Origin: Thermoanaerobaculia bacterium
GTDB lineage: Bacteria > Acidobacteriota > Thermoanaerobaculia > Multivoradales > Multivoraceae
NCBI GenBank assembly: GCA_022826745.1
Contig: JAJDUI010000012.1
Coordinates: forward strand, 69,378 to 133,377
DNA: 64,000 nucleotides
Reading direction: 5' to 3'
In this document: positions 1 to 64,000 of the stretch, piece by piece
How the letters are laid out: each line of letters starts with the position of its first letter
Position numbering within the stretch: the stretch's first letter is position 1
Translations under genes and position numbers: made by a program
Notes under the pieces: model-generated
Told to the model about the DNA's origin: nothing
The model's database searches: none
What the model saw: only the letters and a program-made list of their open reading frames with translations

Positions 1-2160
1 GACGACCGCCGCGCCGGCGGCCGCGGCACGCCGGCCCAACGTGTCGAGGTCGGGCAGCCGTCCTTCCGCGGCGCGCAGCAGGTCCAGGGCGTAGAGCGAC
101 GGCACCCGGGCCCGGCCCTGCACCAGGTCGACCCGCGGGTAGGAAGCGTCGAGCCGGCCGGCCGCCGCGCCGGCCGCGAGCCGCAGGAGGAGTTGCTCGC
201 GACGCGTTCGGTCGATGTCGACCGCCAGGCGGTAGCCCGCCCCGCCGAGAGCGCGGCGGCGCTCGTCGAGCAGCAGGGCGTCCTCCCCCGAGCGTCGCGG
301 AAAGACCCCTTCAGCCAGCCCCGGCACGAAGACGAGATCGAAGGAGCGACCGGCCGCCTCCTCCACTCCGCCGACGAAGACGCGTCCGTAGCGGCGCTTC
401 GGCGGTTCGCGGCGGCTGAATCTGAGGCGCTCGGCAAGCACCCACTCGACCTCGGAGAGGCCGACCTCGTCGACTTCCGAGAGCGGCCGCAGCTCCGCCA
501 GGACCTCGAGCACGGACTCCGGGCGCCGCAGCGACATTGTCGCCAGCCGGCCGAGACGATCGAGCCACACGCCCCAATCGGCGCTCTCCGGCAGTTCGTC
601 CAGAAACTCCACCAGCGGCAGCGCGAAGCTCCTGAGGGTGGCCAGACGCGCGATCTGGCGCTCCAGGTAGCGCCGGCGGCCCTCGTTCTCGTCAGCGGCT
701 TCGCGGAGTTGCAACCGGAACTCGGCGTCGAGTCCCTCGAGGCGTTTCCGCCAGCGGTCGGCGCCGCCGACGACGGCCGCGTCCACCAGCAGCCGCTCCC
801 ACTGCGCGGGGGCGCGGAGCGCGCCGGCGGGGGCCGCGTCTTCCTGAGAGTCGGCGGCTTCCTCCGGGTCGACGTCGGCAGCCGAGGCCTCCGGACTCGT
901 CGGCGCTGCCTCGGGAGGCTCCGCCGACTTGAGCACGAGCTGCTCGCCGGCCGGTTCCACCCAGGGGACATCCTCGACCTTGGGTGGCGCGCCATCGGCA
1001 GCGGGCTTCGGCGTCTGGCCGAGCGACAGGTACTCCGCGAACCGGCTCGCCGAGAGCCGCTCCCCCGCGCAGGCGAGCAGGGCCAGGAAGGCGCGGCCGG
1101 CCGGGTTGGGTCGCAGCGAACCGCGCGTGACATAGGCCGGGATCCCGGCGCGGCCGAGCGCGTCCTCGATCAGGGGCAGGTAGGCCGTAGGCTGACGCGC
1201 CAGGATCGCGATCCGGTCGAAAGGAAGTCCGCCGGCAGCGGCGGCCCGGATGCGGCGCGCGATCTCGACACACTCCTGGCCCTCGCCCGCGGCTGAGAAG
1301 AGGTCGACCGACGTGGTCGTTTCCGTGGCGGGGGACCTCCCGGCCGCGTCCGCTCCCGTCTCGAACACGAAGCGCTGCACGCGGCTGAGCGCGCCGTGTC
1401 CGTCGCCTTCCGTTTCCCGGTCCAGATCGGTCACGGTCCCACCGCCCAGCACGAAACTCAGCCACTCCAGCGACTCCTGGTCCCCCGCGGCCGCGGTCGC
1501 CAGCACCTCGCGGCCGCGGGTGGCCAGCGACCGCAGAACGTCGGCCTGGGCTCGGCTTCGCAGGGGAAGATCGAGCCAGATCGAGCGCGGCGGCACGATC
1601 GCCCGCCCCTCGGCGAGGGCATCCGAGGCGAGGCGAAGAACCGCGGGCCGGTCGGCCAGTCCGAACCGCTCCATCTCGCCGGCGAAGCGCTCGAGCAGAA
1701 GCCCCAGATCCCTCGTGCCGTCGTCGTCCAGGAGCGCCGACGCGGGGACGCCGGCCGCACGCAATTCGCCGATCGTCGCTGCCAGCGAGCGGGCGAACCC
1801 CGGCATGCCGGCGACCGGCGCCAGGCGCTCCAGTTCGCCGTCCGCCTCCGCCAGGCGCGCGGCACGCGCCGCGATGGCCTCGGTACCGAGCGGTGTGACG
1901 GGGCGAACGCCGCGGGCGGCGAGGTCGAGTGCGGCGGCCTGGAGCGTCCACTGATCGAACGACATCGCGTGGACGCCCAGCACGCCGCCACCTGTCCCCG
2001 ACAGCCTGCGCAACAGGTCGTCCGCGGCGCCGCGGGACGGCGCGAGCAGCAGGACCTCGTCGCCACCCCGAAGGGACTCGCGCAGCCGGCTCCCGGCCAC
2101 CGCCAGCCTCGCCCGAGCGGAGGCCGAAACCAGGATCGACGCGGTGGCCCGGTCCGTCAC
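1..2160 (-). CDS. AddB-like / PD-(D/E)XK-family DNA repair nuclease-helicase subunit, N-terminal 720 codons (3' end off window)
   Basis: The minus-strand frame is open from GTG at 2160 to position 1; it is absent from the ORF track because no stop lies in the window. My translation 'VTDRATASILVSASARARLAVAGSRLRESLRGGDEVLLLAPSRGAADDLL...RLPDLDTLGRRAAAAGAAVV' is protein-like with G/C-ending codons. The start overlaps the upstream gene's stop as GTGA (2157-2160). The family call rests only on overall resemblance to AddB/RecB-like scaffolds; nuclease motifs would be off window. Confidence 0.4.
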   Translation of the reverse strand, partial: MTDRATASILVSASARARLAVAGSRLRESLRGGDEVLLLAPSRGAADDLLRRLSGTGGGVLGVHAMSFDQWTLQAAALDLAARGVRPVTPLGTEAIAARAARLAEADGELERLAPVAGMPGFARSLAATIGELRAAGVPASALLDDDGTRDLGLLLERFAGEMERFGLADRPAVLRLASDALAEGRAIVPPRSIWLDLPLRSRAQADVLRSLATRGREVLATAAAGDQESLEWLSFVLGGGTVTDLDRETEGDGHGALSRVQRFVFETGADAAGRSPATETTTSVDLFSAAGEGQECVEIARRIRAAAAGGLPFDRIAILARQPTAYLPLIEDALGRAGIPAYVTRGSLRPNPAGRAFLALLACAGERLSASRFAEYLSLGQTPKPAADGAPPKVEDVPWVEPAGEQLVLKSAEPPEAAPTSPEASAADVDPEEAADSQEDAAPAGALRAPAQWERLLVDAAVVGGADRWRKRLEGLDAEFRLQLREAADENEGRRRYLERQIARLATLRSFALPLVEFLDELPESADWGVWLDRLGRLATMSLRRPESVLEVLAELRPLSEVDEVGLSEVEWVLAERLRFSRREPPKRRYGRVFVGGVEEAAGRSFDLVFVPGLAEGVFPRRSGEDALLLDERRRALGGAGYRLAVDIDRTRREQLLLRLAAGAAAGRLDASYPRVDLVQGRARVPSLYALDLLRAAEGRLPDLDTLGRRAAAAGAAVV

Positions 2161-3539
2161 GGCGGCGGGATGAGTTCCAGGGCGGCCAGCCGGTTCCGTC
2201 CCCGCACGTAGAGCACGCCGTGGGCGAGCACCGGCGCCGCCCAGGCCGGATAGCGCAGCAGGTCGACGGTGCGGCCGTCGACCTCCGCCTGCAGGCGAAG
2301 GTGGCCTTCCTGCTGGTAGCTCTCGGGCGTCGCTCGGATGAGCAGCAGGTCGCCGACCTCGCTGTGGACCACGAAGTGACCATCGACGTAGAGCAGTTGC
2401 GTGCGTGCGAGGCGGGGCTGACTCCAGTGGACTTCTCCGGTCGCCCAGTCGACGGCGCGAAGCTCGGCGTTCGGCGACTTCTCGCCGCTCGAGACGTAGA
2501 CGACCCCCTCGTGGTGGATGGGCGTGTTCCAGTGGGCGGCGATCGCCTGGTTGCGCGGACCGTCCTGCCAAACGGGCCGGAATCCTCCCCTGCCGCTCTT
2601 CGTGTCGCCGCCGTACTCGAGCAGCACCGCGCCCTTCTCATACGACTCGGTCAGCAGCACCTGGTTGCCGACGACGATCGGATTTGCCGCGTTGACGCTC
2701 GTCAGCCGGCGCGCCCGCCAGCCGAAACCGTCGATCTCCCGGCCGTCCTTCGGATCGAAGAGGATGAGGCCGGAGCGGCCGAAATGGAAACCCCGCCGCT
2801 CGCCGGCGAAATCGACGACGATCGGGCTCGCGTAGCTCGCCAGGTCGTCGCCCAGGCGATACCGCTCCTCGCCGGTCCGTTTGTCGAAGGCGACCAGGGC
2901 GGTGCCGTTCGGTTCAACCCGGCCGCTGTGGATGTTCGGTGCGCCGGGCGGACTGCCGCCGACCGCGACCAGCAGCAGGTCGCCTTCGACCCACGGCGCA
3001 CTGGCGACGCCGAAGAAGTTCTGCTGGACGCCGTAGTCCGCGTGAGTGTCTCGCTCCCAGAGGACGGCGCCGTCGAGGACCCGGTGGCAGCGGAGGATGC
3101 CGTCGGCACCGACCGCGTAAACGCGCACACCGTCGATCAGCGGCGCCGTTCGCGGGCCGCCGTCGTACCCGTAGTAGTCCTCGTAGTCCGTGCGATACGC
3201 CGAGCGCCAGAGTTCTTTGCCGGTGTCGGCGCGAACGGCGACCAGGAGCGCTTGGTCGCCGAAACGGGTGAAGTAGAAGAGCCGTCCCCGGGCTACGGAT
3301 GGCGCCGCGTAACCCTCGCCCAGCTCGAGGTGCCAGAGCAGCGGCAGCGGATCCGTCGCCCAGTCGGAGCGGATGCCGGTCTCGGGCGACTTCGAATCAC
3401 GGTTCGGGCCGAGGAAGCCCGGCCAGTCGATGCCGTCCGTGCGCGTGCGGAGGTCGGGCGGCAGGATGCCGTCGTCAGCGGCCGCGGCGACCGAAGCCGC
3501 GAGCGCGGTCAGGAAAACGAGGCAAACGCGTCGCAGCAC
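2157..3539 (-). CDS. secreted PQQ-like / BamB-like beta-propeller repeat protein
   Basis: 460-aa ORF with the signal peptide 'MLRRVCLVFLTALAASVAAAADD'. It has repeated blade motifs of the type 'AVRADTGKELWR', 'VLDGAVLWE', 'AFDKRTGEERYR', 'AVDWATGEVHWS'. Confidence 0.75.
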   Translation of the reverse strand: MLRRVCLVFLTALAASVAAAADDGILPPDLRTRTDGIDWPGFLGPNRDSKSPETGIRSDWATDPLPLLWHLELGEGYAAPSVARGRLFYFTRFGDQALLVAVRADTGKELWRSAYRTDYEDYYGYDGGPRTAPLIDGVRVYAVGADGILRCHRVLDGAVLWERDTHADYGVQQNFFGVASAPWVEGDLLLVAVGGSPPGAPNIHSGRVEPNGTALVAFDKRTGEERYRLGDDLASYASPIVVDFAGERRGFHFGRSGLILFDPKDGREIDGFGWRARRLTSVNAANPIVVGNQVLLTESYEKGAVLLEYGGDTKSGRGGFRPVWQDGPRNQAIAAHWNTPIHHEGVVYVSSGEKSPNAELRAVDWATGEVHWSQPRLARTQLLYVDGHFVVHSEVGDLLLIRATPESYQQEGHLRLQAEVDGRTVDLLRYPAWAAPVLAHGVLYVRGRNRLAALELIPPP

Positions 3540-3545
3540 CGGTGC

Positions 3546-3929
3546 TCAGACCAGGTCGATCCGGTCCGGCCGGTTCGGCACCAGGCAGAGAAACTCGAAC
3601 GGCGCCTCGATCACTTCGTAGGAGTGCGCCAGACCCGCGGGGATGAGCAGCACGTCGTCGGCGCCGACCTCGACCGTCTCGTCACCCAGCACGATCCGGG
3701 CGCGGCCCCGAAGCACGTACTGTTCGTGCTCCACCTGGTTCGTGTGCAGCGGCATCCCGCCGCCGTCCTCCATCCGGAACCGCCGCATGGCGAAGTGCGG
3801 TGCATCATCGTCGGTGCCTAGCAGCACCTGGGTGGTCGTGGCCGTGCCGAGCTCAACCCGGTTGGGCGGCGCGTCGTCGGCGTGGCGGACGACGGCGGCA
3901 TGGGACTGCGCAGAGAACTTCGGGCTCAT
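3546..3929 (-). CDS. cupin domain protein
   Basis: 127-aa ORF with cupin motifs 'PLHTNQVEHEQYVLRGRA' and 'DDVLLIPAGLAHSY'. It lies 6 nt upstream of the next gene on the same strand. Confidence 0.75.
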   Translation of the reverse strand: MSPKFSAQSHAAVVRHADDAPPNRVELGTATTTQVLLGTDDDAPHFAMRRFRMEDGGGMPLHTNQVEHEQYVLRGRARIVLGDETVEVGADDVLLIPAGLAHSYEVIEAPFEFLCLVPNRPDRIDLV

Positions 3930-3974
3930 CGACCCGACTCTACCGCCGCCGGCCTCGTCCGAAAGCTGCCTCGT

Positions 3975-4112
3975 TCAACGCCCTCGGTAGCGGGAGCGCT
4001 CCGGCCCGTCCGGCGTCTTCGAGAAGAGCTTGACCAGCAGGCCGGCCCCCAGCGCGATGTCGTAGATCACGCCGAGGACCAGGACGGCAACGAGGAGAGC
4101 AACCAGCAGCAT
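3975..4112 (-). CDS. possible 45-aa single-TM membrane peptide
   Basis: Below the ORF-track size cutoff. My translation is 'MLLVALLVAVLVLGVIYDIALGAGLLVKLFSKTPDGPERSRYRGR' with G/C-ending codons. A GAGG lies about 11 nt upstream of the ATG, and the ORF fills the gap between two same-strand genes. There is no family support. Confidence 0.3.
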   Translation of the reverse strand: MLLVALLVAVLVLGVIYDIALGAGLLVKLFSKTPDGPERSRYRGR

Positions 4113-4124
4113 GACGAAGCGGCC

Positions 4125-4982
4125 TCAGGGTGAAGGAGCGATGCTGGCGCCCGCCCTAATTCCCCAGCGGCCGTCTTGCTCGGTCACCTGGTAGATCGTG
4201 TCGAAGGTGTGGATCCTGGCGCCGCCGGCGCCGTAGCGGGTGATTCTGACCGCGACGTTGACGCCTCTGGCGCCGACCTGAATCGCCTCCATGGAGTCGG
4301 CTTCGGAGCGCTCCCAGCCGAGCCGCTCGGCGAACGCGTCGAAGTCGAACCCCTCCATGTACTCGGCGGCGGATTCCCGGACCGTGGCCCTGCCGACTCC
4401 CACCCGAACGTGCGGGAAGTGGAGGGCCGCGACCATCGCCTCCTCGTCCCGGGCATTGAAGGCCGCAAGGTAACGCTCGACGGCGGCGATGGCGGCCGAA
4501 GCGGTCGCCTTGCGGTCATCCTCGAACAGGTCGTCGAAGCCCGCGGCGAGCCTCGCCTGGATGCCGATCGATCCGTCCTTCTCCGTCACCACGTAGAGGA
4601 CCTGGTTGCTGAAGATGGCGGAGCCATCGGCGCGAAGCCGCGTGTACCGCCCGGCGACGTGGGCCTGACCGTCGCTACTGTGAACGACCGTCGCCGAATC
4701 GAGCCGGGTTCGATCCCAGCCCGTCACCAGTACCTGGTCGAAGTCGATCGTCGCCGCGTAGGCCGCGGAGTCGGCGAAGACGCGACCGTCGAAGTCAGCC
4801 GTGGGCCGCACGTGCGGGTACTGGAGCGTCGCGACGAAGGCGGCAGGCTCGCGGGTGTTCCAGGCATCGACGAAACGGTGGACGGCCTGAGTCGCTTCTT
4901 CTTCCGTGACACCGGCCGCGGTGGTTGCTGCGACGGATGGGAAGAGAACAAGCCCGAGCAGACAATACAAGGTTGGGCACAC
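4125..4982 (-). CDS. secreted protein with two tandem NTF2/SnoaL-like domains
   Basis: 285-aa ORF with a GTG start and a hydrophobic N-terminus. It has an internal duplication: 'AVHRFVDAWNTREPAAFVATLQYPHVR...VTEKDGSIGIQAR' versus 'AVERYLAAFNARDEEAMVAALHFPHVR...VTEQDGRWGIRAG'. Confidence 0.6.
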   Translation of the reverse strand: MCPTLYCLLGLVLFPSVAATTAAGVTEEEATQAVHRFVDAWNTREPAAFVATLQYPHVRPTADFDGRVFADSAAYAATIDFDQVLVTGWDRTRLDSATVVHSSDGQAHVAGRYTRLRADGSAIFSNQVLYVVTEKDGSIGIQARLAAGFDDLFEDDRKATASAAIAAVERYLAAFNARDEEAMVAALHFPHVRVGVGRATVRESAAEYMEGFDFDAFAERLGWERSEADSMEAIQVGARGVNVAVRITRYGAGGARIHTFDTIYQVTEQDGRWGIRAGASIAPSP

Positions 4983-5411
4983 TGTCGCTGGAGTCTATCG
5001 GGGCAGTCGCGGCGACAGAAGGGTCGAACGAGCTAACCTGCCGCCCTCGCTGCTAAGCCCCCCTGCTATCGAACTCTCCTGTCCCACCCCCGGCCAATGA
5101 GCGCTTCTCGCCTGCCAGTTATCCAGTTCAGTCGCTTACCCGGCAAGAAGGCCCCAGACCCTCGCCGCAAAGGAGCAAGTCACCTGGACGGTCCCCCACG
5201 TGTAGCCCTCACCTGGCCCCACCTCTCGGACAGCCGCACTAACTAGAACTTCACCACCTCTGAGAACCGGATTCCGCCCGCCGTCCTCCTATTCGTCCCA
5301 TGACCACGGTAACCGACTCAAGCCATCTAAAGCTAGCCCAAGATCCGCTAGGCCACCCACCCTGTTCCCCTTCTCGAACCTCAGCGCACCGCTCTCATCA
5401 TCACGTGCATC

Positions 5412-6395
5412 TCACTCCACAGCCTCCACACCAGAATCTCCCTCCTCCTCCCAGATACAGTATTCGGCTTCGTAGTCCGCTCTCCCTGGCGAGAATGTAC
5501 GCACGTACACGCCATTCGCGTCACCCAAGGCCGCCTTCCAAACCACGGGTCTGCCACTATCCCTTCTACGGGTTGGTACAAAGGTCATCAAGCGAACCTG
5601 CACAAGAACGCCTCCCTCCCGAACCTTGACTCTCTTCTTCAACGCCTCTAGACACTCACCATGCCACCGCTTCCAGTACCGCCGCTCGTCCCAACTGTTC
5701 ACCTCTCCCTCCCTCAAGCTCAGACTCGCATGCCACTCGGCGAACTCCTCCGGGAAAGGCGGTATCTCCTCCTGCGCCGGAGTGTGTACCTTCCAGAACG
5801 TCTCAGCAGCGTACAGAGCATCCTCGTAACCGTTCTTCGACGGCATCCAACCCCTGTTCCGCACTAATTGGAGATCATCCTCGAGTCGGTCTTTCCTCAG
5901 AACTTTGGCAACAGTAACTCCCAAGTAGGTTCGCACCGGCCTCGAGTCGTCGAAAACCCGGTGGTTCACATGAAACCAGTCCTCAAGCTTGTCCACCCGA
6001 TACAGACCGCTTTCCGGAAAAACAAGATATGTGTCCGCCCGACGAGCCTGATTCAGCGTCCGAACATTTGCCATCATCCCCAGCGCGCCCGTCTCGGTTT
6101 CCAGGAAGAAGCGCTGTCTGCCAATCCGGCCATCCTTGCTCGTCATCTCAGTCGGCTCACGCACCGTACTGAACAACCCCGAACCAGCCGACGATCCACG
6201 CGTGGCCTGCTCTGTCACCTCCACCTTCGCGTTCTGGTTCACTTCCAACGAACCATCAAGATCCTCGGAGTCGAGAATCGAGAGCCTGTCAACAGGCAAC
6301 TCATTTGGTGCGTAGCCACCGTTTCTCGGGCCGCACGCCCAAAGCCAGCAAGCCAGTAGGGCGCATGAAAGCACTCCTGGATAACACCGCTGCAA
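5412..6395 (-). CDS. hypothetical lipoprotein (low-G+C island gene)
   Basis: 327-aa ORF with a TTG start (alternative GTG at 6374). The N-terminus 'VLSCALLACWLWACGP' looks like a lipoprotein signal with a lipobox Cys. It is Trp/Glu-rich with no motif I recognise, and its codon usage and G+C are unlike the flanks. Confidence 0.55.
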   Translation of the reverse strand: MQRCYPGVLSCALLACWLWACGPRNGGYAPNELPVDRLSILDSEDLDGSLEVNQNAKVEVTEQATRGSSAGSGLFSTVREPTEMTSKDGRIGRQRFFLETETGALGMMANVRTLNQARRADTYLVFPESGLYRVDKLEDWFHVNHRVFDDSRPVRTYLGVTVAKVLRKDRLEDDLQLVRNRGWMPSKNGYEDALYAAETFWKVHTPAQEEIPPFPEEFAEWHASLSLREGEVNSWDERRYWKRWHGECLEALKKRVKVREGGVLVQVRLMTFVPTRRRDSGRPVVWKAALGDANGVYVRTFSPGRADYEAEYCIWEEEGDSGVEAVE

Positions 6396-6398
6396 GAC

Positions 6399-6779
6399 CT
6401 AGCTCCGGTTATGTACGAAAAGAGGAGGAATACCTGTGAACAGAACCAGTACCACAGAAGCAATTTCTGGTTGGTAGAGGTCCTCTAGGATCCAACGACC
6501 AGGCTCATACGCATCACCGAGCGTGTAGGTCCATACCAGAAAGGACGCGGTCGTGATCACGATCTGGAGTCGATCGGTTACTCCCTGCACCTTGCTGAGA
6601 TAAACGGGAATGAGCACTGCAAAGAGACTTGCAGTACAAAGTAGTATGGGCTGCCGGAGGTCATCGCTGCCGACCAGAATAGCCGTGATCGCGAGGTACA
6701 GGCTGACGAATTCAGCCGGGATTAGGCGGAGCAGCCTGTCTGTGTAGTTGTGATCATCTCGAAGCTGTCGGCTCAACAC
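6399..6779 (-). CDS. hypothetical multi-pass membrane protein (low-G+C island gene)
   Basis: 126-aa ORF with about 4 hydrophobic segments ('FVSLYLAITAILVG', 'ILLCTASLFAVLIPVYL', 'IVITTASFLVWTYTL', 'IASVVLVLFTGIPPLF'). GGGGAGG lies just upstream of the GTG start. Many codons end in A/T. Its stop is 3 nt from the start of the next gene. Confidence 0.55.
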   Translation of the reverse strand: MLSRQLRDDHNYTDRLLRLIPAEFVSLYLAITAILVGSDDLRQPILLCTASLFAVLIPVYLSKVQGVTDRLQIVITTASFLVWTYTLGDAYEPGRWILEDLYQPEIASVVLVLFTGIPPLFVHNRS

Positions 6780-6884
6780 CCACCTCCCCTGCAGATTCCG
6801 GTCGTTGGCGCACGCTCTGTCGACGGCAGAACCGAAGTCCCAAGGGTCTAGCGCGACCTCGGATTTTGTTTGGGAGATGGAAGG

Positions 6885-7470
6885 TTAACAGCGCTTGAAG
6901 GCCGTGATCCGGCCATTAGGAGTCCAATGCCGGCAAACCCGCGACTCCAGTCGGCCATGTAGTTCGTGCTCCCGGCTCGGGAAACCTACTGTGACGCTGA
7001 TGTCGGCAGCAGGCGGCTTTGCAGTAACGGCCTCCTCGGCCGTCGGTGCATTCCCAAACCCGCACACGGTTGGGCTAGCGAGCCCTGCATGGGAGTGATT
7101 AGCGACCCTGCGTCTGCGGCACCTCAGCCTTCAGGTGACTCTTCCGGAGCTCCGACGTGCTGCAGCCCACATGGAGCCGGAAGGTGCGACGGAGCGTCCT
7201 CTCGCCGCCGAAGCCCACTATTCTGCCGACTCGCTGGGCGGGCAGCTTGCTCTGGCGCAAGATCTCGCATTCCCGCAGCACGTGACGGTTCGTCAGCGGG
7301 TACCAAACGTCAAGCCCAGGCGCTGACGGAAGAGCGGCCGACGCTCGACGCTCTCATGGTTATCGCTCCTGACCGTTGACAGCAACACGACCTCGTAGCT
7401 GGTCGCTTCGTTCAAAGGCCTCGATAAACCGACTGTTGCGTCCAGGTAAGTTCCGTCAGTTTGCTGCCTG
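6885..7470 (-). pseudogene. decayed duplicate of the AraC-HTH 3' end plus the alpha/beta-hydrolase 5' end (copy of the 9018-9360 / 8830-9021 junction)
   Basis: Nucleotides 7131-7370 align by eye with 9061-9300. Translated, 'VLRECEILRQSKLPAQRVGRIVGFGGERTLRRTFRLHVGCSTSELRKSHLK' matches 'VRRACELLRQSNMPVERVGREVGFGGERTFRRSFRLHVGCSASEFRKSHLK'. 'ATGAGAGCGTCGAGC' (MRASS) is conserved, but a 1-nt gap shifts the frame and an in-frame TGA follows. Downstream, 'MQGSLAQP/CGFGNAPTAEEAVTAKP...RLESRV' resembles the hydrolase N-terminus 'MIQAPYYPIVYLRGYAMTSGEVEETVSTP...VFESPL', again with a frameshift. Confidence 0.7.
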
Positions 7471-7494
7471 CGACCTCCCCCGCATGCGGGACGG

Positions 7495-9021
7495 TCATCG
7501 GTTCCAGGCGCTCACGGTGAACCTGAGCTCGCCCTCGATTCCGGGTCGCACGTTTCGACCGCTCCCGAATGGAATCTCCCCGATCTGGCTGTCTTCCTCC
7601 GGAGACTCACGCAACGAGAGTGCACGAGCTGTCCGGTTTGGCGTCCTGCGATCCCATCCGTAGTGCAGGACCGAGCCACGGCCGTCCGTATTCCGCGTGA
7701 CCTCGAGGTTCACCTTATCCGCGAACAGTACGCCCCCTTCGTAGTGATCGGCGCGGAAGCTGTCGTCGCCCTCGTACTCAGGCACCCGAACACCGATGCG
7801 AAGAGCAAAGCCCAAGGACCTGCGGCGCCGGTTGACTCGTCCGCTATCCATGACGAACGCCGTGAGCAGCTTGATCGGCCGATGGAGATCACGGTTCGTC
7901 CGGCGCACGGCCGAGCGCTCTCGATAGGTCCGTCGACTGAGCTGAACCGGAACACCCCGCACACTGAACACCGCGTCGATGTAGTACGAAGCGCAAACAT
8001 CGACTCCCTTTCCGGCAGCCCGAGACACCCTGGGTGGGAGCGTCACGTCCACTTCCGTCATCTCGACCAGCACCCGCCAGTCTCCGAAGAGGAACCGGCG
8101 CAGGTTCTGGTAGCCGGATTCCGAATTGACGAGCCCATACGGGCCCGAGTGGCTTCGGTGGACGAACGCTCGGGCGGCATTGGCAACAGACGCGTTCTTG
8201 ATCTGCACGAGCCCATCACTCAGCGGTCCCACGGCTCGCCTGGAGAGGCCCTTGGCGGCTGGATAGTCACGCGCGTCGGTACCGACGAGGCAGAAGACGC
8301 GCTCCTCGGGAAACCAGCCGTCAAGCGAGTTCAGGTCCCGCCCCTGGCCCAAGTGAAGAAACTCCCGCATCCTCCTGGGCCCGAAGTTGCCTGCGTTGTT
8401 CGGATCGAGAAAGTCCCTCACGCCTTCCACCCAGCCAAGTCCACGACGAAAGTTGATTCCGCCGTGCGGCGTACCGTAGGTGAACAGCTTGTCCACGCCC
8501 TTACTCCGCCAACCGGAGCGGACCGGCCTGTTGCCCGACAGGTCGGGTATGTCTGGATTCTGCAGGTAGCACCGACAGATCAACCCGCCCATGGAGTGCG
8601 CTACAAGGTAGACGCGGAAGTGCTCAGGGTCTTCCCCCTCCTCCAGAACCGCGTTCCGCACATGAAGCAAGAACTCACGCAGCTTTCGGGCGTGGAACTC
8701 GATCTCTTTCCTTTTTCCGTCTCCGAGGTCATCGTCCGCGACGTCGTAGTAGCGGAAGATCCACACAGACCGTGAATCGATCGGCCCTTCCGGCCGAAGC
8801 TGGCCGTCGCGATAGGCATCGAGATAGCCATGGTCCTTCATCAACCTGATCAAAGGCGACTCGAACACGTGGGGCTGCACTTCGCCACTGTAGAGTTGGC
8901 GGACTCTGGTCGACCCGCGATTGAACCCCATGTAGGGAGTCGAGACGGTCTCTTCTACCTCCCCGCTGGTCATTGCGTAGCCTCGGAGATAGACGATGGG
9001 ATAGTAGGGAGCCTGAATCAT
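7495..9021 (-). CDS. alpha/beta-hydrolase, lipase/esterase-like (GxSxG), with an uncharacterised C-terminal half
   Basis: The real start is ATG at 9021 ('MIQAPYYPIVYLRGY'), which overlaps the upstream stop as ATGA; the track ORF 7495..9240 has a junk N-terminal extension. The nucleophile elbow is 'VYLVAHSMGGLICRCYL', and 'FTYGTPHGG' is typical of PGAP1/DUF676-like serine esterases. There is no signal peptide. The last ~230 aa match no motif I know. Confidence 0.7.
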   Translation of the reverse strand: MIQAPYYPIVYLRGYAMTSGEVEETVSTPYMGFNRGSTRVRQLYSGEVQPHVFESPLIRLMKDHGYLDAYRDGQLRPEGPIDSRSVWIFRYYDVADDDLGDGKRKEIEFHARKLREFLLHVRNAVLEEGEDPEHFRVYLVAHSMGGLICRCYLQNPDIPDLSGNRPVRSGWRSKGVDKLFTYGTPHGGINFRRGLGWVEGVRDFLDPNNAGNFGPRRMREFLHLGQGRDLNSLDGWFPEERVFCLVGTDARDYPAAKGLSRRAVGPLSDGLVQIKNASVANAARAFVHRSHSGPYGLVNSESGYQNLRRFLFGDWRVLVEMTEVDVTLPPRVSRAAGKGVDVCASYYIDAVFSVRGVPVQLSRRTYRERSAVRRTNRDLHRPIKLLTAFVMDSGRVNRRRRSLGFALRIGVRVPEYEGDDSFRADHYEGGVLFADKVNLEVTRNTDGRGSVLHYGWDRRTPNRTARALSLRESPEEDSQIGEIPFGSGRNVRPGIEGELRFTVSAWNR

Positions 9022-10346
9022 GAACTGGCTCCGCTGGCATACGAACTCACCTGTCGCCGCGCCTCGTCCTTCAGATGGCTCTTCCTGAACTCCGACGCAC
9101 TGCAGCCCACGTGAAGCCGGAACGAGCGGCGGAACGTCCGCTCGCCGCCGAAGCCAACCTCTCTCCCGACCCGTTCCACCGGCATGTTGCTCTGGCGCAG
9201 GAGTTCGCAGGCGCGCCGGACGCGACGAATGGTGAGCCACGCCCCGAATGTCATGCCCACGCGCTGGCGGAAAAAGCGCCCGAAGCTTGACGCTCTCATG
9301 GCCGCCACCCTGGCGGCCGTGTCAAGCCTGAGTTCCTCGCCCAGGTTCTGGTCAACGAACTCCTCCACCCGCCTAAGGCGTTCGTAGTACTGGAACGGAT
9401 CCAGGTCGCGGGCCGGAGCGGTGGCCTTGGGGCTCGCCGAGACAGGCGGAGGAACGTCGTCAGCGCTCGAAGAGCGAGCGTCTCGGAGGAGTTCGAGATC
9501 CGCATAGGCCAGGCCGTACTCCTCGATCAGTCCGCCGACGCCGACCGGGACTCTCCTGGTCCACCCAGGCGCCCACTCGACAAATGTGTGGAACTCGTCG
9601 TTCCCGCCGCCGATGTCGGCATGGGCCGGCAGTTCGGTGACGAAGGTCGCATCGAACCGTCTACCTGCCTGATCGGCGCGCAGGACGAGCGTGTCGACGG
9701 CACACACCCAAGCCACGACACCTGCCTCCAGCAAGGCCTCGACGTGCTTCCGGGAGTCCCGCCCCCAAAGGGGGAACTCCGCTTCCAGGCCCGCCCTGGC
9801 GAGCTGGTCCGAGCGCCGGTCCAGATAGGCGCCTGACGACAACTCGCCGAATGCCACGAACTCGGCGCCTTCGCGACGAAGCTCGCGCAAGCCGACCTCC
9901 GTCGCCGCCTCGTACTCCCTGGAGGGACCTTTCGAGTCAATCTCAATGAGGTGGAGGGGCAGGCCCACGGCAGCGGCCTGTCGCTCGAGCAGCTCCTGTC
10001 TGAGGCCATGAACCACCGAACGCCCGCTGCTCTGGTCGACCTGTGTCACCAGGCCGCACACATCCCAATCGGGATCAGATCGGAGCAGGTTGAGCGCCCA
10101 AACAGTGTCCTTGCCCCCCGTCCACCACTGCCAAACTCGCCGCACACGCGATGGGGTCGGTCGCGCGATCATTCGTGGAGAAATGCTAGGCAGCGTCCGC
10201 GCTACAGGGTAGGGGTCAAAGCCAGGTGGCCGGAAGTCGGCGTCCTGTGGCCGCTGCCAGAGCCGCCACGACCGTTCGATCGCTCCTCGGGAAGCGCGGA
10301 AAACCCTACCGATCGGCCGGTAAACGAACCTTGGGATAGCGCTCAT
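9018..10346 (-). CDS. PP-loop ATPase (DUF71 / Dph6-like, ATP_bind_4) fused to a C-terminal AraC-type HTH domain
   Basis: The N-terminal half carries 'WWTGGKDTVWALNLL' (SGGKDS-type PP-loop) and 'GGGNDEFHTFV' (the GEYHTFV-type C-terminal motif of the family). The C-terminal ~110 aa are a typical AraC HTH ('FGAWLTIRRVRRACELLRQSNMPVERVGREVGFGGERTFRRSFRLHVGCSASEFRK'). The start is uncertain; an alternative ATG at 10172 ('MIARPTPSRVRRVWQWWTGGKD') fits the family N-terminus better. Confidence 0.7.
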   Translation of the reverse strand: MSAIPRFVYRPIGRVFRASRGAIERSWRLWQRPQDADFRPPGFDPYPVARTLPSISPRMIARPTPSRVRRVWQWWTGGKDTVWALNLLRSDPDWDVCGLVTQVDQSSGRSVVHGLRQELLERQAAAVGLPLHLIEIDSKGPSREYEAATEVGLRELRREGAEFVAFGELSSGAYLDRRSDQLARAGLEAEFPLWGRDSRKHVEALLEAGVVAWVCAVDTLVLRADQAGRRFDATFVTELPAHADIGGGNDEFHTFVEWAPGWTRRVPVGVGGLIEEYGLAYADLELLRDARSSSADDVPPPVSASPKATAPARDLDPFQYYERLRRVEEFVDQNLGEELRLDTAARVAAMRASSFGRFFRQRVGMTFGAWLTIRRVRRACELLRQSNMPVERVGREVGFGGERTFRRSFRLHVGCSASEFRKSHLKDEARRQVSSYASGASS

Positions 10347-10425
10347 TCCGATGCACTACGCACTGCGTACAACCAGGATCAGTCGGACCGATCCGCAGCG
10401 CGAAAACGGACTAGGATGAAAGAAG

Positions 10426-11970
10426 ATGCGATCATCTCAAGCCTACATCCTGTCGGTGGTCCATGCGGTGATCGCGGGCCACCTGATCCCGGTCATCCTG
10501 CCGGCTGCCCAGACGGTCGAAGAAGAGGAGCCGCCGAACATTCTGTTCGCGATCGCTGACGACTGGGGCTTCCCGCATGCCTCCGCCTATGGCGACCCCG
10601 TCGTCGAGACGCCGTCATTCGACCGCATCGCGAGCGAGGGCGCCCTAGCCCACGACGCCTACGTCTCGTCACCCTCCTGTACGCCGTCGCGCGGAGCGAT
10701 TCTCACCGGCCAGTGGCACTGGCGGCTCGAGGGCGCCGCGAACCTGTGGAGCGTCTTCCCGGATCGATTCGAGACGTACCAGGAGTTGCTCAGGGCGGCC
10801 GGCTACCGAACGGGCATGACGGGCAAGGGTTGGGGGCCGGGACGGACAGAAACGGAGGGCCGGGAACTCGCCGGGAGGCGCTTCGAGAGCTTCGAGACGT
10901 TCCTTGCCGGGCTGGGAGAGGCTCAGCCGTTCGCGTTCTGGCTCGGAACCTCCGATCCACACCGGCCTTTCCGGCCCGGGTCGGGCGAGGAGAGCGGCAT
11001 GGACCTGGACGCGATCCGGCTTCCCGCCGCCTTTCCCGATCACCCGGACACGCGCGGCGACGTGGCCGACTACCACTGGGAGGTGCAGCGGTTCGACGCC
11101 CTGGTCGGCGACGCGCTCCGGCTGCTCGACGAGCAGGGTCTCGCGGAGACGACGATCGTCGTCATGACGAGCGACCACGGGATGCCGTTCCCCCGCTGCA
11201 AGAGCAACCTGTACGACTGCGGTTCGCGGGTGCCGCTGGCGATCCGCTGGCCCGAACGACTCGAGGCCGGCGTCGAGATCGACGCTTTCGTGAGCCTGAC
11301 GGACCTGGCGCCCACGTTCCTGGAAGCCGCGGCTCTTCCTCGACCGGAGGCGATGACCGGGCGCAGTCTGGTTGCGCTTCTCGAGGCCGGCAACGACGAG
11401 GCCGCGGTCGAGACGGTGGTCGAAGTCGACGGACGCGACTTCGTGCTGACCGGCAAGGAGCGGCACGTACCGGCACAGGAGGCGCCCGACGTGGGCGGCT
11501 ACCCCGGCCGGGCCATCCGCACCCATGACTTCCTCTACATCCGCAACTTCCGGCCCGACCGCTGGCCCAACGGCACGCCGAACCACGAGCAGGCCGCCTA
11601 CTCCGGCGCCTGGTACGCGGACACGGACAACGGGCCGACGAAGACCTACATGATCGAACACCGCGACCGGGACGCGGAGCACCGGCGGCTCTACGACCTG
11701 TCCTTCGCCAAGCGGCCCGCGGTCGAGCTCTACGACCTGCGGAGCGATCCGGACCAGCAGGTCAACGTCGCCGGCGACCCGGAGTACGAGGCGACCCGGG
11801 ACGAGCTCGGCGAGCGACTGATGGAGCGACTGCGGGCGACCGGCGACCCGCGCGCCACCGGCGACGGCGACGTCTTCGACCAGTACCCGTACCTGGGCGG
11901 CGCGCCGCGCCACCCGAGCCTGCCGCGGTCGCCGCCGGGAACACTCCGGCCTCCCGCTGACCAGCCGTGA
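10426..11970 (+). CDS. sulfatase (formylglycine-dependent, N-sulfoglucosamine sulfohydrolase-like)
   Basis: 514-aa ORF with 'PNILFAIADDWGFPHASAYG' and the C-x-P-x-R maturation motif 'SPSCTPSRGAILTG'. The N-terminus is hydrophobic. Confidence 0.85.
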   Translation: MRSSQAYILSVVHAVIAGHLIPVILPAAQTVEEEEPPNILFAIADDWGFPHASAYGDPVVETPSFDRIASEGALAHDAYVSSPSCTPSRGAILTGQWHWRLEGAANLWSVFPDRFETYQELLRAAGYRTGMTGKGWGPGRTETEGRELAGRRFESFETFLAGLGEAQPFAFWLGTSDPHRPFRPGSGEESGMDLDAIRLPAAFPDHPDTRGDVADYHWEVQRFDALVGDALRLLDEQGLAETTIVVMTSDHGMPFPRCKSNLYDCGSRVPLAIRWPERLEAGVEIDAFVSLTDLAPTFLEAAALPRPEAMTGRSLVALLEAGNDEAAVETVVEVDGRDFVLTGKERHVPAQEAPDVGGYPGRAIRTHDFLYIRNFRPDRWPNGTPNHEQAAYSGAWYADTDNGPTKTYMIEHRDRDAEHRRLYDLSFAKRPAVELYDLRSDPDQQVNVAGDPEYEATRDELGERLMERLRATGDPRATGDGDVFDQYPYLGGAPRHPSLPRSPPGTLRPPADQP

Positions 11971-11998
11971 AGCGGCTGGGCAGGCGGCGGTAGTCCGA

Positions 11999-12766
11999 AT
12001 GCGTCAACGGCGGCTGATCGGGATCGTCGGCGGCCTCGGGCCGTTCGCCCACATCGACTTCGAGCGGAAGCTCCTGGCCGCCGCGAGCGAACTGGTCGGC
12101 GCCCGGCGCGACCAGGACTTCCCTCAATGGGTGCTGTCGAGCATCCCGCAGACACCGGACCGGACGGAGGCGTTCTTCGGCGAAGCGGAGGATCCGACGC
12201 CGTCGTTGAGTCGGAGCCTGGAGCGGTTGCGAGGCGCCGGGGCCGACTTCGCGGTCGTCGCCTGCAACACGGCGCATCTGTTCCTGGAGCGGCTGCGGGA
12301 CGAGAGTCCCCTGCCGATCATCAGCCTGATCGAGACGACGGCGGACGAGGCGGCGCGCATCGCGCCGGGAGGATCGGTGGGATTGCTTGCCACGTCCGGA
12401 ACGCTCCGCTCGCGGCTGTACCACGATCCTCTGGAAGCTCGCGGGCTGCGGGCGGTGAGCCCGCTTGGCTTCGACGACGGCGAGGAGTTGCAGCTTCGCT
12501 GCGTGATGGAACCGATCTACGGGCCCTGGACCGACGGACGACACCAGGGCGGTGGGATCAAGACGGATGGAGGGTCGGCGCGGGCGCGGGCGCTGCTGGA
12601 GCAGGCGGCGGGGCGGTTGGTCACGGAGGGCGGCGCCGACGTCCTCGTGGCGGGGTGCACGGAGATTCCACTGGCGCTTGAAGGGCCAGAGGTCGCGGGG
12701 CGGCCGTTGCTGGATCCGGCGGCGTTGCTGGCTGGGGCGGCGATCAGACGCGCGTACGACCTCTGA
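11999..12766 (+). CDS. aspartate/glutamate racemase family protein
   Basis: 255-aa ORF with 'IGIVGGLGP' and the two catalytic-Cys motifs 'VVACNTAH' and 'VAGCTEIP'. Confidence 0.85.
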   Translation: MRQRRLIGIVGGLGPFAHIDFERKLLAAASELVGARRDQDFPQWVLSSIPQTPDRTEAFFGEAEDPTPSLSRSLERLRGAGADFAVVACNTAHLFLERLRDESPLPIISLIETTADEAARIAPGGSVGLLATSGTLRSRLYHDPLEARGLRAVSPLGFDDGEELQLRCVMEPIYGPWTDGRHQGGGIKTDGGSARARALLEQAAGRLVTEGGADVLVAGCTEIPLALEGPEVAGRPLLDPAALLAGAAIRRAYDL

Positions 12767-12843
12767 CGCATCCAGTTCGGGCTCGCCGCTTCGCGGCATC
12801 GCGCCTGATGCGGGTCAGAGGACCCGCGCACCCAGCAGAAGCG

Positions 12844-12878
12844 GAACCGCCGGCGGCCTTGCGGCGCGCCGGCGGTTC
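12844..12878. terminator. strong hairpin between convergent genes (bidirectional terminator candidate)
   Basis: Perfect 12-bp inverted repeat GAACCGCCGGCG (12844-12855) / CGCCGGCGGTTC (12867-12878) with an 11-nt loop. It sits between the stops at 12766 (+) and 12906 (-). There is no clear U-tract. Confidence 0.5.
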
Positions 12879-12905
12879 GCTTGAGCGGACTGACAGGAGG
12901 CCTGA

Positions 12906-14384
12906 TCAGCCGCCGGCGGCGCCGGCAGCGGCGGCTTCAGCCTGCTCGCGCTGCTCGGCCATCTGCTCGAGGAAGGCGTTGGCGGCCTTCGCCTCCTCCA
13001 TGTCGACGGCGCCGTCCTTGTTCTGGTCCATCATCTCGAAGTACTGCTTGACTCCGCCGGGGGCTTCGTCGAGCTGCATCTTGCCGTCGCGGCTCTCGTC
13101 CGAGAACGCGACGACCGCCGTCAGGTCGAGGCCGTCGCCACCCTGGAAGGCGCCTCGGCCCTTGTTCTCCTCGTTGATGTAGGACATGAAGCCGAAGCTC
13201 ATCTCGTCGGTCGTCGGCTCGCCCCAACGCACGGTCTCGGTGGGATCCGGATTGGCCGGGTTGTCCTCCGAGTTGTCGAACACCGTGGTCAGAACGACCC
13301 GGGTACCTTCCGGCACCTTCTTGCGGTCCTTGTACTTGTAGGTGGTCTGCCAGTTGAAGTCGTAGTTCGGCACGTCGAGCAGGACTTCGTGGCTGCCGTC
13401 CGGGTAGTAGGCCTCGTACTTCGCCGCCTTGCCGCGCAGGTGCATGTGCGGCAGGTAACCGACGATCTCCGAGTCCGAGGGGAAGGTCCACTCGGTCTGG
13501 ATCGTGTAGTCCGACTCGCCCGGCGGCACGGCGAAGTCGTACTTGCCCATGTCCGCGTTGAAGACCTCGTACTTCACTTCCTCGTCCTTGCCGTAGAACT
13601 TGAGCGCCACGGAGGACTGATCCCAGGAGCCGGTGCCGGGGCCTGGCTCCTTGTGGTAGTGCATCTGCCAGCTCAGGTTGCGTCCCGCCTTCAGCACGTC
13701 GGCCATGCCGTCCTCGTGGATCACCGGGTCGTTGCCGGGAGCGATGCCGCCAAGACCGGGGACGATGATGTGGTGGACCGCCGGGCTGCCGGGCCGGAAC
13801 TCGATCGCCTTGACGAAGCGATCCTCGGGGATCATCTCTTCGGTGACGGTCGTCTGGAAGTAGATGTAGAGATCCTCGACGTCGTCCTCGACGAAGTAGG
13901 GCTCATCGAACTGGAGGACGAGATCCGGCTCGCCGATCAGCCAGCCGTCGCTGCTCGGCCAGTCGATCGGGGCCGGGGCGTCCGCGGGATCACCGGCCGG
14001 GGCACCGGACTCGGCCCAGCGGACCAGCAGATCGATCTCCTCCTGGGTCAGCGTGCGCTCGTTGGCGAAGACGCCGTTGTGCTCCGGCGCGGCATCCCAC
14101 GGAGGCATCGCGCGCGAAGCGACCTGGCGAGCGATCGAGCGGGCCCAGGGCCGCGTCTCTTCGTAGGTCGTCAGCGCCATCGGCGCGACCATGCCGCCGA
14201 GGTTGGCGCCGTTGGGACGGTGGCAGACCTGGCATTCCTGCTGCAGCACGGCCGCCACGTCGCCATAGAAGGTGATCGGTTCGGGGTCGACCGCTGCCGC
14301 CGAGGCGGCACCGGCAAGCGCCAGCGAGGCGAGGGCGCCGAGGGCGACCAGTCGGGTCACGGATGAGATCTGGGGACGGTTCAT
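12906..14384 (-). CDS. secreted heme-c (CxxCH) protein with a copper type II ascorbate-dependent monooxygenase-like domain and a C-terminal EF-hand
   Basis: Signal peptide 'LVALGALASLALAGAASA'. 'CQVCH' is a heme-c site. The His/Met pattern 'VHHIIV', 'QMHYH', 'HMHLRG' and 'DEMSFGFM' matches PHM/DBH-type CuH/CuM ligands. 'DQNKDGAVDMEE' is an EF-hand loop. Confidence 0.7.
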   Translation of the reverse strand: MNRPQISSVTRLVALGALASLALAGAASAAAVDPEPITFYGDVAAVLQQECQVCHRPNGANLGGMVAPMALTTYEETRPWARSIARQVASRAMPPWDAAPEHNGVFANERTLTQEEIDLLVRWAESGAPAGDPADAPAPIDWPSSDGWLIGEPDLVLQFDEPYFVEDDVEDLYIYFQTTVTEEMIPEDRFVKAIEFRPGSPAVHHIIVPGLGGIAPGNDPVIHEDGMADVLKAGRNLSWQMHYHKEPGPGTGSWDQSSVALKFYGKDEEVKYEVFNADMGKYDFAVPPGESDYTIQTEWTFPSDSEIVGYLPHMHLRGKAAKYEAYYPDGSHEVLLDVPNYDFNWQTTYKYKDRKKVPEGTRVVLTTVFDNSEDNPANPDPTETVRWGEPTTDEMSFGFMSYINEENKGRGAFQGGDGLDLTAVVAFSDESRDGKMQLDEAPGGVKQYFEMMDQNKDGAVDMEEAKAANAFLEQMAEQREQAEAAAAGAAGG

Positions 14385-14600
14385 TCGAGGTCTCCGCGAG
14401 GTGTGGTGTCCAGCGTTCTTGACGGGCGCAACGCTCCCGCTCTGCGCGACATACTATACGACTACTCAGTTTACGCGGGTGAACGCGATCGGGTTTCGCC
14501 GAACCGGCAACCGATACCGTAGGCGTTGCGCGATAACCGGTAGGCGCGAGTAAACCAAGCCCCGCCGACAACCGTATAGACACCCGAGGAGGAGAGCATC

Positions 14601-15587
14601 GTGAGCACGACTGTCGACGTGCAGGGTCTTCGGCATGTCTACAAGGGCGGCACCGTCGCCCTCGACGGGGTCGATCTGACGATCGGCGCGGGCCTGTTCG
14701 GTCTGCTCGGCCCGAACGGCGCCGGCAAGAGCACGCTGATGCGGATCGTCTGCACCCTGCTCAAGCCGTCCACCGGCATCGTGACCGTCTTCGGCCACGA
14801 CGCGGTCAAGGAGCGCCGCGCCGTCCGCGCCCACCTGGGCTACCTGCCGCAGGAGTTCGGCGCCTGGCGCCTGCACCGGGTGGAAGAGGTGCTCGACACC
14901 CTCGCCGATCTCTCCGGTCTGGACGATCGCGCCGCGCGGCGCGATCGCGTCGATACCGTGCTCGACAACGTCGGCCTGGGCGATGTCGCCCATCGCAAGG
15001 TGAAGAAGCTCTCCGGCGGCATGAGGCGCCGCCTGGGCATCGCGCAGGCCCTGATTCACCAGCCCCGCCTGCTCGTGGTCGACGAACCGACCGTCGGCCT
15101 CGACCCGGAGGAGCGCATCCGGTTCCGCCAGTTGATGGCGACCCTGGGGCGCGAGCGGACGATCATCCTCTCGACCCACATCGTCGCCGACCTGGGAACC
15201 GGCTGCAATGACCTCGCCCTTCTCGACGCCGGCAAGATCGTCTTCCGCGGCTCGCCGACACAATTGCTCGAACGGGCCGAGGGCCAGGTCTTCGAACTCG
15301 CCCTGCCGCTCTCCGCGCCGCAGCCCGAGGGCGACTTCGAGATCGTCTCGCGCACCGACAGCCTGAACGGGGCGACGTACCGCGCCGTCGCCGCGCCGGG
15401 CGGCGTTCCGGAAGGCGCCCGAATCGCCGCCTCGCCGACGCTGGAGGAGGGCTACCTCGCCTTCATGGTCGCGCGCGGCCGCGCCGACGCCATCGTGAGC
15501 GACGAGCACTTCGGGGAGCACGACGAGATCGACCTCGCCGAAGTCCCGGCCGCGGCGGACGCCACCGGAGAGGAGGCACGACCTTGA
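14601..15587 (+). CDS. ABC transporter ATP-binding protein (ABC-2 type)
   Basis: GTG start preceded by GAGGAGGAG. Walker A 'GPNGAGKST', signature 'LSGGMRRRL', Walker B 'LLVVDEPTVGLD', H-loop 'ILSTHIV'. Confidence 0.9.
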   Translation: MSTTVDVQGLRHVYKGGTVALDGVDLTIGAGLFGLLGPNGAGKSTLMRIVCTLLKPSTGIVTVFGHDAVKERRAVRAHLGYLPQEFGAWRLHRVEEVLDTLADLSGLDDRAARRDRVDTVLDNVGLGDVAHRKVKKLSGGMRRRLGIAQALIHQPRLLVVDEPTVGLDPEERIRFRQLMATLGRERTIILSTHIVADLGTGCNDLALLDAGKIVFRGSPTQLLERAEGQVFELALPLSAPQPEGDFEIVSRTDSLNGATYRAVAAPGGVPEGARIAASPTLEEGYLAFMVARGRADAIVSDEHFGEHDEIDLAEVPAAADATGEEARP

Positions 15588-18500
15588 TCTCGTTTTCCAA
15601 CGTCTGGTCGCTCGCCAGGGCGGAGATGCGCACGATCCGCCGGCTGTTCCGCTTCTGGCTGTTCGCGGTCATCGCGCTCTTCTTCTGCCTGTTCCAGTAC
15701 GGCTACTTCTGGGTCATCCACGGCCTGTTCTCCGGTTTCTCGGCCTCCGCCGGCTCCTTCAGCCCCAAGTTCCTGCTCAGCCAGACCGCCCTCTGGCAGA
15801 CGCTGGTCCTCGGCGTCGGCGTCGTCTTCCTCGCCTTCGACCTGCGCGCCCGCGACCGGCGCGACCGGGTCATCGAAGTGCTCGACAGCCGGCCCTACAC
15901 GAACGCCGAACTCGTGTTCGGGCGCTTCTTCGGCGCCCTGTTCATGGTCTGGGGCGTGGCGATCGTCGCCATGATCATCATCCAGGGCTTCGGCCACGCG
16001 GGCATGGCCTTCGGCTGGTGGGTCGGCGAACCGGCGATCTGGAGTTCCGTGTGGGCCTACCTCCTGATCGAGGCGCTGCCCGCGCTCGCCGTCTACGTCG
16101 CCTTCGTGCAGGTCGTCTCCCTGGTCAGCAACAACCGCCTGATCGCCGCCCTGGCGGGCGTCGGCCTGGCCGTGGGAACCACCTACCTGAGTTTCCAGGT
16201 GCCCGTCTACGTCCTGCCTTCGCTGGCGCTTGGCGGCGGTTTCGTCAGCAGCATCTCCGACCTGGCGCCCCAGATCTGGACCGGCATCAGCCTGCTGAAC
16301 CGGGGCAGCTTCGCCCTGCTCGGCGCGGGCCTGCTGGCGACCGCGGTCGCCGTCCATCCGCGTCTCGACGACACGAAGCGGCGGACGTGGGCCATGGCCG
16401 GCGGCGCCGGGTTGCTGGCCGGCGCCGCTCTCATCCTGACGACGGTCACGTGGAGCACGACCCAGCTCAACGAGCGCGACGCGTGGCGCGCGGCCCATGA
16501 GCAGCGTCGTACCGAGGCTGTCGTCGACCTTCAGGCGATCCGCGGCTCGGTGGACGTCGAACGCGGCGGTCGTCTGACCCTGGACCTCGAGGTCCACTTC
16601 GTGCCCGGCGATGCCTCGGCCCCCATCTTCACCCTGAATCCGGGTCTGGAGGTGGACGGCGTCTGGGACGCGAGCGGCGCGGCTCTGGACTTCAGCCATG
16701 ACAATGGCCTGCTCGACATCGACTCGGTGTCGACGACGCCGTCCGGGCAGGCCACGGGCGTCCGGATTCGCGCCCAGGGGCGGCCCGACCTCCGTTTCGC
16801 CTATCTCGACGCCGCGGTCGACTTCAACACGATCGAGTGGCAGGACGCCCAGATCGTCATTCTGGGCAACCTGAACGGCTTCGCTCAACGCAACTTCGTC
16901 GCGCTCCCCGCCTCTCTCGCGTGGCTCCCGCGACCCGGAGCAGCGGTCGGCGTCGACGATCCCCGGCAGCGCCCCCGCGACTTCTTCGAACTCGACCTCG
17001 AGGTCAGAACCCCCTCCGGATGGACGGTCGCGGGGCCAGGCAAGGCCCAGCCCAGCGGCGATGGCCAGCGCTTCGCGCCGGCCGGTTCGGTGCCGGAGGT
17101 CATGCTCGTCGCCGGAAGGTACGACCGCTGGACAACGGAGATCGAGGGCACGGAGGTCGAACTTCTGCTCCACCCCGGTCACCTGCGGAACCTGGACTTC
17201 TTCGCCGACGCCAGGGAGGAGATCGAAGCCGTAGCGGCCGAGCGCTTCGCCACCGCCCGCGAACTCGGACTGGCCTACCCCTACCGTCAACTGACCCTGG
17301 TCGAAGTGCCGTGGACGCTACGCGCCTACGGCGGCGGCTGGCGCATGGACACCGAGCGGGCGCCGCCCGGCATGCTGCTGCTCAGCGAGAGCGGTCTGCC
17401 GACCTCGCGCTTCGAGTTCCGGTTCCGCAACCCGGAGCGCTACGAGGACCAGGAAGGCGGACTGGCGCGGGCAAAGACCAACGGGCTGCAGCAGTTCTTC
17501 CGCACCGACTTCACAGGCGGCAACGTGGAGGTCGGCGGCGTTCGCAACCTCTTCCTCTACCAGACCGGCGCCCGCGGCCCCGAGGCCCTGGCGCTGGAGG
17601 CCCTGTGCCACAACCTCGTGAACCGGCTGATCAACGGCGGCGAGTCGTACTTCTCGGCCCACCTGTTCGACCGGGAGTTCGGCTGGACGATCGGGAGCGT
17701 GATGCAGGCCGGGTTCTCGGGCCAGTTCGGGAGCGGCGGCGGCACGATGGCCAGCGGCATCGTCAGGGGCATCACGGACCGCCCCGGCGTCTGGGACGCG
17801 GTGCTCGCAAGCTCCCTCACCGACCTCGACGTAGAGGAAGATCCGAAGCGCGCCGTGAACGCTCTCTACCTCAAGACCTCCGCCCTGGCCACCGCCATTC
17901 TCGACGGCGCCGGCCGGGAGCGAGCCGCCGCCATGATGGCCAACCTCCTCCGCGACCATCGGGGGACGACGTTCACCGCGGCCGATCTCGACCGCGCCGC
18001 CCAGGAGGCGGGCGTGGATCTGGCCGGTCTGGTGGGCGACTTCCTGCACCAGACCGATCTGCCGGGTTTCATCGTCTCGCCGGCCGAGCTCGAACGGCTG
18101 CCCGACGACGACCAGGGTACGCCGCAGTACCAGACCCGCCTGTTCGTCCGCAACGGCGAGGAGGCACCCGGGCTGTTCCGGCTCCGCTACGCGGTGCGCG
18201 CCCCGGGCGGAGCGCGTTGGGACTCGAGCGAACCCGTCCTCATCCCCGGACATACGAGCGTCGAGTTCGGTCTCGTCACCTCCCGGCCGCCCGGGACGAT
18301 GCTCGGGTCGCCGTACCTCTCCCTGAACCGCCGCGAGTTCCCCGTCGAACTGCCACGGGTCGACGACGAGACGATCACGGACAGCGAGCCGCTGCGAGGC
18401 ACCCGACCGGCCGACTGGATGCCGGCATTCCTCGACTCCGGCGCCGACACGATCGTCGTCGACGACCTGGATCCCGGTTTCTCCGTGGCGACGGACGAGG

Positions 18501-19117
18501 CGGAAGCCGGGGGCTTCAGGCTCCAGGGCGGCCTGGCAGGCTTCTTCGCACCCGCGGTCGAGACCGACCAGGGGTTGCAGGTCTACAACCTCTTCAGCGG
18601 CATTCCCGGCACCTGGTCGCGGTACGAACAGGCGTCGAGCTGGGGACGCTATCGCCGGACCACCGCCCTCGTGCCGAAGGGCGAAGGGAGCCGGCGCGCC
18701 ACCTACACGGCGGAGCTTCCCGAAGCCGGCCGCTGGCGGGTCGAGCTGCACGTGCCGTCGCTGTCGCCCGTGCCCGGCGGCGGCGAGATCCGCCGCGAGG
18801 TGCGGATCGGAGGCGGGGACGGCGGCCCGCCCGGCGACGACGCCCGCGGCGCCCAGGTCAACGTCTCGTTCGGCCTGAACCTGGGCACTTACGACCTTGA
18901 GCTTCGCAACGCCGGCAGTTCGCGGCCGATCGACTTCGACGCCGAAGGGGCAGGCATCGGCTGGGCGGTACTCGGCGACTTCGATCTTGCCCCGGGAACG
19001 GTGGAACTCGAACTGAGCGACGACACGACCGGCAACGTCGTGGCCGCCGACGCGGTGCGCTTCGTGCGCCTCGACAACGGCGCCGGCGCCGACACGACCG
19101 GCGGGGGTGCGCCGTGA
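15584..19117 (+). CDS. ABC-2 type permease fused to a ~880-aa extracytoplasmic domain (degenerate M1-aminopeptidase-like region plus golvesin-C-like end)
   Basis: TTG start overlapping the upstream stop (TTGA), with GGAGAGGAGG upstream. The N-terminal ~290 aa have about 6 TM segments and an ABC-2 style 'DRVIEVLDSRPYTNAELVFGRFFG' motif. No HEXXH is present; the nearest is 'CHNLVN'. The C-terminus 'WAVLGDFDLAPGTVELELSDDTTGNVVAADAVRFVRL' resembles golvesin-C-like domains. Confidence 0.7.
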   Translation: MISFSNVWSLARAEMRTIRRLFRFWLFAVIALFFCLFQYGYFWVIHGLFSGFSASAGSFSPKFLLSQTALWQTLVLGVGVVFLAFDLRARDRRDRVIEVLDSRPYTNAELVFGRFFGALFMVWGVAIVAMIIIQGFGHAGMAFGWWVGEPAIWSSVWAYLLIEALPALAVYVAFVQVVSLVSNNRLIAALAGVGLAVGTTYLSFQVPVYVLPSLALGGGFVSSISDLAPQIWTGISLLNRGSFALLGAGLLATAVAVHPRLDDTKRRTWAMAGGAGLLAGAALILTTVTWSTTQLNERDAWRAAHEQRRTEAVVDLQAIRGSVDVERGGRLTLDLEVHFVPGDASAPIFTLNPGLEVDGVWDASGAALDFSHDNGLLDIDSVSTTPSGQATGVRIRAQGRPDLRFAYLDAAVDFNTIEWQDAQIVILGNLNGFAQRNFVALPASLAWLPRPGAAVGVDDPRQRPRDFFELDLEVRTPSGWTVAGPGKAQPSGDGQRFAPAGSVPEVMLVAGRYDRWTTEIEGTEVELLLHPGHLRNLDFFADAREEIEAVAAERFATARELGLAYPYRQLTLVEVPWTLRAYGGGWRMDTERAPPGMLLLSESGLPTSRFEFRFRNPERYEDQEGGLARAKTNGLQQFFRTDFTGGNVEVGGVRNLFLYQTGARGPEALALEALCHNLVNRLINGGESYFSAHLFDREFGWTIGSVMQAGFSGQFGSGGGTMASGIVRGITDRPGVWDAVLASSLTDLDVEEDPKRAVNALYLKTSALATAILDGAGRERAAAMMANLLRDHRGTTFTAADLDRAAQEAGVDLAGLVGDFLHQTDLPGFIVSPAELERLPDDDQGTPQYQTRLFVRNGEEAPGLFRLRYAVRAPGGARWDSSEPVLIPGHTSVEFGLVTSRPPGTMLGSPYLSLNRREFPVELPRVDDETITDSEPLRGTRPADWMPAFLDSGADTIVVDDLDPGFSVATDEAEAGGFRLQGGLAGFFAPAVETDQGLQVYNLFSGIPGTWSRYEQASSWGRYRRTTALVPKGEGSRRATYTAELPEAGRWRVELHVPSLSPVPGGGEIRREVRIGGGDGGPPGDDARGAQVNVSFGLNLGTYDLELRNAGSSRPIDFDAEGAGIGWAVLGDFDLAPGTVELELSDDTTGNVVAADAVRFVRLDNGAGADTTGGGAP

Positions 19118-20199
19118 GCGCCCTTCGACCCCCGGGGCTGCGACTGCTCACCGCCGCCGCAACCTGCGCCACGATCCTCGGCTGCCAGGCCGCGGGCACG
19201 ACGGACACGGTCGACTTTCTGGTTCCGGTGAGCGCCACCGAAGTGGCGACCGGCAACGTGGAGGACCTGATCGTCGCCACCGGCACGTTGCGGACCGCGG
19301 AGAGCATCGTGCTTCAGGTCGAGACGCCCGGCCGGCTGCTGATCGGCCGCAACCGGGACGGCAGCCGGCTGGCCGAGGGCGACCCCGTGGTCCCCGACCA
19401 GATGATCGCCGAAGTCACGGGCGAGGACGCGCGGCTCGCGGCGCGGGTCGAAGCCACCCACCAGGCGTACCAGGGCGCGCTCGCCGAGCGTGACGCCCGC
19501 GCCAGGCTGTTCGAGCAGGAGCTGATCGCCGCCGAGGAACTGCGCCGGGCGGAGACCGCGCTCGAAGACGCCAAGGCAACCTGGGAGCAGAGCCTGCTGA
19601 CCGAAGACCGCGCCAGGATGCTGACCCCGATCGGCGGCGTGCTGATGGAGCTCGCCCGCGACGCGAGAGGCATGCCGATCGCCGATGGCCAGCTCGTTTC
19701 ACAGGGCTTCCAGGTCGCGCGGATCGCTCCCGTCGACTCCCTGGTCGCCGACATCGACCTGGTGGGGCCGGAGCTGGCGCGCGTCCACCCCGGCCAGAAG
19801 GGGCGGCTCCGCCACTTCGCCTGGGAGGACATCACGTTCGAGGGCGCCGTCGTCCGCCTCTCCCCCGAAGTCGACCCGACGACGCACACGTTCCGCGCCG
19901 AGGTCGCGATCAACAACCCCGGGGGCCTGCTCCGGCCCGGCATGTTCGTCGAGGTCACCCTGGTCGTCGAACAGCGCAGCGACGTGCCGGTGATCCCCCG
20001 CGAGGCGGTCACCGAGCGCGGCGGCCGGCGGGTCGTGTTCGTACTCGACGGCCAGCGCGCCGTGCGCCGCGAGGTCGTCCTCGGCCTGGGCGACGACGAG
20101 ATCGCCGAGGTCCGCCAGGGGCTCGAGGTCGGCGAGCGGATCGTCGTCCGCGGACTTGAGACACTGACCGACGGCACGCGCGTCCGGGTGTCCGGCTAG
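19114..20199 (+). CDS. efflux transporter periplasmic adaptor (membrane-fusion protein, HlyD/RND MFP family), lipoprotein
   Basis: GTGA overlap with the upstream stop. Lipobox 'ATILGCQAAG'. Coiled-coil-rich middle, and a C-terminal 'VPVIPREAV...VFVL...V.LG' beta-barrel pattern typical of MFPs. Confidence 0.85.
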   Translation: MSALRPPGLRLLTAAATCATILGCQAAGTTDTVDFLVPVSATEVATGNVEDLIVATGTLRTAESIVLQVETPGRLLIGRNRDGSRLAEGDPVVPDQMIAEVTGEDARLAARVEATHQAYQGALAERDARARLFEQELIAAEELRRAETALEDAKATWEQSLLTEDRARMLTPIGGVLMELARDARGMPIADGQLVSQGFQVARIAPVDSLVADIDLVGPELARVHPGQKGRLRHFAWEDITFEGAVVRLSPEVDPTTHTFRAEVAINNPGGLLRPGMFVEVTLVVEQRSDVPVIPREAVTERGGRRVVFVLDGQRAVRREVVLGLGDDEIAEVRQGLEVGERIVVRGLETLTDGTRVRVSG

Positions 20200-20227
20200 C
20201 GCCGCCCACCAGGAAGGTCGGGCAACC

Positions 20228-23200
20228 GTGATCGCTGCTCCTGGTGAAGGCTCCGGCCCGGCGCGACTCGCCGCCCGGCGGCCAGTAGCCGTCACGGTTA
20301 CCGCCCTGGCATGCGCCCTGGTGGGCTGGATGTCATGGCGCGAACTGCCCATCGATCTCCTCCCCGACCTGCGCTCGCCGACGATCGTCGTCGCCGTGCG
20401 CTCCGGCGACCGGCCGCCGACGGAGATGGAGCGGCTCTACGGCGAGCAGGTCGAGCAGCGCCTGTTCACCGTGCGCGGCATCCGCGAGGTGCAGCAGGTC
20501 GCCCGCACGGGCCGCCTGATCGCGACCGTCCGCTTCGACTGGGAAGCCGACATGGACCTGGCCCTGATCGAGGTTCAGAAGTCGATCAATCCGGTCGCGG
20601 CCGACGCGGAGGTCGACGAGGTCCTCGTCCGCCAACTGGATCCGAGGCAATCCCCGGTCATGACCCTGGGTCTGGCCGCCGAGCCGGACGGTCCCGATCT
20701 CGCTGAGCTCAGGCGCCTGGCCCGCCGGCAGGTCGCGCCCGCCATGGAGCAGCTCGCCGACGTCGCCGAGGTGAGGGTGCTTGGCGGACGGGAGCTGGAA
20801 GTGCGCGTGCGGGTCGACCGCTACCGCATGCAGGCGTTCGGCGTCACCCTGGGTCAACTCGAGCAGCGGCTGGTGGCCGAGAACGTCGACATCGACGCCG
20901 GCACCCTGGAGGACCGGGGCCAGGTCTTTCTGGTCCGCGGCATCTCGCGTTTCCGCAATCCGCGCGACGTCGAGCGCGTCGTCATCCGGTACCGAACGCA
21001 AGCGGGCGCCGCGGGCCAGGAGACCCGCCAGCCGATCCGGGTATCCGACGTCGCGGAGGTCGAAGTCGCCGACGCCGAGATCGACCACCTGGTGCGGGTG
21101 AACGGCCGGGAGGGGGTCGGCCTGCAGGTGTTCAAGGAGGCCGGCGCGAACACCGTCGAGGTTTCGCGCACCGTCAGATCGGCGCTCGAAGACCTGGAAC
21201 TCGACCTGCCCCGGGTCGAGGTGTCCATGGTGAACGACGACGCCGCCCTAGTCGAGGACGCGATGGCCGACCTGCAGAACGCCGCGCTGGTCGGCATCGC
21301 GCTCGCGATCGTCGTGCTGGTCCTGTTCCTGCGCTCCTTCGGTCCGACCGTCGTCGTCGCTTCCGCGGTGCCCGTTTCCCTCTTCGTCGCCCTGTTCGCG
21401 ATGCGCCTCTGGGACCACTCGCTGAACATCATCACCCTGGCGGGCCTCGCCCTCGGCGCCGGCATGCTGGTAGACAACGCGATCGTCGTCGTCGAGAGCA
21501 TCCACCGGCGCCACCGGCCCGGCGTGCCGGCGGCCGAGAGCGCCGCCCGCGGCACCGGCGAGGTCGCCGGCGCGATCGCCGCCTCGACGCTGACCACCTG
21601 TGTCGTCTTCCTGCCCGTCCTCTTCGTGCAGGGGCTGGCCGCGCGTCTGATCGAGGGCATCGCCTTCACCGTCACCGCGTCGCTGGCCGCTTCGCTCGCC
21701 GTCGCGATGATGCTGATTCCGGCCCTGTCGCGCTGGTTCCTGCCGCGCGCCAAGCCGGGGGCCGGCACCGACGCCGGTGAAGCGGCGGCCGAAGCCGCCG
21801 ACGCAGGGTCGACCGGCCCGGGCGACGCGGACGAGCGTCCCCTCGGCTGGGCTTTCGGAGCGCTGGAGCGGCTCGTGCTCTTCCTGCTGCGCCTGCGCTG
21901 GGTCGTCGTCGGCGCGGCCGTACTCGCCGCCGCGGTCGCGGTGAACGTCCTGCTCGGCCTCGGCAGCGAACTGCTGCCGCCGGCCGACCCGCGGCAGTTC
22001 TCGGTGCGCATGGTCGGACCGCCGGGCCAGCGGGTCGAGGCGACGGCGGCCGCCGTATCCACTCTCGAGGAGGCGGTCCGCCAGGCCGCTGGAGAGCACC
22101 TTGAGGCGATCCAGGCCGAAGTCGGCCGCTTGCCCGAGGATGACCGGCTCGTGACGACCGAACTGACCGAGGAGAACACGGCCCGACTCCTGGTGCGGAT
22201 GTCGGCCGAGGGTCCCACCGGGAGCCAGATCGTCGGCGCCCTGTCTTCGAGCTTCGCCGATCTGCCGGGCACGGAGATCGAATGGGAGGTCGGCACCTCC
22301 GCGCTGGCCGAAGCGCTGGGTTCGTCGGGCCCGCCGATCGTGGTCGAGATCGCCGGCCAGTCCCTGCCCGACCTGCGCGCCGCGGCGACCAGCCTGCGCG
22401 GCTCGCTCGCCGCCAGCGAGGAACTCTGGAACGTCCGTTCGTCCTTCGAGGGCGGCCCGCCCGAACTGCGGATCGAACTCGACCGGGCGATGGCCGACGG
22501 TCTGGGCGTGGACCTGGAGACGATCGCCCGCGTGCTCCAGTCGGCTCTCGACGGACGCAAGGTCACGCTGCTTTCCGTTGGCGACGAAGAGCGCCACGTC
22601 GTCCTTTCGCTGCCCCAGCCCAGGCCCGAGGAACTCGCCGGACTGCGCTTCACGAGCAGTGACGGGGCCGACCTCGTCCTCGGTCAGGTCGCCCGTTTCG
22701 TACCCACCGAAGGGGCGCGGGAGGTCTTCCGCCGCGACCAGCGCCGCGTGGCGCAGGTGACAGCCAGGATCACCGAGGGAAGCGACTACCCCAGGGCGAT
22801 CGCCGCCGCGAACGACGCCATCTCGTCCACCGAGCTGCCCCCCGGATTGATTGTCAGGCTCGCCGGGGAGGAGGAGGAACGGGAGCGGGCAACCTCGGAA
22901 CTGCGCCTGGCCGGCCTGCTGGCGATCGTCCTCGTGCTGATGGTCCTGGCAGGCACGTTCGAGTCCCTGCTGCAACCGCTCACCGTGCTGTTCGCCATCC
23001 CGCTGGCCCTCGTCGGCGTCGCCTGCACCCTGGGACCGCTTGGGCGGCCGGTCGGGGTCATGGCCCTGCTCGGCCTGATCGTGCTCGCCGGCGTAGCAGT
23101 CAACGACGCCGTCCTGCTGATCGCCGCCGCGCGGCGGCTGATGGCCGCCGGCGTCGAGCGGCGAGCGGCCCTGGCCCGCGCCGCTGCGATCCGGCTTCGG

Positions 23201-23413
23201 CCGATCCTCATGACGACGCTCACCACGGTGCTGGTCCTCGTGCCGCTCGCCGCCGGCGCCGGGGAGGCGGCTGAATTGCGGAGCCCGATGGCCTACACGA
23301 TCATCGGCGGCATCGTGACCTCCACCCTCGGTTCGCTGCTGGTGCTGCCCTGCCTGTACCTCATCCTGGCCGGCCGTGGCGGCGGAACGCGACGCACGGA
23401 AGCCGAAGCCTGA
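20228..23413 (+). CDS. RND family efflux transporter permease
   Basis: 1061-aa ORF with the AcrB-like N-terminus 'RRPVAVTVTALACALVGWMSWRELPIDLLPDL'. TM4 reads 'GLALGAGMLVDNAIVVVESI', and the two-fold 6-TM plus large-loop organisation is present. Confidence 0.9.
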   Translation: MIAAPGEGSGPARLAARRPVAVTVTALACALVGWMSWRELPIDLLPDLRSPTIVVAVRSGDRPPTEMERLYGEQVEQRLFTVRGIREVQQVARTGRLIATVRFDWEADMDLALIEVQKSINPVAADAEVDEVLVRQLDPRQSPVMTLGLAAEPDGPDLAELRRLARRQVAPAMEQLADVAEVRVLGGRELEVRVRVDRYRMQAFGVTLGQLEQRLVAENVDIDAGTLEDRGQVFLVRGISRFRNPRDVERVVIRYRTQAGAAGQETRQPIRVSDVAEVEVADAEIDHLVRVNGREGVGLQVFKEAGANTVEVSRTVRSALEDLELDLPRVEVSMVNDDAALVEDAMADLQNAALVGIALAIVVLVLFLRSFGPTVVVASAVPVSLFVALFAMRLWDHSLNIITLAGLALGAGMLVDNAIVVVESIHRRHRPGVPAAESAARGTGEVAGAIAASTLTTCVVFLPVLFVQGLAARLIEGIAFTVTASLAASLAVAMMLIPALSRWFLPRAKPGAGTDAGEAAAEAADAGSTGPGDADERPLGWAFGALERLVLFLLRLRWVVVGAAVLAAAVAVNVLLGLGSELLPPADPRQFSVRMVGPPGQRVEATAAAVSTLEEAVRQAAGEHLEAIQAEVGRLPEDDRLVTTELTEENTARLLVRMSAEGPTGSQIVGALSSSFADLPGTEIEWEVGTSALAEALGSSGPPIVVEIAGQSLPDLRAAATSLRGSLAASEELWNVRSSFEGGPPELRIELDRAMADGLGVDLETIARVLQSALDGRKVTLLSVGDEERHVVLSLPQPRPEELAGLRFTSSDGADLVLGQVARFVPTEGAREVFRRDQRRVAQVTARITEGSDYPRAIAAANDAISSTELPPGLIVRLAGEEEERERATSELRLAGLLAIVLVLMVLAGTFESLLQPLTVLFAIPLALVGVACTLGPLGRPVGVMALLGLIVLAGVAVNDAVLLIAAARRLMAAGVERRAALARAAAIRLRPILMTTLTTVLVLVPLAAGAGEAAELRSPMAYTIIGGIVTSTLGSLLVLPCLYLILAGRGGGTRRTEAEA

Positions 23414-23426
23414 CCGGGAACGCGCC

Positions 23427-26400
23427 GTGAAAGCAGGTCTCGACACGCTCGCCATCCGCCGTCCGGTCGCGGTGTCGATGTTCTTCGTCGGCCTCGTCCT
23501 GCTGGGGGGCTTCGCGTGGCAACGGCTGCCGGTGGAGCTCTTCCCCGCGCTGACGGGCGATTCGCTCTACGTCAGTTTCTTCCGTCCGGGCAGCGAGCCG
23601 GAGACGGTGGAACGCGAGATCCTGATGCCGCTCGAAGCCAGGGTGCGAACCCTGCCCCGGGTGGCCGAGACCTGGGGCGAGGTCACCGGCTCCTCCGGCA
23701 GCTTCACCGTCCGCTTTGAACGAGGCGTCGATCTCAAGGTGCGGGAACTCGAGATGCGCCGCATCGCCGCGGATCTGGCCCGCACGCAGCCGCGCGACGC
23801 GTTCCTCGACGTGCAGTCCGACGACACGAGTGTGTTCTCGAGCTTCGCCATGATCCTGCAGGCGACCGGTTCGGACGACGAGGACGCGCTGCACGACCTG
23901 GTCGAGGAACTGATCACGCCCCGGCTCGCCGCGGTGCCCGGGGTCAGCCAGGCAATGGTGGGCGGCGGCGCCGCTCGCCAGTTGACCGTGTGGGTCGACC
24001 CGAACCGCTGCGCGGCGCTCGGCGTGACGACGGAGGAGGTCACCGCGGCCGTACGCGGCGCGGCCGGACGGCTTCGCTACCTCGGCAGCCTGGAGGACGA
24101 AGCCGGGCGAACGGCCGTGATGCTCGACGGCCGTCCCGTCGGCACCGTGTCGATGGGCGAGGTCCGGGTCGTCCCCGACCGCCCGGTGCTGGTCCGGCAC
24201 GTCGCCGACGTCGAGATCGGTTCCGGGCGTCGCCAGATGCTCTACCGCGTGAACGGCGAGCCATCCGTCGGCGTTCTCGTGTTCCAGGAGGAAGGCGCGA
24301 ACCTGGTCCGCCTCGGCCGCGACCTGCGCCGCCGTATCGAGGAGATCAACGAGGAGTTCACCCCGCTCGGGATTCGCCTCCTCGTCAGCTTCGACGCCGC
24401 CGAACTGGTCGAAACGCAGATCGACCGGCTGCGGAACCTCGGCCTGTCGGGTTTCGCGATCGCTCTCCTGGTCCTGTTCCTGTTCCTTCGCCAGTGGCGC
24501 GCCGTGGCCGTGGTCGCGGTCGCCGTACCGGTCAGCCTGGCCGTCGCCCTTTCCTTCCTCTACGTGGCCGGCCTGTCGCTCAACCTCTTCACTCTGTTCG
24601 GTCTCGCCGTCGGCATCGGACTCATCGTGGACAACAGCGTCGTCGTGTACGAGTCCGTCCAGCGGCGCCTGGAACGCGGCAGGAGCCCCGACGACGCCGC
24701 CGCGGGCGGCATTCGCCGCACCGGCCGCGCCATTGTCGCCGCTTCCGTCACGACCGGGATCGTCTTCCTGCCCGCAGTCATCGTCGACCTGGAGTCGTCG
24801 CTGGTCCAGAACCTGATCGGGCTCCTGTCACTCGCCATCCTGCTGCCCCTGTTCGGCTCGCTGCTCGTGGCAATCGGCCTGGTGCCCCTGCTGGCGCGCC
24901 ATCTCGCCGCACCGGCGGCGATCCGCCGGTTGAGCAAGCTGCGCCAACGTCGCGAGCGCTTCGGCGGCAAGGCGCCGCCGGACCCCACCCGAATCCTCTT
25001 CGCGGGCGTGCTCGCATCCGCGCTGCGCCGGCCGGCGAGCTGGATCACCGGAGTCGTGACCGCCGTCGTCCTGAGCGTCATCGCCGCCCTGTTCCTCGTC
25101 GCTTCCAGCGGACCGGGTCAGGCGCCGATCGCCGACCAGGTCCAGCTCTCCGTGCGCCTGCCGGAGGGACGCGGCAGCCTCGAGTCGGCGGTCCGGGCCT
25201 TCGAACGTCTCGAAACGGTCCAGGAGGTGGACGGCGTAGACCGCGTGGAGAGCATGATCCGGGAAGAAGGGGGATCGCTGACCGTCCACCTCGTGGACGA
25301 AGACGAACGGCCCGAGGACCTGACGGCGGCCTTCGTCCGTAGACTCCTGCGGCCGCCCGCCCGCCGCGCCGGCGTCGAACTCCTGAATCCGGGCGAGGGA
25401 GAAGGACCGGGCGGCCGTGGTGGCGGCGGCGGGGGCGCCCAGGAACTGCTCGGCGGCGGCCCCTCCCGAGTCGTGCTCTCCGGCAACGACAACGAACAGT
25501 TGACCGACCTCGCGGCCCAGGTCACGGAGCGGTTGCGGGAGATCGAGGGCATCGCGAGCGCCTACCCGGCGGTGCGCCCGGGGCCCGATGAACTCCACGT
25601 GAGTCCGAACCGCCGGGCCTTCGACACCTTCGGCGTGCTGCTGGACGAGGTGTTGCCCATGCTCAATCTGGCCGGCCGGGAAGGCACCCGGATCGCCACC
25701 GGCTTCCCGCTGGCCAGCGGACGGGAGCTCCCGATCGTCGTGCAACGGCAGGAGAGCCAGCGCGACGAAGCGCAGTTGATGGACGGCAGCAGCTTCAACC
25801 GCGACGTCTCGCTCAGCGGCCTGCAGCGGCTCCGCGTCTCGACCGGGATCGGCGTGCTGCCGGTCGCCGCCCTGGCGCAGGTGCGGCAGGCGCCTCCCTC
25901 CCCGGTCATCACCCACCACAACGGAGTCCGCGAACGCGAGGTGCTGTACACGTTGTCGCAGGACGTGCCGCGGCGGGGCCCGGCCCGTGACGCGTTCGAC
26001 CGGAGTCTGGACGAAGCGATCGCCAGCATTCACCGGCCCGCAGGCACGACGATCGCGCTCGACCGCTCCGAGGAAAGCACGAACTGGTTCCGGCGCATCG
26101 CCGTGCCGGTCGTTCTTCTCGTCTTCCTCGTGCTGGCCGTGACGTTCGAGTCGATGACCCTGCCGATCCTCGTCCTCATCGCGCTTCCGCTCGCCCTGCT
26201 CGGTTCCGTGTGGGCGCTGGTCGTGACCGGCATGGGGTTCGAGGCGATGGCTCTCCTGGGGGCACTGGTGCTGCTGGGACTCGCGATCAACCCGGCCGTC
26301 CTGCTCGTCGACCGGATGCAGCAGCACACCCTGGGCGCCGGCTGGAGCGCCGGCGCGGCCGCACTCGCCGCGGTCCGCGAGCGGGCCCGTCCCGTGTTGA

Positions 26401-28232
26401 TGACGTCCGCCACGACGATCGCCGCCCTGGCGCCCCTCTCTATCTCGACCGGCCGCGAGAACGAACTCTGGCCACCCTTCGCCACGCTCGTGATCGGCGG
26501 CCTTCTGACCGCGACCGTGCTGACGCTGCTCGTCATCCCCGTCGGCTTCGTCTTCCTCCGCCGGCTCGACGAGCTGTTCAGTCGCGTGGGCCCCTGGGTG
26601 GTGCTCACCTGGCTCGGCGCCGTCATCGCGACCACGGCGCCTCTGTTCGCGTTCGGCGTGATCGAGTCGCTGTTCTGGCAGGTCACCACGACGGTGCTCA
26701 TCGCCGGCGCGCTGCTGGGTCTCACCGTCTGGCTGCTGCCGAAACCGGCGACGCCGGAACCGGAAGCCGTCAGCGGGCCGCCCAGGCTCGTCGTTCGTCA
26801 CCTGCGCAAGACGTACGGCCTTCCCGGACCGGTGCGCCGGGCGCTGCGAGCTTCCACGGAGTTCGCCAGGCGCGTCGCTTCCGCCGGCGGCCAGGCGTTC
26901 CATCCGGCCGACGCGCGCGACCGGCTCCTGCCCCTGTTGCTGCTGCTGGCCGGCGCGATCACCCTGGCCGTGCGCATCCGCGGCGGTCTGGTCATCCTCG
27001 GCATCTGGATCGCGATCCTGCTCCTCGGCTCCAGCCTGCTGCGCGAGATCCGGCGGGCCCGCGGCCACGCCGACGCGCTGGGGCGCGTGAAGCCGGGCGG
27101 CATCGAGGGTGTGCTGACGGCCCTGCTGCCCTGGGGGATCCTCGCGTGGCTGGTCGGCCCGGAGATGGTCGCCGACCCGGAGATCGCCGGCTTCGTCGCC
27201 CTGGCCATCGTCTCCGCGATCATCCTGCTGATCCAGCTCGGGCGGCGTACGGCACGCGTGGAGACGATGCGCCGGGACCAGAAGACGTCTCGGCGCCGCC
27301 GCGCCCGGGGCCTGCGCGGCCAGATCCTCCGTCTCTGGCGCGCCGCCGCAACCAAGCTCTTCGGCCTCGACCTGCCGATCGACACCGTAAAGGCCCTGGC
27401 CGCGGTCAGCTTCGAGGTCGACCGCGGCATGGTCGGCGTGCTCGGCCCGAACGGCGCCGGCAAGACGACCCTGCTGCGGCAGTTGACCGGCATCCTGGAC
27501 TCGACCCGGGGCCGCATCACGCTGGGCGGCGTGCCGCTGCTCAGCGTCCGCAAACGCCTCGCGCGCTACGTCGGCTACCTGCCCCAGGACGCCGGCCTGC
27601 CCCCTCGTCTGACCGCCCGCCAGTACCTCGAGTACTACGCCGCGCTCTACCAGATCGACGCCTCCGAGCGGGCCGAGCGCATCTCGACCCTGCTGCGGGA
27701 GGTCGGTCTCGACGAGCGGGCCGACGAGCAGATCGGCGGCTACTCCGGCGGCATGCGGCAGCGCGTCGCGGTGGCGCGCACCCTGCTCCGACTGCCTCCG
27801 ATCATCGTCGTCGACGAGCCCACGGTCGGCCTCGATCCCCGGGAACGGGTCCGCTTCCGCAACCTGCTCTCGCGTCTGGCCAAGGACCGGATCGTCCTGT
27901 TCTCCACCCACGTCGTCGAAGACGTCGCCGTGGCGTGCGAGCGGGTCCTCGTGCTGACGCGCGGCCGCATGGTCTTCGACGGCCATCCGGCGGCCCTGTC
28001 GCGGGAAGCGGAGGGCCGGGTGTGGTCGTGGCGGACCGCGGACGGCGGCGAGGCGCCGGATCTGCCGGAAGGCGCGGTGCTGGCTGACCAGAAGCCGGAA
28101 GCCGACGGCACCAGCAGCCTGCGCGTGCTTGCCGCGGCCCGTCCCGACGAACGGGCCGAGCCGGTCGAACCGACCCTGGAGGACGGCTACCTGTGGCTCG
28201 CCCGGTCGGTGCGTGGAGAGGCGCCGGCATGA
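23427..28232 (+). CDS. RND efflux permease fused in one ORF to extra TM segments and a C-terminal ABC ATPase domain
   Basis: Likely GTG start at 23427, 13 nt after the previous stop ('VKAGLDTLAIRRPVAVSMFFVGLVLLGGFAWQRLPVELFP'). The RND body runs to about nt 26580 (TM4 'GLAVGIGLIVDNSVVVYESV'). Two TM helices follow, then the ABC-like strand 'PRLVVRHLRKTYG' (about 26781), a ~190-aa hydrophobic insert, and a complete NBD. The NBD has Walker A 'GPNGAGKTT' (about 27444), 'YSGGMRQRV', 'IIVVDEPTVGLD' and 'LFSTHVVED'. The frame is open throughout. Confidence 0.75.
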   Translation: MKAGLDTLAIRRPVAVSMFFVGLVLLGGFAWQRLPVELFPALTGDSLYVSFFRPGSEPETVEREILMPLEARVRTLPRVAETWGEVTGSSGSFTVRFERGVDLKVRELEMRRIAADLARTQPRDAFLDVQSDDTSVFSSFAMILQATGSDDEDALHDLVEELITPRLAAVPGVSQAMVGGGAARQLTVWVDPNRCAALGVTTEEVTAAVRGAAGRLRYLGSLEDEAGRTAVMLDGRPVGTVSMGEVRVVPDRPVLVRHVADVEIGSGRRQMLYRVNGEPSVGVLVFQEEGANLVRLGRDLRRRIEEINEEFTPLGIRLLVSFDAAELVETQIDRLRNLGLSGFAIALLVLFLFLRQWRAVAVVAVAVPVSLAVALSFLYVAGLSLNLFTLFGLAVGIGLIVDNSVVVYESVQRRLERGRSPDDAAAGGIRRTGRAIVAASVTTGIVFLPAVIVDLESSLVQNLIGLLSLAILLPLFGSLLVAIGLVPLLARHLAAPAAIRRLSKLRQRRERFGGKAPPDPTRILFAGVLASALRRPASWITGVVTAVVLSVIAALFLVASSGPGQAPIADQVQLSVRLPEGRGSLESAVRAFERLETVQEVDGVDRVESMIREEGGSLTVHLVDEDERPEDLTAAFVRRLLRPPARRAGVELLNPGEGEGPGGRGGGGGGAQELLGGGPSRVVLSGNDNEQLTDLAAQVTERLREIEGIASAYPAVRPGPDELHVSPNRRAFDTFGVLLDEVLPMLNLAGREGTRIATGFPLASGRELPIVVQRQESQRDEAQLMDGSSFNRDVSLSGLQRLRVSTGIGVLPVAALAQVRQAPPSPVITHHNGVREREVLYTLSQDVPRRGPARDAFDRSLDEAIASIHRPAGTTIALDRSEESTNWFRRIAVPVVLLVFLVLAVTFESMTLPILVLIALPLALLGSVWALVVTGMGFEAMALLGALVLLGLAINPAVLLVDRMQQHTLGAGWSAGAAALAAVRERARPVLMTSATTIAALAPLSISTGRENELWPPFATLVIGGLLTATVLTLLVIPVGFVFLRRLDELFSRVGPWVVLTWLGAVIATTAPLFAFGVIESLFWQVTTTVLIAGALLGLTVWLLPKPATPEPEAVSGPPRLVVRHLRKTYGLPGPVRRALRASTEFARRVASAGGQAFHPADARDRLLPLLLLLAGAITLAVRIRGGLVILGIWIAILLLGSSLLREIRRARGHADALGRVKPGGIEGVLTALLPWGILAWLVGPEMVADPEIAGFVALAIVSAIILLIQLGRRTARVETMRRDQKTSRRRRARGLRGQILRLWRAAATKLFGLDLPIDTVKALAAVSFEVDRGMVGVLGPNGAGKTTLLRQLTGILDSTRGRITLGGVPLLSVRKRLARYVGYLPQDAGLPPRLTARQYLEYYAALYQIDASERAERISTLLREVGLDERADEQIGGYSGGMRQRVAVARTLLRLPPIIVVDEPTVGLDPRERVRFRNLLSRLAKDRIVLFSTHVVEDVAVACERVLVLTRGRMVFDGHPAALSREAEGRVWSWRTADGGEAPDLPEGAVLADQKPEADGTSSLRVLAAARPDERAEPVEPTLEDGYLWLARSVRGEAPA

Positions 28233-28906
28233 TCACGGTGCTGCGGACCTCCGCGGTCCTGCTCGCCGGACGCAGGTACTGGTTGCTGCCATTCCTGCCT
28301 CTCGTATGGCTGGGAATACAGGCCGTCATGCTGGTGGCCGGGATGCGGCCCAGCGTGGAGCCGGTGGCCGCCCAGAACGCCCTGATCGGCGTGCCGGTGG
28401 CGGTTCTCGCCATCTTCCTGGGCGGGCGCACGATCACCGGCGAACTCGACCAGCACAGCCTGGAGATCGCCTACACCGTGCCCGGAGGCGCCCACCGCGT
28501 CTGGCTCGGCAAGCTCGCCGCCGCCATCCTGATGCTGCTCACCAGCCTGGTTCTCCTGGCCGTCGTCACCTATGCCTTCTTCACCGACTTCCCGGTCCTG
28601 TCGAGCCTGTACGGCGCCACCCAGGGAGTCGTCTTCTACCTCGCGGCGGCGATGGGCTTCGGAACGCTGTTCCGCAGCGAGGTTGCCGGCTCCCTGGCCA
28701 CCGTCGGCCTTCTCGGCCTGAACAGCCTGCTCAGCGCGCTCCGCATCTCACCGTTCTGGAATCCGCTCACCGTGGAAGAAGCCGACGCGGCGCAGATGCT
28801 CGCGCTGAACGTTCAGAACCGCATTGGCGTCGCTCTCGCGATCGCGGCGATCGTTGCGCTCACCTTCAGCCGAGCGGAACGTCGCGAGAAGATGCTCGCC
28901 GGCTGA
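28229..28906 (+). CDS. 6-TM ABC-2 type permease (copy 1)
   Basis: ATG overlaps the stop of the fused ATPase (ATGA, 28229-28232). It has the ABC-2 style motif 'ITGELDQHSLEIAYTVPGGAHRVWLGKLAA' and multiple TM segments. It is a paralogue of 29784-30467. Confidence 0.75.
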   Translation: MITVLRTSAVLLAGRRYWLLPFLPLVWLGIQAVMLVAGMRPSVEPVAAQNALIGVPVAVLAIFLGGRTITGELDQHSLEIAYTVPGGAHRVWLGKLAAAILMLLTSLVLLAVVTYAFFTDFPVLSSLYGATQGVVFYLAAAMGFGTLFRSEVAGSLATVGLLGLNSLLSALRISPFWNPLTVEEADAAQMLALNVQNRIGVALAIAAIVALTFSRAERREKMLAG

Positions 28907-28990
28907 ACGCAGCCTTCGTACTCGATCTGACACGCAGCCACCCGCCACCCCGCCCCGCTCAGGTCACTCCACCGCAAGCGCACTCCGTTT

Positions 28991-29008
28991 TCCGTCTAGA
29001 TCCATAGG
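28991..29008 (+). promoter_or_regulatory. conserved 18-nt motif upstream of peptide gene 1
   Basis: TCCGTCTAGATCCATAGG is identical at 16/18 positions to 30576-30593 in the equivalent intergenic region of the duplicated module. It lies 157 nt upstream of the ATG. Its function is unknown. Confidence 0.35.
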
Positions 29009-29164
29009 CGGTCCACCGCCGCCGCAAGCGCCCCTGGGCGTTGCGGCGCTCCGGACCTGTGGAGGTCTTCCGCACGCGGAGGATCTTCCGCCGATCCACG
29101 TCGGCTGTCTGCCCGAACCGGGCCGACGGCAACACGAGACCTATGGAACGAAAGGAAACGAATC

Positions 29165-29464
29165 ATGATGAAGAAGATCCTGCCTGTTGCAGTGACAACA
29201 CTGGTGCTTGTGCTGAGTGCTGGTAGTACGTTCGCAGAGCCACCGGACCCCGCCGCCCCAAGCGACACATCCGGCATCGACTACGACCAGTTCCAACGAC
29301 TCCCGGACGCCGAAATGGCGGCAGTGACCGGAGGCGCCTGGTGGTCCGGAGGCTGCACCGGCGTCATTCGCGGGGCTGGCTTCATTCTCTGGTTGCATGG
29401 TCTTGCCGGCAACCCGGTCCAACAGGGTGTTGGGCTCTACATGCAACAGGTGGAGTGTGCGTAG
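29165..29464 (+). CDS. small secreted peptide precursor 1 (Sec signal plus double-glycine-type motif plus 42-aa two-Cys core)
   Basis: 99-aa ORF with RBS GAAAGGAA. Signal peptide 'MMKKILPVAVTTLVLVLSAGSTFA'. 'LPDAEMAAVTGG' fits the L(-12) E(-8) M(-7) V(-4) G(-2) G(-1) pattern. The core is 'AWWSGGCTGVIRGAGFILWLHGLAGNPVQQGVGLYMQQVECA'. It is a paralogue of 30727-31008. Confidence 0.6.
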   Translation: MMKKILPVAVTTLVLVLSAGSTFAEPPDPAAPSDTSGIDYDQFQRLPDAEMAAVTGGAWWSGGCTGVIRGAGFILWLHGLAGNPVQQGVGLYMQQVECA

Positions 29465-29485
29465 CCGGCCCGTCTTCTGCCGGCT
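29463..29485 (+). terminator. hairpin overlapping the stop codon of peptide gene 1
   Basis: AGCCGGC (29463-29469) / GCCGGCT (29479-29485) form a perfect 7-bp stem with a 9-nt loop, followed by TCAGTT. The T-tract is weak. Confidence 0.35.
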
Positions 29486-29745
29486 TCAGTTGACGACACT
29501 CGCCGCCTTCTCTCTGAGGTCCCCGAGGGACGGACAGACTGCATAACGCGGCTCTCACTTTGACAGGCGCGATGACGATGTTCATTAGTCCACAAAGCCA
29601 CTTCCAAATGGGGGCTGCATCACCTGCGGCACAAGGGCGTCAATCGGCCCCACGTGCCTCTCCAAGTGGGCGCATCATCTTCGTCGCCATCGCGCCGTCG
29701 TCGTCCGTCTCGCTTCATCAGCTCCCAGGTACCAAGCACAGCAAG

Positions 29746-29787
29746 ATCTGGCTCGCTCGGGCAGCGGTCGTTGCAGCCCCGGCATGA
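29746..29787 (+). pseudogene. remnant of an ABC ATPase 3' end retained in the duplicated module
   Basis: 'ATCTGGCTCGCTCGGGCAGCGGTCGTTGCAGCCCCGGCATGA' (IWLARAAVVAAPA*) aligns with the 3' end of the fused ATPase at about 28189-28232 ('YLWLARSVRGEAPA*'), including the ATGA junction. Upstream of about 29740 I see no NBD similarity. Confidence 0.45.
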
Positions 29788-30467
29788 TCACGATCATCCG
29801 ACTCTCCGCAGTGCTCCTCGGGGGCCAGCGCTACTGGCTGCTACCCCTGTTGCCCCTGCTGTGGCTGGCGGGCCAAGCAATGCTGCTCGTCGCCAACGTT
29901 CGGCCGAGCTTCGAACCCGTCGCCGCACAGAACACACTGATAGGAGTGCCAGTCGCGGTCCTCGCAGCGTTTCTGGGCGGCCGGATCATCGCTGGCGAAC
30001 TCGACCAGCGCACAATCGAGATCGCCTACACAGTACCCGGGGGTACCCGCTTCGTCTGGTTTGGGAAGCTCGCAGCCGCGGCCTTGCTCCTGGCTGCCAG
30101 CGCGGCATTGAGCGCGGCGTTGACGTTCGCTCTCTTCACTCCGTTCCCCGTCCTCCAGACTCTCTATGGGGCAGTGCAGGGAGCCCTCTTCTCCCTGGTA
30201 GCGACCAACGGGCTCTCAACACTCTTCCGCAGCGAAACCGCAGGTGCCATGGCCGCCACCGTTGTACTTCTCGTGAACGTTCGGTTCCCAACGACCCACT
30301 TCCGCGTCTCGCCGTTCTGGAACCCGCTCACGGTGGAGGGAGCAGACGCCGATCGGTTGGTCGCGATGGCCGTCCAGAACCGGATCGGGATCGCGCTCGT
30401 CATTGCCGCCATCCTCGCGCTCACCTTCGCCCGCGCGGAACGCCGCGAGCGAATGCTGGGCGGCTGA
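29784..30467 (+). CDS. 6-TM ABC-2 type permease (copy 2, paralogue of 28229-28906)
   Basis: 227-aa ORF colinear with copy 1: 'MITIIRLSAVLLGGQRYWLLPLLPLLWL...IAGELDQRTIEIAYTVPGG...SPFWNPLTVEGADA...QNRIGIALVIAAILALTFARAERRERMLGG'. By eye about two-thirds of residues are identical. No cognate ATPase gene is adjacent. Confidence 0.75.
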   Translation: MITIIRLSAVLLGGQRYWLLPLLPLLWLAGQAMLLVANVRPSFEPVAAQNTLIGVPVAVLAAFLGGRIIAGELDQRTIEIAYTVPGGTRFVWFGKLAAAALLLAASAALSAALTFALFTPFPVLQTLYGAVQGALFSLVATNGLSTLFRSETAGAMAATVVLLVNVRFPTTHFRVSPFWNPLTVEGADADRLVAMAVQNRIGIALVIAAILALTFARAERRERMLGG

Positions 30468-30575
30468 GATCGCACCCGGTACTCCTCACTGGCGCGCAGG
30501 TGCACCCCTCCCGCGCGAACCACGCCATCGTCCGCGCGGCCTCGTCTTCACGAGTGCCAAGTCCGTCCGCTCGAA

Positions 30576-30593
30576 TCCGTCCAGATCCATAGA
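30576..30593 (+). promoter_or_regulatory. conserved 18-nt motif upstream of peptide gene 2
   Basis: TCCGTCCAGATCCATAGA is the second copy of the motif at 28991-29008. It lies 134 nt upstream of the ATG. Confidence 0.35.
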
Positions 30594-30726
30594 TGGCGTA
30601 CGACCGTTCGTTGCGCCGAGAACCGCGCCGGTGAGTCGACGGGCGAAGCACCTCCAAGGCGAAGCCACGCCCTCAAGAACCTCGCGGGATCAACCAAAGA
30701 ACAAGAACCGAGAAAGGAACCCAACA

Positions 30727-31008
30727 ATGAAGAGAGCCCTGACCATCGCACTGGCGGTCGTCGTGTTCGGCGCCGGCACTGTGTTCGCACTGGCGCCGCA
30801 CCCGACTCCAGTGGACGACGCCGCGAACATCGATGCCTACGACCTCGGACCGCTCTCCGAAACGGATCTCCGCGCCGTCTTCGGCGCTCGATGGACCGCG
30901 TGTACCGCCGACCTTACGATGGCCCAGATGCACTTCATGGCCGGCAATCCAGTCGCGGGAGCCTTCCATCTCCTCGCGGCGTATCTCCGTCCGGCGATCT
31001 GCTCGTGA
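30727..31008 (+). CDS. small secreted peptide precursor 2 (Sec signal plus G-A double-glycine-type motif plus 39-aa two-Cys core)
   Basis: Internal ATG of track ORF 30403..31008, with RBS GAAAGGAA. Signal peptide 'MKRALTIALAVVVFGAGTVFALA'. 'LSETDLRAVFGA' fits L(-12) D(-8) L(-7) V(-4) G(-2) A(-1). The core is 'RWTACTADLTMAQMHFMAGNPVAGAFHLLAAYLRPAICS'. It shares 'IDxYD', 'AGNPV' and both Cys positions with peptide 1. Confidence 0.6.
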   Translation: MKRALTIALAVVVFGAGTVFALAPHPTPVDDAANIDAYDLGPLSETDLRAVFGARWTACTADLTMAQMHFMAGNPVAGAFHLLAAYLRPAICS

Positions 31009-31128
31009 GAACGGGCGGAGGAGCCGGAGCTTGACTACCGTCGTCCGGCACGCCGCCGTGCTGCTCGGGGGTCCAGGGAATCGAGGTTCAGATGACCCGT
31101 TGAATCACCGCGAATCCCGACTACCGGG

Positions 31129-32205
31129 TCAGAACTCGCAGGCCAGTCCGGGGTAGCGGAACACGACGCCCGGATCGAGCTGCTTCGGCTTGTTCGCCGC
31201 CTCTTCGGCGCGGGCGCCGGCGAGCATTCCCTCCATCCCGTAGTTGCCCTCGTGACAGGCGTACTCATAGATCGCGTCCTCGGTGCGCTTGAGGGGAATC
31301 GACGCCGTCCAGGGCTTCGTCCATGTCCCCGGATCGTTCACCGTGACCTCCCATTCCAGCGTCTCCGGGTCTGTCAGGGTGAACCGCTCGGTGATCGTGA
31401 GCTGCTCCGAAGAGCCCATGAAGTCGTTCTTCTCCGAGTAGTTCGCCGTCTCGACCACCAGCGTGTCGCCGTCCCAGTGGCCGCGGGAGTCGCCGTTCCA
31501 GAGGCGGACGTCGTCGTCGAGAACGGACTCGTCGCCCAGCCGAATGACGCGGGCGTCGTGGATCATCTCCTGGTGGATGACGACGTGGTCCGGGCTCTGG
31601 AAGAACTGGTGGTAGCCGTTGTAGCCGGCGAAGATGAAGGGGGCGCCGTAGCTGATACAGCGCTCGGCGATCGGGCGGTCGAGCCAGGAGTCGGCCGGAT
31701 GCTCCATCAGGTGCTTAACCCGCTTGCAGAGACGCTCCCTCGCCGGTTCGGTGAAGGGCGGGATCAGTCCGTCCGGTGGATCGACGACCAGGGAGGTGCG
31801 CTTCGTGAAGTAGCGGTCCGCGATCCAGAACTGGTTGTAGTTGCCGGTCGTCGGGTCGTATGAGGTCGCCTTGGTCCGCTCGATCGCAGCCAGGACGAGC
31901 TGGTCGCCGAACAGGGCGTCGGCGCCCGGGTTCGTCGCCTCGGCGACGGCCGCCATCAGCTCCTGGAACTCCTCGTCCGTCAGGCGTTCCTTGCCCGCCC
32001 ATGCGGCGGGGCGCTGCAGCGGCGTGCCGTTGTTGTTGGCCCACACGCCCTGGAGGTCGGGATGGCCGTAGGCGGTACGCGGGATCGTCCAGTCCGCGTC
32101 TGCCGCGTTGTTGTTCGCTGCCGGCACCGCACCGGCGGCCAGCCCGAGCAACAGGGCCATCACGCCAATCGTCGCCACGGCTCTCAACCGTTCGTTCTTC
32201 CTCAT
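31129..32205 (-). CDS. conserved hypothetical secreted protein
   Basis: Likely start is ATG at 32205 ('MRKNERLRAVATIGVMALLLGLAAGAVPA'), preceded by GGGAGGG; the track ORF extends to 32319. I recognise no catalytic motif. The C-terminal region reads 'YEYACHEGNYGMEGMLAG'. Confidence 0.6.
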   Translation of the reverse strand: MRKNERLRAVATIGVMALLLGLAAGAVPAANNNAADADWTIPRTAYGHPDLQGVWANNNGTPLQRPAAWAGKERLTDEEFQELMAAVAEATNPGADALFGDQLVLAAIERTKATSYDPTTGNYNQFWIADRYFTKRTSLVVDPPDGLIPPFTEPARERLCKRVKHLMEHPADSWLDRPIAERCISYGAPFIFAGYNGYHQFFQSPDHVVIHQEMIHDARVIRLGDESVLDDDVRLWNGDSRGHWDGDTLVVETANYSEKNDFMGSSEQLTITERFTLTDPETLEWEVTVNDPGTWTKPWTASIPLKRTEDAIYEYACHEGNYGMEGMLAGARAEEAANKPKQLDPGVVFRYPGLACEF

Positions 32206-32275
32206 CCGACTACCCTCCCAAGACGGGTGAACATCGCGTCCTCCGATCATAGCCGCCGGTTCACGGCGATCCTCG

Positions 32276-32770
32276 TCACGTCCAGCCCCAGGCGTTCGCT
32301 TCGTCATCCCAGAGCGCATAGCAATCAGTCGCCAGACCGGCCTCGAGGACCCAGTTGGGCATGTCGGTCACCAGTCCGGTGGGGCCCTGCTGGACCGTGA
32401 TCGGGCGGCCGTTCGCGGTCCAGGCCGACAGCACGTGACCCAGCACCTGCGCCCCCTCACCTTCTCCGGACTCCACGTCGAGCGAGTCGATCCGTACCCG
32501 CCACTCGACGTTCTCGCCGGAACCGTCAGGGCGAATGAAACGAAGCTCGTCGCCGTCGGCTTCGAAGTCCGCCACCAGGTCGATCGATTCGATCTGCGCG
32601 ATGAACGACGCGCGCAGCGTGTCCACGTCCGGCTGAGGTTCCGACGGACCGCAGGCCGCGATCGCTCCGACCAGAGCCAGGGACAACAGACCGCCGCCGA
32701 GAAGCCGGCCGCCGGCGCGAGGACGCGCCGCGGACCGACCTGACTGCCGTGTTTCGACGATGTGGAACAT
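32276..32770 (-). CDS. hypothetical lipoprotein
   Basis: Only the last 164 codons of track ORF 32276..34639 look real. The start is ATG at 32770 ('MFHIVETRQSGRSAARPRAGGRLLGGGLLSLALVGAIAACGP', lipobox AIAAC). The upstream part of that ORF is antisense to the MFS gene. Confidence 0.55.
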   Translation of the reverse strand: MFHIVETRQSGRSAARPRAGGRLLGGGLLSLALVGAIAACGPSEPQPDVDTLRASFIAQIESIDLVADFEADGDELRFIRPDGSGENVEWRVRIDSLDVESGEGEGAQVLGHVLSAWTANGRPITVQQGPTGLVTDMPNWVLEAGLATDCYALWDDEANAWGWT

Positions 32771-32902
32771 GGCGTCAACTCTAACGCCTGGCCCACGTAC
32801 TACTCTCGCGACGCTCCAGTACCTCGCCGGCACTCCAGGCCCGGGGACGGCGATTCCGCGCTCTCTTCCGCGGCAACCCCACCGGCGGAGCCGGTCCACA
32901 CC

Positions 32903-34135
32903 ATGACCACGCCTCAACCCAACGAGCAGCCCCGCCGCCAGGCCGGCGTCGGCTTCATCTTCGCCGTGATCCTGCTCGACATGCTGGGGGTCGGCCTGAT
33001 CATCCCCGTCTTCCCCGAACTCGTCGAGCAGTTCCGGGGCGGCGACACGTCCTCCGCCGCCGTTGCCGTGGGCGCGATCGCCGCCTGCTATGCCGTGGCG
33101 CAGTTCGTCTGCGCCCCGATCCTCGGCGCCCTGTCCGACCGCTTCGGCCGGCGGCGGATCCTGCTGCTGTCCATGTTCGGCCTTGGCGTGGACTACCTGG
33201 TCATGGGTTTCGCGCCATCGCTCGGCTGGCTGTTCGCTGGCCGGATCGTCGCCGGCGTGATGGGCGCCAGCATCACGACGGCGAACGCCTACATCGCCGA
33301 CATCTCGACGCCCGAGACGCGGGCCCGGAACTACGGGCTCGTCAACGTCGCCTTCGGCGTCGGCTTCATCCTCGGACCAATCTTCGGCGGCCTGCTCGGC
33401 GGCATCGACCTGCGGCTGCCCTTCTTCGTCGCGGCCGGCCTGTGCCTCCTGAACTCGCTCTACGGCTTTCTCGTGCTGCCGGAGTCCCTGGCGCCGGAGA
33501 ACCGGAACGCCTTCTCGCTCCGCAACGCGAATCCGGCGTCGAGCATCGCACATCTCCGCACCTACCCCCTGGTCGCCAGCCTGGCCGTCGCCTTCCTGCT
33601 GATGGCGCTCGCGCAACGCGGCCTCGAAACCTCCTGGGTGCTCTACACGGGCTATCGCTACGGCTGGAACGAGTTCCAGAACGGCCTCGCGCTGGCGGCC
33701 GTCGGCGTCGCCGCGGCCCTGGTCCAGGGCTTCCTGGTGCGACCCGCGGTCACCTGGCTGGGCGAGCGCCGGGCTGTGCTCGTCGGCTTCGGCATCGGCA
33801 CGCTGGCCTTCGCCGGCTACGGCCTCGCGCCGAACGGCCCGGTCCTCGTCGCGGTGATCTTCGCCGGATCGCTCGGCGGCATCGCCGGGCCGGCGGTCCA
33901 GGCGATCATCGCGGGCACCGTGGCGCCGACCGAGCAGGGGAAGATCCAGGGGGCGCTCACGTCGCTGATGAGCCTGTCGGCGATCGCGGCGCCGCTCGTC
34001 TTCACCAGCGGCGTGTTCAGCTACTTCACCTCCGACGCCGCCCCGTTCGAGCTGCCCGGCGCGCCCCTCCTGGGCGGATCGCTGCTGATGGCCGTAGCCA
34101 TGCTGCTGCTGGTCCGCGCGTTCCGGCGACACTGA
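32903..34135 (+). CDS. MFS transporter (TetA/drug:H+ antiporter-like)
   Basis: ATG at 32903 ('MTTPQPNEQPRRQAGVGFIFAVILLDMLGVGLIIPVFP'), MFS motif A 'GALSDRFGRRRILL', and about 12 TM segments. Confidence 0.85.
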   Translation: MTTPQPNEQPRRQAGVGFIFAVILLDMLGVGLIIPVFPELVEQFRGGDTSSAAVAVGAIAACYAVAQFVCAPILGALSDRFGRRRILLLSMFGLGVDYLVMGFAPSLGWLFAGRIVAGVMGASITTANAYIADISTPETRARNYGLVNVAFGVGFILGPIFGGLLGGIDLRLPFFVAAGLCLLNSLYGFLVLPESLAPENRNAFSLRNANPASSIAHLRTYPLVASLAVAFLLMALAQRGLETSWVLYTGYRYGWNEFQNGLALAAVGVAAALVQGFLVRPAVTWLGERRAVLVGFGIGTLAFAGYGLAPNGPVLVAVIFAGSLGGIAGPAVQAIIAGTVAPTEQGKIQGALTSLMSLSAIAAPLVFTSGVFSYFTSDAAPFELPGAPLLGGSLLMAVAMLLLVRAFRRH

Positions 34136-34196
34136 CGACTCAGGCACCCGCCAACCAGCCGGCGCAGGTAGAATCGGCCGCTCAAGGAGGTCCACG

Positions 34197-35024
34197 ATGC
34201 CGTTCGACAACTCGTCGCTTCCCATTCGACTCTTCACCGCTTCCCACGAGCGTTCGTGGAACCCCGCCGACATCGACTTCTCGCAGGAGCGCGCCGACTG
34301 GCTGTCGTTCTCGGACGACGAGCGGAACCTGCTGATCCGCCTCGTCTCCGGCTTCCGGGTCGGCGAGCGCGGCGTGACCCACGAACTCGCGCCGCTCCAG
34401 TTCCGCTTCCGCCAGGACGGCCGGCTGGAAGACGAGATGTACGTCACCGCGCAGATGTACGAGGAGGCTCGGCACGTCCAGTTCTTCGAGACCTGGCTGA
34501 TCGAGGCGCTGCCGGGCCGGTTCGGGGTCGACATCCCGTATCCCGACCTCCACGGCGACATGTTCGCCACCCGCCTGCCGGCGGTGATGCGTGCCCTGTT
34601 CACGGACGACAGCCCCGAGGCGCTGCTTCGCGCCGTCATGCTGTACCACTTCTACGTCGAAGGCGTCGGCGCCGAGGCCAGCTATCCGATCTACTACAAG
34701 ATCTTCGAGCGGACCGGCAAACTGCCCGCCCTCAACCGCGGCATCCGCCTGATCCAGCGCGACGAGGCGCGCCACATCGGGTTCGGCGTGTACGTTCTGC
34801 AGAGGCTGCTCGCGGAGCACCCGCGCCTGACCGACCAGTTCGAGGCGCAGGTCGAGGCGATGCGCCCGTTCGCGGAGGACGGCCCGAACCAGACCTTCGC
34901 CGGCTTCGAGCCGGGCAAGGCGCCGTTCGGTCTCGACTACGACGAGTACCGGCAGCTCTACCTCGACAAGCTGGAAGAGATGCGGCAGAGCATCTACGAC
35001 GGCCGGCTCGCGGCCGCGGTGTAG
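34197..35024 (+). CDS. R2-like ligand-binding oxidase (ferritin-like di-metal carboxylate protein)
   Basis: 275-aa ORF with SD AAGGAGG. The metal ligand motifs 'MYEEARH', 'YVEGVGAEASY' and 'IQRDEARHIGFG' match ribonucleotide reductase R2-like proteins. Confidence 0.75.
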   Translation: MPFDNSSLPIRLFTASHERSWNPADIDFSQERADWLSFSDDERNLLIRLVSGFRVGERGVTHELAPLQFRFRQDGRLEDEMYVTAQMYEEARHVQFFETWLIEALPGRFGVDIPYPDLHGDMFATRLPAVMRALFTDDSPEALLRAVMLYHFYVEGVGAEASYPIYYKIFERTGKLPALNRGIRLIQRDEARHIGFGVYVLQRLLAEHPRLTDQFEAQVEAMRPFAEDGPNQTFAGFEPGKAPFGLDYDEYRQLYLDKLEEMRQSIYDGRLAAAV

Positions 35025-35051
35025 GAGCTTGCGTTCCGCGGAGGCGACATC

Positions 35052-36404
35052 GTGAAGGCAGCGAGACTGCTCACCGTAATCGTGGCCCTGGTGCCGACCG
35101 TGGCGCCTCTCCCCGCGCAGCCACGGGCCGATCACGTCGTGCTCGTCTCGGTCGACGGCCTCCGACCGGACTTCTACCTGCCCGGCTCGACTTGGCCGGC
35201 CACGAACATGCAGCAGATGGCCCGCGACGGAGCCCACGCCGAGGGCGTGCGCGGAGTGTTTCCCACTGTCACCTACCCGTCGCACACGACAATCGTCACC
35301 GGCGCGCTGCCGGCACGCCACGGCGTCTACTACAACCGGCCGTTCGAACCGGAGGGACAGACCGGCGAGTGGTACTGGTTCGAGTCCTCGATTCAGGTCG
35401 ACACGCTCTGGGACGCGGTGCGCGCCGCGGGCAAGCAGACCGCCGCGATCTCGTGGCCCGTCACCGTCGGCGCTCCGATCGACCGCTTCGTGCCTGAGAC
35501 GTACTCCCTCGACCCGAACAGCGACCGCCTCGCCCCGATGCGCGAGGGCACGACTCCCGGCCTGTGGCAGGAACTCGAGCGGGAGGCCACCGGCCGGCTC
35601 AGCCTGCGCAACTACGGCTCCGCCTACCTCACCCGCGACGACACGACCGGCGCCATGGCCGCATACGTCCTGGAGACCCACCGGCCGGCTCTGATCGCGC
35701 TCCACCTGATCACGACCGATTCAGCCCAGCACGCCCATGGGCGGGAGTCGGATCGCGCCCGGCGCGCCGTCGCCGCCGCCGACCGGGCGATCGGCGCCGT
35801 CCGCGACGCCGCGGACAGGGCCGACATCCTCGAACGTACGGCCTTCGTCGTCACCGGCGACCACGGCTTCGTGGACCTTCACACCCAGCTCATGCCCAAC
35901 GTCTGGCTGGCCGAAGCCGGGCTGCACGGTACCGAACCCGATCGTGGCGAGTGGCGGGCCACCTTCCACCCGACGGGCGGAGCGACCTTTCTGCACCTGC
36001 GCGACGAGGCCGACGCCGAAGCTCTGAACGCCGTCCGGGACATCCTGGCCGACCTGCCCGAGACGGTACGCCGCCTGTTCCGCGTCGTCGAACGCGACGC
36101 ACTCGACCAGGCCGGCGCCGCCCCCGAGGCCCGCCTCGCCCTCGCCGGAAACCTCGGCGTCAGCTTCGGGTCAGACGCCTCCGGAGAGGCCATCCGACCC
36201 ACCGACGGCGGCGCGCACGGCCACTTCCCGACCGACTTCCCGGAGATCCTCACCGGCTTCGTCGGCTGGGGTTCGGGCTTCGAAGCCGGCCGTACCGTCC
36301 ACCGGATGGAGCTGACCGACATCGCCGACCTCGTCGCGATGCTGCTCGACGTCGACTTCGAGAGTCCGGACGGGGCGCCGCCGCTGGGTGTTCTGACCCG
36401 CTGA
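35052..36404 (+). CDS. ectonucleotide pyrophosphatase/phosphodiesterase (NPP, alkaline-phosphatase superfamily), secreted
   Basis: GTG start and a signal peptide. 'VLVSVDGLRPDF' and the nucleophile motif 'FPTVTYPSHTTIVTG' are present. Confidence 0.8.
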   Translation: MKAARLLTVIVALVPTVAPLPAQPRADHVVLVSVDGLRPDFYLPGSTWPATNMQQMARDGAHAEGVRGVFPTVTYPSHTTIVTGALPARHGVYYNRPFEPEGQTGEWYWFESSIQVDTLWDAVRAAGKQTAAISWPVTVGAPIDRFVPETYSLDPNSDRLAPMREGTTPGLWQELEREATGRLSLRNYGSAYLTRDDTTGAMAAYVLETHRPALIALHLITTDSAQHAHGRESDRARRAVAAADRAIGAVRDAADRADILERTAFVVTGDHGFVDLHTQLMPNVWLAEAGLHGTEPDRGEWRATFHPTGGATFLHLRDEADAEALNAVRDILADLPETVRRLFRVVERDALDQAGAAPEARLALAGNLGVSFGSDASGEAIRPTDGGAHGHFPTDFPEILTGFVGWGSGFEAGRTVHRMELTDIADLVAMLLDVDFESPDGAPPLGVLTR

Positions 36405-36417
36405 GCGACTCGATCCG

Positions 36418-38640
36418 CTATGCCGTGAGCCCGCGGTACACCTTCGGCAACTGGCTCGGCAAGGCGGCGATCTCGTCGATGACGAGGTAGCGGCGTTCGG
36501 GGCACATCTCGCGCAGGTAGTCGTGGCCGGCGGGGTCGACGGTGATGCAGAAGGTGGAGATGCCCTGGCGTTCCGTCTCCCGGAGCGCGACCATCGTGTC
36601 GCGGATGCCGTAGACGCGGGAGGCGCGGTCGCTGCCGTAATCGAAGTCCTGGGGGTAGCCGTCCGAGAGGATGAGCAGGACCTTGACCTTCGCCTCGCGC
36701 TCGGCGAGCCTGGCGGCGGCATGGCGGATCGCCGGTCCCATCCGGGTGCTGCGCTTCGGCTCCATCGCCGCGATCCGGTCTTCGGCCTCCCGGTCGAGGT
36801 CGTCGTCGAACTCCTTGGCGACGAAGAACTCGACCTCCTTGCGGCCGAAGCCGGAGAAACCGTAGATCGCGTAGTCGTCGCCCAGGGTCTCGAGCGCGTC
36901 GGCCATCAGAACCAGGGACTCCTTCTCGATGTCGATCACCCGGCGGCCCGGCGGCAACGGCTGAGGATTGTCGGGCCAGTCGAAGTCGTCGAAGACACCG
37001 ACGTACTCGGGTTCCGGCGTCTTGCCCGCGGGCGCCTCGGGCTCGTCCACCGGCGCCTCCGCGTCGGTCGAGGCGCTCATGTCGAGCAGAAAGGCGGCGG
37101 CCACGTCCCGGTGCTGGCGGCGGCGGCTCATGTACACGGCGCCATCCGGCGGCCGGCCGGCGCGGCGGTCGACGTGGGTCTCGACCACCCGGTCGAGGTC
37201 GAGCTCCTCTCCCTCGATCAGCCGCCGCATCCGCCGGAACTCCTCCGGCTTGAGCAACTCGAACTGCTTCCTGACCCGCCGCAGCAGATCGGCGTGGAGG
37301 CGTCGCGTCTCGTCGACGAACCGGTCTGCCGAAGCCGTTGTGCCGTTCGGGGACGCACCGGGCGGCTCGATCGGTTTCTCCCGCAAGTGGCACCAGCGCC
37401 GGCGGTAGCCGGCCAGTTCGTGGTCCCACTCGTCGTAGTAGTAGACCTGCTCCCGGTCGAGCCCGGCCTCCGCCAGCTCCCGCTCCAGCCGCTTCGACAG
37501 TTCCTCGAGGCGGGCCGCCAGCTCCTCGGGATCGAGTTCGATCGGCGTTCCCTCCTCGTCACTCCCTTCGGCCTCGATCGCACCCGTGACGTCGAGGTCG
37601 GTCAGCGGCAGGCCGGCGGTGCCCGAGAGGTCGCCGTCCTGCAGGCTGAGCACGCCCAGCTCGTCGACCTGCAACTGCTCCATCAGGCCGGCGGCGATCG
37701 GGCCCGGTTCCACGTCGTCCCGCACTTCGACTTCGGATGCGAGCTCCTGCCACTCACGGCGCAGCTCGACGCGTTCAGGCGCCGGGTCGCCGTGGTGTGC
37801 GGGGGCAGGCACGTCGAGGGATTGGGCTTCGGTTACGGGATCCGGGTCGGCGCCGCGATCCCGCGGCCGGTCATCGTCGGCGGCGGCCTCGGGGCCGGCA
37901 GGGCCGAGAGTCGAGCGCAGGGCGGCGAACGCGGGATAGAGCGCCCGGACCGCGCGCAGAGTGTGCTCGACGGTGGCGCCGGGGTTCAGCAGCGTCGCCG
38001 CTTCGCCGGAATGCCGGCCAGAGGGCCGGCGCACCGACAGCCGGCTTGCCGTATCGGCACTGTCCCCGCCCGCCAGCAGTCGGGACCGCTGCTCGAGCAG
38101 GAGTGCACGCGCCAGGTCGAACAGGGCCGCTTCCCGCGGCTGCCGGCGCCCAGCCGGCCGTTGCGGCGGGCCCAGCGACGAATCGAGCGCATCGTCGATC
38201 AGCCGCAGCAGATCGCGGCCCACCCCCCGGAACACGCGCGCGAGAGCAGCGTCGATGCGCGCACCCTCGAGCCGCGCGAACAGCGCACGAGCGAGGCCCG
38301 GCTCGTCGAAAGCGGCAAAGAAGTCGGCGAACCGGACCGGACCGCGGCGATAGGTGCCGAACAGCACGCCGCCCAACTGGTGCAGCACCGCCATCCGGTA
38401 GACCATGAAGTTGCCATGGCTGTCCGGCAACCGGTCCATCCGCTCCGGCAGGTAGAAAGCCGCGCCGTCCGTGGTCGGCCGGCCCGCGGCCGCCGCGCCT
38501 TCCAGGTCGAGATGCCCCGCTCGCGACCTGTCCCCGGCTTCAAGATCGGCGAGCGGCCGGACCTCGGCCGGACGCGCCAGCATCGCCTCGACGTAGATCT
38601 CGAGGACGCGGGCGACGTCGTCGAGGGCGACCGCGGTCAA
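36418..38640 (-). CDS. CbbO/NorD-like VWA-domain protein
   Basis: 740-aa ORF with a TTG start overlapping the upstream stop (TTGA). The C-terminal VWA domain has the MIDAS motif '[10 protein letters not shown]'. The long N-terminal region is typical of CbbO/NorD partners of CbbQ/NorQ ATPases. Confidence 0.75.
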
Positions 38641-39488
38641 GGCAGCAGCGTCGACGCCACCTCGGTCACCGCGCGCTGGACCTCGTCGTCGTCGGTGATC
38701 GCCCGGCAGATCGCGGCGACGCAGGCTTCGCGCACGCCGATGCCGCCGGCGATCAACTGCGCCGTGTAGATGAGCAGGCGGGTGCTGACGCCCTCGTCGA
38801 AGCCGCGGTGATGCAAGTTGCGAATGCGCTTGCCGAGTTCGGCCAGGTCGCGGGCCAGCGTCACGTCGATGTCCGCCTCGTGGGCGATGATCTCGGCTTC
38901 GATCTCCGGCGGCGGATAGTCGAACTCGAGCGCCACGAAGCGCTGGCGCGTGCTCGGCTTCAGGTCCTTGGCGACGCTCTGGTAACCCGGGTTGTACGAC
39001 AGAACGAGCAGGAAGTCCGGGTGCGCGGGCAGGATCTCGCCGCGCTTCTCGATCGGCAGGATGCGGCGATGGTCAGTCAGCGCGTGGATCAGGACTGTCG
39101 TGTCCTTGCGCGCCTCGACGATCTCGTCCAGGTAGCAGATCGATCCGTCGCGCACGGCCCGGGTCAGCGGACCGTCCATCCACACGGTGTCGTCGCCTTC
39201 GAGCAGGTAGCGGCCGACCAGGTCCGTCGCGGTCAGATCCTCGTGGCAGGCGACGGTGACGAGCGGCGTCTCGATGCCCGCGCGCGTGCCTGCGTCTCCT
39301 CCACGGTAGAGGCGTTGCGTCATGTGCTCCAGGAACCGGGTCTTGCCGCAGCCCGTCGGCCCCTTGAGCAGCACCGGCATGCGCGCCCGGTGCGCGGCGA
39401 GGAACAACTCCACCTCGTCGCCGACCGGCAGGTAGTAGGGCGCCTCCGGCTCGGGCCGCGGCGGCGCCGCTTGCAGAGGCTGAGTCAT
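38637..39488 (-). CDS. CbbQ/NirQ/NorQ-family MoxR-like AAA+ ATPase
   Basis: 283-aa ORF with Walker A 'GPTGCGKTR', Walker B '[10 protein letters not shown]', and '[10 protein letters not shown]...KPSTRQRF' characteristic of the CbbQ/NorQ group. Confidence 0.85.
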
Positions 39489-39507
39489 GTGCCGCAGAGG
39501 TGGAGAA

Positions 39508-39789
39508 TCACGAGTGGTCGATCGCCCGAGCGAGCGCGAAGTCCTTCTCCGTCACGCCGCCGGCCGAATGAGTGCTGAGCGTCAGCCGGACCCGGTTGTA
39601 GCGAACATCGATGTCCGGGTGGTGATCCGCCGCCTCGGCCAACTCCGCAACGAAGTCGACGAAGCGCACCGCCGCCGGAAAAGTCGGAAACTGGTACTCC
39701 CTCGAAATCGACGGAGCCTCCAGATCGGCCTCCCAACCGTTCAACTCACCGCACGCGCTCCGAATCTCGTCCGCCGTCATCGCCGCCAT
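39508..39789 (-). CDS. phhB: pterin-4-alpha-carbinolamine dehydratase (PCD/DCoH)
   Basis: 93-aa ORF with '[41 protein letters not shown]', the PCD signature with HHP. Confidence 0.85.
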
Positions 39790-39823
39790 TGCCGGTTACC
39801 TCCGCCGCGCGACCCTAGCAGCC

Positions 39824-39847
39824 GCCGGCCAGAAGGCCGGCGCACCG
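39824..39847. repeat. 24-nt palindrome-containing element, copy 1
   Basis: GCCGGCCAGAAGGCCGGCGCACCG is identical to 45412-45435. It contains a perfect 7-bp stem GCCGGCC/GGCCGGC with an AGAA loop, and lies in the divergent intergenic region 39790-39878. Confidence 0.7.
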
Positions 39848-39878
39848 GCACTCTCCGCAGTGGTACTGTCGGCGGCCT

Positions 39879-41090
39879 ATGAAATTCGGCATCTTCTACG
39901 AGCATCAGCTACCGAAGCCGTGGGGGCCGGACTCGGAGCACCGGTTGCTTCAGAACTCGCTGGAGCAGATCGAACTCGCGGACCGGCTCGGGTACGACTA
40001 CGCCTGGGAGGTGGAGCACCACTTCCTGGAGGAGTACTCCCACAGTTCGGCGCCAGAAGTGTTCCTGGCGGCCGCGTCGCAGCGGACGAAGAACATCCGC
40101 CTCGGCCACGGCATCGTCCAGTTGACGACGAACCACCCGGCGAGGGTAGCGGAGCGCGTCTCCACCCTCGACCTGGTCTCGAACGGCCGCGTCGAGCTCG
40201 GCCTCGGCGAAGGCTCGAGCGTCACCGAACTCCATCCCTTCGGCCGCAGCTTCCGCGACAAGCGGATCGTCTGGGAGGAGGCGGTCCAGGCCTGCCTGCC
40301 GATGTTCTGGAACGAAGGCTGGGAGTACCACGGCCACTACTTCGACTTCCCACTTCGCAACGTGATCCCGAAGCCGCTGCAGCGGCCTCACCCGCCGCTC
40401 TGGGTCGCCTGTTCGCAACTCGACACGATCCGCTACGCCGCCCACCGCGGCATGGGCGCTCTGTGCTTCAAGTTCGCCGACCTCGACTCCGCCCGGGCCT
40501 GGGTCAACGCGTACTACAACACGTTCACGCAGGACCAGCGCAAGCTCTGCGACTACCAGACGAACCCGAACCTGGCCACGGTCAGCGGCTTCATGTGCGC
40601 GCCGACCGACGAAGAGGCGCAACAGAAGGCCGACGGCTGGACCTTCTTCCAGTTCGCTCTCCAGCTCTACAACAAGGAAGGGCCGTTCGAGCCCAAGTCG
40701 AACAACTTCTGGGAGCGCTACCAGGAGTGGAAGCAGACCCCCGAGGGCCGGCGTCGCTCCGACAGCGAGCTGATCGGCTCCCCGGAGACGATCCGCGAGC
40801 GCCTGCGGGAACTGGAACGGGCCCGCGTCGACCAGGTCATCCTGCTCAACCAGGCCGGCAAGAACACGCACGAGGACATCATGAGCAGCCTGGAGCTGTT
40901 CGCCCGCGAGGTCATGCCCGAGTTCAAAGAGCGCGAGGACGAACAGCAGGAATGGAAGCGGGCGGTTCTCTCCGGCGAGCAGAGGCTCGACGAGATCGAC
41001 ACGGAGCCGTTCAACGTGACCGCCCGCCTGAAGCCCACCCTGCCGCCGTCTGAAGAGGCGCTGGCCGCGGCCCGGAAGTGGGCCAGCTAG
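39879..41090 (+). CDS. LLM-class (luciferase-like) flavin-dependent oxidoreductase
   Basis: 403-aa ORF with 'MKFGIFYEHQLPKP', 'YDYAWEVEHHF' and 'RLGHGIVQLTTNHPARVAERVSTLDLVSNGRVELGLGEG'. Confidence 0.85.
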   Translation: MKFGIFYEHQLPKPWGPDSEHRLLQNSLEQIELADRLGYDYAWEVEHHFLEEYSHSSAPEVFLAAASQRTKNIRLGHGIVQLTTNHPARVAERVSTLDLVSNGRVELGLGEGSSVTELHPFGRSFRDKRIVWEEAVQACLPMFWNEGWEYHGHYFDFPLRNVIPKPLQRPHPPLWVACSQLDTIRYAAHRGMGALCFKFADLDSARAWVNAYYNTFTQDQRKLCDYQTNPNLATVSGFMCAPTDEEAQQKADGWTFFQFALQLYNKEGPFEPKSNNFWERYQEWKQTPEGRRRSDSELIGSPETIRERLRELERARVDQVILLNQAGKNTHEDIMSSLELFAREVMPEFKEREDEQQEWKRAVLSGEQRLDEIDTEPFNVTARLKPTLPPSEEALAAARKWAS

Positions 41091-41173
41091 CTCATCCACC
41101 GGCGACCGCAACCGAATCATCACTTCTGCGTAGTCAAGTACGACAGCACGCAACCCAACACAGGAGACTCTTC

Positions 41174-41956
41174 ATGTCCCTTCTCTTCCAGCGCCGCCGG
41201 CCTGTCTCGCTAGCCGGCTGCACCCTGCTCCTGGCAGCCGCGTTCTCCGCCGCGCCGCTCCTCGCCGACGATGAACTGCCGTCGCCCGAGGAGATCGTCG
41301 CCCGCTACATCGAGGCCCTCGGCGGCGAGGAAGCGATACGCGCGCACACGTCGAGGACGATCAAGGGCACGTTCGAGATCCCGGCCATGGGCGCGTCGGG
41401 CCCGTCGTCGGTCTACGCGATCGCGCCCGACAAGATAATCATCAAGAGCGAGATGCCGGGCTTCGGCGAGAACGTCCAGGCTTACAACGGGGAGATCGGC
41501 TGGATCGACAACCCGATGGCGGGCGCACAGATACTGGAAGGCGAGATGCTGGACCAAATGAAGCGTCAGGCTCGTTTCTACGCGGACCTGGAGCGCGCCG
41601 ACCTCTTCCCTCAACAGACGACGGCCGGAGAGACCGAGTGGAACGGTGAAGCCGCGTACAAACTCGATGTCGTCGATGTCGACGGCAACGAACTCGCCCA
41701 GTACTTCGCCAGGGAGACCGGCCTCCTGGTCGGTGCGGAGGGAACACAGACGACGGACATGGGGCCGATGGACGTGACGATCACGATCGGCGACTACAAG
41801 GAGTTCGGCGGAGTGCTGATCGCCACGTCGACCTCGACCAACCTCGTCTCGGCGGGCATGGGGTTCATCCAGACCGTCGACTCCGTCACCTACGACGACG
41901 TCGACCCGAGCGTCTTCGAGCCCTCCGACGCGATCAAGGCGCTGCTGCCGGAGTAG
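41174..41956 (+). CDS. secreted LolA-like / outer-membrane lipoprotein-sorting-fold protein (paralogue 1)
   Basis: ATG at 41174 ('MSLLFQRRRPVSLAGCTLLLAAAFSAAPLLA'). It is colinear with 42000-42812, sharing 'IARYIEA.GGE.AIRAHTS.TIKG.FE.PAMG...GETEWNG...DSVT.DDV.PSVFEPSDAIKALL'. The fold assignment is tentative. Confidence 0.55.
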   Translation: MSLLFQRRRPVSLAGCTLLLAAAFSAAPLLADDELPSPEEIVARYIEALGGEEAIRAHTSRTIKGTFEIPAMGASGPSSVYAIAPDKIIIKSEMPGFGENVQAYNGEIGWIDNPMAGAQILEGEMLDQMKRQARFYADLERADLFPQQTTAGETEWNGEAAYKLDVVDVDGNELAQYFARETGLLVGAEGTQTTDMGPMDVTITIGDYKEFGGVLIATSTSTNLVSAGMGFIQTVDSVTYDDVDPSVFEPSDAIKALLPE

Positions 41957-41999
41957 ACCTGCCGCTCACGAGCACACACAACGAACTCAGGAGACCTCC

Positions 42000-42812
42000 A
42001 TGTCCTTCAAGTCCACCAGCCACAAGGCCCTGCTGGCGCTCGCCTGCTGCGGCCTGATTCTCGGCGCCTGCGCCGCCTACGAAGCCGGAGAAGCCCCGGC
42101 CGCGGCCGCGCCAGAACCTCCCCCACCGCCAGAGCTGACGGAAGAGCAGAAGATCATCGCCCGCTACATCGAGGCGAGCGGCGGCGAGGACGCAATCCGC
42201 GCTCACACCTCGATGACGATCAAGGGCGGGTTCGAGATGCCGGCGATGGGCATGTCCGGAGACGCCACGACGTACTCGCTGGCGCCCGACAAGACCCTGG
42301 CCCTGATCAGCCTTCCCGGTATGGGCGAGATCGTCACTGGCACGAATGGAGACGTCGCCTGGGCCGAGGACCCGATGCAGGGACCGCGGTTGCTGGATGG
42401 CCAAATGCTCGCCGATGCCAGGCGCCAGGCCCGCTTCTACGTCCAGCTGGAATACGACGATCTGTACCCGGAGCAGAAAGCGGCCGGAGAGACCGAATGG
42501 AACGGCCAGACCGTCCACCAGCTCGACCTGGTCGACACCGACGGCAACGAGTCTTCGCACTACTTCGCCGCGGACACGGGCCTCCTGATCGGCATCGAGG
42601 CAACGCAGACGAACGAAATGGGAACGATGGACGTGGCGATCACGATGAGCGACTTCAAGGAGTTCGGTGGCATCCTGGTTCCCACCTCCACCCTGATGAG
42701 CATGCCCAGCATGGGGATGGAGTTCACCCAGACCGTCGACTCCGTGACCTTCGACGACGTCGAGCCGAGCGTCTTCGAGCCCTCCGACGCGATCAAGGCG
42801 CTGCTGGAGTAG
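42000..42812 (+). CDS. LolA-like lipoprotein (paralogue 2)
   Basis: 270-aa ORF with the lipobox 'LILGAC'. It is a tandem paralogue of 41174-41956. Confidence 0.55.
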   Translation: MSFKSTSHKALLALACCGLILGACAAYEAGEAPAAAAPEPPPPPELTEEQKIIARYIEASGGEDAIRAHTSMTIKGGFEMPAMGMSGDATTYSLAPDKTLALISLPGMGEIVTGTNGDVAWAEDPMQGPRLLDGQMLADARRQARFYVQLEYDDLYPEQKAAGETEWNGQTVHQLDLVDTDGNESSHYFAADTGLLIGIEATQTNEMGTMDVAITMSDFKEFGGILVPTSTLMSMPSMGMEFTQTVDSVTFDDVEPSVFEPSDAIKALLE

Positions 42813-42981
42813 AGGCTCGGCCCGTTCGAGACAGATCCTTCCCCGGTGCGGCCGTGTCGGCGCGGTCGCACCGGCGCTCCTCGTCGCCGCGGCGACACTG
42901 CTCGCCGCCGCGGCACCGACCGAAGCCCAGGGCAGCCGCCGGCCGCAGGCGCGCCTGACGGACTTCTACGAGCAGTGGCTC

Positions 42982-45375
42982 GTGGAGGCGGAGCCGCTAC
43001 TTGGCGAGAAAGAGCGCCGGGCCTTCGAGCGGCTGGAAGGCCCGGGCGCGCGCGAACGCTTTCTCCGCGCCTTCTGGGCGGCGCGGCCCGAGCGCCTGCT
43101 CGAGCGCTGGCAGGAGAACCGCGAGGCCCGCGATCAGCTCCGGGAACGCTCACGCGCGATGGAGCGCGCGGTCCTCCTGGCCGGAAAGCCCGCGTTCCGG
43201 CAGCCGATTGAACCCTGCGAGTCGGAACTCCGGCGGATCGAGACCTGGACCTTCGACCGCTGGCGGCTCGAACATCAGCTCGGTCGCACGCCGCCGCCGG
43301 GCGAGGACGAGATCGTCCTGGCGTTCGTCCAGCAGGTGAACTTCGACCCGCGGTCGATGCGGCTGTGGTCGCCGGACTCGGGCGTCGACCTGACCTTCGA
43401 ACCGGAACAGCCGGCAGGCGCGGACGACGACTCCAAGACACAGCCGGCCGGCGCTCTCCGGGTGCTGGACCAGGCGGAACGGCGCCGCTGCCTGACCCCG
43501 ACCGAGCGCCGCCGCCTGGAGCGGCGGCTCGGCCGCGCCGTCAGTTGGAAGGAGTTCATCGAGCGGCTGGGCTGGACCGACGAGGCGTCCGCCGCCGGCT
43601 GGGTGGACCGCTTCCTGCGCGTTGAAGCAGTGCTCGACGTGGACGCGATGGCCCTGCCGGGCGTCGCGCTCGACCTCGAACCCCTCGGCAGCGAGAACCG
43701 GCGCACGGCGATTCGCGGCCGGCTGCGGCTGCCACCCGACCACCTCGCCGCGATCGGCGCCGGCCAGATCCTCGATCGCGTGACGATCACCGGCGATGTC
43801 TTCCTGCGCGACCGCCTGGCCGACGCCTTCGTCGTCACCCATCACGTGAGCGGCGGAAGCGCGGAAATCGCCCTTGACTTCTACCGCCGGCTTCCGGCCG
43901 GCAACTACCGGCTCGAGCTCCGCGCAGAGGATCGCCTGGGCCGCGGCTTGCTCCGGATGAGCCGCACGCTCGAGGTGCCCGGGCTCGAGGTGCCGCCCGG
44001 CGTCCCGGGCCTCGGCCTCCTGAGCCGCCGCGAGACGATCGTGCTCAACCAGATGCCGAGCGTCGAGTTGCTGGCGCCCGAAGGCCGCGTCCTCGGTTCG
44101 ACCTTCACCGCCCGTGTCGTCGCCAGCCCGGCGGTCGCCCAGGTCGTCTTCCTGCGCGACGGCGAGACGGTCGCACACGCCTCTGCCCCTCCCTTCGTGC
44201 GAGACCTCGATCTGCCGAGTCGCCGCCACCGGATCGAGATCCGGGGACAGGACGCCGCGGGTGTGCTCCTGGCCCGTCACGCACTGGAGATCGAGCGGGA
44301 AGAACATCCGTTCTCCATCGCGCTCGAGCGCCCGGACCCGGCCTTCGTCGAGGAGGCGCTCGACCTGTCCGTGCGCGTCGACGTCCCGTCCGGCCGCGAG
44401 CTCGACCGCGTCGACTGCCATCTGGACGCCACTCTCCTCGAGAGCAAGACGGCGCCGCCCTTCCGATGCCGGGTTCCGGCCGGACTGCGCCTTCCTCTGA
44501 GCTTCGTCCGGGCCGCCGCCACGCTCCCCACGGGCGAGACGGTCGAGGACCTCGTCTTCCTCGGGTCGGGAGCGCCGGAAGAGATCGAGGTGCGCCTCGT
44601 CGACCTGCTGGTCTCGGTCGGAGGCCGGCAGGCCGGGCCGGCAACGGGACTGGACGCGGCCGACTTCCGTGTGCTGCACCGGGGCGTCGAGGCACGGATC
44701 CGCGACTTCCGGAACCTCGCCGACCGGCCGCTCACCGTGGCCCTGCTGATGGACGTCTCGAGTTCCATGGGCCGTGGCGTACGCGTCGCCGCGACCAGTG
44801 CCCAGCGTTTCTTCGAGGGCATCCTCACCGATCGAGACGCCGCCAGCCTCATCGTCTTCAATCACGACCTGGACCGTCTGGCGCCCTTCTCAGACGACAC
44901 GCGCCTGCTCCGCTACGCCGCCGAGGGCCTGCGGGCATGGGGTTCCACCCGGCTCTACGACGGGATCTCCTATGCCGTTTCGTCGTTCGCGGGCCGTCCG
45001 GACCGGCGCGCCCTGGTCGTGCTCAGCGACGGCGCCGACACGGACAGCAATCTCGACTTCGAGCGCGTGCTGGCGCAGGTCGAGCTGGCCGGCGTCGTCG
45101 TCTACCCGATCGCCCTGCGGATCAACGACCCGGACACCGCCGAGGCTTTGGAACGCCTCGCGGATCGCAGCGGCGGCCGCTACCACGTCGCCGCTTCAGT
45201 CGAGGACCTGGACCGCATCTACCGTGAGATCGAGCGCGATCTCCGGTCCCAATACCTGATCGCGTTCGAACCGCCGCCCGGCGTCGAGGCGCGCACCGAC
45301 GGGCTGCGGGACATCGAGGTCGAGGTGGCGCGAGCGGGGCTGACGGTGACGGGCGTGCGGAGCCGGGGGAGGTAG
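42982..45375 (+). CDS. GWxTD-like N-terminal domain plus VWFA-related (acidobacterial-type) VWA protein; start uncertain
   Basis: The N-terminus 'WLVEAEPLLGEKERRAFERLEGPGARERFLRAFWAARP' matches the GWxTD-family opening. The C-terminal VWA has the MIDAS motif 'LLMDVSSSMG' and 'VVLSDGADTDS'. The frame stays open upstream and encodes a signal-like 'RVGAVAPALLVAAATLLAAAAPTEAQG', but has no ATG/GTG/TTG (see findings). Confidence 0.7.
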   Translation: MEAEPLLGEKERRAFERLEGPGARERFLRAFWAARPERLLERWQENREARDQLRERSRAMERAVLLAGKPAFRQPIEPCESELRRIETWTFDRWRLEHQLGRTPPPGEDEIVLAFVQQVNFDPRSMRLWSPDSGVDLTFEPEQPAGADDDSKTQPAGALRVLDQAERRRCLTPTERRRLERRLGRAVSWKEFIERLGWTDEASAAGWVDRFLRVEAVLDVDAMALPGVALDLEPLGSENRRTAIRGRLRLPPDHLAAIGAGQILDRVTITGDVFLRDRLADAFVVTHHVSGGSAEIALDFYRRLPAGNYRLELRAEDRLGRGLLRMSRTLEVPGLEVPPGVPGLGLLSRRETIVLNQMPSVELLAPEGRVLGSTFTARVVASPAVAQVVFLRDGETVAHASAPPFVRDLDLPSRRHRIEIRGQDAAGVLLARHALEIEREEHPFSIALERPDPAFVEEALDLSVRVDVPSGRELDRVDCHLDATLLESKTAPPFRCRVPAGLRLPLSFVRAAATLPTGETVEDLVFLGSGAPEEIEVRLVDLLVSVGGRQAGPATGLDAADFRVLHRGVEARIRDFRNLADRPLTVALLMDVSSSMGRGVRVAATSAQRFFEGILTDRDAASLIVFNHDLDRLAPFSDDTRLLRYAAEGLRAWGSTRLYDGISYAVSSFAGRPDRRALVVLSDGADTDSNLDFERVLAQVELAGVVVYPIALRINDPDTAEALERLADRSGGRYHVAASVEDLDRIYREIERDLRSQYLIAFEPPPGVEARTDGLRDIEVEVARAGLTVTGVRSRGR

Positions 45376-45411
45376 GGCTCCGCGGATTGACGGATTCCGC
45401 CTGCGGCGGAT

Positions 45412-45435
45412 GCCGGCCAGAAGGCCGGCGCACCG
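45412..45435. repeat. 24-nt palindrome-containing element, copy 2
   Basis: GCCGGCCAGAAGGCCGGCGCACCG is identical to 39824-39847. It lies 37 nt after the stop at 45375 and 20 nt before the ATG at 45455. Confidence 0.7.
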
Positions 45436-45454
45436 ACGGGCGTAGACTGCCGGC

Positions 45455-46741
45455 ATGGGCGGGGCGCGGGCGGCGAAGGCGGCGATCGAGCGCGCCCTGA
45501 TCCGGCCGTGCCGCGAGGCGAAGGGCGGCGCGGGCTTCTGGCTCTTCGTAAGCCATCTCGTCGCCACGTTCGGCATCGCGCTGTCGAACTTCCTCCTCTT
45601 CTTCACCCTGATCTGGGCCGCCGTCCGGCGGAAGCGGCTCCACTTCGCCAGCGGCGACGGGGACCGGCGACGGCGACGACGGCTCCTGCTGCCCCTCGCC
45701 GCCTACTCCGGCTGCTTCGTGCTCTCGGCCGTCTTCTCCTACGGACCGGCGACCAGCCTGGGCGAACTGTCGACGCTCTTCTCCGTCCTGACCCTGCCGC
45801 TGGCTCTGCTGCTCGTGCGCGGCGAACGGCAGGTGCGGGTCGTCATCGCGTCCGTGGTCGGGATCTCGGCCGTGCTCGCAGTCTACGGCCTGGCCCAGTT
45901 CGCCTTCACCGACTACGGCCCTCTCCACCAGCGGATCCCCGGGCCGTTCTCGCACTACATGACCTTCTCCGGCGTCCTCCTGCTCGGCCTCGCCCTGATC
46001 GCCGGCCGCCTCAGCAGCGCGGGCGGATGGCGTTCACGCGTCAACTGGGTCGGTCTGGCGCTCGTCGGCGGCGCGCTCGTCCTGACCCTGACGCGCAGCG
46101 CCTGGCTCGGCGCTTTCGCTCTCGCGGTCGCGGCGATGGCTCTTCAGCGCCGGCGCGTCTTCCTGGGTTTCGCCGCCGCGCTGGTGCTGGCCGTCGCCTC
46201 GCTGGCCGCCGTGGCGCCGACCCTGTGGCCGACCTACTGGCAGCGGGCGACCTCGATGGCGGAGGTCCGCTATCCCTCGAACTACGACCGATTGTGCATG
46301 CTCTGGGCGGGCGGCCAGATGATCGCCGACCGGCCCCTTACCGGCATCGGCCCGGCCATGGTCCGCGAGTGGTATCCGGTCTACCGCCATCCGACCTCGG
46401 TACGGCCGCGCGTGAAGCACCTGCACAACACGTTCGTCCACATGGCGGCCAGCCGCGGCATTCCGTCCCTGCTCGCCTACCTGTGGCTGATGGCCGCGGC
46501 GGCGGCGATGGCGTTCGAGGGCTATCGCCGCGAAGGCGGGCGGGCCGGGCCGCGGGCCGACCTCTACCTGGGCGTCCTGTTCGCCCTGCTGGCCCTGAAC
46601 GTGGCCGGCCTGTTCGAAGCGAACTGGCGCGACACGGAGATTCAGCGCTGGACGCTGTTCCTGCTGGCACTGCCGGTTATCCTCCGCGCTCCAGACGACC
46701 AGCCCGGAGACTCGGCATGCACTTCGACCGCCTCAGCCTGA
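45455..46741 (+). CDS. O-antigen ligase / Wzy_C-family membrane protein
   Basis: 428-aa polytopic ORF with 'LTLTRSAWLGAFALAV' and 'HLHNTFVHMAASRGIPSLLAYLWL', as in O-antigen ligase-like proteins. Confidence 0.7.
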   Translation: MGGARAAKAAIERALIRPCREAKGGAGFWLFVSHLVATFGIALSNFLLFFTLIWAAVRRKRLHFASGDGDRRRRRRLLLPLAAYSGCFVLSAVFSYGPATSLGELSTLFSVLTLPLALLLVRGERQVRVVIASVVGISAVLAVYGLAQFAFTDYGPLHQRIPGPFSHYMTFSGVLLLGLALIAGRLSSAGGWRSRVNWVGLALVGGALVLTLTRSAWLGAFALAVAAMALQRRRVFLGFAAALVLAVASLAAVAPTLWPTYWQRATSMAEVRYPSNYDRLCMLWAGGQMIADRPLTGIGPAMVREWYPVYRHPTSVRPRVKHLHNTFVHMAASRGIPSLLAYLWLMAAAAAMAFEGYRREGGRAGPRADLYLGVLFALLALNVAGLFEANWRDTEIQRWTLFLLALPVILRAPDDQPGDSACTSTASA

Positions 46742-48135
46742 TCCAGCTCCTCGACCTTCTGTCGGCGCGGGAGATCTCCTGCGCCGAGTTGATGAACGCC
46801 ACGCTGGATCGCATCGAGGCCACGCACCCGAAGCTCAACGCCGTCGTCAGCCAGCGTCCGCGCGAAGAGTTGCTGGCGGACGCCGAAGCGGCCGACGCGC
46901 GACACTCCGCCGGGGACGCCCGGCCCCTCGAGGGCATGCCCCTCGGCGTCAAGGACCTCGAGGACGTGGCCGGCATGGTGACGTCGATGGGCTCGCGGGT
47001 GTTCCGCGATCAGGTGGCCGAAGCCGACTCGACCCAGGTGGCGCGGCTGCGAGCGGCCGGTGCGATCGTGGTCGGCAAGACGAACACCCCCGAGTTCGGG
47101 TTCACCGCGATCACGAAGAACCCCCTGTTCGGCGTCACGCGGTCGCCCTGGAACGCGGAGCGGACGCCCGGCGGCTCGAGCGGCGGTTCTTCCGCCGTGC
47201 TGGCGGGCGGCGTGCTGCCTCTCGTCACCTCCTCGGACGGCGGCGGCTCGATCCGCATTCCCGCCAGCTTCACCGGCGCGTTCGGCCTGAAGCCCAGCCA
47301 GGGCCGGATTCCGCGGGGGCCGATGAAGGCCTGGGACTACGGTAGCACCGCTGTCTACGGACCCCTGACCCGCACGGTAGAGGATGGCGCCCTGTTCCTT
47401 GACCTGGTCGCCGGCCCGTCGCCCTGCGATCCCGGTTCGCTGCCCCATCCCGGGCTGAGTTATCGCGAAGAGCTCGAGTCGGGGCTACCGTCCTCCATCC
47501 GCATCGCCTGGTCGCGGGACCTCGGCTATGCAAGGGTCCAGGCGGACGTGGCCCGGGTGGCCGCGGACGCGGCGTCCGTGTTCGATCAGGCCGGTTTCTC
47601 CGTCGAACCGCTCGAGGAGCACGTGCCTGGCGGTCCGCCGATGCTCACCGCCGCCTGGGGTGCGCTGGGCAACTTCCTGATCGCCGGCCAGATCCACGAA
47701 GCGCTTCGGAACCAGCGCCAGGACATGACCCACTCGTTCGCCGAGGCGCTGGAACGCTCCTGGGAGATGACGCCCGAGACGTTCGGCGCCGCGGCCCGCG
47801 AGCGCGGCCGGCTGAACCTCTGGTGCGGCGAGGTCTTCGACCGCTTCGATCTGCTGCTGACGCCGACCGTTCCCTACGATCCGCCGCCCGCCCGCGGTCC
47901 CTTCCCCACCCACACGGAGGGCCGGGAGCAGGTGCCGGCGGGGGTCGCGGCGTTCACGATTCCGTTCAACATGTCCGGCCACCCGGCGGCGACGGTGCGC
48001 GCCGGCCTCTCCGACGCCGGCCTGCCGGTCGGCCTGCAGATCGTGGGACCACGCCACCGGGACGATCTGGTGATGCGGGCCGCGCGGCTGTTCGAGCAGG
48101 CACGCCCCTGGCATCCGGACTGGCCGGAGGTCTGA
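46717..48135 (+). CDS. amidase (amidase-signature family)
   Basis: Real start is ATG at 46717 ('MHFDRLSLIQLLDLL'), inside track ORF 45508..48135. It has 'PLGVKDLEDV' and 'GGSSGGSSAVLAGGVLPLVTSSDGGGSIRIPASFTG'. It overlaps the upstream gene by 25 nt. Confidence 0.85.
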   Translation: MHFDRLSLIQLLDLLSAREISCAELMNATLDRIEATHPKLNAVVSQRPREELLADAEAADARHSAGDARPLEGMPLGVKDLEDVAGMVTSMGSRVFRDQVAEADSTQVARLRAAGAIVVGKTNTPEFGFTAITKNPLFGVTRSPWNAERTPGGSSGGSSAVLAGGVLPLVTSSDGGGSIRIPASFTGAFGLKPSQGRIPRGPMKAWDYGSTAVYGPLTRTVEDGALFLDLVAGPSPCDPGSLPHPGLSYREELESGLPSSIRIAWSRDLGYARVQADVARVAADAASVFDQAGFSVEPLEEHVPGGPPMLTAAWGALGNFLIAGQIHEALRNQRQDMTHSFAEALERSWEMTPETFGAAARERGRLNLWCGEVFDRFDLLLTPTVPYDPPPARGPFPTHTEGREQVPAGVAAFTIPFNMSGHPAATVRAGLSDAGLPVGLQIVGPRHRDDLVMRAARLFEQARPWHPDWPEV

Positions 48136-48154
48136 TCCCGGCGGGCGCTCGGCC

Positions 48155-49177
48155 TCAGGGAATGACCGCCACCTTGACGGCGCCGCTCTGCTTGTCTCCC
48201 GCGATCTCGAAGGCTCGCTCGAACTCGTCCAGCGCCACTTCGTGGGTGACCAGGCCCGAGAGGCCCTCGCCATCCGCCGCGAGGATACGCACCGCCTCGG
48301 CGAAGTCGGCCGCTCCAGGGCGGCGGGCGTAGCAGTTGGACCACTGCAGGCGGCCCTCCTTGCCGAGCAACATGAGCGGATCGAGGGTCAACGGACCCAT
48401 GAAGACGCCCAGGACGCAGACCGTGCCGCCGGGAGCGAGCGCGATGGCGGCGGCCGTCATCGTGTCGGCCAGACCGCCTACCGTCTCGACCACGAGCTCG
48501 GCGTCGTGGCCGGTCAGGTCTTCCGCAGGGCCTTCGTCGATCACCCGGTGGGCGCCGAGCCGTCTCGCCAGTCCGGCCTGGTGCGGATAGCGGGCCGTGA
48601 TGGCCACGGCTCCGAACCCCCAGGCACGGGCAACCGCGACGACCGCGAGGCCGATCGAGCCCGCGCCCAGGATCAGCAGACGGTTGGGCGGCCTGGCCTG
48701 GTCCGCGCCGCACAGCCGGAGCCCGTGAACCGCGACGGCGAGAGGCTCAGCGAGCGCGGCGACCGGCAGCGGAAGCCCATCCGGAACCCGGTACAGGCGG
48801 TGCGCCGGGACGACCACGGCGTCGGCGAAGCCGCCGGGCCGCCGCAGGCCGTAGAGCTGGAGGTCCCGGCAGATCGAGTCCCGGCCTTCGCGGCACGGTT
48901 CGCAGTCGCCGCACGAGGCCAGGGGCTCGACCACTACCGCCTCGCCGGCGGCGAAGCCGGCAACTTCCGGGCCAAGCTCGTCGACTGTGCCGGCCATCTC
49001 GTGGCCCATGATCGAGCCCGGATCGATGATGGGTTTCGGGCTGTGAACCAGGTGCAGATCCGTGCCGCACAAGCCGCAGGCGGAGATCCGGAGACGGACC
49101 TCGCCGGGGCCGGGCTCCGGCAGCGGACGCTCGGCCAGCGCCACTTCTCCCGGACCCCGATAGATGCCCGCGCGCAT
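48155..49177 (-). CDS. zinc-dependent alcohol dehydrogenase family (MDR) oxidoreductase
   Basis: 340-aa ORF with 'CGLCGTDLH', 'GHEMAGTV', the structural-Zn motif 'CGDCEPCREG' and the Rossmann motif 'LILGAGSIGL'. Confidence 0.85.
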   Translation of the reverse strand: MRAGIYRGPGEVALAERPLPEPGPGEVRLRISACGLCGTDLHLVHSPKPIIDPGSIMGHEMAGTVDELGPEVAGFAAGEAVVVEPLASCGDCEPCREGRDSICRDLQLYGLRRPGGFADAVVVPAHRLYRVPDGLPLPVAALAEPLAVAVHGLRLCGADQARPPNRLLILGAGSIGLAVVAVARAWGFGAVAITARYPHQAGLARRLGAHRVIDEGPAEDLTGHDAELVVETVGGLADTMTAAAIALAPGGTVCVLGVFMGPLTLDPLMLLGKEGRLQWSNCYARRPGAADFAEAVRILAADGEGLSGLVTHEVALDEFERAFEIAGDKQSGAVKVAVIP

Positions 49178-49188
49178 CGCGCGGACCT

Positions 49189-49225
49189 TAGCTCAGAGGC
49201 CGCCCAGCTAACTCAGAGGCCCAGC
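49189..49225. repeat. imperfect 17-20-nt tandem duplication spanning a stop codon
   Basis: TAGCTCAGAGGCCGCCCAGC (49189-49208) is followed by TAACTCAGAGGCCCAGC (49209-49225). The second unit contains the stop at 49213-49215 and the last codons of the PDZ gene. Confidence 0.6.
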
Positions 49226-50160
49226 TCCGAGCAGTCGGCTACCTCGCCGTTCACCGTACAGGCGCAGTCGCCGTCCGTGCAGTCGACGTTCACTTCGCAC
49301 TCGCCGGAGTCGCCGCAGGCCGAGGCAGCGAACTCGAAGGAGTTCGCGTTGGCCACGTCCACCGTGCAGTCCTCGCCGTCGTCGCAGTCGACCTTGACCT
49401 CGATCACCCGGGCCTCTCCATCGGCCGCGGACGCAACCGCGTGGACCGACGGCGCGATGGCCATGGCGACTTCGCGCTCGCGTTCCTCGAGCGTGGCGTC
49501 GATCTTCTTCACCTGGCCGTCGCGCCAGACTTCGAGCACGACCGTGTCGCCGTCCTCGTTGCCACGGATGGCCCGCGCCAGGGCGGACGCGGAAGCCACC
49601 GGCTTGTCGCCTACGGCGGTCACGATATCGCCGACCTCGAGGCCGGCGCGCAACGCCGGGCTGCCGTCGACGACTTTGCCGACCATGACGCCTGCATCGT
49701 CGGGCACGCCGAAGTGGGTCCGCAGTTCCGGCGTCAACTCGGAGAGCTGCACGCCCAGGAAGGCGCCGCCGCCGTGCCGCCCGTGAAGACGCGCGCCGGC
49801 ATCGCCGAGCCGCTTCATCACCTGGTGCACGCGTCGCCGCACCCTCTCGCCGACCTCTCCGTCACCCTCGTGAGCCTCGATCAGGACGACGTCGTGGCCG
49901 TCGGCCTCGAGGATCCGGACGTTCTCCTCGGAGACCCACTCGTGGTCACCGTCGTGGAGAACCCGGACGTCGCCGTCGTCCCCGACAAACACGACGCGCG
50001 ACGAAGACTCGGGACAGTCTTCGCCATCGCAGTCCGCCGACGCCATGATCTTCTGCACATGGATCCTGCGGACCTTCTTCTCTTCGTCGTCCTGCGCGAG
50101 AGCCGGCGTCACAACCGCCAGCGCCAGCGCCACTACCAACCAGACCTTCATTCGCGACAT
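49213..50160 (-). CDS. secreted PDZ-domain protein with Asp/Cys-rich flanks
   Basis: Likely ATG at 50160 ('MSRMKVWLVVALALAVVTPALAQ'), preceded by GGAAGAGGA. The PDZ core is 'GVMVGKVVDGSPALRAGLEVGDIVTAVGDKPV'. It has 'DCDGEDC' near the N-terminus and 'DCDDGEDC...CGDSGECEVNVDCTDGDCAC' at the C-terminus. Confidence 0.7.
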   Translation of the reverse strand: MSRMKVWLVVALALAVVTPALAQDDEEKKVRRIHVQKIMASADCDGEDCPESSSRVVFVGDDGDVRVLHDGDHEWVSEENVRILEADGHDVVLIEAHEGDGEVGERVRRRVHQVMKRLGDAGARLHGRHGGGAFLGVQLSELTPELRTHFGVPDDAGVMVGKVVDGSPALRAGLEVGDIVTAVGDKPVASASALARAIRGNEDGDTVVLEVWRDGQVKKIDATLEEREREVAMAIAPSVHAVASAADGEARVIEVKVDCDDGEDCTVDVANANSFEFAASACGDSGECEVNVDCTDGDCACTVNGEVADCSELGL

Positions 50161-50282
50161 GGTTCGGTCCTCTTCCTGTTCGCTTCCGTGTTCGCTCTGC
50201 ATACTAATCGGCGCGCCACCGGCCCGCCTCTGTAGTGAGAACGCTCCCTGGGCGGATTCGTTCCCGCGAAGGGAAAGCTCGC

Positions 50283-51056
50283 TCAGGAATCCTCCATCGA
50301 CGCTCGCACGGTCCGCAGATCCTGGAGCGCCGCCTTGGCCATCGAACCGCCGTCACGCGCGACTTCGACGAAACGGAATCCCTGACGGATGCGCTTGGGC
50401 GCCTCCTTGACCGTGCCGGCGACTCCGGCGAACAGACCGTGACGCCTGCAGCCATCGAGGATCCTGTCGATCGCCGCGGTGAACTTCTCGTCCTCCTGGT
50501 CGGCGGCCGGCCGGAGTCCCAGCGACACGCTGAGGTCGCTCGGGCCGACGTAGACGCCGTCGAGGCCCGGCACAGAGAGGATGTCGTCCAGGCTGTCGAG
50601 TGCCTGCTGGGTCTCGATCATCGGGATGCAGTAGATCTGCTCGTTCGCCTCCTCCAGGTAGTTCCCGCCGTAGAGCAGGCCGGCGCGGAACGGACCGAAA
50701 CTCCGTTTTCCGCGCGGGGGGTACCGGCACGCGGCGGCCGCGGCTTCCGCCTCGGCACGGCTGTTCACCATCGGGATGATGATCCCGTGGGCGCCGGCGT
50801 CGAGCATCTTGCCGATGATTCCGGGCTCGTTCCATGGCACCCGGACGATCGGCGTCGTGTCGGACGCAGTCATCGCCTGCAGCATCTCGGTAGCGCGCTG
50901 GTAGTCGACCAGGCCGTGCTGCATGTCGATCGTCGCCCAGTCGAAGCCGAGGCGGGACATGAGTTCGGCGCTGTGCGTGTCCGGGAACGCGAGCCAGGCG
51001 CCGAGCGCCGGCTCGTCGTTGTCGATCTTGTCGCGGAGACGGTTCTTCATCGGCAT
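50283..51056 (-). CDS. HpcH/HpaI-family aldolase
   Basis: 257-aa ORF with 'GAWLAFPDTHSAELMSRLGFDWATIDMQHG', 'VRVPWNEPGIIGKMLDAGAHGIIIPMVNS' and 'YPPRGKRSFGP'. Confidence 0.85.
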   Translation of the reverse strand: MPMKNRLRDKIDNDEPALGAWLAFPDTHSAELMSRLGFDWATIDMQHGLVDYQRATEMLQAMTASDTTPIVRVPWNEPGIIGKMLDAGAHGIIIPMVNSRAEAEAAAAACRYPPRGKRSFGPFRAGLLYGGNYLEEANEQIYCIPMIETQQALDSLDDILSVPGLDGVYVGPSDLSVSLGLRPAADQEDEKFTAAIDRILDGCRRHGLFAGVAGTVKEAPKRIRQGFRFVEVARDGGSMAKAALQDLRTVRASMEDS

Positions 51057-51123
51057 GGCCTGGACCCTCCTTCAAGCTCTGCGGGAAACGTGGCGGCGGA
51101 GGTTAGCAGCAGCCCCCGAACCG

Positions 51124-52197
51124 TCAGGGGATCAGCGATTCGTCGGGTTCCAGGGATGCCGCGAAACCGGCCAGCAGGTCGGCCGAGTGATCGATGTCGT
51201 CCAGCGAGATCGTCTCGACCGCGCTGTGCATGTATCGGTTCGGAACGCTGATCAGCCCCGTCGCCACGCCCGCCCGCGTGATCTGGATCGAGTTCGCGTC
51301 GTTCGGCGCCGCCCGCCCGAGAGCCGCCAACTGGAACGGGATCTTCTCTTCCTCAGCGACCGCTTCGAGCCGATCGCTGACCTTCGGGTTCATGTTCGGA
51401 CCGCGCACGATGACCGGGCCGCCTCCCAGGCTCAGGTCGCCCTCCTGGCGCTTGCTGATCGTCGGACAGTCCGTGGCGTGAGTGACGTCGACCGCGATGC
51501 CCACGTCGGGGTCGACACCGTGGGTGCTGGTGCGCGCGCCACGCAGGCCGATCTCCTCGCACACCGTCGACACCGCGTACACCGCGACCTTCGGGTTCTT
51601 CCTTGCGACGCGCCGCAAGGCCTCGATGACGACCCAGAGACCGGTCGTGTTGTCCATCTTCGGGGCGTTGGCGAGGCCGTTTCGCATCTCCCGGAAACCG
51701 AGGTCGAGGGTTACCGGATCACCGACCCGCACCACCGTCTTCGCGTCGTCTCCGTCCTTCGCGCCGATGTCGAGCCAGAGGTTCTCCATCTTGACCGCGC
51801 GCCGGCGCTCCTCGGTGTCGAGCAGGTGGATCGGCTTGCGGGCGATGACCGCCGGCACGGGACCGTCCTTCGCCCATACGGTCATCCGCTGGCCGATCAA
51901 TTGCTGCGGATCCCAGCCGCCGATCGGCTGTACCCACAGGAAGCCCTTGTCGTCGATGTAGCTGACCAGAAGGCCGATCTGGTCGCAGTGGCCCGCGAAC
52001 AGCACGCGCCGGCCATCCGGCTTCTCGCCGGCCTCGACGTTCACCGCCGCGATCACGTTGCCGTGAACGTCGGTCGACACGTCGTCGGCGAACCTGCCCG
52101 CGTAGGCGCGAACGACTTCCTGTACCGGCTCCTCGTGGCCCGAGGGGCTCGGCGCGGCCAACAGATCGATGAAGAACTTTCGTGCTGTCTTGTTCAC
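51124..52197 (-). CDS. M42-family metallopeptidase (glutamyl aminopeptidase / FrvX-like)
   Basis: 357-aa ORF with 'LLAAPSPSGHEEPVQ', 'LFAGHCDQIGL', 'STVCEEIGLRGA' and 'VDVTHATD'. Confidence 0.85.
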   Translation of the reverse strand: MNKTARKFFIDLLAAPSPSGHEEPVQEVVRAYAGRFADDVSTDVHGNVIAAVNVEAGEKPDGRRVLFAGHCDQIGLLVSYIDDKGFLWVQPIGGWDPQQLIGQRMTVWAKDGPVPAVIARKPIHLLDTEERRRAVKMENLWLDIGAKDGDDAKTVVRVGDPVTLDLGFREMRNGLANAPKMDNTTGLWVVIEALRRVARKNPKVAVYAVSTVCEEIGLRGARTSTHGVDPDVGIAVDVTHATDCPTISKRQEGDLSLGGGPVIVRGPNMNPKVSDRLEAVAEEEKIPFQLAALGRAAPNDANSIQITRAGVATGLISVPNRYMHSAVETISLDDIDHSADLLAGFAASLEPDESLIP

Positions 52198-52219
52198 TTG
52201 CTGCTCCCAGCCGCCAATA

Positions 52220-52246
52220 CGCCCGACCGCGGGTCACGGTCGGGCG
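52220..52246 (-). terminator. hairpin downstream of the isoprenyl transferase gene
   Basis: Perfect 10-bp stem CGCCCGACCG (52220-52229) / CGGTCGGGCG (52237-52246) with a 7-nt loop. It lies 40 nt past the stop at 52286. On the minus strand it is followed by TATTGG, a weak U-tract. Confidence 0.5.
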
Positions 52247-52285
52247 GCTACCGCGGCTGTCCTGTGTTCCTGGTGTCCCCGAATC

Positions 52286-53149
52286 TCAACGTCCTCTGCG
52301 GCGCTGGCGGCTGCTGTACGACCGCAACGCGCGCAGAAGGTCGATCTTACGCAGAGCGGGCCAGTGCGTGTCGCAGAAGTAGTACTCGGAGTAGGTGCTC
52401 TGCCAGAGCAGGAAGCCGCTCAGGCGGACCTCGCCGCTGGTGCGGAGGATCAGGTCCGGCTCGGGCTGGCCCGAGGTGTAGAGGTAGCGCTCGATGGACG
52501 AGGCGCTGAACTCGTCGACGACCTCGTCGAGAGACTTGCCGACCGCCGAGTTGTCCAGCAGGTAGTTGCGGAAGGCGCTGGCGATCTCCTCGCGGCCGCC
52601 GTAGGCCATCGCGATGTTCAGTCGGTAGCGGTCGTAGCCGCTGGTGGCCGCCTCCGCCTCCCGGATCGCGGTCTGGAGGCTCTCCGGCAGGAGCTCGATC
52701 TGTCCCAGGAACCGCACGCGGATGCCCTTCTGATGGACATCGTCATGGTTCGTGAGCTCCCGGGTCTTCTCCTCGAACAGATCGAACAGGGCCTGCACTT
52801 CCTTCGCGGAGCGATTGAAGTTGTCGAGCGACATGCTCCATACCGTGACGGTCGAAACCTGCGCTTCGTAGCACCAGTTGAGCACCTCCCAGAGCTTCTC
52901 GGCGCCCCGGAAGTGCCCGGCGCTGACGTTGCCGAGCCCCTGCTGGCGCGCGAAGCGCCGGTTCCCGTCCATGATCAGTCCGATGTGTTGAGGCAACCTC
53001 CAGGTTCGCACCTTGGACTCGAGCCGGCGCTGGTAGGCGACGTAGAACGGCCACTTGATCAGGGCCTTGACACGCCGCCAGAGTTCGCTCGCGGGGCGCG
53101 CTTCGCGCACCGGGACGGCACCTGATTCGACCGAGTCGAAAACGCTCAT
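52286..53149 (-). CDS. uppS: isoprenyl transferase (undecaprenyl-diphosphate synthase family)
   Basis: 287-aa ORF with 'PQHIGLIMDGNRRFARQQG', 'VSTVTVWSMSLDNFNR' and 'LILRTSGEVRLSGFLLWQSTYSEYYF'. Confidence 0.85.
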   Translation of the reverse strand: MSVFDSVESGAVPVREARPASELWRRVKALIKWPFYVAYQRRLESKVRTWRLPQHIGLIMDGNRRFARQQGLGNVSAGHFRGAEKLWEVLNWCYEAQVSTVTVWSMSLDNFNRSAKEVQALFDLFEEKTRELTNHDDVHQKGIRVRFLGQIELLPESLQTAIREAEAATSGYDRYRLNIAMAYGGREEIASAFRNYLLDNSAVGKSLDEVVDEFSASSIERYLYTSGQPEPDLILRTSGEVRLSGFLLWQSTYSEYYFCDTHWPALRKIDLLRALRSYSSRQRRRGR

Positions 53150-53295
53150 CCGGAATCCTGCCGTCGTTCGTCCCGTTGCTGTTGCGGAAGCCTGTACACG
53201 CCCGAAATCTCTCTCCCCGCTGTGTTACTTTTCGCTGGCGCCCTTTTGCCGCCGTCCGCTCAACAACCGCAAGCCGCGCCAAGGCCACGCCACCG

Positions 53296-54657
53296 ATGAC
53301 ACCGCGAGACTCTCAGGAGTCGACCCGGCATCATAGCGACGTTCGAGATCGACAACGCCGCTCCAGGCGACTGATCTTCCCGGTTCTGTCACTGTTCGCT
53401 ATCGCCAGCCTGGCCGGACCCGCGGCGACGCCGGCGCTGGAGACGACCGACGGCACCGAAGCGCTGAGGCTGTACCTCGACTGCGACTGGGGCTGCGACT
53501 TCACGTTCCTGCGCAGCCAGGTCACCTACGTCAACTGGGTGCGTGACCGCCGCGACGCCGAGGTTCACATTCTCGTGACCATCCAGTCCGGCGGCAACTC
53601 CCGCGAGTACACCTTCAACTTCATCGGCCTGGAGCGCTTCGAGGGAGTGGACCAGAGGCTGATCCACACGTCCTCGTTCACCGACACGGACGACGAGCGC
53701 CGCCGCGGCATCCAGCGCCTCCTGGAGCTGGGCCTGGTGCGCTACGTGCTGGAAACGCCGCAGGCCGAAGGGCTCGCAGTGGAGTTCGAGAACGGGGAAG
53801 AGCAAGGCGAGCCACACACGCTCGTGGTGGACGACCCCTGGAATCACTGGGTCTACCGCCTTCGGCTGAACACCGACTTCCGAAGCGAGGATCGGAGAGA
53901 CTCGCAGTCTTACCAGGCGAGTGCTTCGGCGGGCCGCACGACGGACCTGTGGCGCATGGGAATGGGCGTCTTCTACTCCTACCGGGAAAGCAACTTCGAG
54001 TTCGAGGACGGCAGCACCTTCAAGAACGTCTCGCGGAGCACGAACTACTTCGGCCAGGTGATCCGCACGCTGGCCCCGCACTGGGGAGTCGGCGTCGGCG
54101 CCAGCAGCCGGGAGTCGACCTTCCTGAACCTGGAGAACTCCTACCGCGCGGCGGCGGCCATCGAATACAACTACTTTCCCTACAGCGAATCGTCCGAGCG
54201 CGAGTTCACGTTCGCCTACTTCATCGGCGGTACCAGCCTCGACTACGAGGAGATCACCGTCTTCGACAAGCTGGAGGAGACCTTCACCGACCAGGGCGCG
54301 TACATCGCCTTCGGCATGGAGAGGCCCTGGGGCGAAGCCCACCTCGACCTCCAGTACAGCCACTTCATCGACGACTTCGACCGCAGCCGGATCGAGTTCA
54401 GCACCGACATCGAGTACCACATCGTGCGTGGACTGAGCTTCGACCTCTACGCCGGCATATCGAGGATCCGGGACCAGATCTACCTGCCGAAGGGCGGCGC
54501 GACCGATGCCGAGGTCCTCGTCGCCAGACGCCAGCTGGAGACGGACCTCTCCTTCCGCGGCGGCATCCAGCTCCGCTACACGTTCGGCTCGATCTACAAC
54601 AACGTCGTGAACTCCCGGCTCAGCAGCGAGAGCGGCGGCTTCTCCCGCATCTTCTAG
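53296..54657 (+). CDS. putative outer-membrane beta-barrel protein
   Basis: Likely ATG at 53296, with the signal-like segment 'LIFPVLSLFAIASLAGPAATPA'. The second half shows an alternating amphipathic pattern, and the terminal '...GGFSRIF' ends in Phe as in many OMPs. I recognise no family. Confidence 0.5.
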   Translation: MTPRDSQESTRHHSDVRDRQRRSRRLIFPVLSLFAIASLAGPAATPALETTDGTEALRLYLDCDWGCDFTFLRSQVTYVNWVRDRRDAEVHILVTIQSGGNSREYTFNFIGLERFEGVDQRLIHTSSFTDTDDERRRGIQRLLELGLVRYVLETPQAEGLAVEFENGEEQGEPHTLVVDDPWNHWVYRLRLNTDFRSEDRRDSQSYQASASAGRTTDLWRMGMGVFYSYRESNFEFEDGSTFKNVSRSTNYFGQVIRTLAPHWGVGVGASSRESTFLNLENSYRAAAAIEYNYFPYSESSEREFTFAYFIGGTSLDYEEITVFDKLEETFTDQGAYIAFGMERPWGEAHLDLQYSHFIDDFDRSRIEFSTDIEYHIVRGLSFDLYAGISRIRDQIYLPKGGATDAEVLVARRQLETDLSFRGGIQLRYTFGSIYNNVVNSRLSSESGGFSRIF

Positions 54658-54692
54658 AAGCCGCCCGCGGCCCGCTCCGCTATCGTGGCGGA

Positions 54693-56045
54693 ATGACTGT
54701 CGTCATCGCCGGTGGCGGCGACATCGCGTACCGGCTCGCGTCCTCCCTGGCGCGTGAGGAGGACGTGTTCGTCGTTCTGCCGTCAGAAGCGAACCGCGGC
54801 CGCTTCGAGCACCTGGACCTGCAGATCACGGTTGGCCCGGCGGCCAGTCGCTCGACGCTGCAGCAGGTCGGTCTCGGTGACCGGGACACGTTCATCGCCT
54901 GCGCGGACTCGGACGAACGCAACATCATCGCCTGCCTCGCGGCCCGCGGCCGGTCGCAGGCCACGACGTACTGCTTCATCTCGCAGGACGAGCACCACGA
55001 GAGTTTCAACGACCCCGAGCAGACGACCCTCGAAGAAGTGATCGACCACCTGATCTGGCCCCAGTGGTCGCTCGCCAGGGAGATCGCGCGGATCGTGCTG
55101 GAGCCGCGAGCGCTCGACGTGGAGAACTTCCACCGCGGCAGGGTCTGGCTGATGGAGTACCGGTTGCCGGCGGACTCTCCCCTCTGCGGGAAGACGCTCG
55201 CCCAGGCGCCCCTGCCGCCGAACTCCCTCGTCGTCAGCCGCGTGAGCAACGGCGAACTGATCGTTCCACGGGGGCAGGACCGCCTGGAGGCCGGCGACAA
55301 GGTGCTGTTCATGGGTCGGCGCAACGCGCTTCGGCAGGTCGCGAAGCAGTTCTTCGCCGCGCCGGAGACCGTCGTGCGCAGCGTGACGATCATCGGCGGC
55401 GGCCGCACGGGAAGGCTCCTGGCGCAGGAGCTGACGCAGGGCCTCTGGCCCGAGGTAAGGGTCATCGAGGTCTCGCGACGCCGTTGCGAGGACATCGCAA
55501 GCCAGGTCGGCCGTGCCATCGTCTTCTGCGGCGACGGCACGGACCTGAACGTCCTGGAAGAAGTCGGCGTCGCGCGCAGCGACGCTCTGGTCGCCATGGC
55601 CGGCGACGACCAGACGAACCTCCTCTGCTCGCTGATTGCCAAACAACTGGGGATTCCGAAGGTCGTGACCGGCGTCAGCCAGGACACGAGCAGCGCCCTG
55701 TTCGAGCGGGTCGGCATCGACGTCACCCTGAACGCCCGCGCCGCCGCGATCGCCGAGGTGTTGCACCAGATTCAGGCGCCGCGCCTGCAGTACCGGGCCA
55801 CGCTCGAGGCCGGGCGAGCGGAAGTCGTCGAAGTCGCCGTGCCGCCGGACTTCGAGACGAGCCGGCTGCGCGACATGGACATGCCGACCGGCGTCATCGT
55901 CGGCGCCGTCCTGCGGCAATACAACACGATCGTGCCCGGCGGCGACGATGAAGTGCGGGCCGGCGACCGCCTGCTGGTCGTTGCCACGCCCGAGGGCGCG
56001 GAGACCGTAGGTCCCGCCTTCGGTCTGACGCCGGACGCCTCGTAG
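54693..56045 (+). CDS. trkA: Trk system potassium uptake protein TrkA (two RCK/NAD-binding modules)
   Basis: ATG at 54693, inside track ORF 53949..56045. It has 'MTVVIAGGGDIAYRLA' and a second Rossmann motif 'VTIIGGGRTGRLLA', with RCK_C-like 'GDRLLVVATPEG'. It is adjacent to trkH. Confidence 0.85.
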   Translation: MTVVIAGGGDIAYRLASSLAREEDVFVVLPSEANRGRFEHLDLQITVGPAASRSTLQQVGLGDRDTFIACADSDERNIIACLAARGRSQATTYCFISQDEHHESFNDPEQTTLEEVIDHLIWPQWSLAREIARIVLEPRALDVENFHRGRVWLMEYRLPADSPLCGKTLAQAPLPPNSLVVSRVSNGELIVPRGQDRLEAGDKVLFMGRRNALRQVAKQFFAAPETVVRSVTIIGGGRTGRLLAQELTQGLWPEVRVIEVSRRRCEDIASQVGRAIVFCGDGTDLNVLEEVGVARSDALVAMAGDDQTNLLCSLIAKQLGIPKVVTGVSQDTSSALFERVGIDVTLNARAAAIAEVLHQIQAPRLQYRATLEAGRAEVVEVAVPPDFETSRLRDMDMPTGVIVGAVLRQYNTIVPGGDDEVRAGDRLLVVATPEGAETVGPAFGLTPDAS

Positions 56046-56053
56046 CGCCGCCC

Positions 56054-57532
56054 GTGCGCGTCTCCCTGGTCCTCCGCACGACCCTGGCCCTGGTGGGCTG
56101 CTTCGGAGCCGTCCTGCTGGCGCCGTCGGCGGTCGAGGCGGCCTACGGACACAGCCGCAGTGCGATCGCCTTTCTCGGCGCGGCCCTGCTCGCCATTGTG
56201 CTGGGGCTGGGTTCCAGGCTCCTGCCGGGCCGGGGGCTCGAGATGCGGAGGATGGAAGGGCTCGCGACCGTGGCCGTGGCCTGGTTGTTGCTGGTCCTGA
56301 TCGGCGCCATCCCCTACTCCGCGAACGGCTTCGCCCCGACCGACGCGCTGTTCGAGTCGATGTCGGGGCTGACCGGCACCGGCGCCACGATCCTCACCGA
56401 CTTCGACGCGGTCAGCGAGGGCATCTTCCTGTGGCGCAGCCTGAGCGAGTGGGTGGGCAGCATGGGCATCATCGCCCTCTTCATCGCCGTGCTGCCCGCG
56501 CTCCGCATCGCCGGCCGCCAGATGTTCTTCGCCGAAGCGCCGGGGCCCACGGAGGAGCGCCTCACGCCCCGGATCCGCAACACGGCGCTCTACCTCTACT
56601 CGTTCTACGTCGGCCTGACCGCCCTGGAGATCGGCCTCCTCATCCGGTTCGGCATGCCGCCCTTCGACGCCGTCTGCAACTCCCTCTCCACCGTGTCGGC
56701 CGGCGGCTTCTCTCCCAACCCGAGCAGCATCGGCGGCTACGGCAGCAGCCTGATCGAGTGGACCGTCATGGCGTTCATGCTCCTGGCCGGAGCGAACTAC
56801 GCCTTCCAGTTCCAGGTCGTTCGGGGCCGACCGCTCACGTTGTTGAGAAGCGAGGAGTTCCGGCTCTACGTCCTGATCGTGCTCTGCGCGACCCTGCTGC
56901 TGGCCTGCACGCTGAAGAGCGACGAAGTGCCACTGTGGGAATGGGTCGCCACGGACGCCCTGTCGGAGGAGACCCTGCGGCGCGCCGGCTTCCAGGCGCT
57001 CACGATCATCACGACGACCGGATTCGCGACCGAGGATTTCGCGCTCTGGGCCCAGGGCAGCCAGACGATCCTCCTGCTGCTCATGTTCTGCGGCGGCTGC
57101 GGCGGTTCAGCGGCCGGCGGCCCCAAACTCGTGCGGGTATGGCTGATCGCCAAGTCGACCCTGCTCGAACTGTTCCAGACCGTCTTTCCGCGGGCCGTGC
57201 GGCCCCTGCGCCTGGACGGCCGCAGAGTGCCCGACGACGTGATCCGCGCCGTCGTCTCGTTCCTGCTTCTATACCTCGTGCTGTTCGCCCTGAGCGTCGG
57301 GGTCGTGGGGCTGGCAGGCACGGACATGCCCACCGCGGTGACCGCCAGCATCGCCACCCTGGGCAACATCGGCCCGGGCCTCGGAGACGTCGGCCCGTTC
57401 GGCAGCTACGCCCACTTTCCCGATGCAATCAAGGTCTACCTGTCTCTCAACATGTGGATCGGCCGGCTCGAGATCATCACCGTCCTGATCTTCCTGCACC
57501 CCGCCGCCTGGCTGGGCATTCGCTGGCGGTAG
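56054..57532 (+). CDS. trkH: TrkH-family potassium transporter
   Basis: 492-aa polytopic ORF with selectivity-filter-like motifs 'SGLTGTGATI', 'STVSAGGFS', 'ITTTGFAT' and 'ATLGNIGPGLG'. Confidence 0.85.
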   Translation: MRVSLVLRTTLALVGCFGAVLLAPSAVEAAYGHSRSAIAFLGAALLAIVLGLGSRLLPGRGLEMRRMEGLATVAVAWLLLVLIGAIPYSANGFAPTDALFESMSGLTGTGATILTDFDAVSEGIFLWRSLSEWVGSMGIIALFIAVLPALRIAGRQMFFAEAPGPTEERLTPRIRNTALYLYSFYVGLTALEIGLLIRFGMPPFDAVCNSLSTVSAGGFSPNPSSIGGYGSSLIEWTVMAFMLLAGANYAFQFQVVRGRPLTLLRSEEFRLYVLIVLCATLLLACTLKSDEVPLWEWVATDALSEETLRRAGFQALTIITTTGFATEDFALWAQGSQTILLLLMFCGGCGGSAAGGPKLVRVWLIAKSTLLELFQTVFPRAVRPLRLDGRRVPDDVIRAVVSFLLLYLVLFALSVGVVGLAGTDMPTAVTASIATLGNIGPGLGDVGPFGSYAHFPDAIKVYLSLNMWIGRLEIITVLIFLHPAAWLGIRWR

Positions 57533-57553
57533 CGCTGCTACAGTCCGCTTCCC

Positions 57554-58381
57554 ATGGAACTCCTGGCGTCCGGCTACACGCTGATCGAGGGCCCTCGAGT
57601 CGACGCTGCTGACCGCCTCTACTTCAGCGACGTCCACAACGGCGGCGTCTACCGGCGCAGCCCTGACGGCGAGATCGAGACCGTCGTGCCGAAACGCCGG
57701 GGCGTTGGCGGCATCGCGCTCCACGCCGACGGCGGCATCGTCTGCTCCGGGCGCAACATCTGTCACGTCAAGGACGGCGTCACGCGCGTCCTCTTCGACC
57801 CGCCGGACACGCCCGGTTTCAACGACCTGTTCGTGGACTCGAAGGGCCGAATCATCTGCGGCACGATGCGCACGAACCCCTTCGGCGGGGCCACGGAGCG
57901 CACGCCCGGAGAGTGCTGGCGGATCGAAGCGGAAGGCGAAGCGGTCGAGCTCTACGGCGACGTGAACCTGACCAACGGCATCGGCTTCTCGCCCGACGGA
58001 CGTACCCTGTACCATGCCGACACCGCCATGGGGCACGTGATTGCCCACGACGTGACGAACGATGGCCGTTGCGTGAACCGACGCGGCATCGCCGAACCGG
58101 ACCGCGGCCGCCCCGACGGCCTCGCCGTCGACGAGGAGGGCTGCCTCTGGGTCGCCTGCTTCGCCGGTGGCTGCGTGACCCGCTTCGACCCAGCGGGGCG
58201 CATCCTCAGCCACCTGGAAGTTCCCGCCAGGAACATCACCAGCGTCTGCTTCGGCGGCAGCGACCGCCGCGACCTCTACGTCGTCACCGCCGGCGACCCG
58301 GACGACCCCGAGAGCAGCGGCTCGATCTTCCTGACGCGCGCAGCGGTTGCAGGGCTGCCGGTACCAATGGCGACGATCTGA
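57554..58381 (+). CDS. SMP-30/gluconolactonase/LRE-family protein
   Basis: 275-aa ORF with 'LIEGPRVDAADRLYFSDV', 'NGIGFSPDGRTLYHADT', 'PDGLAVDEEGCLWVA' and 'ITSVCFGGSDRRDLYVVTA'. Confidence 0.85.
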   Translation: MELLASGYTLIEGPRVDAADRLYFSDVHNGGVYRRSPDGEIETVVPKRRGVGGIALHADGGIVCSGRNICHVKDGVTRVLFDPPDTPGFNDLFVDSKGRIICGTMRTNPFGGATERTPGECWRIEAEGEAVELYGDVNLTNGIGFSPDGRTLYHADTAMGHVIAHDVTNDGRCVNRRGIAEPDRGRPDGLAVDEEGCLWVACFAGGCVTRFDPAGRILSHLEVPARNITSVCFGGSDRRDLYVVTAGDPDDPESSGSIFLTRAAVAGLPVPMATI

Positions 58382-58385
58382 CGAG

Positions 58386-59825
58386 CTAGGAACCCAGGCG
58401 CTCGACCTCGTAGACGACCCGGCCGAACACGTCGCGGTGCCGCAGCACGATCCGTGGCCGCTCACCGACCCAGTCGACGTCGACGCTGAGGAACCCGCCG
58501 CCGACTCGGTGGAAGCGGTGATACTCGCCGTCCTCGCCGGGTGTGCCGCCGGCGTGGGCGTCGCTGGCCGGGCCGACGGAGAACTCGTTGAGCCCGGTCT
58601 CGGGGTGAACCGAGTGGTACTGCCAGTGGCGGTCGCCGACGATGACCAGGAAGCGGTCGTCCAGGTTCGCGCGGAACCACTCGCGGATCGCGTCGCCTTC
58701 GTGGCTGAAGGTCGCGTTGGCGTGATTGTCGGCCTTGTTGCTGCGATCCGGGCCGACGATCGGCGTGGGCGAAACGAGGACCTTCCAGTCCGCGTCGCTG
58801 GCGAGCAGGGACTCCCGCAGCCAGCGCCACTGCTCGGCGCCCCAGATCGTCTTGCCGGGACCGTCCGGCATGTCGTTGGGCGAACGGAAGTCGCGGCCTT
58901 CGACCAGCCAGAGCTGCAGCCCTTTGCCCCAGCGGATGGTCCGGTACGGGCGTTCCGGCGCCGGGTTCTGCTCCGCGAACACGGCCAGGCCTTCCTCGAA
59001 GGTCAACGGCGCGGAGATACCGGGTTCGATCCCGGGCCAGGAGTCGTTTCGCAGCAGGTCGTGGTCGTCCTTGAGCCAGTAGCCGGGGACCGAACGCAGG
59101 AAGGAGGCGATCGCCGGCAGGGTGAACATCCGTTGCCAGTGGTAGCGCGCGAGTTCGACCGATGTCGCGCGCGGCGACTCGTTGTCCAGGTAGACGTTGT
59201 CGCCGATCGACAGGTAGAAGTCGGGCCGCTCGGCCGCCATCGACGGATAGATCCTGAAACCGTCCGGACGGTCGCGACGGCCGTAGTACTGGCAGGTCAT
59301 CGCGGTGAAGCGAATCGGCCGCCGCCGGTCGGGCGCCGGAGCGGTTCGGAAGCTCGCCGTTTCGAGGGCGCTCCTCGTGTCGCCCGCCGTCGGGCGCGCG
59401 TCGACGGTGACCAGGTAGGCGGTGTCCGGCGTCAGCTCGTCGAAGGCCACCTGACGAGTGAAGTCGCCGTCCGCATCGGTCCGCAGCCAGCCGGAGACAC
59501 GCACCGGATTCGCACCGTCGTTGGTGCCGACCGGCTCGGCGTCACGGAGCGTGACCCGGACCTCACCGTCCGCGCCCGGAACGGCGCCCTCGAGCGACGA
59601 GACGTCCACCCCCGCCGCAACGGTGACGACCGGCCGGCCTGAGATCTCAGGGCCGCTCCGCCGCCGCGGCTCGGCCGTGGTCCGGGTCCAGACCACCGCA
59701 GAGGTCGCGGTTACCTCCCCCACCCGGACGCCGCTGGCGAGGAACACCGCATCCGCCGCGTCGCCGGCCGGCTGCGCCGCCGCCGCGCCGGCCAACAGGA
59801 CGAGCGCGATGAGAGAGCGAATCAA
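58386..59825 (-). CDS. PhoD-like phosphatase (metallophosphatase), secreted
   Basis: Only the last 480 codons of track ORF 58386..60794 look real. The TTG start at 59825 overlaps the SDR stop (TTGA) and gives 'MIRSLIALVLLAGAAAAQPAGD'. It has 'FYLSIGDNVYLD', 'WLKDDHDLLRND' and 'VIVGDRHWQYH'. Confidence 0.75.
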   Translation of the reverse strand: MIRSLIALVLLAGAAAAQPAGDAADAVFLASGVRVGEVTATSAVVWTRTTAEPRRRSGPEISGRPVVTVAAGVDVSSLEGAVPGADGEVRVTLRDAEPVGTNDGANPVRVSGWLRTDADGDFTRQVAFDELTPDTAYLVTVDARPTAGDTRSALETASFRTAPAPDRRRPIRFTAMTCQYYGRRDRPDGFRIYPSMAAERPDFYLSIGDNVYLDNESPRATSVELARYHWQRMFTLPAIASFLRSVPGYWLKDDHDLLRNDSWPGIEPGISAPLTFEEGLAVFAEQNPAPERPYRTIRWGKGLQLWLVEGRDFRSPNDMPDGPGKTIWGAEQWRWLRESLLASDADWKVLVSPTPIVGPDRSNKADNHANATFSHEGDAIREWFRANLDDRFLVIVGDRHWQYHSVHPETGLNEFSVGPASDAHAGGTPGEDGEYHRFHRVGGGFLSVDVDWVGERPRIVLRHRDVFGRVVYEVERLGS

Positions 59826-60589
59826 CCGCAGCCCAGCACTCCGCCGTCGACGGTGAAGGTCTGGCCCGTGGTCCACGAGCCCGCCCGCGACGCGAGGTAG
59901 ACCGCGATGCCCGCGCAGTCGACCGGCTCGCCGAGGCGCCGCAGCGGCGTCCTTCCGGCGACCGCCTGCTCCCGCTGCGGGTCCTCCCACAGGGCGCGGG
60001 CGAAGTTCGTCTTGACCAGCCCGGGGCAGACGGCGTTGACGCGGATGTTGTCGGGACCGAACTCCGCCGCCAGGTTCCGCGCGAGCTGCATGTCCGCGGC
60101 CTTCGAGATCGCGTAGGCGCCGAGCATCGAGTTGCCGCGGAAGCCGCCGACCGAGGACACGATGACGATCGACCCGTCCTTGCGCTCCTGCATCTCGGGA
60201 ATCACCATCTGGCAAAGCCAGTGGACGCTCTTGATGTTGACCTCCATCACCTTGTCGAACGCCGAGTCCGGAATGCCCAGGCTCGATCCGTAGTACGGAT
60301 TGACCGCGGCGTTGACGACCAGATTGTCGATCTTCCCCCAGCGCTCCCGGGTCGCCGCGACCAGCCGTTCCAGCTGGTCCTTGTGGCCGACGTGGCAGGG
60401 GTGCGCCATCGCCTCGCCGCCGTTCTCGTTGATCGAGGCCGCGACCGCGTCGCAGGCATCCGCCTTGCGGCTCGAGATGACCACCTTCGAACCAAAGGCT
60501 GCCAGGGCTTCCGCCATCGCCTTGCCGATGCCCTTCGTCGATCCGGTGATGACGCTCACTCTGCCGGTGAGGTCGAAGAGATCCTTCAT
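59822..60589 (-). CDS. SDR-family oxidoreductase
   Basis: 255-aa ORF with 'VITGSTKGIGKAMA' (TGxxxGxG), 'NAAV' and 'YAISKAA' (YxxxK). Confidence 0.85.
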   Translation of the reverse strand: MKDLFDLTGRVSVITGSTKGIGKAMAEALAAFGSKVVISSRKADACDAVAASINENGGEAMAHPCHVGHKDQLERLVAATRERWGKIDNLVVNAAVNPYYGSSLGIPDSAFDKVMEVNIKSVHWLCQMVIPEMQERKDGSIVIVSSVGGFRGNSMLGAYAISKAADMQLARNLAAEFGPDNIRVNAVCPGLVKTNFARALWEDPQREQAVAGRTPLRRLGEPVDCAGIAVYLASRAGSWTTGQTFTVDGGVLGCG

Positions 60590-60666
60590 CGTGCGCTTCT
60601 CCTTGTACGAGGGTTGAGGGCCGCAGAGGGTACCAGCCTGCGGCCGCTGTTACAGTCCCCGCCGCG

Positions 60667-61842
60667 ATGACCGACGCCCCGCACCCAGGCGGCCCGCCCG
60701 CGGACCCGATTCCCATGCGGGTCGGCATGACCGCTCCTGAAGCGTTCCCGGCCGCCGAAATGGCCGAGGCGGCCGGCCGCGCCATCCTCGACATCGGTAA
60801 GGACTTCGCCTTCTACCCCGGGGATCTCGGCCATGCCGGCCTGCGCGAGGTGCTCGCCCGGCGGGAAGCGGATCGCGAAGGCGCGGACTTCGACCCCGAC
60901 GAGGTCGCGCTGACCAACGGCTCCATGCAGGCAGTGACCCTGGTGGGCAGGGTGTTGATGGAAGAGCCCGGCGACGTCGTGATCACGGAGGAGACGACCT
61001 ACTCGGGCACGCTCGGCGCTTACCGAGGGCTCGGCTACCGCCTGGTCGGTGTGCCGGTAGACGGACAGGGCATGGACATCGACGCACTGCGCGGAACGCT
61101 GGCATGCCTTGCAGCGGACGGTCACAAACCGCGCTTCATCTACACGCTGCCGACCTACCACAACCCCACCGGCGCGGTGATGCCCCGCGAGCGGCGCCTC
61201 AAAATGATCGAGGCCGCTCGCGAGTTCGACGTCCTCCTGGTCGAGGACAACTGCTACGCCGACGTCCACTACGAAGACGCGCCGCGACCGCCGCAGAGCC
61301 TCTACACGCTGGCAAACGGCGAGGGCGTCGTGTACATCGGCTCGCTGTCCAAGATCCTCGGCGCCGGCGTCCGCATCGGCTACTTCCTCGCGAAGCCGCC
61401 GCTCCAGCAGCGCTTCCTGGACGAGCGTTTCGACGCCGGCCAGAGCACCCTGTCGTCCAGCATCGTCGCCGAACTGCTGCGCGGCCGCCTGCCCGCGCAG
61501 ATCGCGCGCAACAACGCCGCCCTGCTGCCGAAGCGCGACGCGCTGCTCACGGCGCTCGGCGAGCAGCTCGGCGGCGTCTGCACCTGGCGCAAGCCGGCCG
61601 GCGCCATGTTCCTGTGGGTCGGCCTGCCCGAAGAAGTCGACCGCGAAGCGCTGTTCGCGGTGTGCGAGCAGCGCGGCCTCGACTACGGCTACGGCGCCGC
61701 CTACCACGCCGATGGCGAGGACGTACCGTTCCTGCGCCTCGCCTACGCCTGCCCCTCCGTTGACGGGATCCGCGAAGGGGTGGAGTTGCTGGCTGAGTGC
61801 CTGCGGGAAGTGGCGCCGGACGTTTTCGCTCAGTCCACGTAG
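60667..61842 (+). CDS. PLP-dependent aminotransferase (class I/II)
   Basis: 391-aa ORF with 'YTLPTYHNPTGAVM', 'LVEDNCYADV' and 'GSLSKILGAGVRIGY' (PLP lysine). Confidence 0.8.
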   Translation: MTDAPHPGGPPADPIPMRVGMTAPEAFPAAEMAEAAGRAILDIGKDFAFYPGDLGHAGLREVLARREADREGADFDPDEVALTNGSMQAVTLVGRVLMEEPGDVVITEETTYSGTLGAYRGLGYRLVGVPVDGQGMDIDALRGTLACLAADGHKPRFIYTLPTYHNPTGAVMPRERRLKMIEAAREFDVLLVEDNCYADVHYEDAPRPPQSLYTLANGEGVVYIGSLSKILGAGVRIGYFLAKPPLQQRFLDERFDAGQSTLSSSIVAELLRGRLPAQIARNNAALLPKRDALLTALGEQLGGVCTWRKPAGAMFLWVGLPEEVDREALFAVCEQRGLDYGYGAAYHADGEDVPFLRLAYACPSVDGIREGVELLAECLREVAPDVFAQST

Positions 61843-63260
61843 CCCAACGCCCTGAGACGCCGGCGCACGTCCTCGTCGAGCTGGTCGTCCTCGATCTCTT
61901 CGGCGGAGACGATCTCACCGGCCAGGTTGCGCTCCGCCAGCAGGCCGAGCATCCGCTCGACGATGTCCGGCCGGTCGGCGGCCAGGTCCTCCAGCTCGCC
62001 CGGATCCGCATCCAGGTCGAAGAGCATCGGCGCCGTCCCCTGGGAGGGCGACTGCGGCAGCACCAGCTTGTAGGGGCCGCGGATCACGGAGGCGGCCCGG
62101 TGGCCGTCCACGTCGAGGTGGGTGTAGATGTCCAGCGGAGCGTCGCCGCGGCGGCGCGCCGCCAGCAAGTCGCGTCCGTCGGTGGGCGGCGCCTCGATAC
62201 CCAGGTAGGCGAGCAGCGTCGGCAGGACGTCGACGTGCTGCGCCGGCTCTTCCACGCGCCGCGGCGGCACCCCGGGCAGGCGCATGACCAGCGGGACCCG
62301 CAGCACCTCCTCGTAGAGCGACAGGCCGTGCTCCCAGCGCCCGTGCTCCGCGAACTCCTCGCCGTGATCGGAGAGATAGATCACCGCCGTGTCCTCGACC
62401 AGGCCGCGCGCCTCCAGCTCGTCGAGCAACTCGCCGAAGGCGCGGTCGTTCTGGGCCACCTCGGCGTCGTACAGCCGCGAAAGCGCGTCGGCGGTCTCCG
62501 GCTCGGGCTCCACCTCGCCGCGGTTCAACCCGAGCAGGTAGCGAACGGTCCGGTAGTGCGCGGGCGCGCCGCCGGCCTCGAACATCTCCTCGAACTCCGG
62601 CGCGGGGTCGTAGGGTCCGTGGGGGTCGATCGCGTGGAGAAAAAGGAAGAACGGCGCCGCCCCGTCCTGCCGCTCATCGAGCCACAGCCGCACGCGGTCC
62701 AGCATCGTCTCGTCGCGCTCGCGGTCCTCGCTGCGGAAGCGGGTGAATCCCTGGGCGAAGCCGAAGGCGCGGCCGACGTTCGGGTTGCGAACCAGGCCCA
62801 TGCCCTCGTAGCCGTGGACGGCCAGGATTTCGGCCAGGGTCGTCGCGTCCTCGGGCAGCACGGAACGGCGGCCGACGGTGCGATGCGCCGGCGGCAGCAG
62901 GCCGGTGAACAGGGAGGCCACCGCAGGCCGGGTCCAGGACGACTGTGCGTAGGCGTTCTCGAAGAGGACCGCGCCCGCGGCGAAGGCGTCCAGCCGCGGC
63001 GAGGTCGGCTTCCCGTAGCCGTAGACGCCGAGCCGGTCGGCGCGGACGGTGTCGACGACGTAGAGGACGATGTTCGGCCGCCGGACGGCCGCGTCGCCCG
63101 GCGCTTCGCCTCCGCAGCCGGCCAGCGCGACTGCCAGCGCGACTGCCGAAACGAGCCGCCCGATCGCGGGAAGGCCCGATAACTGGGACGCCGCGCGCGA
63201 TCGCGGCCTCAACCGGCCGGCGAAGCGAGTCGCGGCTTCGGTTGCGTGGTCATCAGGCAC
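61830..63260 (-). CDS. sulfatase-like hydrolase/transferase (alkaline-phosphatase superfamily), lipoprotein
   Basis: 476-aa ORF with the lipobox 'LALAGCGG'. 'PNIVLYVVDTVRADRLGVYGY' is present. 'SSWTRPAVASLFTG' has Thr at the position of the Cys/Ser in canonical CxPxR sulfatases. Its 3' end overlaps the convergent gene by 13 nt. Confidence 0.75.
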   Translation of the reverse strand: MPDDHATEAATRFAGRLRPRSRAASQLSGLPAIGRLVSAVALAVALAGCGGEAPGDAAVRRPNIVLYVVDTVRADRLGVYGYGKPTSPRLDAFAAGAVLFENAYAQSSWTRPAVASLFTGLLPPAHRTVGRRSVLPEDATTLAEILAVHGYEGMGLVRNPNVGRAFGFAQGFTRFRSEDRERDETMLDRVRLWLDERQDGAAPFFLFLHAIDPHGPYDPAPEFEEMFEAGGAPAHYRTVRYLLGLNRGEVEPEPETADALSRLYDAEVAQNDRAFGELLDELEARGLVEDTAVIYLSDHGEEFAEHGRWEHGLSLYEEVLRVPLVMRLPGVPPRRVEEPAQHVDVLPTLLAYLGIEAPPTDGRDLLAARRRGDAPLDIYTHLDVDGHRAASVIRGPYKLVLPQSPSQGTAPMLFDLDADPGELEDLAADRPDIVERMLGLLAERNLAGEIVSAEEIEDDQLDEDVRRRLRALGYVD

Positions 63261-63306
63261 GGCGACCGAACCGTAGCAGCGCCGCTCCTGTTACCCTCCG
63301 CCCGCC

Positions 63307-64000
63307 ATGAACTCAACAACCGCGCTCGCTTCCCCGCTAGTGGCCGGGCTCGCGGTCGTGACCGGTCTCGTCGGGGTCCTCAAGGCCCGGTTCGGCCTGA
63401 TCTCGCCCCTCGTCGGCTTCGCCCTGTTCTCGTTTCTGATGCCCCTGGGCCTCCTGCTCGGCCTGCTCCTCGGGTTGATCGGCCTGGTGCGGACCCGCCG
63501 CAACCAGCGCCGCGGCGGGGCGTCCCAGGCGTGGGCCGGAGCGCTCCTGTCCGTCGTGGTGCTCGGCTGGGTGCTCACGCTCGCCTACGGAACCGCGCAG
63601 GCGCCGACGATCCACGACATCACGACGAACATCGACGACCCACCGGCCTTCGAAGCCGCGGCCGCCGAGGACAGCCGCGGCGCCGGCTTCGCCTACCCGA
63701 GCGGCGGAGCTACCGTGCCCGATCAGCAGCGGCAGGCCTACCCCGAACTCGACACGCTCCACCTCGACATCTCCGGAGACGAAGCCCTGTGGCGGGTCCG
63801 CCACACGGCGGAGGATCTCGGCTGGACGCCGATCCTCGAAGACCCGGAGAACGGGCGCTTCGAGTTCTCGGACACGACGCCCTGGTTCCGTTTCGTCGAC
63901 TTCGTCGCCGTCCGCGTCCGCGACGACGGCGCCGGCACGGCCATCGACGTGCGCTCCGTGTCCCAGGTCGGAGTCGGCGACCTGGGCGAGAACGCGGCCC
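63307..64000 (+). CDS. DUF1499-like membrane protein (3' end off window)
   Basis: Open frame from ATG at 63307 to the window end; it is not in the track because no stop lies in the window. My translation is 'MNSTTALASPLVAGLAVVTGLVGVLK...FRFVDFVAVRVRDDGAGTAIDVRSVSQVGVGDLGENAA', with 3-4 TM segments. The 'RS.S.vG.sDlG.N' ending resembles DUF1499. Confidence 0.55.
   Translation, partial: MNSTTALASPLVAGLAVVTGLVGVLKARFGLISPLVGFALFSFLMPLGLLLGLLLGLIGLVRTRRNQRRGGASQAWAGALLSVVVLGWVLTLAYGTAQAPTIHDITTNIDDPPAFEAAAAEDSRGAGFAYPSGGATVPDQQRQAYPELDTLHLDISGDEALWRVRHTAEDLGWTPILEDPENGRFEFSDTTPWFRFVDFVAVRVRDDGAGTAIDVRSVSQVGVGDLGENAA

Follow-up and report, generated by a model that had tools for sequence, protein, structure and literature searches.

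Results

A peptide gene within a transporter operon

The window, by which we mean the whole 64-kb stretch of DNA analysed, contains an operon in which two small peptide genes, here called peptide 1 and peptide 2, lie among genes for RND-type pumps and ABC-2-like permeases (Table 1). In the 1618-aa fusion protein encoded just before permease A, ACR_tran matched residues 25-1061 (E 3e-147) and ABC_tran residues 1343-1483 (E 9e-28), the ATPase domain resembling those of the GldA/DrrA type. This RND::ABC fusion is conserved in 28 species genomes, and permease A is present in 27 of them. Pfam detected no C39 peptidase, TolC-like channel, kinase or modifying enzyme among the 29 large ORFs of the 64-kb window, no outer-membrane channel, regulator or canonical peptidase-containing ABC transporter (PCAT) in the window as a whole, and no RiPP-type modifying enzyme in the operon or its flanks; the only such candidate was the thioredoxin-like oxidoreductase of the separate C39 clusters described below.

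An imperfect-palindrome box precedes each of the two peptide genes. It occurs twice in the 64-kb window, where 0.02 matches were expected; its columns are invariant in an alignment of 12 upstream regions, and in related loci it was found only 5′ of cassette peptide genes. Scans of the cassette for sigma-70 promoters and terminators gave nothing beyond chance, and an Rfam scan of positions 28800-31300 found nothing.

Table 1 Features of the operon and of the peptide 2 precursor, with positions in the window
Feature	Position	Strand	Basis or remark
Upstream part of the operon	15584-23413	+	Pfam
ABC-2-like/Golvesin_C protein, 1177 aa	within 15584-23413	+	Pfam
Membrane-fusion protein	19114-20199	+	Pfam
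Second RND pump	20228-23413	+	Pfam
RND (AcrB-type)::extra TM segments::ABC-ATPase fusion, 1618 aa	23376-28232	+	Pfam
ABC-2-like permease A, 225 aa from ATG at 28229	28229-28906	+	Pfam; conserved partner of the fusion
Paralogous palindrome box	28991-29007		Upstream of peptide 1
Peptide 1, 99 aa, paralogue, canonical ...AVTGG motif, hypervariable core	29165-29464	+	ORF, BLASTP
ABC-2-like permease B, 227 aa, upstream of peptide 2	29784-30467	+	Pfam PF12679, E 1.3e-6
Imperfect-palindrome box TCCGTCCAGATCCATAG	30576-30592	+	135 nt 5′ of peptide 2
Ribosome-binding site AGGA	30715-30718	+	8 nt 5′ of ATG; sequence
Peptide 2 gene, pre-pro-peptide, 93 aa + stop	30727-31008	+	ORF, homologues, codon-position GC
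Putative Sec-type signal peptide, residues 1-21 (MKRALTIALAVVVFGAGTVFA)	30727-30789	+	Cleavage after VFA inferred
Acidic pro-region, residues 22-54, 6 D/E and 1 K/R	30790-30888	+	Composition
Double-glycine-type leader motif LSETDLRAVFGA	30853-30888	+	Sequence, family conservation
Predicted mature core R55-S93, 39 aa	30889-31005	+	AF2, conserved Cys
Permease C remnant, first 15 codons, LTTVVRHAAVLLGGP, 45 nt	31031-31075	+	blastn against L001 and L060; translation

Peptide 2 is a real and conserved gene

Translation of the ORF gave the 93-aa product of the preliminary description, and its relation to peptide 1 as a paralogue was borne out by BLASTP (32% identity, E 1e-11). We found 13 full-length homologues with identities of 60-95%; all homologues are 93-95 aa long, and the gene is intact also in three lineages that lack permease C, the permease encoded 3′ of peptide 2 in some relatives. 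Orthologues of the peptide 2 type occur in 8 of the 28 species genomes and persist across species at identities as low as 51%. GC by codon position is.68/.52/.78, a coding-type periodicity, with GC3 below that of core genes. The ribosome-binding site is kept as GAGAAAGGA in orthologous upstream regions, as is the ATG. Synonymous divergence (dS) equals that of the flanking genes. The dN/dS of peptide 2 is 0.4-0.8, with about 0.5-0.6 set against 0.02-0.15 for neighbouring genes; it rises to 0.84 in the pro-region, which apart from the leader motif is the least constrained segment, and on these values the constraint on the peptide is weak. In the pair of loci that retain permease C (L001-L060) the ratio is 0.40, and in lineages without it 0.50-0.61. 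Pfam and NCBIfam profile scans gave no match to peptide 2 (E<=1) and no curated bacteriocin model.

The preliminary description had allowed that the true product might be longer and start at 30403. A 201-aa ORF does begin there, and spurious long ORFs are frequent in this 69% GC genome. Its extension, however, has a flat GC profile by codon position (.63/.69/.65), and the intergenic length varies among orthologues by non-multiples of 3. The uniform length of the homologues, the conserved ribosome-binding site and ATG, and a dN/dS below 1 also speak for the shorter product. We rejected the longer ORF and kept the 93-aa one; it is scarcely credible that the latter is non-coding or a mere part of the 201-aa ORF.

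Signal, leader and core of the precursor

By inspection, the N-terminus of peptide 2 resembles a signal peptide in its parts: an n-region with K2 and R3, the h-region LTIALAVVVF, a break at G15/G17 and the c-region GAGTVFA/L. AF2 predicts a helix at residues 2-20. Alignment with peptide 1 agrees with the earlier proposal that a signal-peptide-like N-terminus has been retained. The cleavage site proposed then, ALA/P, is unlikely because its +1 residue would be Pro, and signal peptidase I does not tolerate Pro there. The alternative VFA/L, with V-x-A at -3/-1, fits better, and VFA/LAP aligns both with the TFA/EPP found in peptide 1 and with AFA/EPP, the consensus of the family; from this we infer that signal peptidase would cut after VFA21. 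A lipoprotein identity was considered and rejected, as peptide 2 has no lipobox Cys.

Residues 21-44 are predicted by AF2 to be disordered. The motif LSETDLRAVFGA that follows was found at the position given for it before, with L43 at -12, D47 at -8, L48 at -7, V51 at -4, G53 at -2 and A54 at -1, and it agrees with the double-glycine consensus (hydrophobic -4/-7/-12, acidic -8, Gly at -2 and Gly, Ala or Ser at -1). In a six-frame translation of the 64-kb window, the motif class L...[DE][LMIV]..[VIL].G[GAS] matched only peptides 1 and 2, that is, two matches against 0.41 expected from codon shuffles. The leader of peptide 2 is not at the extreme N-terminus, being preceded by 42 residues, and in this it departs from the usual 15-30-aa, Sec-free double-glycine leader; a signal-like segment precedes the motif in nearly all family members.

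The core is hydrophobic (GRAVY +0.55, pI 8.1) and carries Cys59 (codon 30901-30903) and Cys92 (codon 31000-31002); the mass calculated for it is 4204.009 Da when oxidised to one disulfide and 4206.025 Da when reduced, and that of the pro-form is 7606.68 Da. In the AF2 model, helices span residues 45-71 and 75-92 with pLDDT 86-90 across 61-80, suggesting a helical hairpin with its turn at G73-N74-P75 (30943-30951). A Foldseek search of the model against the PDB returned only generic helical hairpins (best E 2.9). We also considered that the Met/His-rich segment MAQMHFM might mark a metal-binding periplasmic protein, and set this aside: H69 is conserved only in the peptide 2 type (18% family-wide), and the RND protein scores higher as a multidrug-type than as a heavy-metal-type pump.

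A narrow peptide family with a conserved leader

We collected 112 unique peptides from Ca. Multivorans/Thermoanaerobaculia, and peptide 2 belongs to this narrow, undescribed Acidobacteriota family. In all members a Sec-type signal is followed by an acidic pro-region, at whose end the double-glycine-type motif stands, and then by a hydrophobic core of ~40 aa with two Cys. In the leader, -12 is L in 82%, -8 is D/E in 94%, -7 is M/L/I in 96%, -4 is V/L/I in 88% and -2 is G in 98%; Cys59 is present in 100% and Cys92 in 96%. In the family of peptide 1, the leader is conserved and the core hypervariable.

The preliminary description had argued that a few elements were selectively conserved between the two peptides and therefore functional. 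For the leader-type motif and the Cys near each end of the core this is borne out family-wide, and relatives of peptide 2 adjoin stand-alone C39 peptidase genes, which supports the motif as genuine. AGNPV, by contrast, is a feature of a subfamily (G73 88%, N74 57%, P75 59%, V76 33% of the 112 peptides), and IDxYD is not conserved across the family. The view that GA is an accepted variant of the double glycine holds for peptide 2; over the whole family the -1 position is loose, with G/A/S/T in 77% and R/K/E in 23%. The latter residues are disfavoured at -1 by canonical C39 proteases. The other conserved leader positions, hydrophobic at -4/-7/-12, acidic at -8 and G at -2, are those that C39 proteases need (PMC10885120).

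Peptide cores are inherited with the downstream permease

The peptide-plus-permease units form a variable array, in which a core is inherited together with the downstream permease. It had been supposed that each peptide is paired with the permease upstream of it. The core of peptide 1 instead co-varies with the downstream permease (B): in 283 of 300 locus pairs, cores and permeases were concordant, cores at least 60% identical going with downstream permeases at least 80% identical. The upstream permease A keeps an identity of 97-100% and merely tracks the host phylogeny. Inside the peptide 1/permease module dS is 0.6-1.0, against 0.13-0.25 in the flanks, and the co-variation could reflect linkage inside recombination blocks rather than function. 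A Mantel-type test showed that the identities of core and permease were only weakly correlated by rank (rho 0.16, partial 0.14, 44/2000 permutations). Most pairs lie at a saturated floor, so that the relation is bimodal and better described by a 2×2 table.

The arrays hold 0-4 peptides and also contain decayed relics, and terminal peptides with no permease downstream are common. In 7 of the 28 species the fusion and permease A are present and peptides are absent, and several loci (L003, L005, L006, L063-L065 and L071) have peptide 1 without peptide 2. The two peptides are separated by a permease gene. In both respects the arrays are unlike two-peptide (class IIb) bacteriocins, whose paired peptide genes always occur with each other and share one immunity gene.

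Permease C (230 aa) is intact 3′ of peptide 2 in loci L001 and L060. In the window, this permease, which is peptide 2's own, has been deleted. The deletion occurred at least twice independently and peptide 2 stayed intact each time, which speaks against the permease being an immunity factor that peptide 2 cannot do without. Here peptide 2 has no dedicated, adjacent and co-varying permease, as the upstream permease B follows peptide 1.

Stand-alone C39 peptidases adjoin distant relatives

Distant family members lie directly 3′ of stand-alone Peptidase_C39 genes in L009-L013 and L068. The gene order is fusion, C39, peptide in L009, L012 and L013, C39 and peptide in L010 and L011, and fusion, peptide, permease, C39, peptide in L068. 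More than 20 C39 loci hold related peptides with a signal, a GG-type motif and two Cys; one to four of these follow the peptidase gene, succeeded by genes for a polytopic membrane protein and an ABC ATPase. The stand-alone C39 proteins have the catalytic Cys and His and match the solved double-glycine proteases LahT150, PCAT1 and ComA. A tblastn search with them against the window and all syntenic loci gave no match.

About 42 of the 47 C39 genes encode only an N-terminal Arg-rich segment, a TM and the C39 domain. With 4-7 K/R before the TM and 1 after it, the catalytic domain is predicted by the positive-inside rule to face the periplasm. In 42 of the 47 loci, a gene for an anchored CxxC thioredoxin-like protein stands just 5′ of the peptidase gene, and profile searches matched it to StoA/DsbE-type extracytoplasmic oxidoreductases. 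One type of C39-linked peptide (L039/L042) has no signal peptide and would fit a cytoplasmic rather than a periplasmic protease. A C39 locus of this kind is present elsewhere in all 28 genomes (28/28) that bear the RND::ABC fusion; this co-occurrence is not specific, because it is lineage-wide and includes the 7 genomes in which the cassette is peptide-free.

Discussion

We judge the chance slightly better than even that peptide 2 gives rise, in two maturation steps, to a small bacteriocin-like peptide that is secreted and acts on membranes. A Sec-type signal would carry the 93-aa pre-pro-peptide across the inner membrane, where the signal would be cut behind VFA21 or kept as an anchor. To judge from its relatives, the leader L43-x3-D-L-x2-V-x-G53-A54 would then be recognised by a membrane-anchored, stand-alone, single-pass C39 peptidase, presumably encoded elsewhere on the chromosome beside the anchored thioredoxin-like oxidoreductase. 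Cleavage would free the 39-aa core R55-S93 as a hydrophobic helical hairpin, whose two Cys would be oxidised to a disulfide. The ABC-2-like permeases, probably powered by the one ATPase domain that is joined to the RND pump, may clear the peptides from the membrane of the producer as self-protection, and/or hand them over to the RND/adaptor pumps, which would drive them through the outer membrane. In this window peptide 2 is an orphan; with its downstream permease deleted and constraint weak, it may be only partly functional. More tentatively, Multivoraceae may possess an undescribed periplasmic double-glycine pathway, comprising Sec export, an outward-facing C39 peptidase, thioredoxin-like oxidation, RND::ABC expulsion and peptide-specific ABC-2 permeases; we hold this broader proposal to be possible and somewhat doubtful. 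In such a pathway one pump ATPase would serve an expandable, recombining set of permeases.

Peptide 2 could instead be a non-toxin partner of the ABC-2-like permeases or of the RND::ABC pump, namely a subunit, plug or specificity factor, in which case mutual binding would explain its co-evolution with the permease. Several observations fit such a role: the peptide 2 gene always stands among permease paralogues within the transporter operon; a core passes on jointly with the permease encoded after it; survival of an orphan without its permease is simpler to understand for a harmless subunit; and the AF2-predicted hydrophobic hairpin could lodge in the membrane. A partner of this kind would, however, be expendable in the 7/28 species that have the fusion and permease A and no peptide, it would vary in number from 0 to 4, and peptide 2 itself occurs in only 8/28 species. 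Related peptides also cluster with C39 and thioredoxin-like genes where no RND pump is present, and a protease-recognition leader, a hypervariable core and a high dN/dS are atypical of a structural subunit. We consider this reading rather unlikely. A related question is whether the family is bacteriocin-like and peptide 2 here is a decaying, functionally dead orphan, as the deletion of permease C down to a 45-nt remnant, the elevated dN/dS (0.5-0.6 against 0.02-0.15 in neighbours), the lowered GC3 and the decayed relics in other arrays might suggest. The ORF is nevertheless intact in every homologue, including the three lineages without permease C, the invariant residues, ribosome-binding site and upstream box are retained, dN/dS is similar with the permease (0.40) and without it (0.50-0.61), and the type persists across species down to 51% identity; a dead gene is in our opinion unlikely.

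A signalling role, in which peptide 2 is a secreted pheromone of the ComC/BlpC kind and not an antagonist, would account for the double-glycine-type leader, for the conserved upstream box that each peptide gene has of its own and for an allelic co-variation that recalls pherotypes; peptide 1 even matches ComC (PF03047, E 0.077) and BlpC (NF033215, E 0.023), in both cases below threshold and in the leader only. We regard this role as quite improbable, since no histidine kinase or response regulator is encoded in the operon or among the large ORFs of the window, what co-varies with the core is a permease and not a receptor kinase, and a hydrophobic core of 39-42 aa that is rich in Gly and Ala and contains a disulfide is what pore-forming bacteriocins, and not pheromones, typically have.

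The proposed bacteriocin-like peptide resembles several known systems in part. Microcin V (colicin V) is exported by the C39-ABC transporter CvaB together with CvaA and TolC. With class II microcins and bacteriocins, peptide 2 shares the leader (hydrophobic -4/-7/-12, acidic -8, G at -2 and G/A at -1), a core of ~40 aa that is hydrophobic, rich in Gly and Ala, unmodified and predicted to contain a disulfide, the link of its relatives to C39 proteases, and the combination of conserved leader and variable core. It differs from them in that the leader is internal, behind a Sec-type signal and a linker, and in that there is no peptidase-containing ABC transporter, the C39 protein being separate, single-pass and predicted to have its catalytic domain in the periplasm; peptide 2 is encoded next to ABC-2-like permeases and an RND::ABC fusion, and no curated model matches. 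The E. coli enterotoxin STII undergoes Sec export, periplasmic disulfide formation and then export by MacAB-TolC (PMC8277102). The heat-stable enterotoxins of E. coli, which between the Sec and MacAB-TolC steps are processed in the periplasm and oxidised there by DsbA, resemble peptide 2 in their pre-pro-mature layout with a Cys-containing mature peptide at the C-terminus, and resemble our proposal in periplasmic maturation followed by a tripartite-type pump that takes its substrate from the periplasm. They have no sequence kinship with peptide 2, whose pro-region carries a C39-type leader, and their pump MacB differs from the RND::ABC chimera with ABC-2 permeases, for which export is putative.

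FapD of the Pseudomonas Fap amyloid system is a periplasmic C39 peptidase (PMC5557850). Like the proteins predicted here, it is a stand-alone C39 cysteine peptidase outside the cytoplasm with Sec-exported substrates; those substrates are amyloid components lacking a canonical double-glycine leader, whereas here they would be small hydrophobic peptides with a clear one, and a thioredoxin-like protein accompanies the protease. The placing of ABC-2-type permeases beside peptide genes and the allele-specific coupling of a core with one permease recall LanFEG/BcrAB-type immunity transporters, from which the present system differs in that the ATPase is fused to an RND pump and common to several interchangeable permease paralogues, and in that peptide 2 persists though its own permease is lost. 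The polymorphic toxin-immunity cassettes CdiA-CT/CdiI, Rhs and the pneumococcal blp bacteriocin-immunity region likewise combine a conserved N-terminal part with a C-terminal part that varies and moves as one with the gene behind it, the break falling where leader and core meet, and they too form arrays with orphan and decayed modules; the modules here are ~40-aa peptides and multi-pass permeases rather than enzymatic toxin domains and small immunity proteins.

In the literature on RND-ABC fusions, stand-alone C39 bacteriocin systems and Ca. Multivorans, we found no description of this system. Double-glycine leaders are viewed as cytoplasmic export tags, which an ABC exporter cuts off with its N-terminal C39 domain as it transports the peptide. 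In the family described here a leader of the same design follows a Sec-type signal and is associated with a stand-alone C39 peptidase, predicted to be periplasmic, and with a disulfide oxidoreductase. The lineage consists of uncultured MAGs, several of which bear isolate names that suggest sponge or coral hosts (names only), and peptide-mediated competition in such host settings is largely unexplored. For peptide 2 itself the conclusion reaches less far: the gene is real, yet it is an orphaned and fast-evolving member of its family. If the pathway is as we propose, a whole class of peptides in Gram-negative phyla would escape present genome-mining rules for bacteriocins and microcins, which demand both a leader at the N-terminus and a transporter of the PCAT type. 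A substrate motif could then also be assigned to periplasmic C39 proteases, of which, to our knowledge, FapD is so far the only example and for which no recognition sequence has been defined, and the RND::ABC fusion with its interchangeable permeases would be a new pump architecture.

The peptide 2 gene and its reading frame

The gene for peptide 2, which closes the operon, is real. Its ORF encodes exactly the 93 residues quoted in the preliminary description, with the leader-type motif LSETDLRAVFGA placed, as stated there, at nt 30853-30888, and peptide 2 proved to be a true paralogue of the 99-residue peptide 1 (32% identity, E 1e-11). A start at 30403, giving a longer ORF, was ruled out because all 13 homologues at 60-95% identity are 93-95 aa long, GC by codon position is.68/.52/.78 in the ORF and flat (.63/.69/.65) in the in-frame extension, orthologous loci differ in the length of the permease B/peptide 2 spacer by non-multiples of three, and an AGGA 8 nt 5' of the ATG is conserved. 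The signal-peptidase site originally proposed, ALA|P, would put Pro at +1, which blocks signal peptidase I, and is thus unlikely; instead, VFA21|L22 aligns with TFA|EPP of peptide 1 and AFA|EPP of the family consensus.

A peptide family with an internal leader

When the six-frame translation of the 64-kb window was searched for the motif-class pattern L-x3-[DE]-[LMIV]-x2-[VIL]-x-G-[GAS], only peptides 1 and 2 matched, against 0.41 matches expected from codon shuffles. When 1.84 billion representative proteins were searched exhaustively with a profile, 28 clusters were returned, two of them junk repeats; clusters and fetched loci of related genomes together gave 112 unique peptides. The architecture is conserved across this family: a signal-like N-terminus is followed by a variable acidic linker, the leader and a hydrophobic, Gly/Ala-rich core of ~40 aa. 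In the leader, position -12 is L (82%), -8 D/E (94%), -7 M/L/I (96%), -4 V/L/I (88%) and -2 G (98%), while -1 is G in 51%, A in 23% and R/K/E in 23%. One Cys lies ~5 residues past the motif in 100% of the peptides and another at the penultimate position in 96%. Thus, among the four elements earlier regarded as selectively conserved, the leader and the Cys pair hold throughout the family but AGNPV and IDxYD do not (N74 57%, P75 59%, V76 33%; G73 alone is general, 88%).

An AlphaFold2 model of peptide 2 (45-sequence alignment, mean pLDDT 70) predicts a helix at residues 2-20, disorder at 21-44, a helix that starts at E45, spans the leader and reaches residue 71, then a turn at G73-N74-P75 and a second helix to 92, with pLDDT of 86-90 over residues 61-80. 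A Foldseek search of this model against the PDB gave no meaningful match.

The operon and its variable cassette

MAGs assigned to Candidatus Multivorans and to other Thermoanaerobaculia (phylum Acidobacteriota) are the closest genomes, and the locus is syntenic in related genomes. The first operon gene is followed by a membrane-fusion protein, an RND pump and the RND::ABC fusion, and then by permease A, peptide 1, permease B and peptide 2. The linker region of the fusion was found in 28 species-representative genomes, all Multivoraceae/Thermoanaerobaculia, where the fusion has a conserved length of 1598-1613 aa; no description of such a fusion was found in the literature searched. Permease A lies 3' of it in 27 of the 28 genomes, and the start/stop overlap of the two genes suggests that translation of the ATPase-bearing fusion is coupled to that of this conserved permease.

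Beyond permease A the arrays are variable, with 0-4 peptides alternating with permease paralogues and, in some, decayed peptide relics. The cassette is peptide-free in 7/28 genomes and carries the orthologue group of peptide 2 in 8/28. The relics have no intact core, indicating turnover of modules. Mobile or selfish elements also lie within or next to the cassette in several related loci (see table).

An invariant imperfect-palindrome box, TCCGTC[TC]AGATCCATAG (half-sites CCGYCTA/TAGRCGG), lies 135-158 nt 5' of every cassette peptide gene and is the sole block conserved between paralogous upstream regions that have otherwise diverged. It does not occur in the C39 clusters described below, has no match in Rfam and may be an operator or promoter element.

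Features of the window and of related loci
Feature	Locus	Positions	Strand	Description
Operon gene 1	window	15584-19117	+	1177 aa; N-terminal ABC-2-type membrane domain (PF12679, E 1.3e-4), C-terminal Golvesin_C
Fusion (operon gene 4)	window	23376-28232	+	1618 aa; complete AcrB-type RND pump 25-1061, ~280 residues with extra hydrophobic segments, GldA/DrrA-type ABC ATPase 1343-1483
Fusion/permease A overlap	window	28193-28232		permease A ATG at 28229 overlaps fusion stop 28230-28232
Palindrome boxes	window	28991-29007, 30576-30592	+	
Peptide 1/permease B module	window; L003-L008, L059-L089	29165-30467 (window)		polymorphic
Peptide 2	window	30727-31008	+	93 aa
Permease C remnant	window	31031-31075	+	first 15 codons, all that remains
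Neighbour gene	window	31129-32319	-	358-396 aa, signal-like N-terminus; 3' of cassette in all syntenic loci; no match in Pfam or NCBIfam
Peptide relics	L079, L082, L083, L088			between second and third permease; e.g. …LVLSVCPSVAVPPNSVVAG…GRVGDGYLWPA…
VapB/PIN toxin-antitoxin pair	L005; L006	11489-12158; 2226-2919		in peptide 2 slot
DDE transposase	L060	2672-4096		between permease A and peptide 1
IS21 and rve transposases	L009; L010	462-2281; 8433-9050		beside or interrupting fusion
Distant peptide P0074	L009/L012/L013			order fusion, C39, peptide
Distant peptide P0059	L010/L011			directly 3' of stand-alone C39
Distant family locus	L068			order fusion, peptide, permease, C39, peptide
C39 cluster	L039 (OZ242040.1)	7286-12627		conserved in about 40 similar loci, L014-L056

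Contrasting inheritance of peptides 1 and 2

In comparisons of closely related genomes, dS is 0.13-0.25 and dN/dS 0.02-0.15 for the flanking genes (fusion C-terminus, permease A, MFS transporter, RNR-like), and dS of peptide 1 and permease B reaches 0.6-1.0 between core types. The pre-pro part of peptide 1 can remain 86-95% identical while the core drops to 27-43%, which places a recombination break point at the leader/core junction; at least six unrelated core types occur behind the nearly identical pre-pro part. The peptide 1 core is co-inherited with the downstream permease: with thresholds of ≥60% identity for the core and ≥80% for the permease, 20 of 300 locus pairs were above both, 263 were low in both, and the 17 discordant pairs were mostly near the thresholds. 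The plain rank correlation between the two identities is weak, and physical linkage alone could contribute to the co-variation. This concordance pairs the core with the permease downstream and not, as had been supposed, upstream; permease A is 97-100% identical in the same comparisons. The pattern resembles polymorphic toxin-immunity cassettes.

Unlike peptide 1, peptide 2 has dS (0.10-0.33) equal to that of the flanking genes and is thus vertically inherited. Its dN/dS is 0.4-0.8 (signal 0.47, pro-region 0.84, core 0.49). In two related loci (L001 and L060) a third permease, permease C (230 aa, 92% identical between them), lies 3' of it; in the window this permease is deleted. Because the deletions in two other loci (L007 and L059) have different end points, permease C was lost at least twice independently, with peptide 2 left intact.

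A stand-alone C39 peptidase beside family relatives

No C39 peptidase was found in the window or the syntenic loci. Relatives nevertheless adjoin C39 and thioredoxin-like genes, and distant members lie directly 3' of a stand-alone Peptidase_C39 gene in three sets of loci (see table). A search with this family-adjacent C39 gave 47 loci within the lineage. In about 42 of these loci the C39 product consists solely of an N-terminus rich in Arg (4-7 K/R), a single TM helix, a stretch carrying one K/R and a C39 domain with Cys and His intact; this charge distribution predicts, by the positive-inside rule, that the domain faces the periplasm. The domain matches the solved double-glycine proteases LahT150, PCAT1 and ComA.

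In 42/47 loci the preceding gene encodes an anchored thioredoxin-fold protein with an invariant CGNC motif and cis-Pro, whose profile matches StoA/DsbE-type extracytoplasmic oxidoreductases. On the 3' side are 1-4 small ORFs, nearly all with a signal, a GG-type motif and two Cys, then a 528-aa polytopic membrane protein (39 loci) and, in the one locus checked (L039), an ABC ATPase. Among the cluster peptides, one type is rich in Pro and Cys (…CGCTPIPGCPFPIPWP…) and another has a classical GG leader at its N-terminus but lacks a signal (MNTTSTLIAILPEADLAAVTGG…). By accession comparison, a C39 locus is present in 28/28 fusion-bearing genomes; on OZ242040.1 the cassette (L001) lies at about 75-95 kb and the C39 cluster (L039) at about 650-667 kb.

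Interpretation

We consider it somewhat more probable than not that peptide 2 is a precursor, in pre-pro-form, of a bacteriocin-like hydrophobic hairpin that is secreted and undergoes two-step maturation outside the cytoplasm, and that in this genome the peptide has been left an orphan by the loss of its cognate permease. The pre-pro-form would be exported by Sec and cleaved after G53-A54 by the C39 predicted to face the periplasm, a disulfide may form in the core, the product may be antibacterial, and the permeases and pumps would presumably act in the same pathway. FapD is a precedent for a periplasmic C39 (PMC5557850), and enterotoxin STII with MacAB-TolC for the combination of Sec export with oxidation in the periplasm and export by a pump (PMC8277102).

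Several observations count against this reading: R/K/E at -1 in nearly a quarter of the family, a peptide type without a signal next to that same C39 (L039/L042), the tolerated loss of permease C, the weak constraint on peptide 2, and a window of 64 kb with no C39 and no outer-membrane channel. Peptide 2 might instead be a non-toxic partner of the transporter, which we regard as unlikely, or, slightly less likely again, a dead orphan copy, a reading to be set against its intact ORF where permease C was lost. A pheromone is improbable, and a mis-annotated ORF, given homologues of uniform length, is hardly credible.

The double-glycine leader, C39, two-step secretion, ABC-2 immunity transporters and polymorphic cassettes are already known. 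No description was found, in the literature searched, of their combination here: an internal GG-type leader preceded by a putative Sec signal, an anchored C39 that is predicted to face outward and has a thioredoxin partner, and an RND::ABC fusion whose permeases are interchangeable. The family and the system are of clear interest, and the peptide 2 gene, though real, is an orphaned member that evolves fast.
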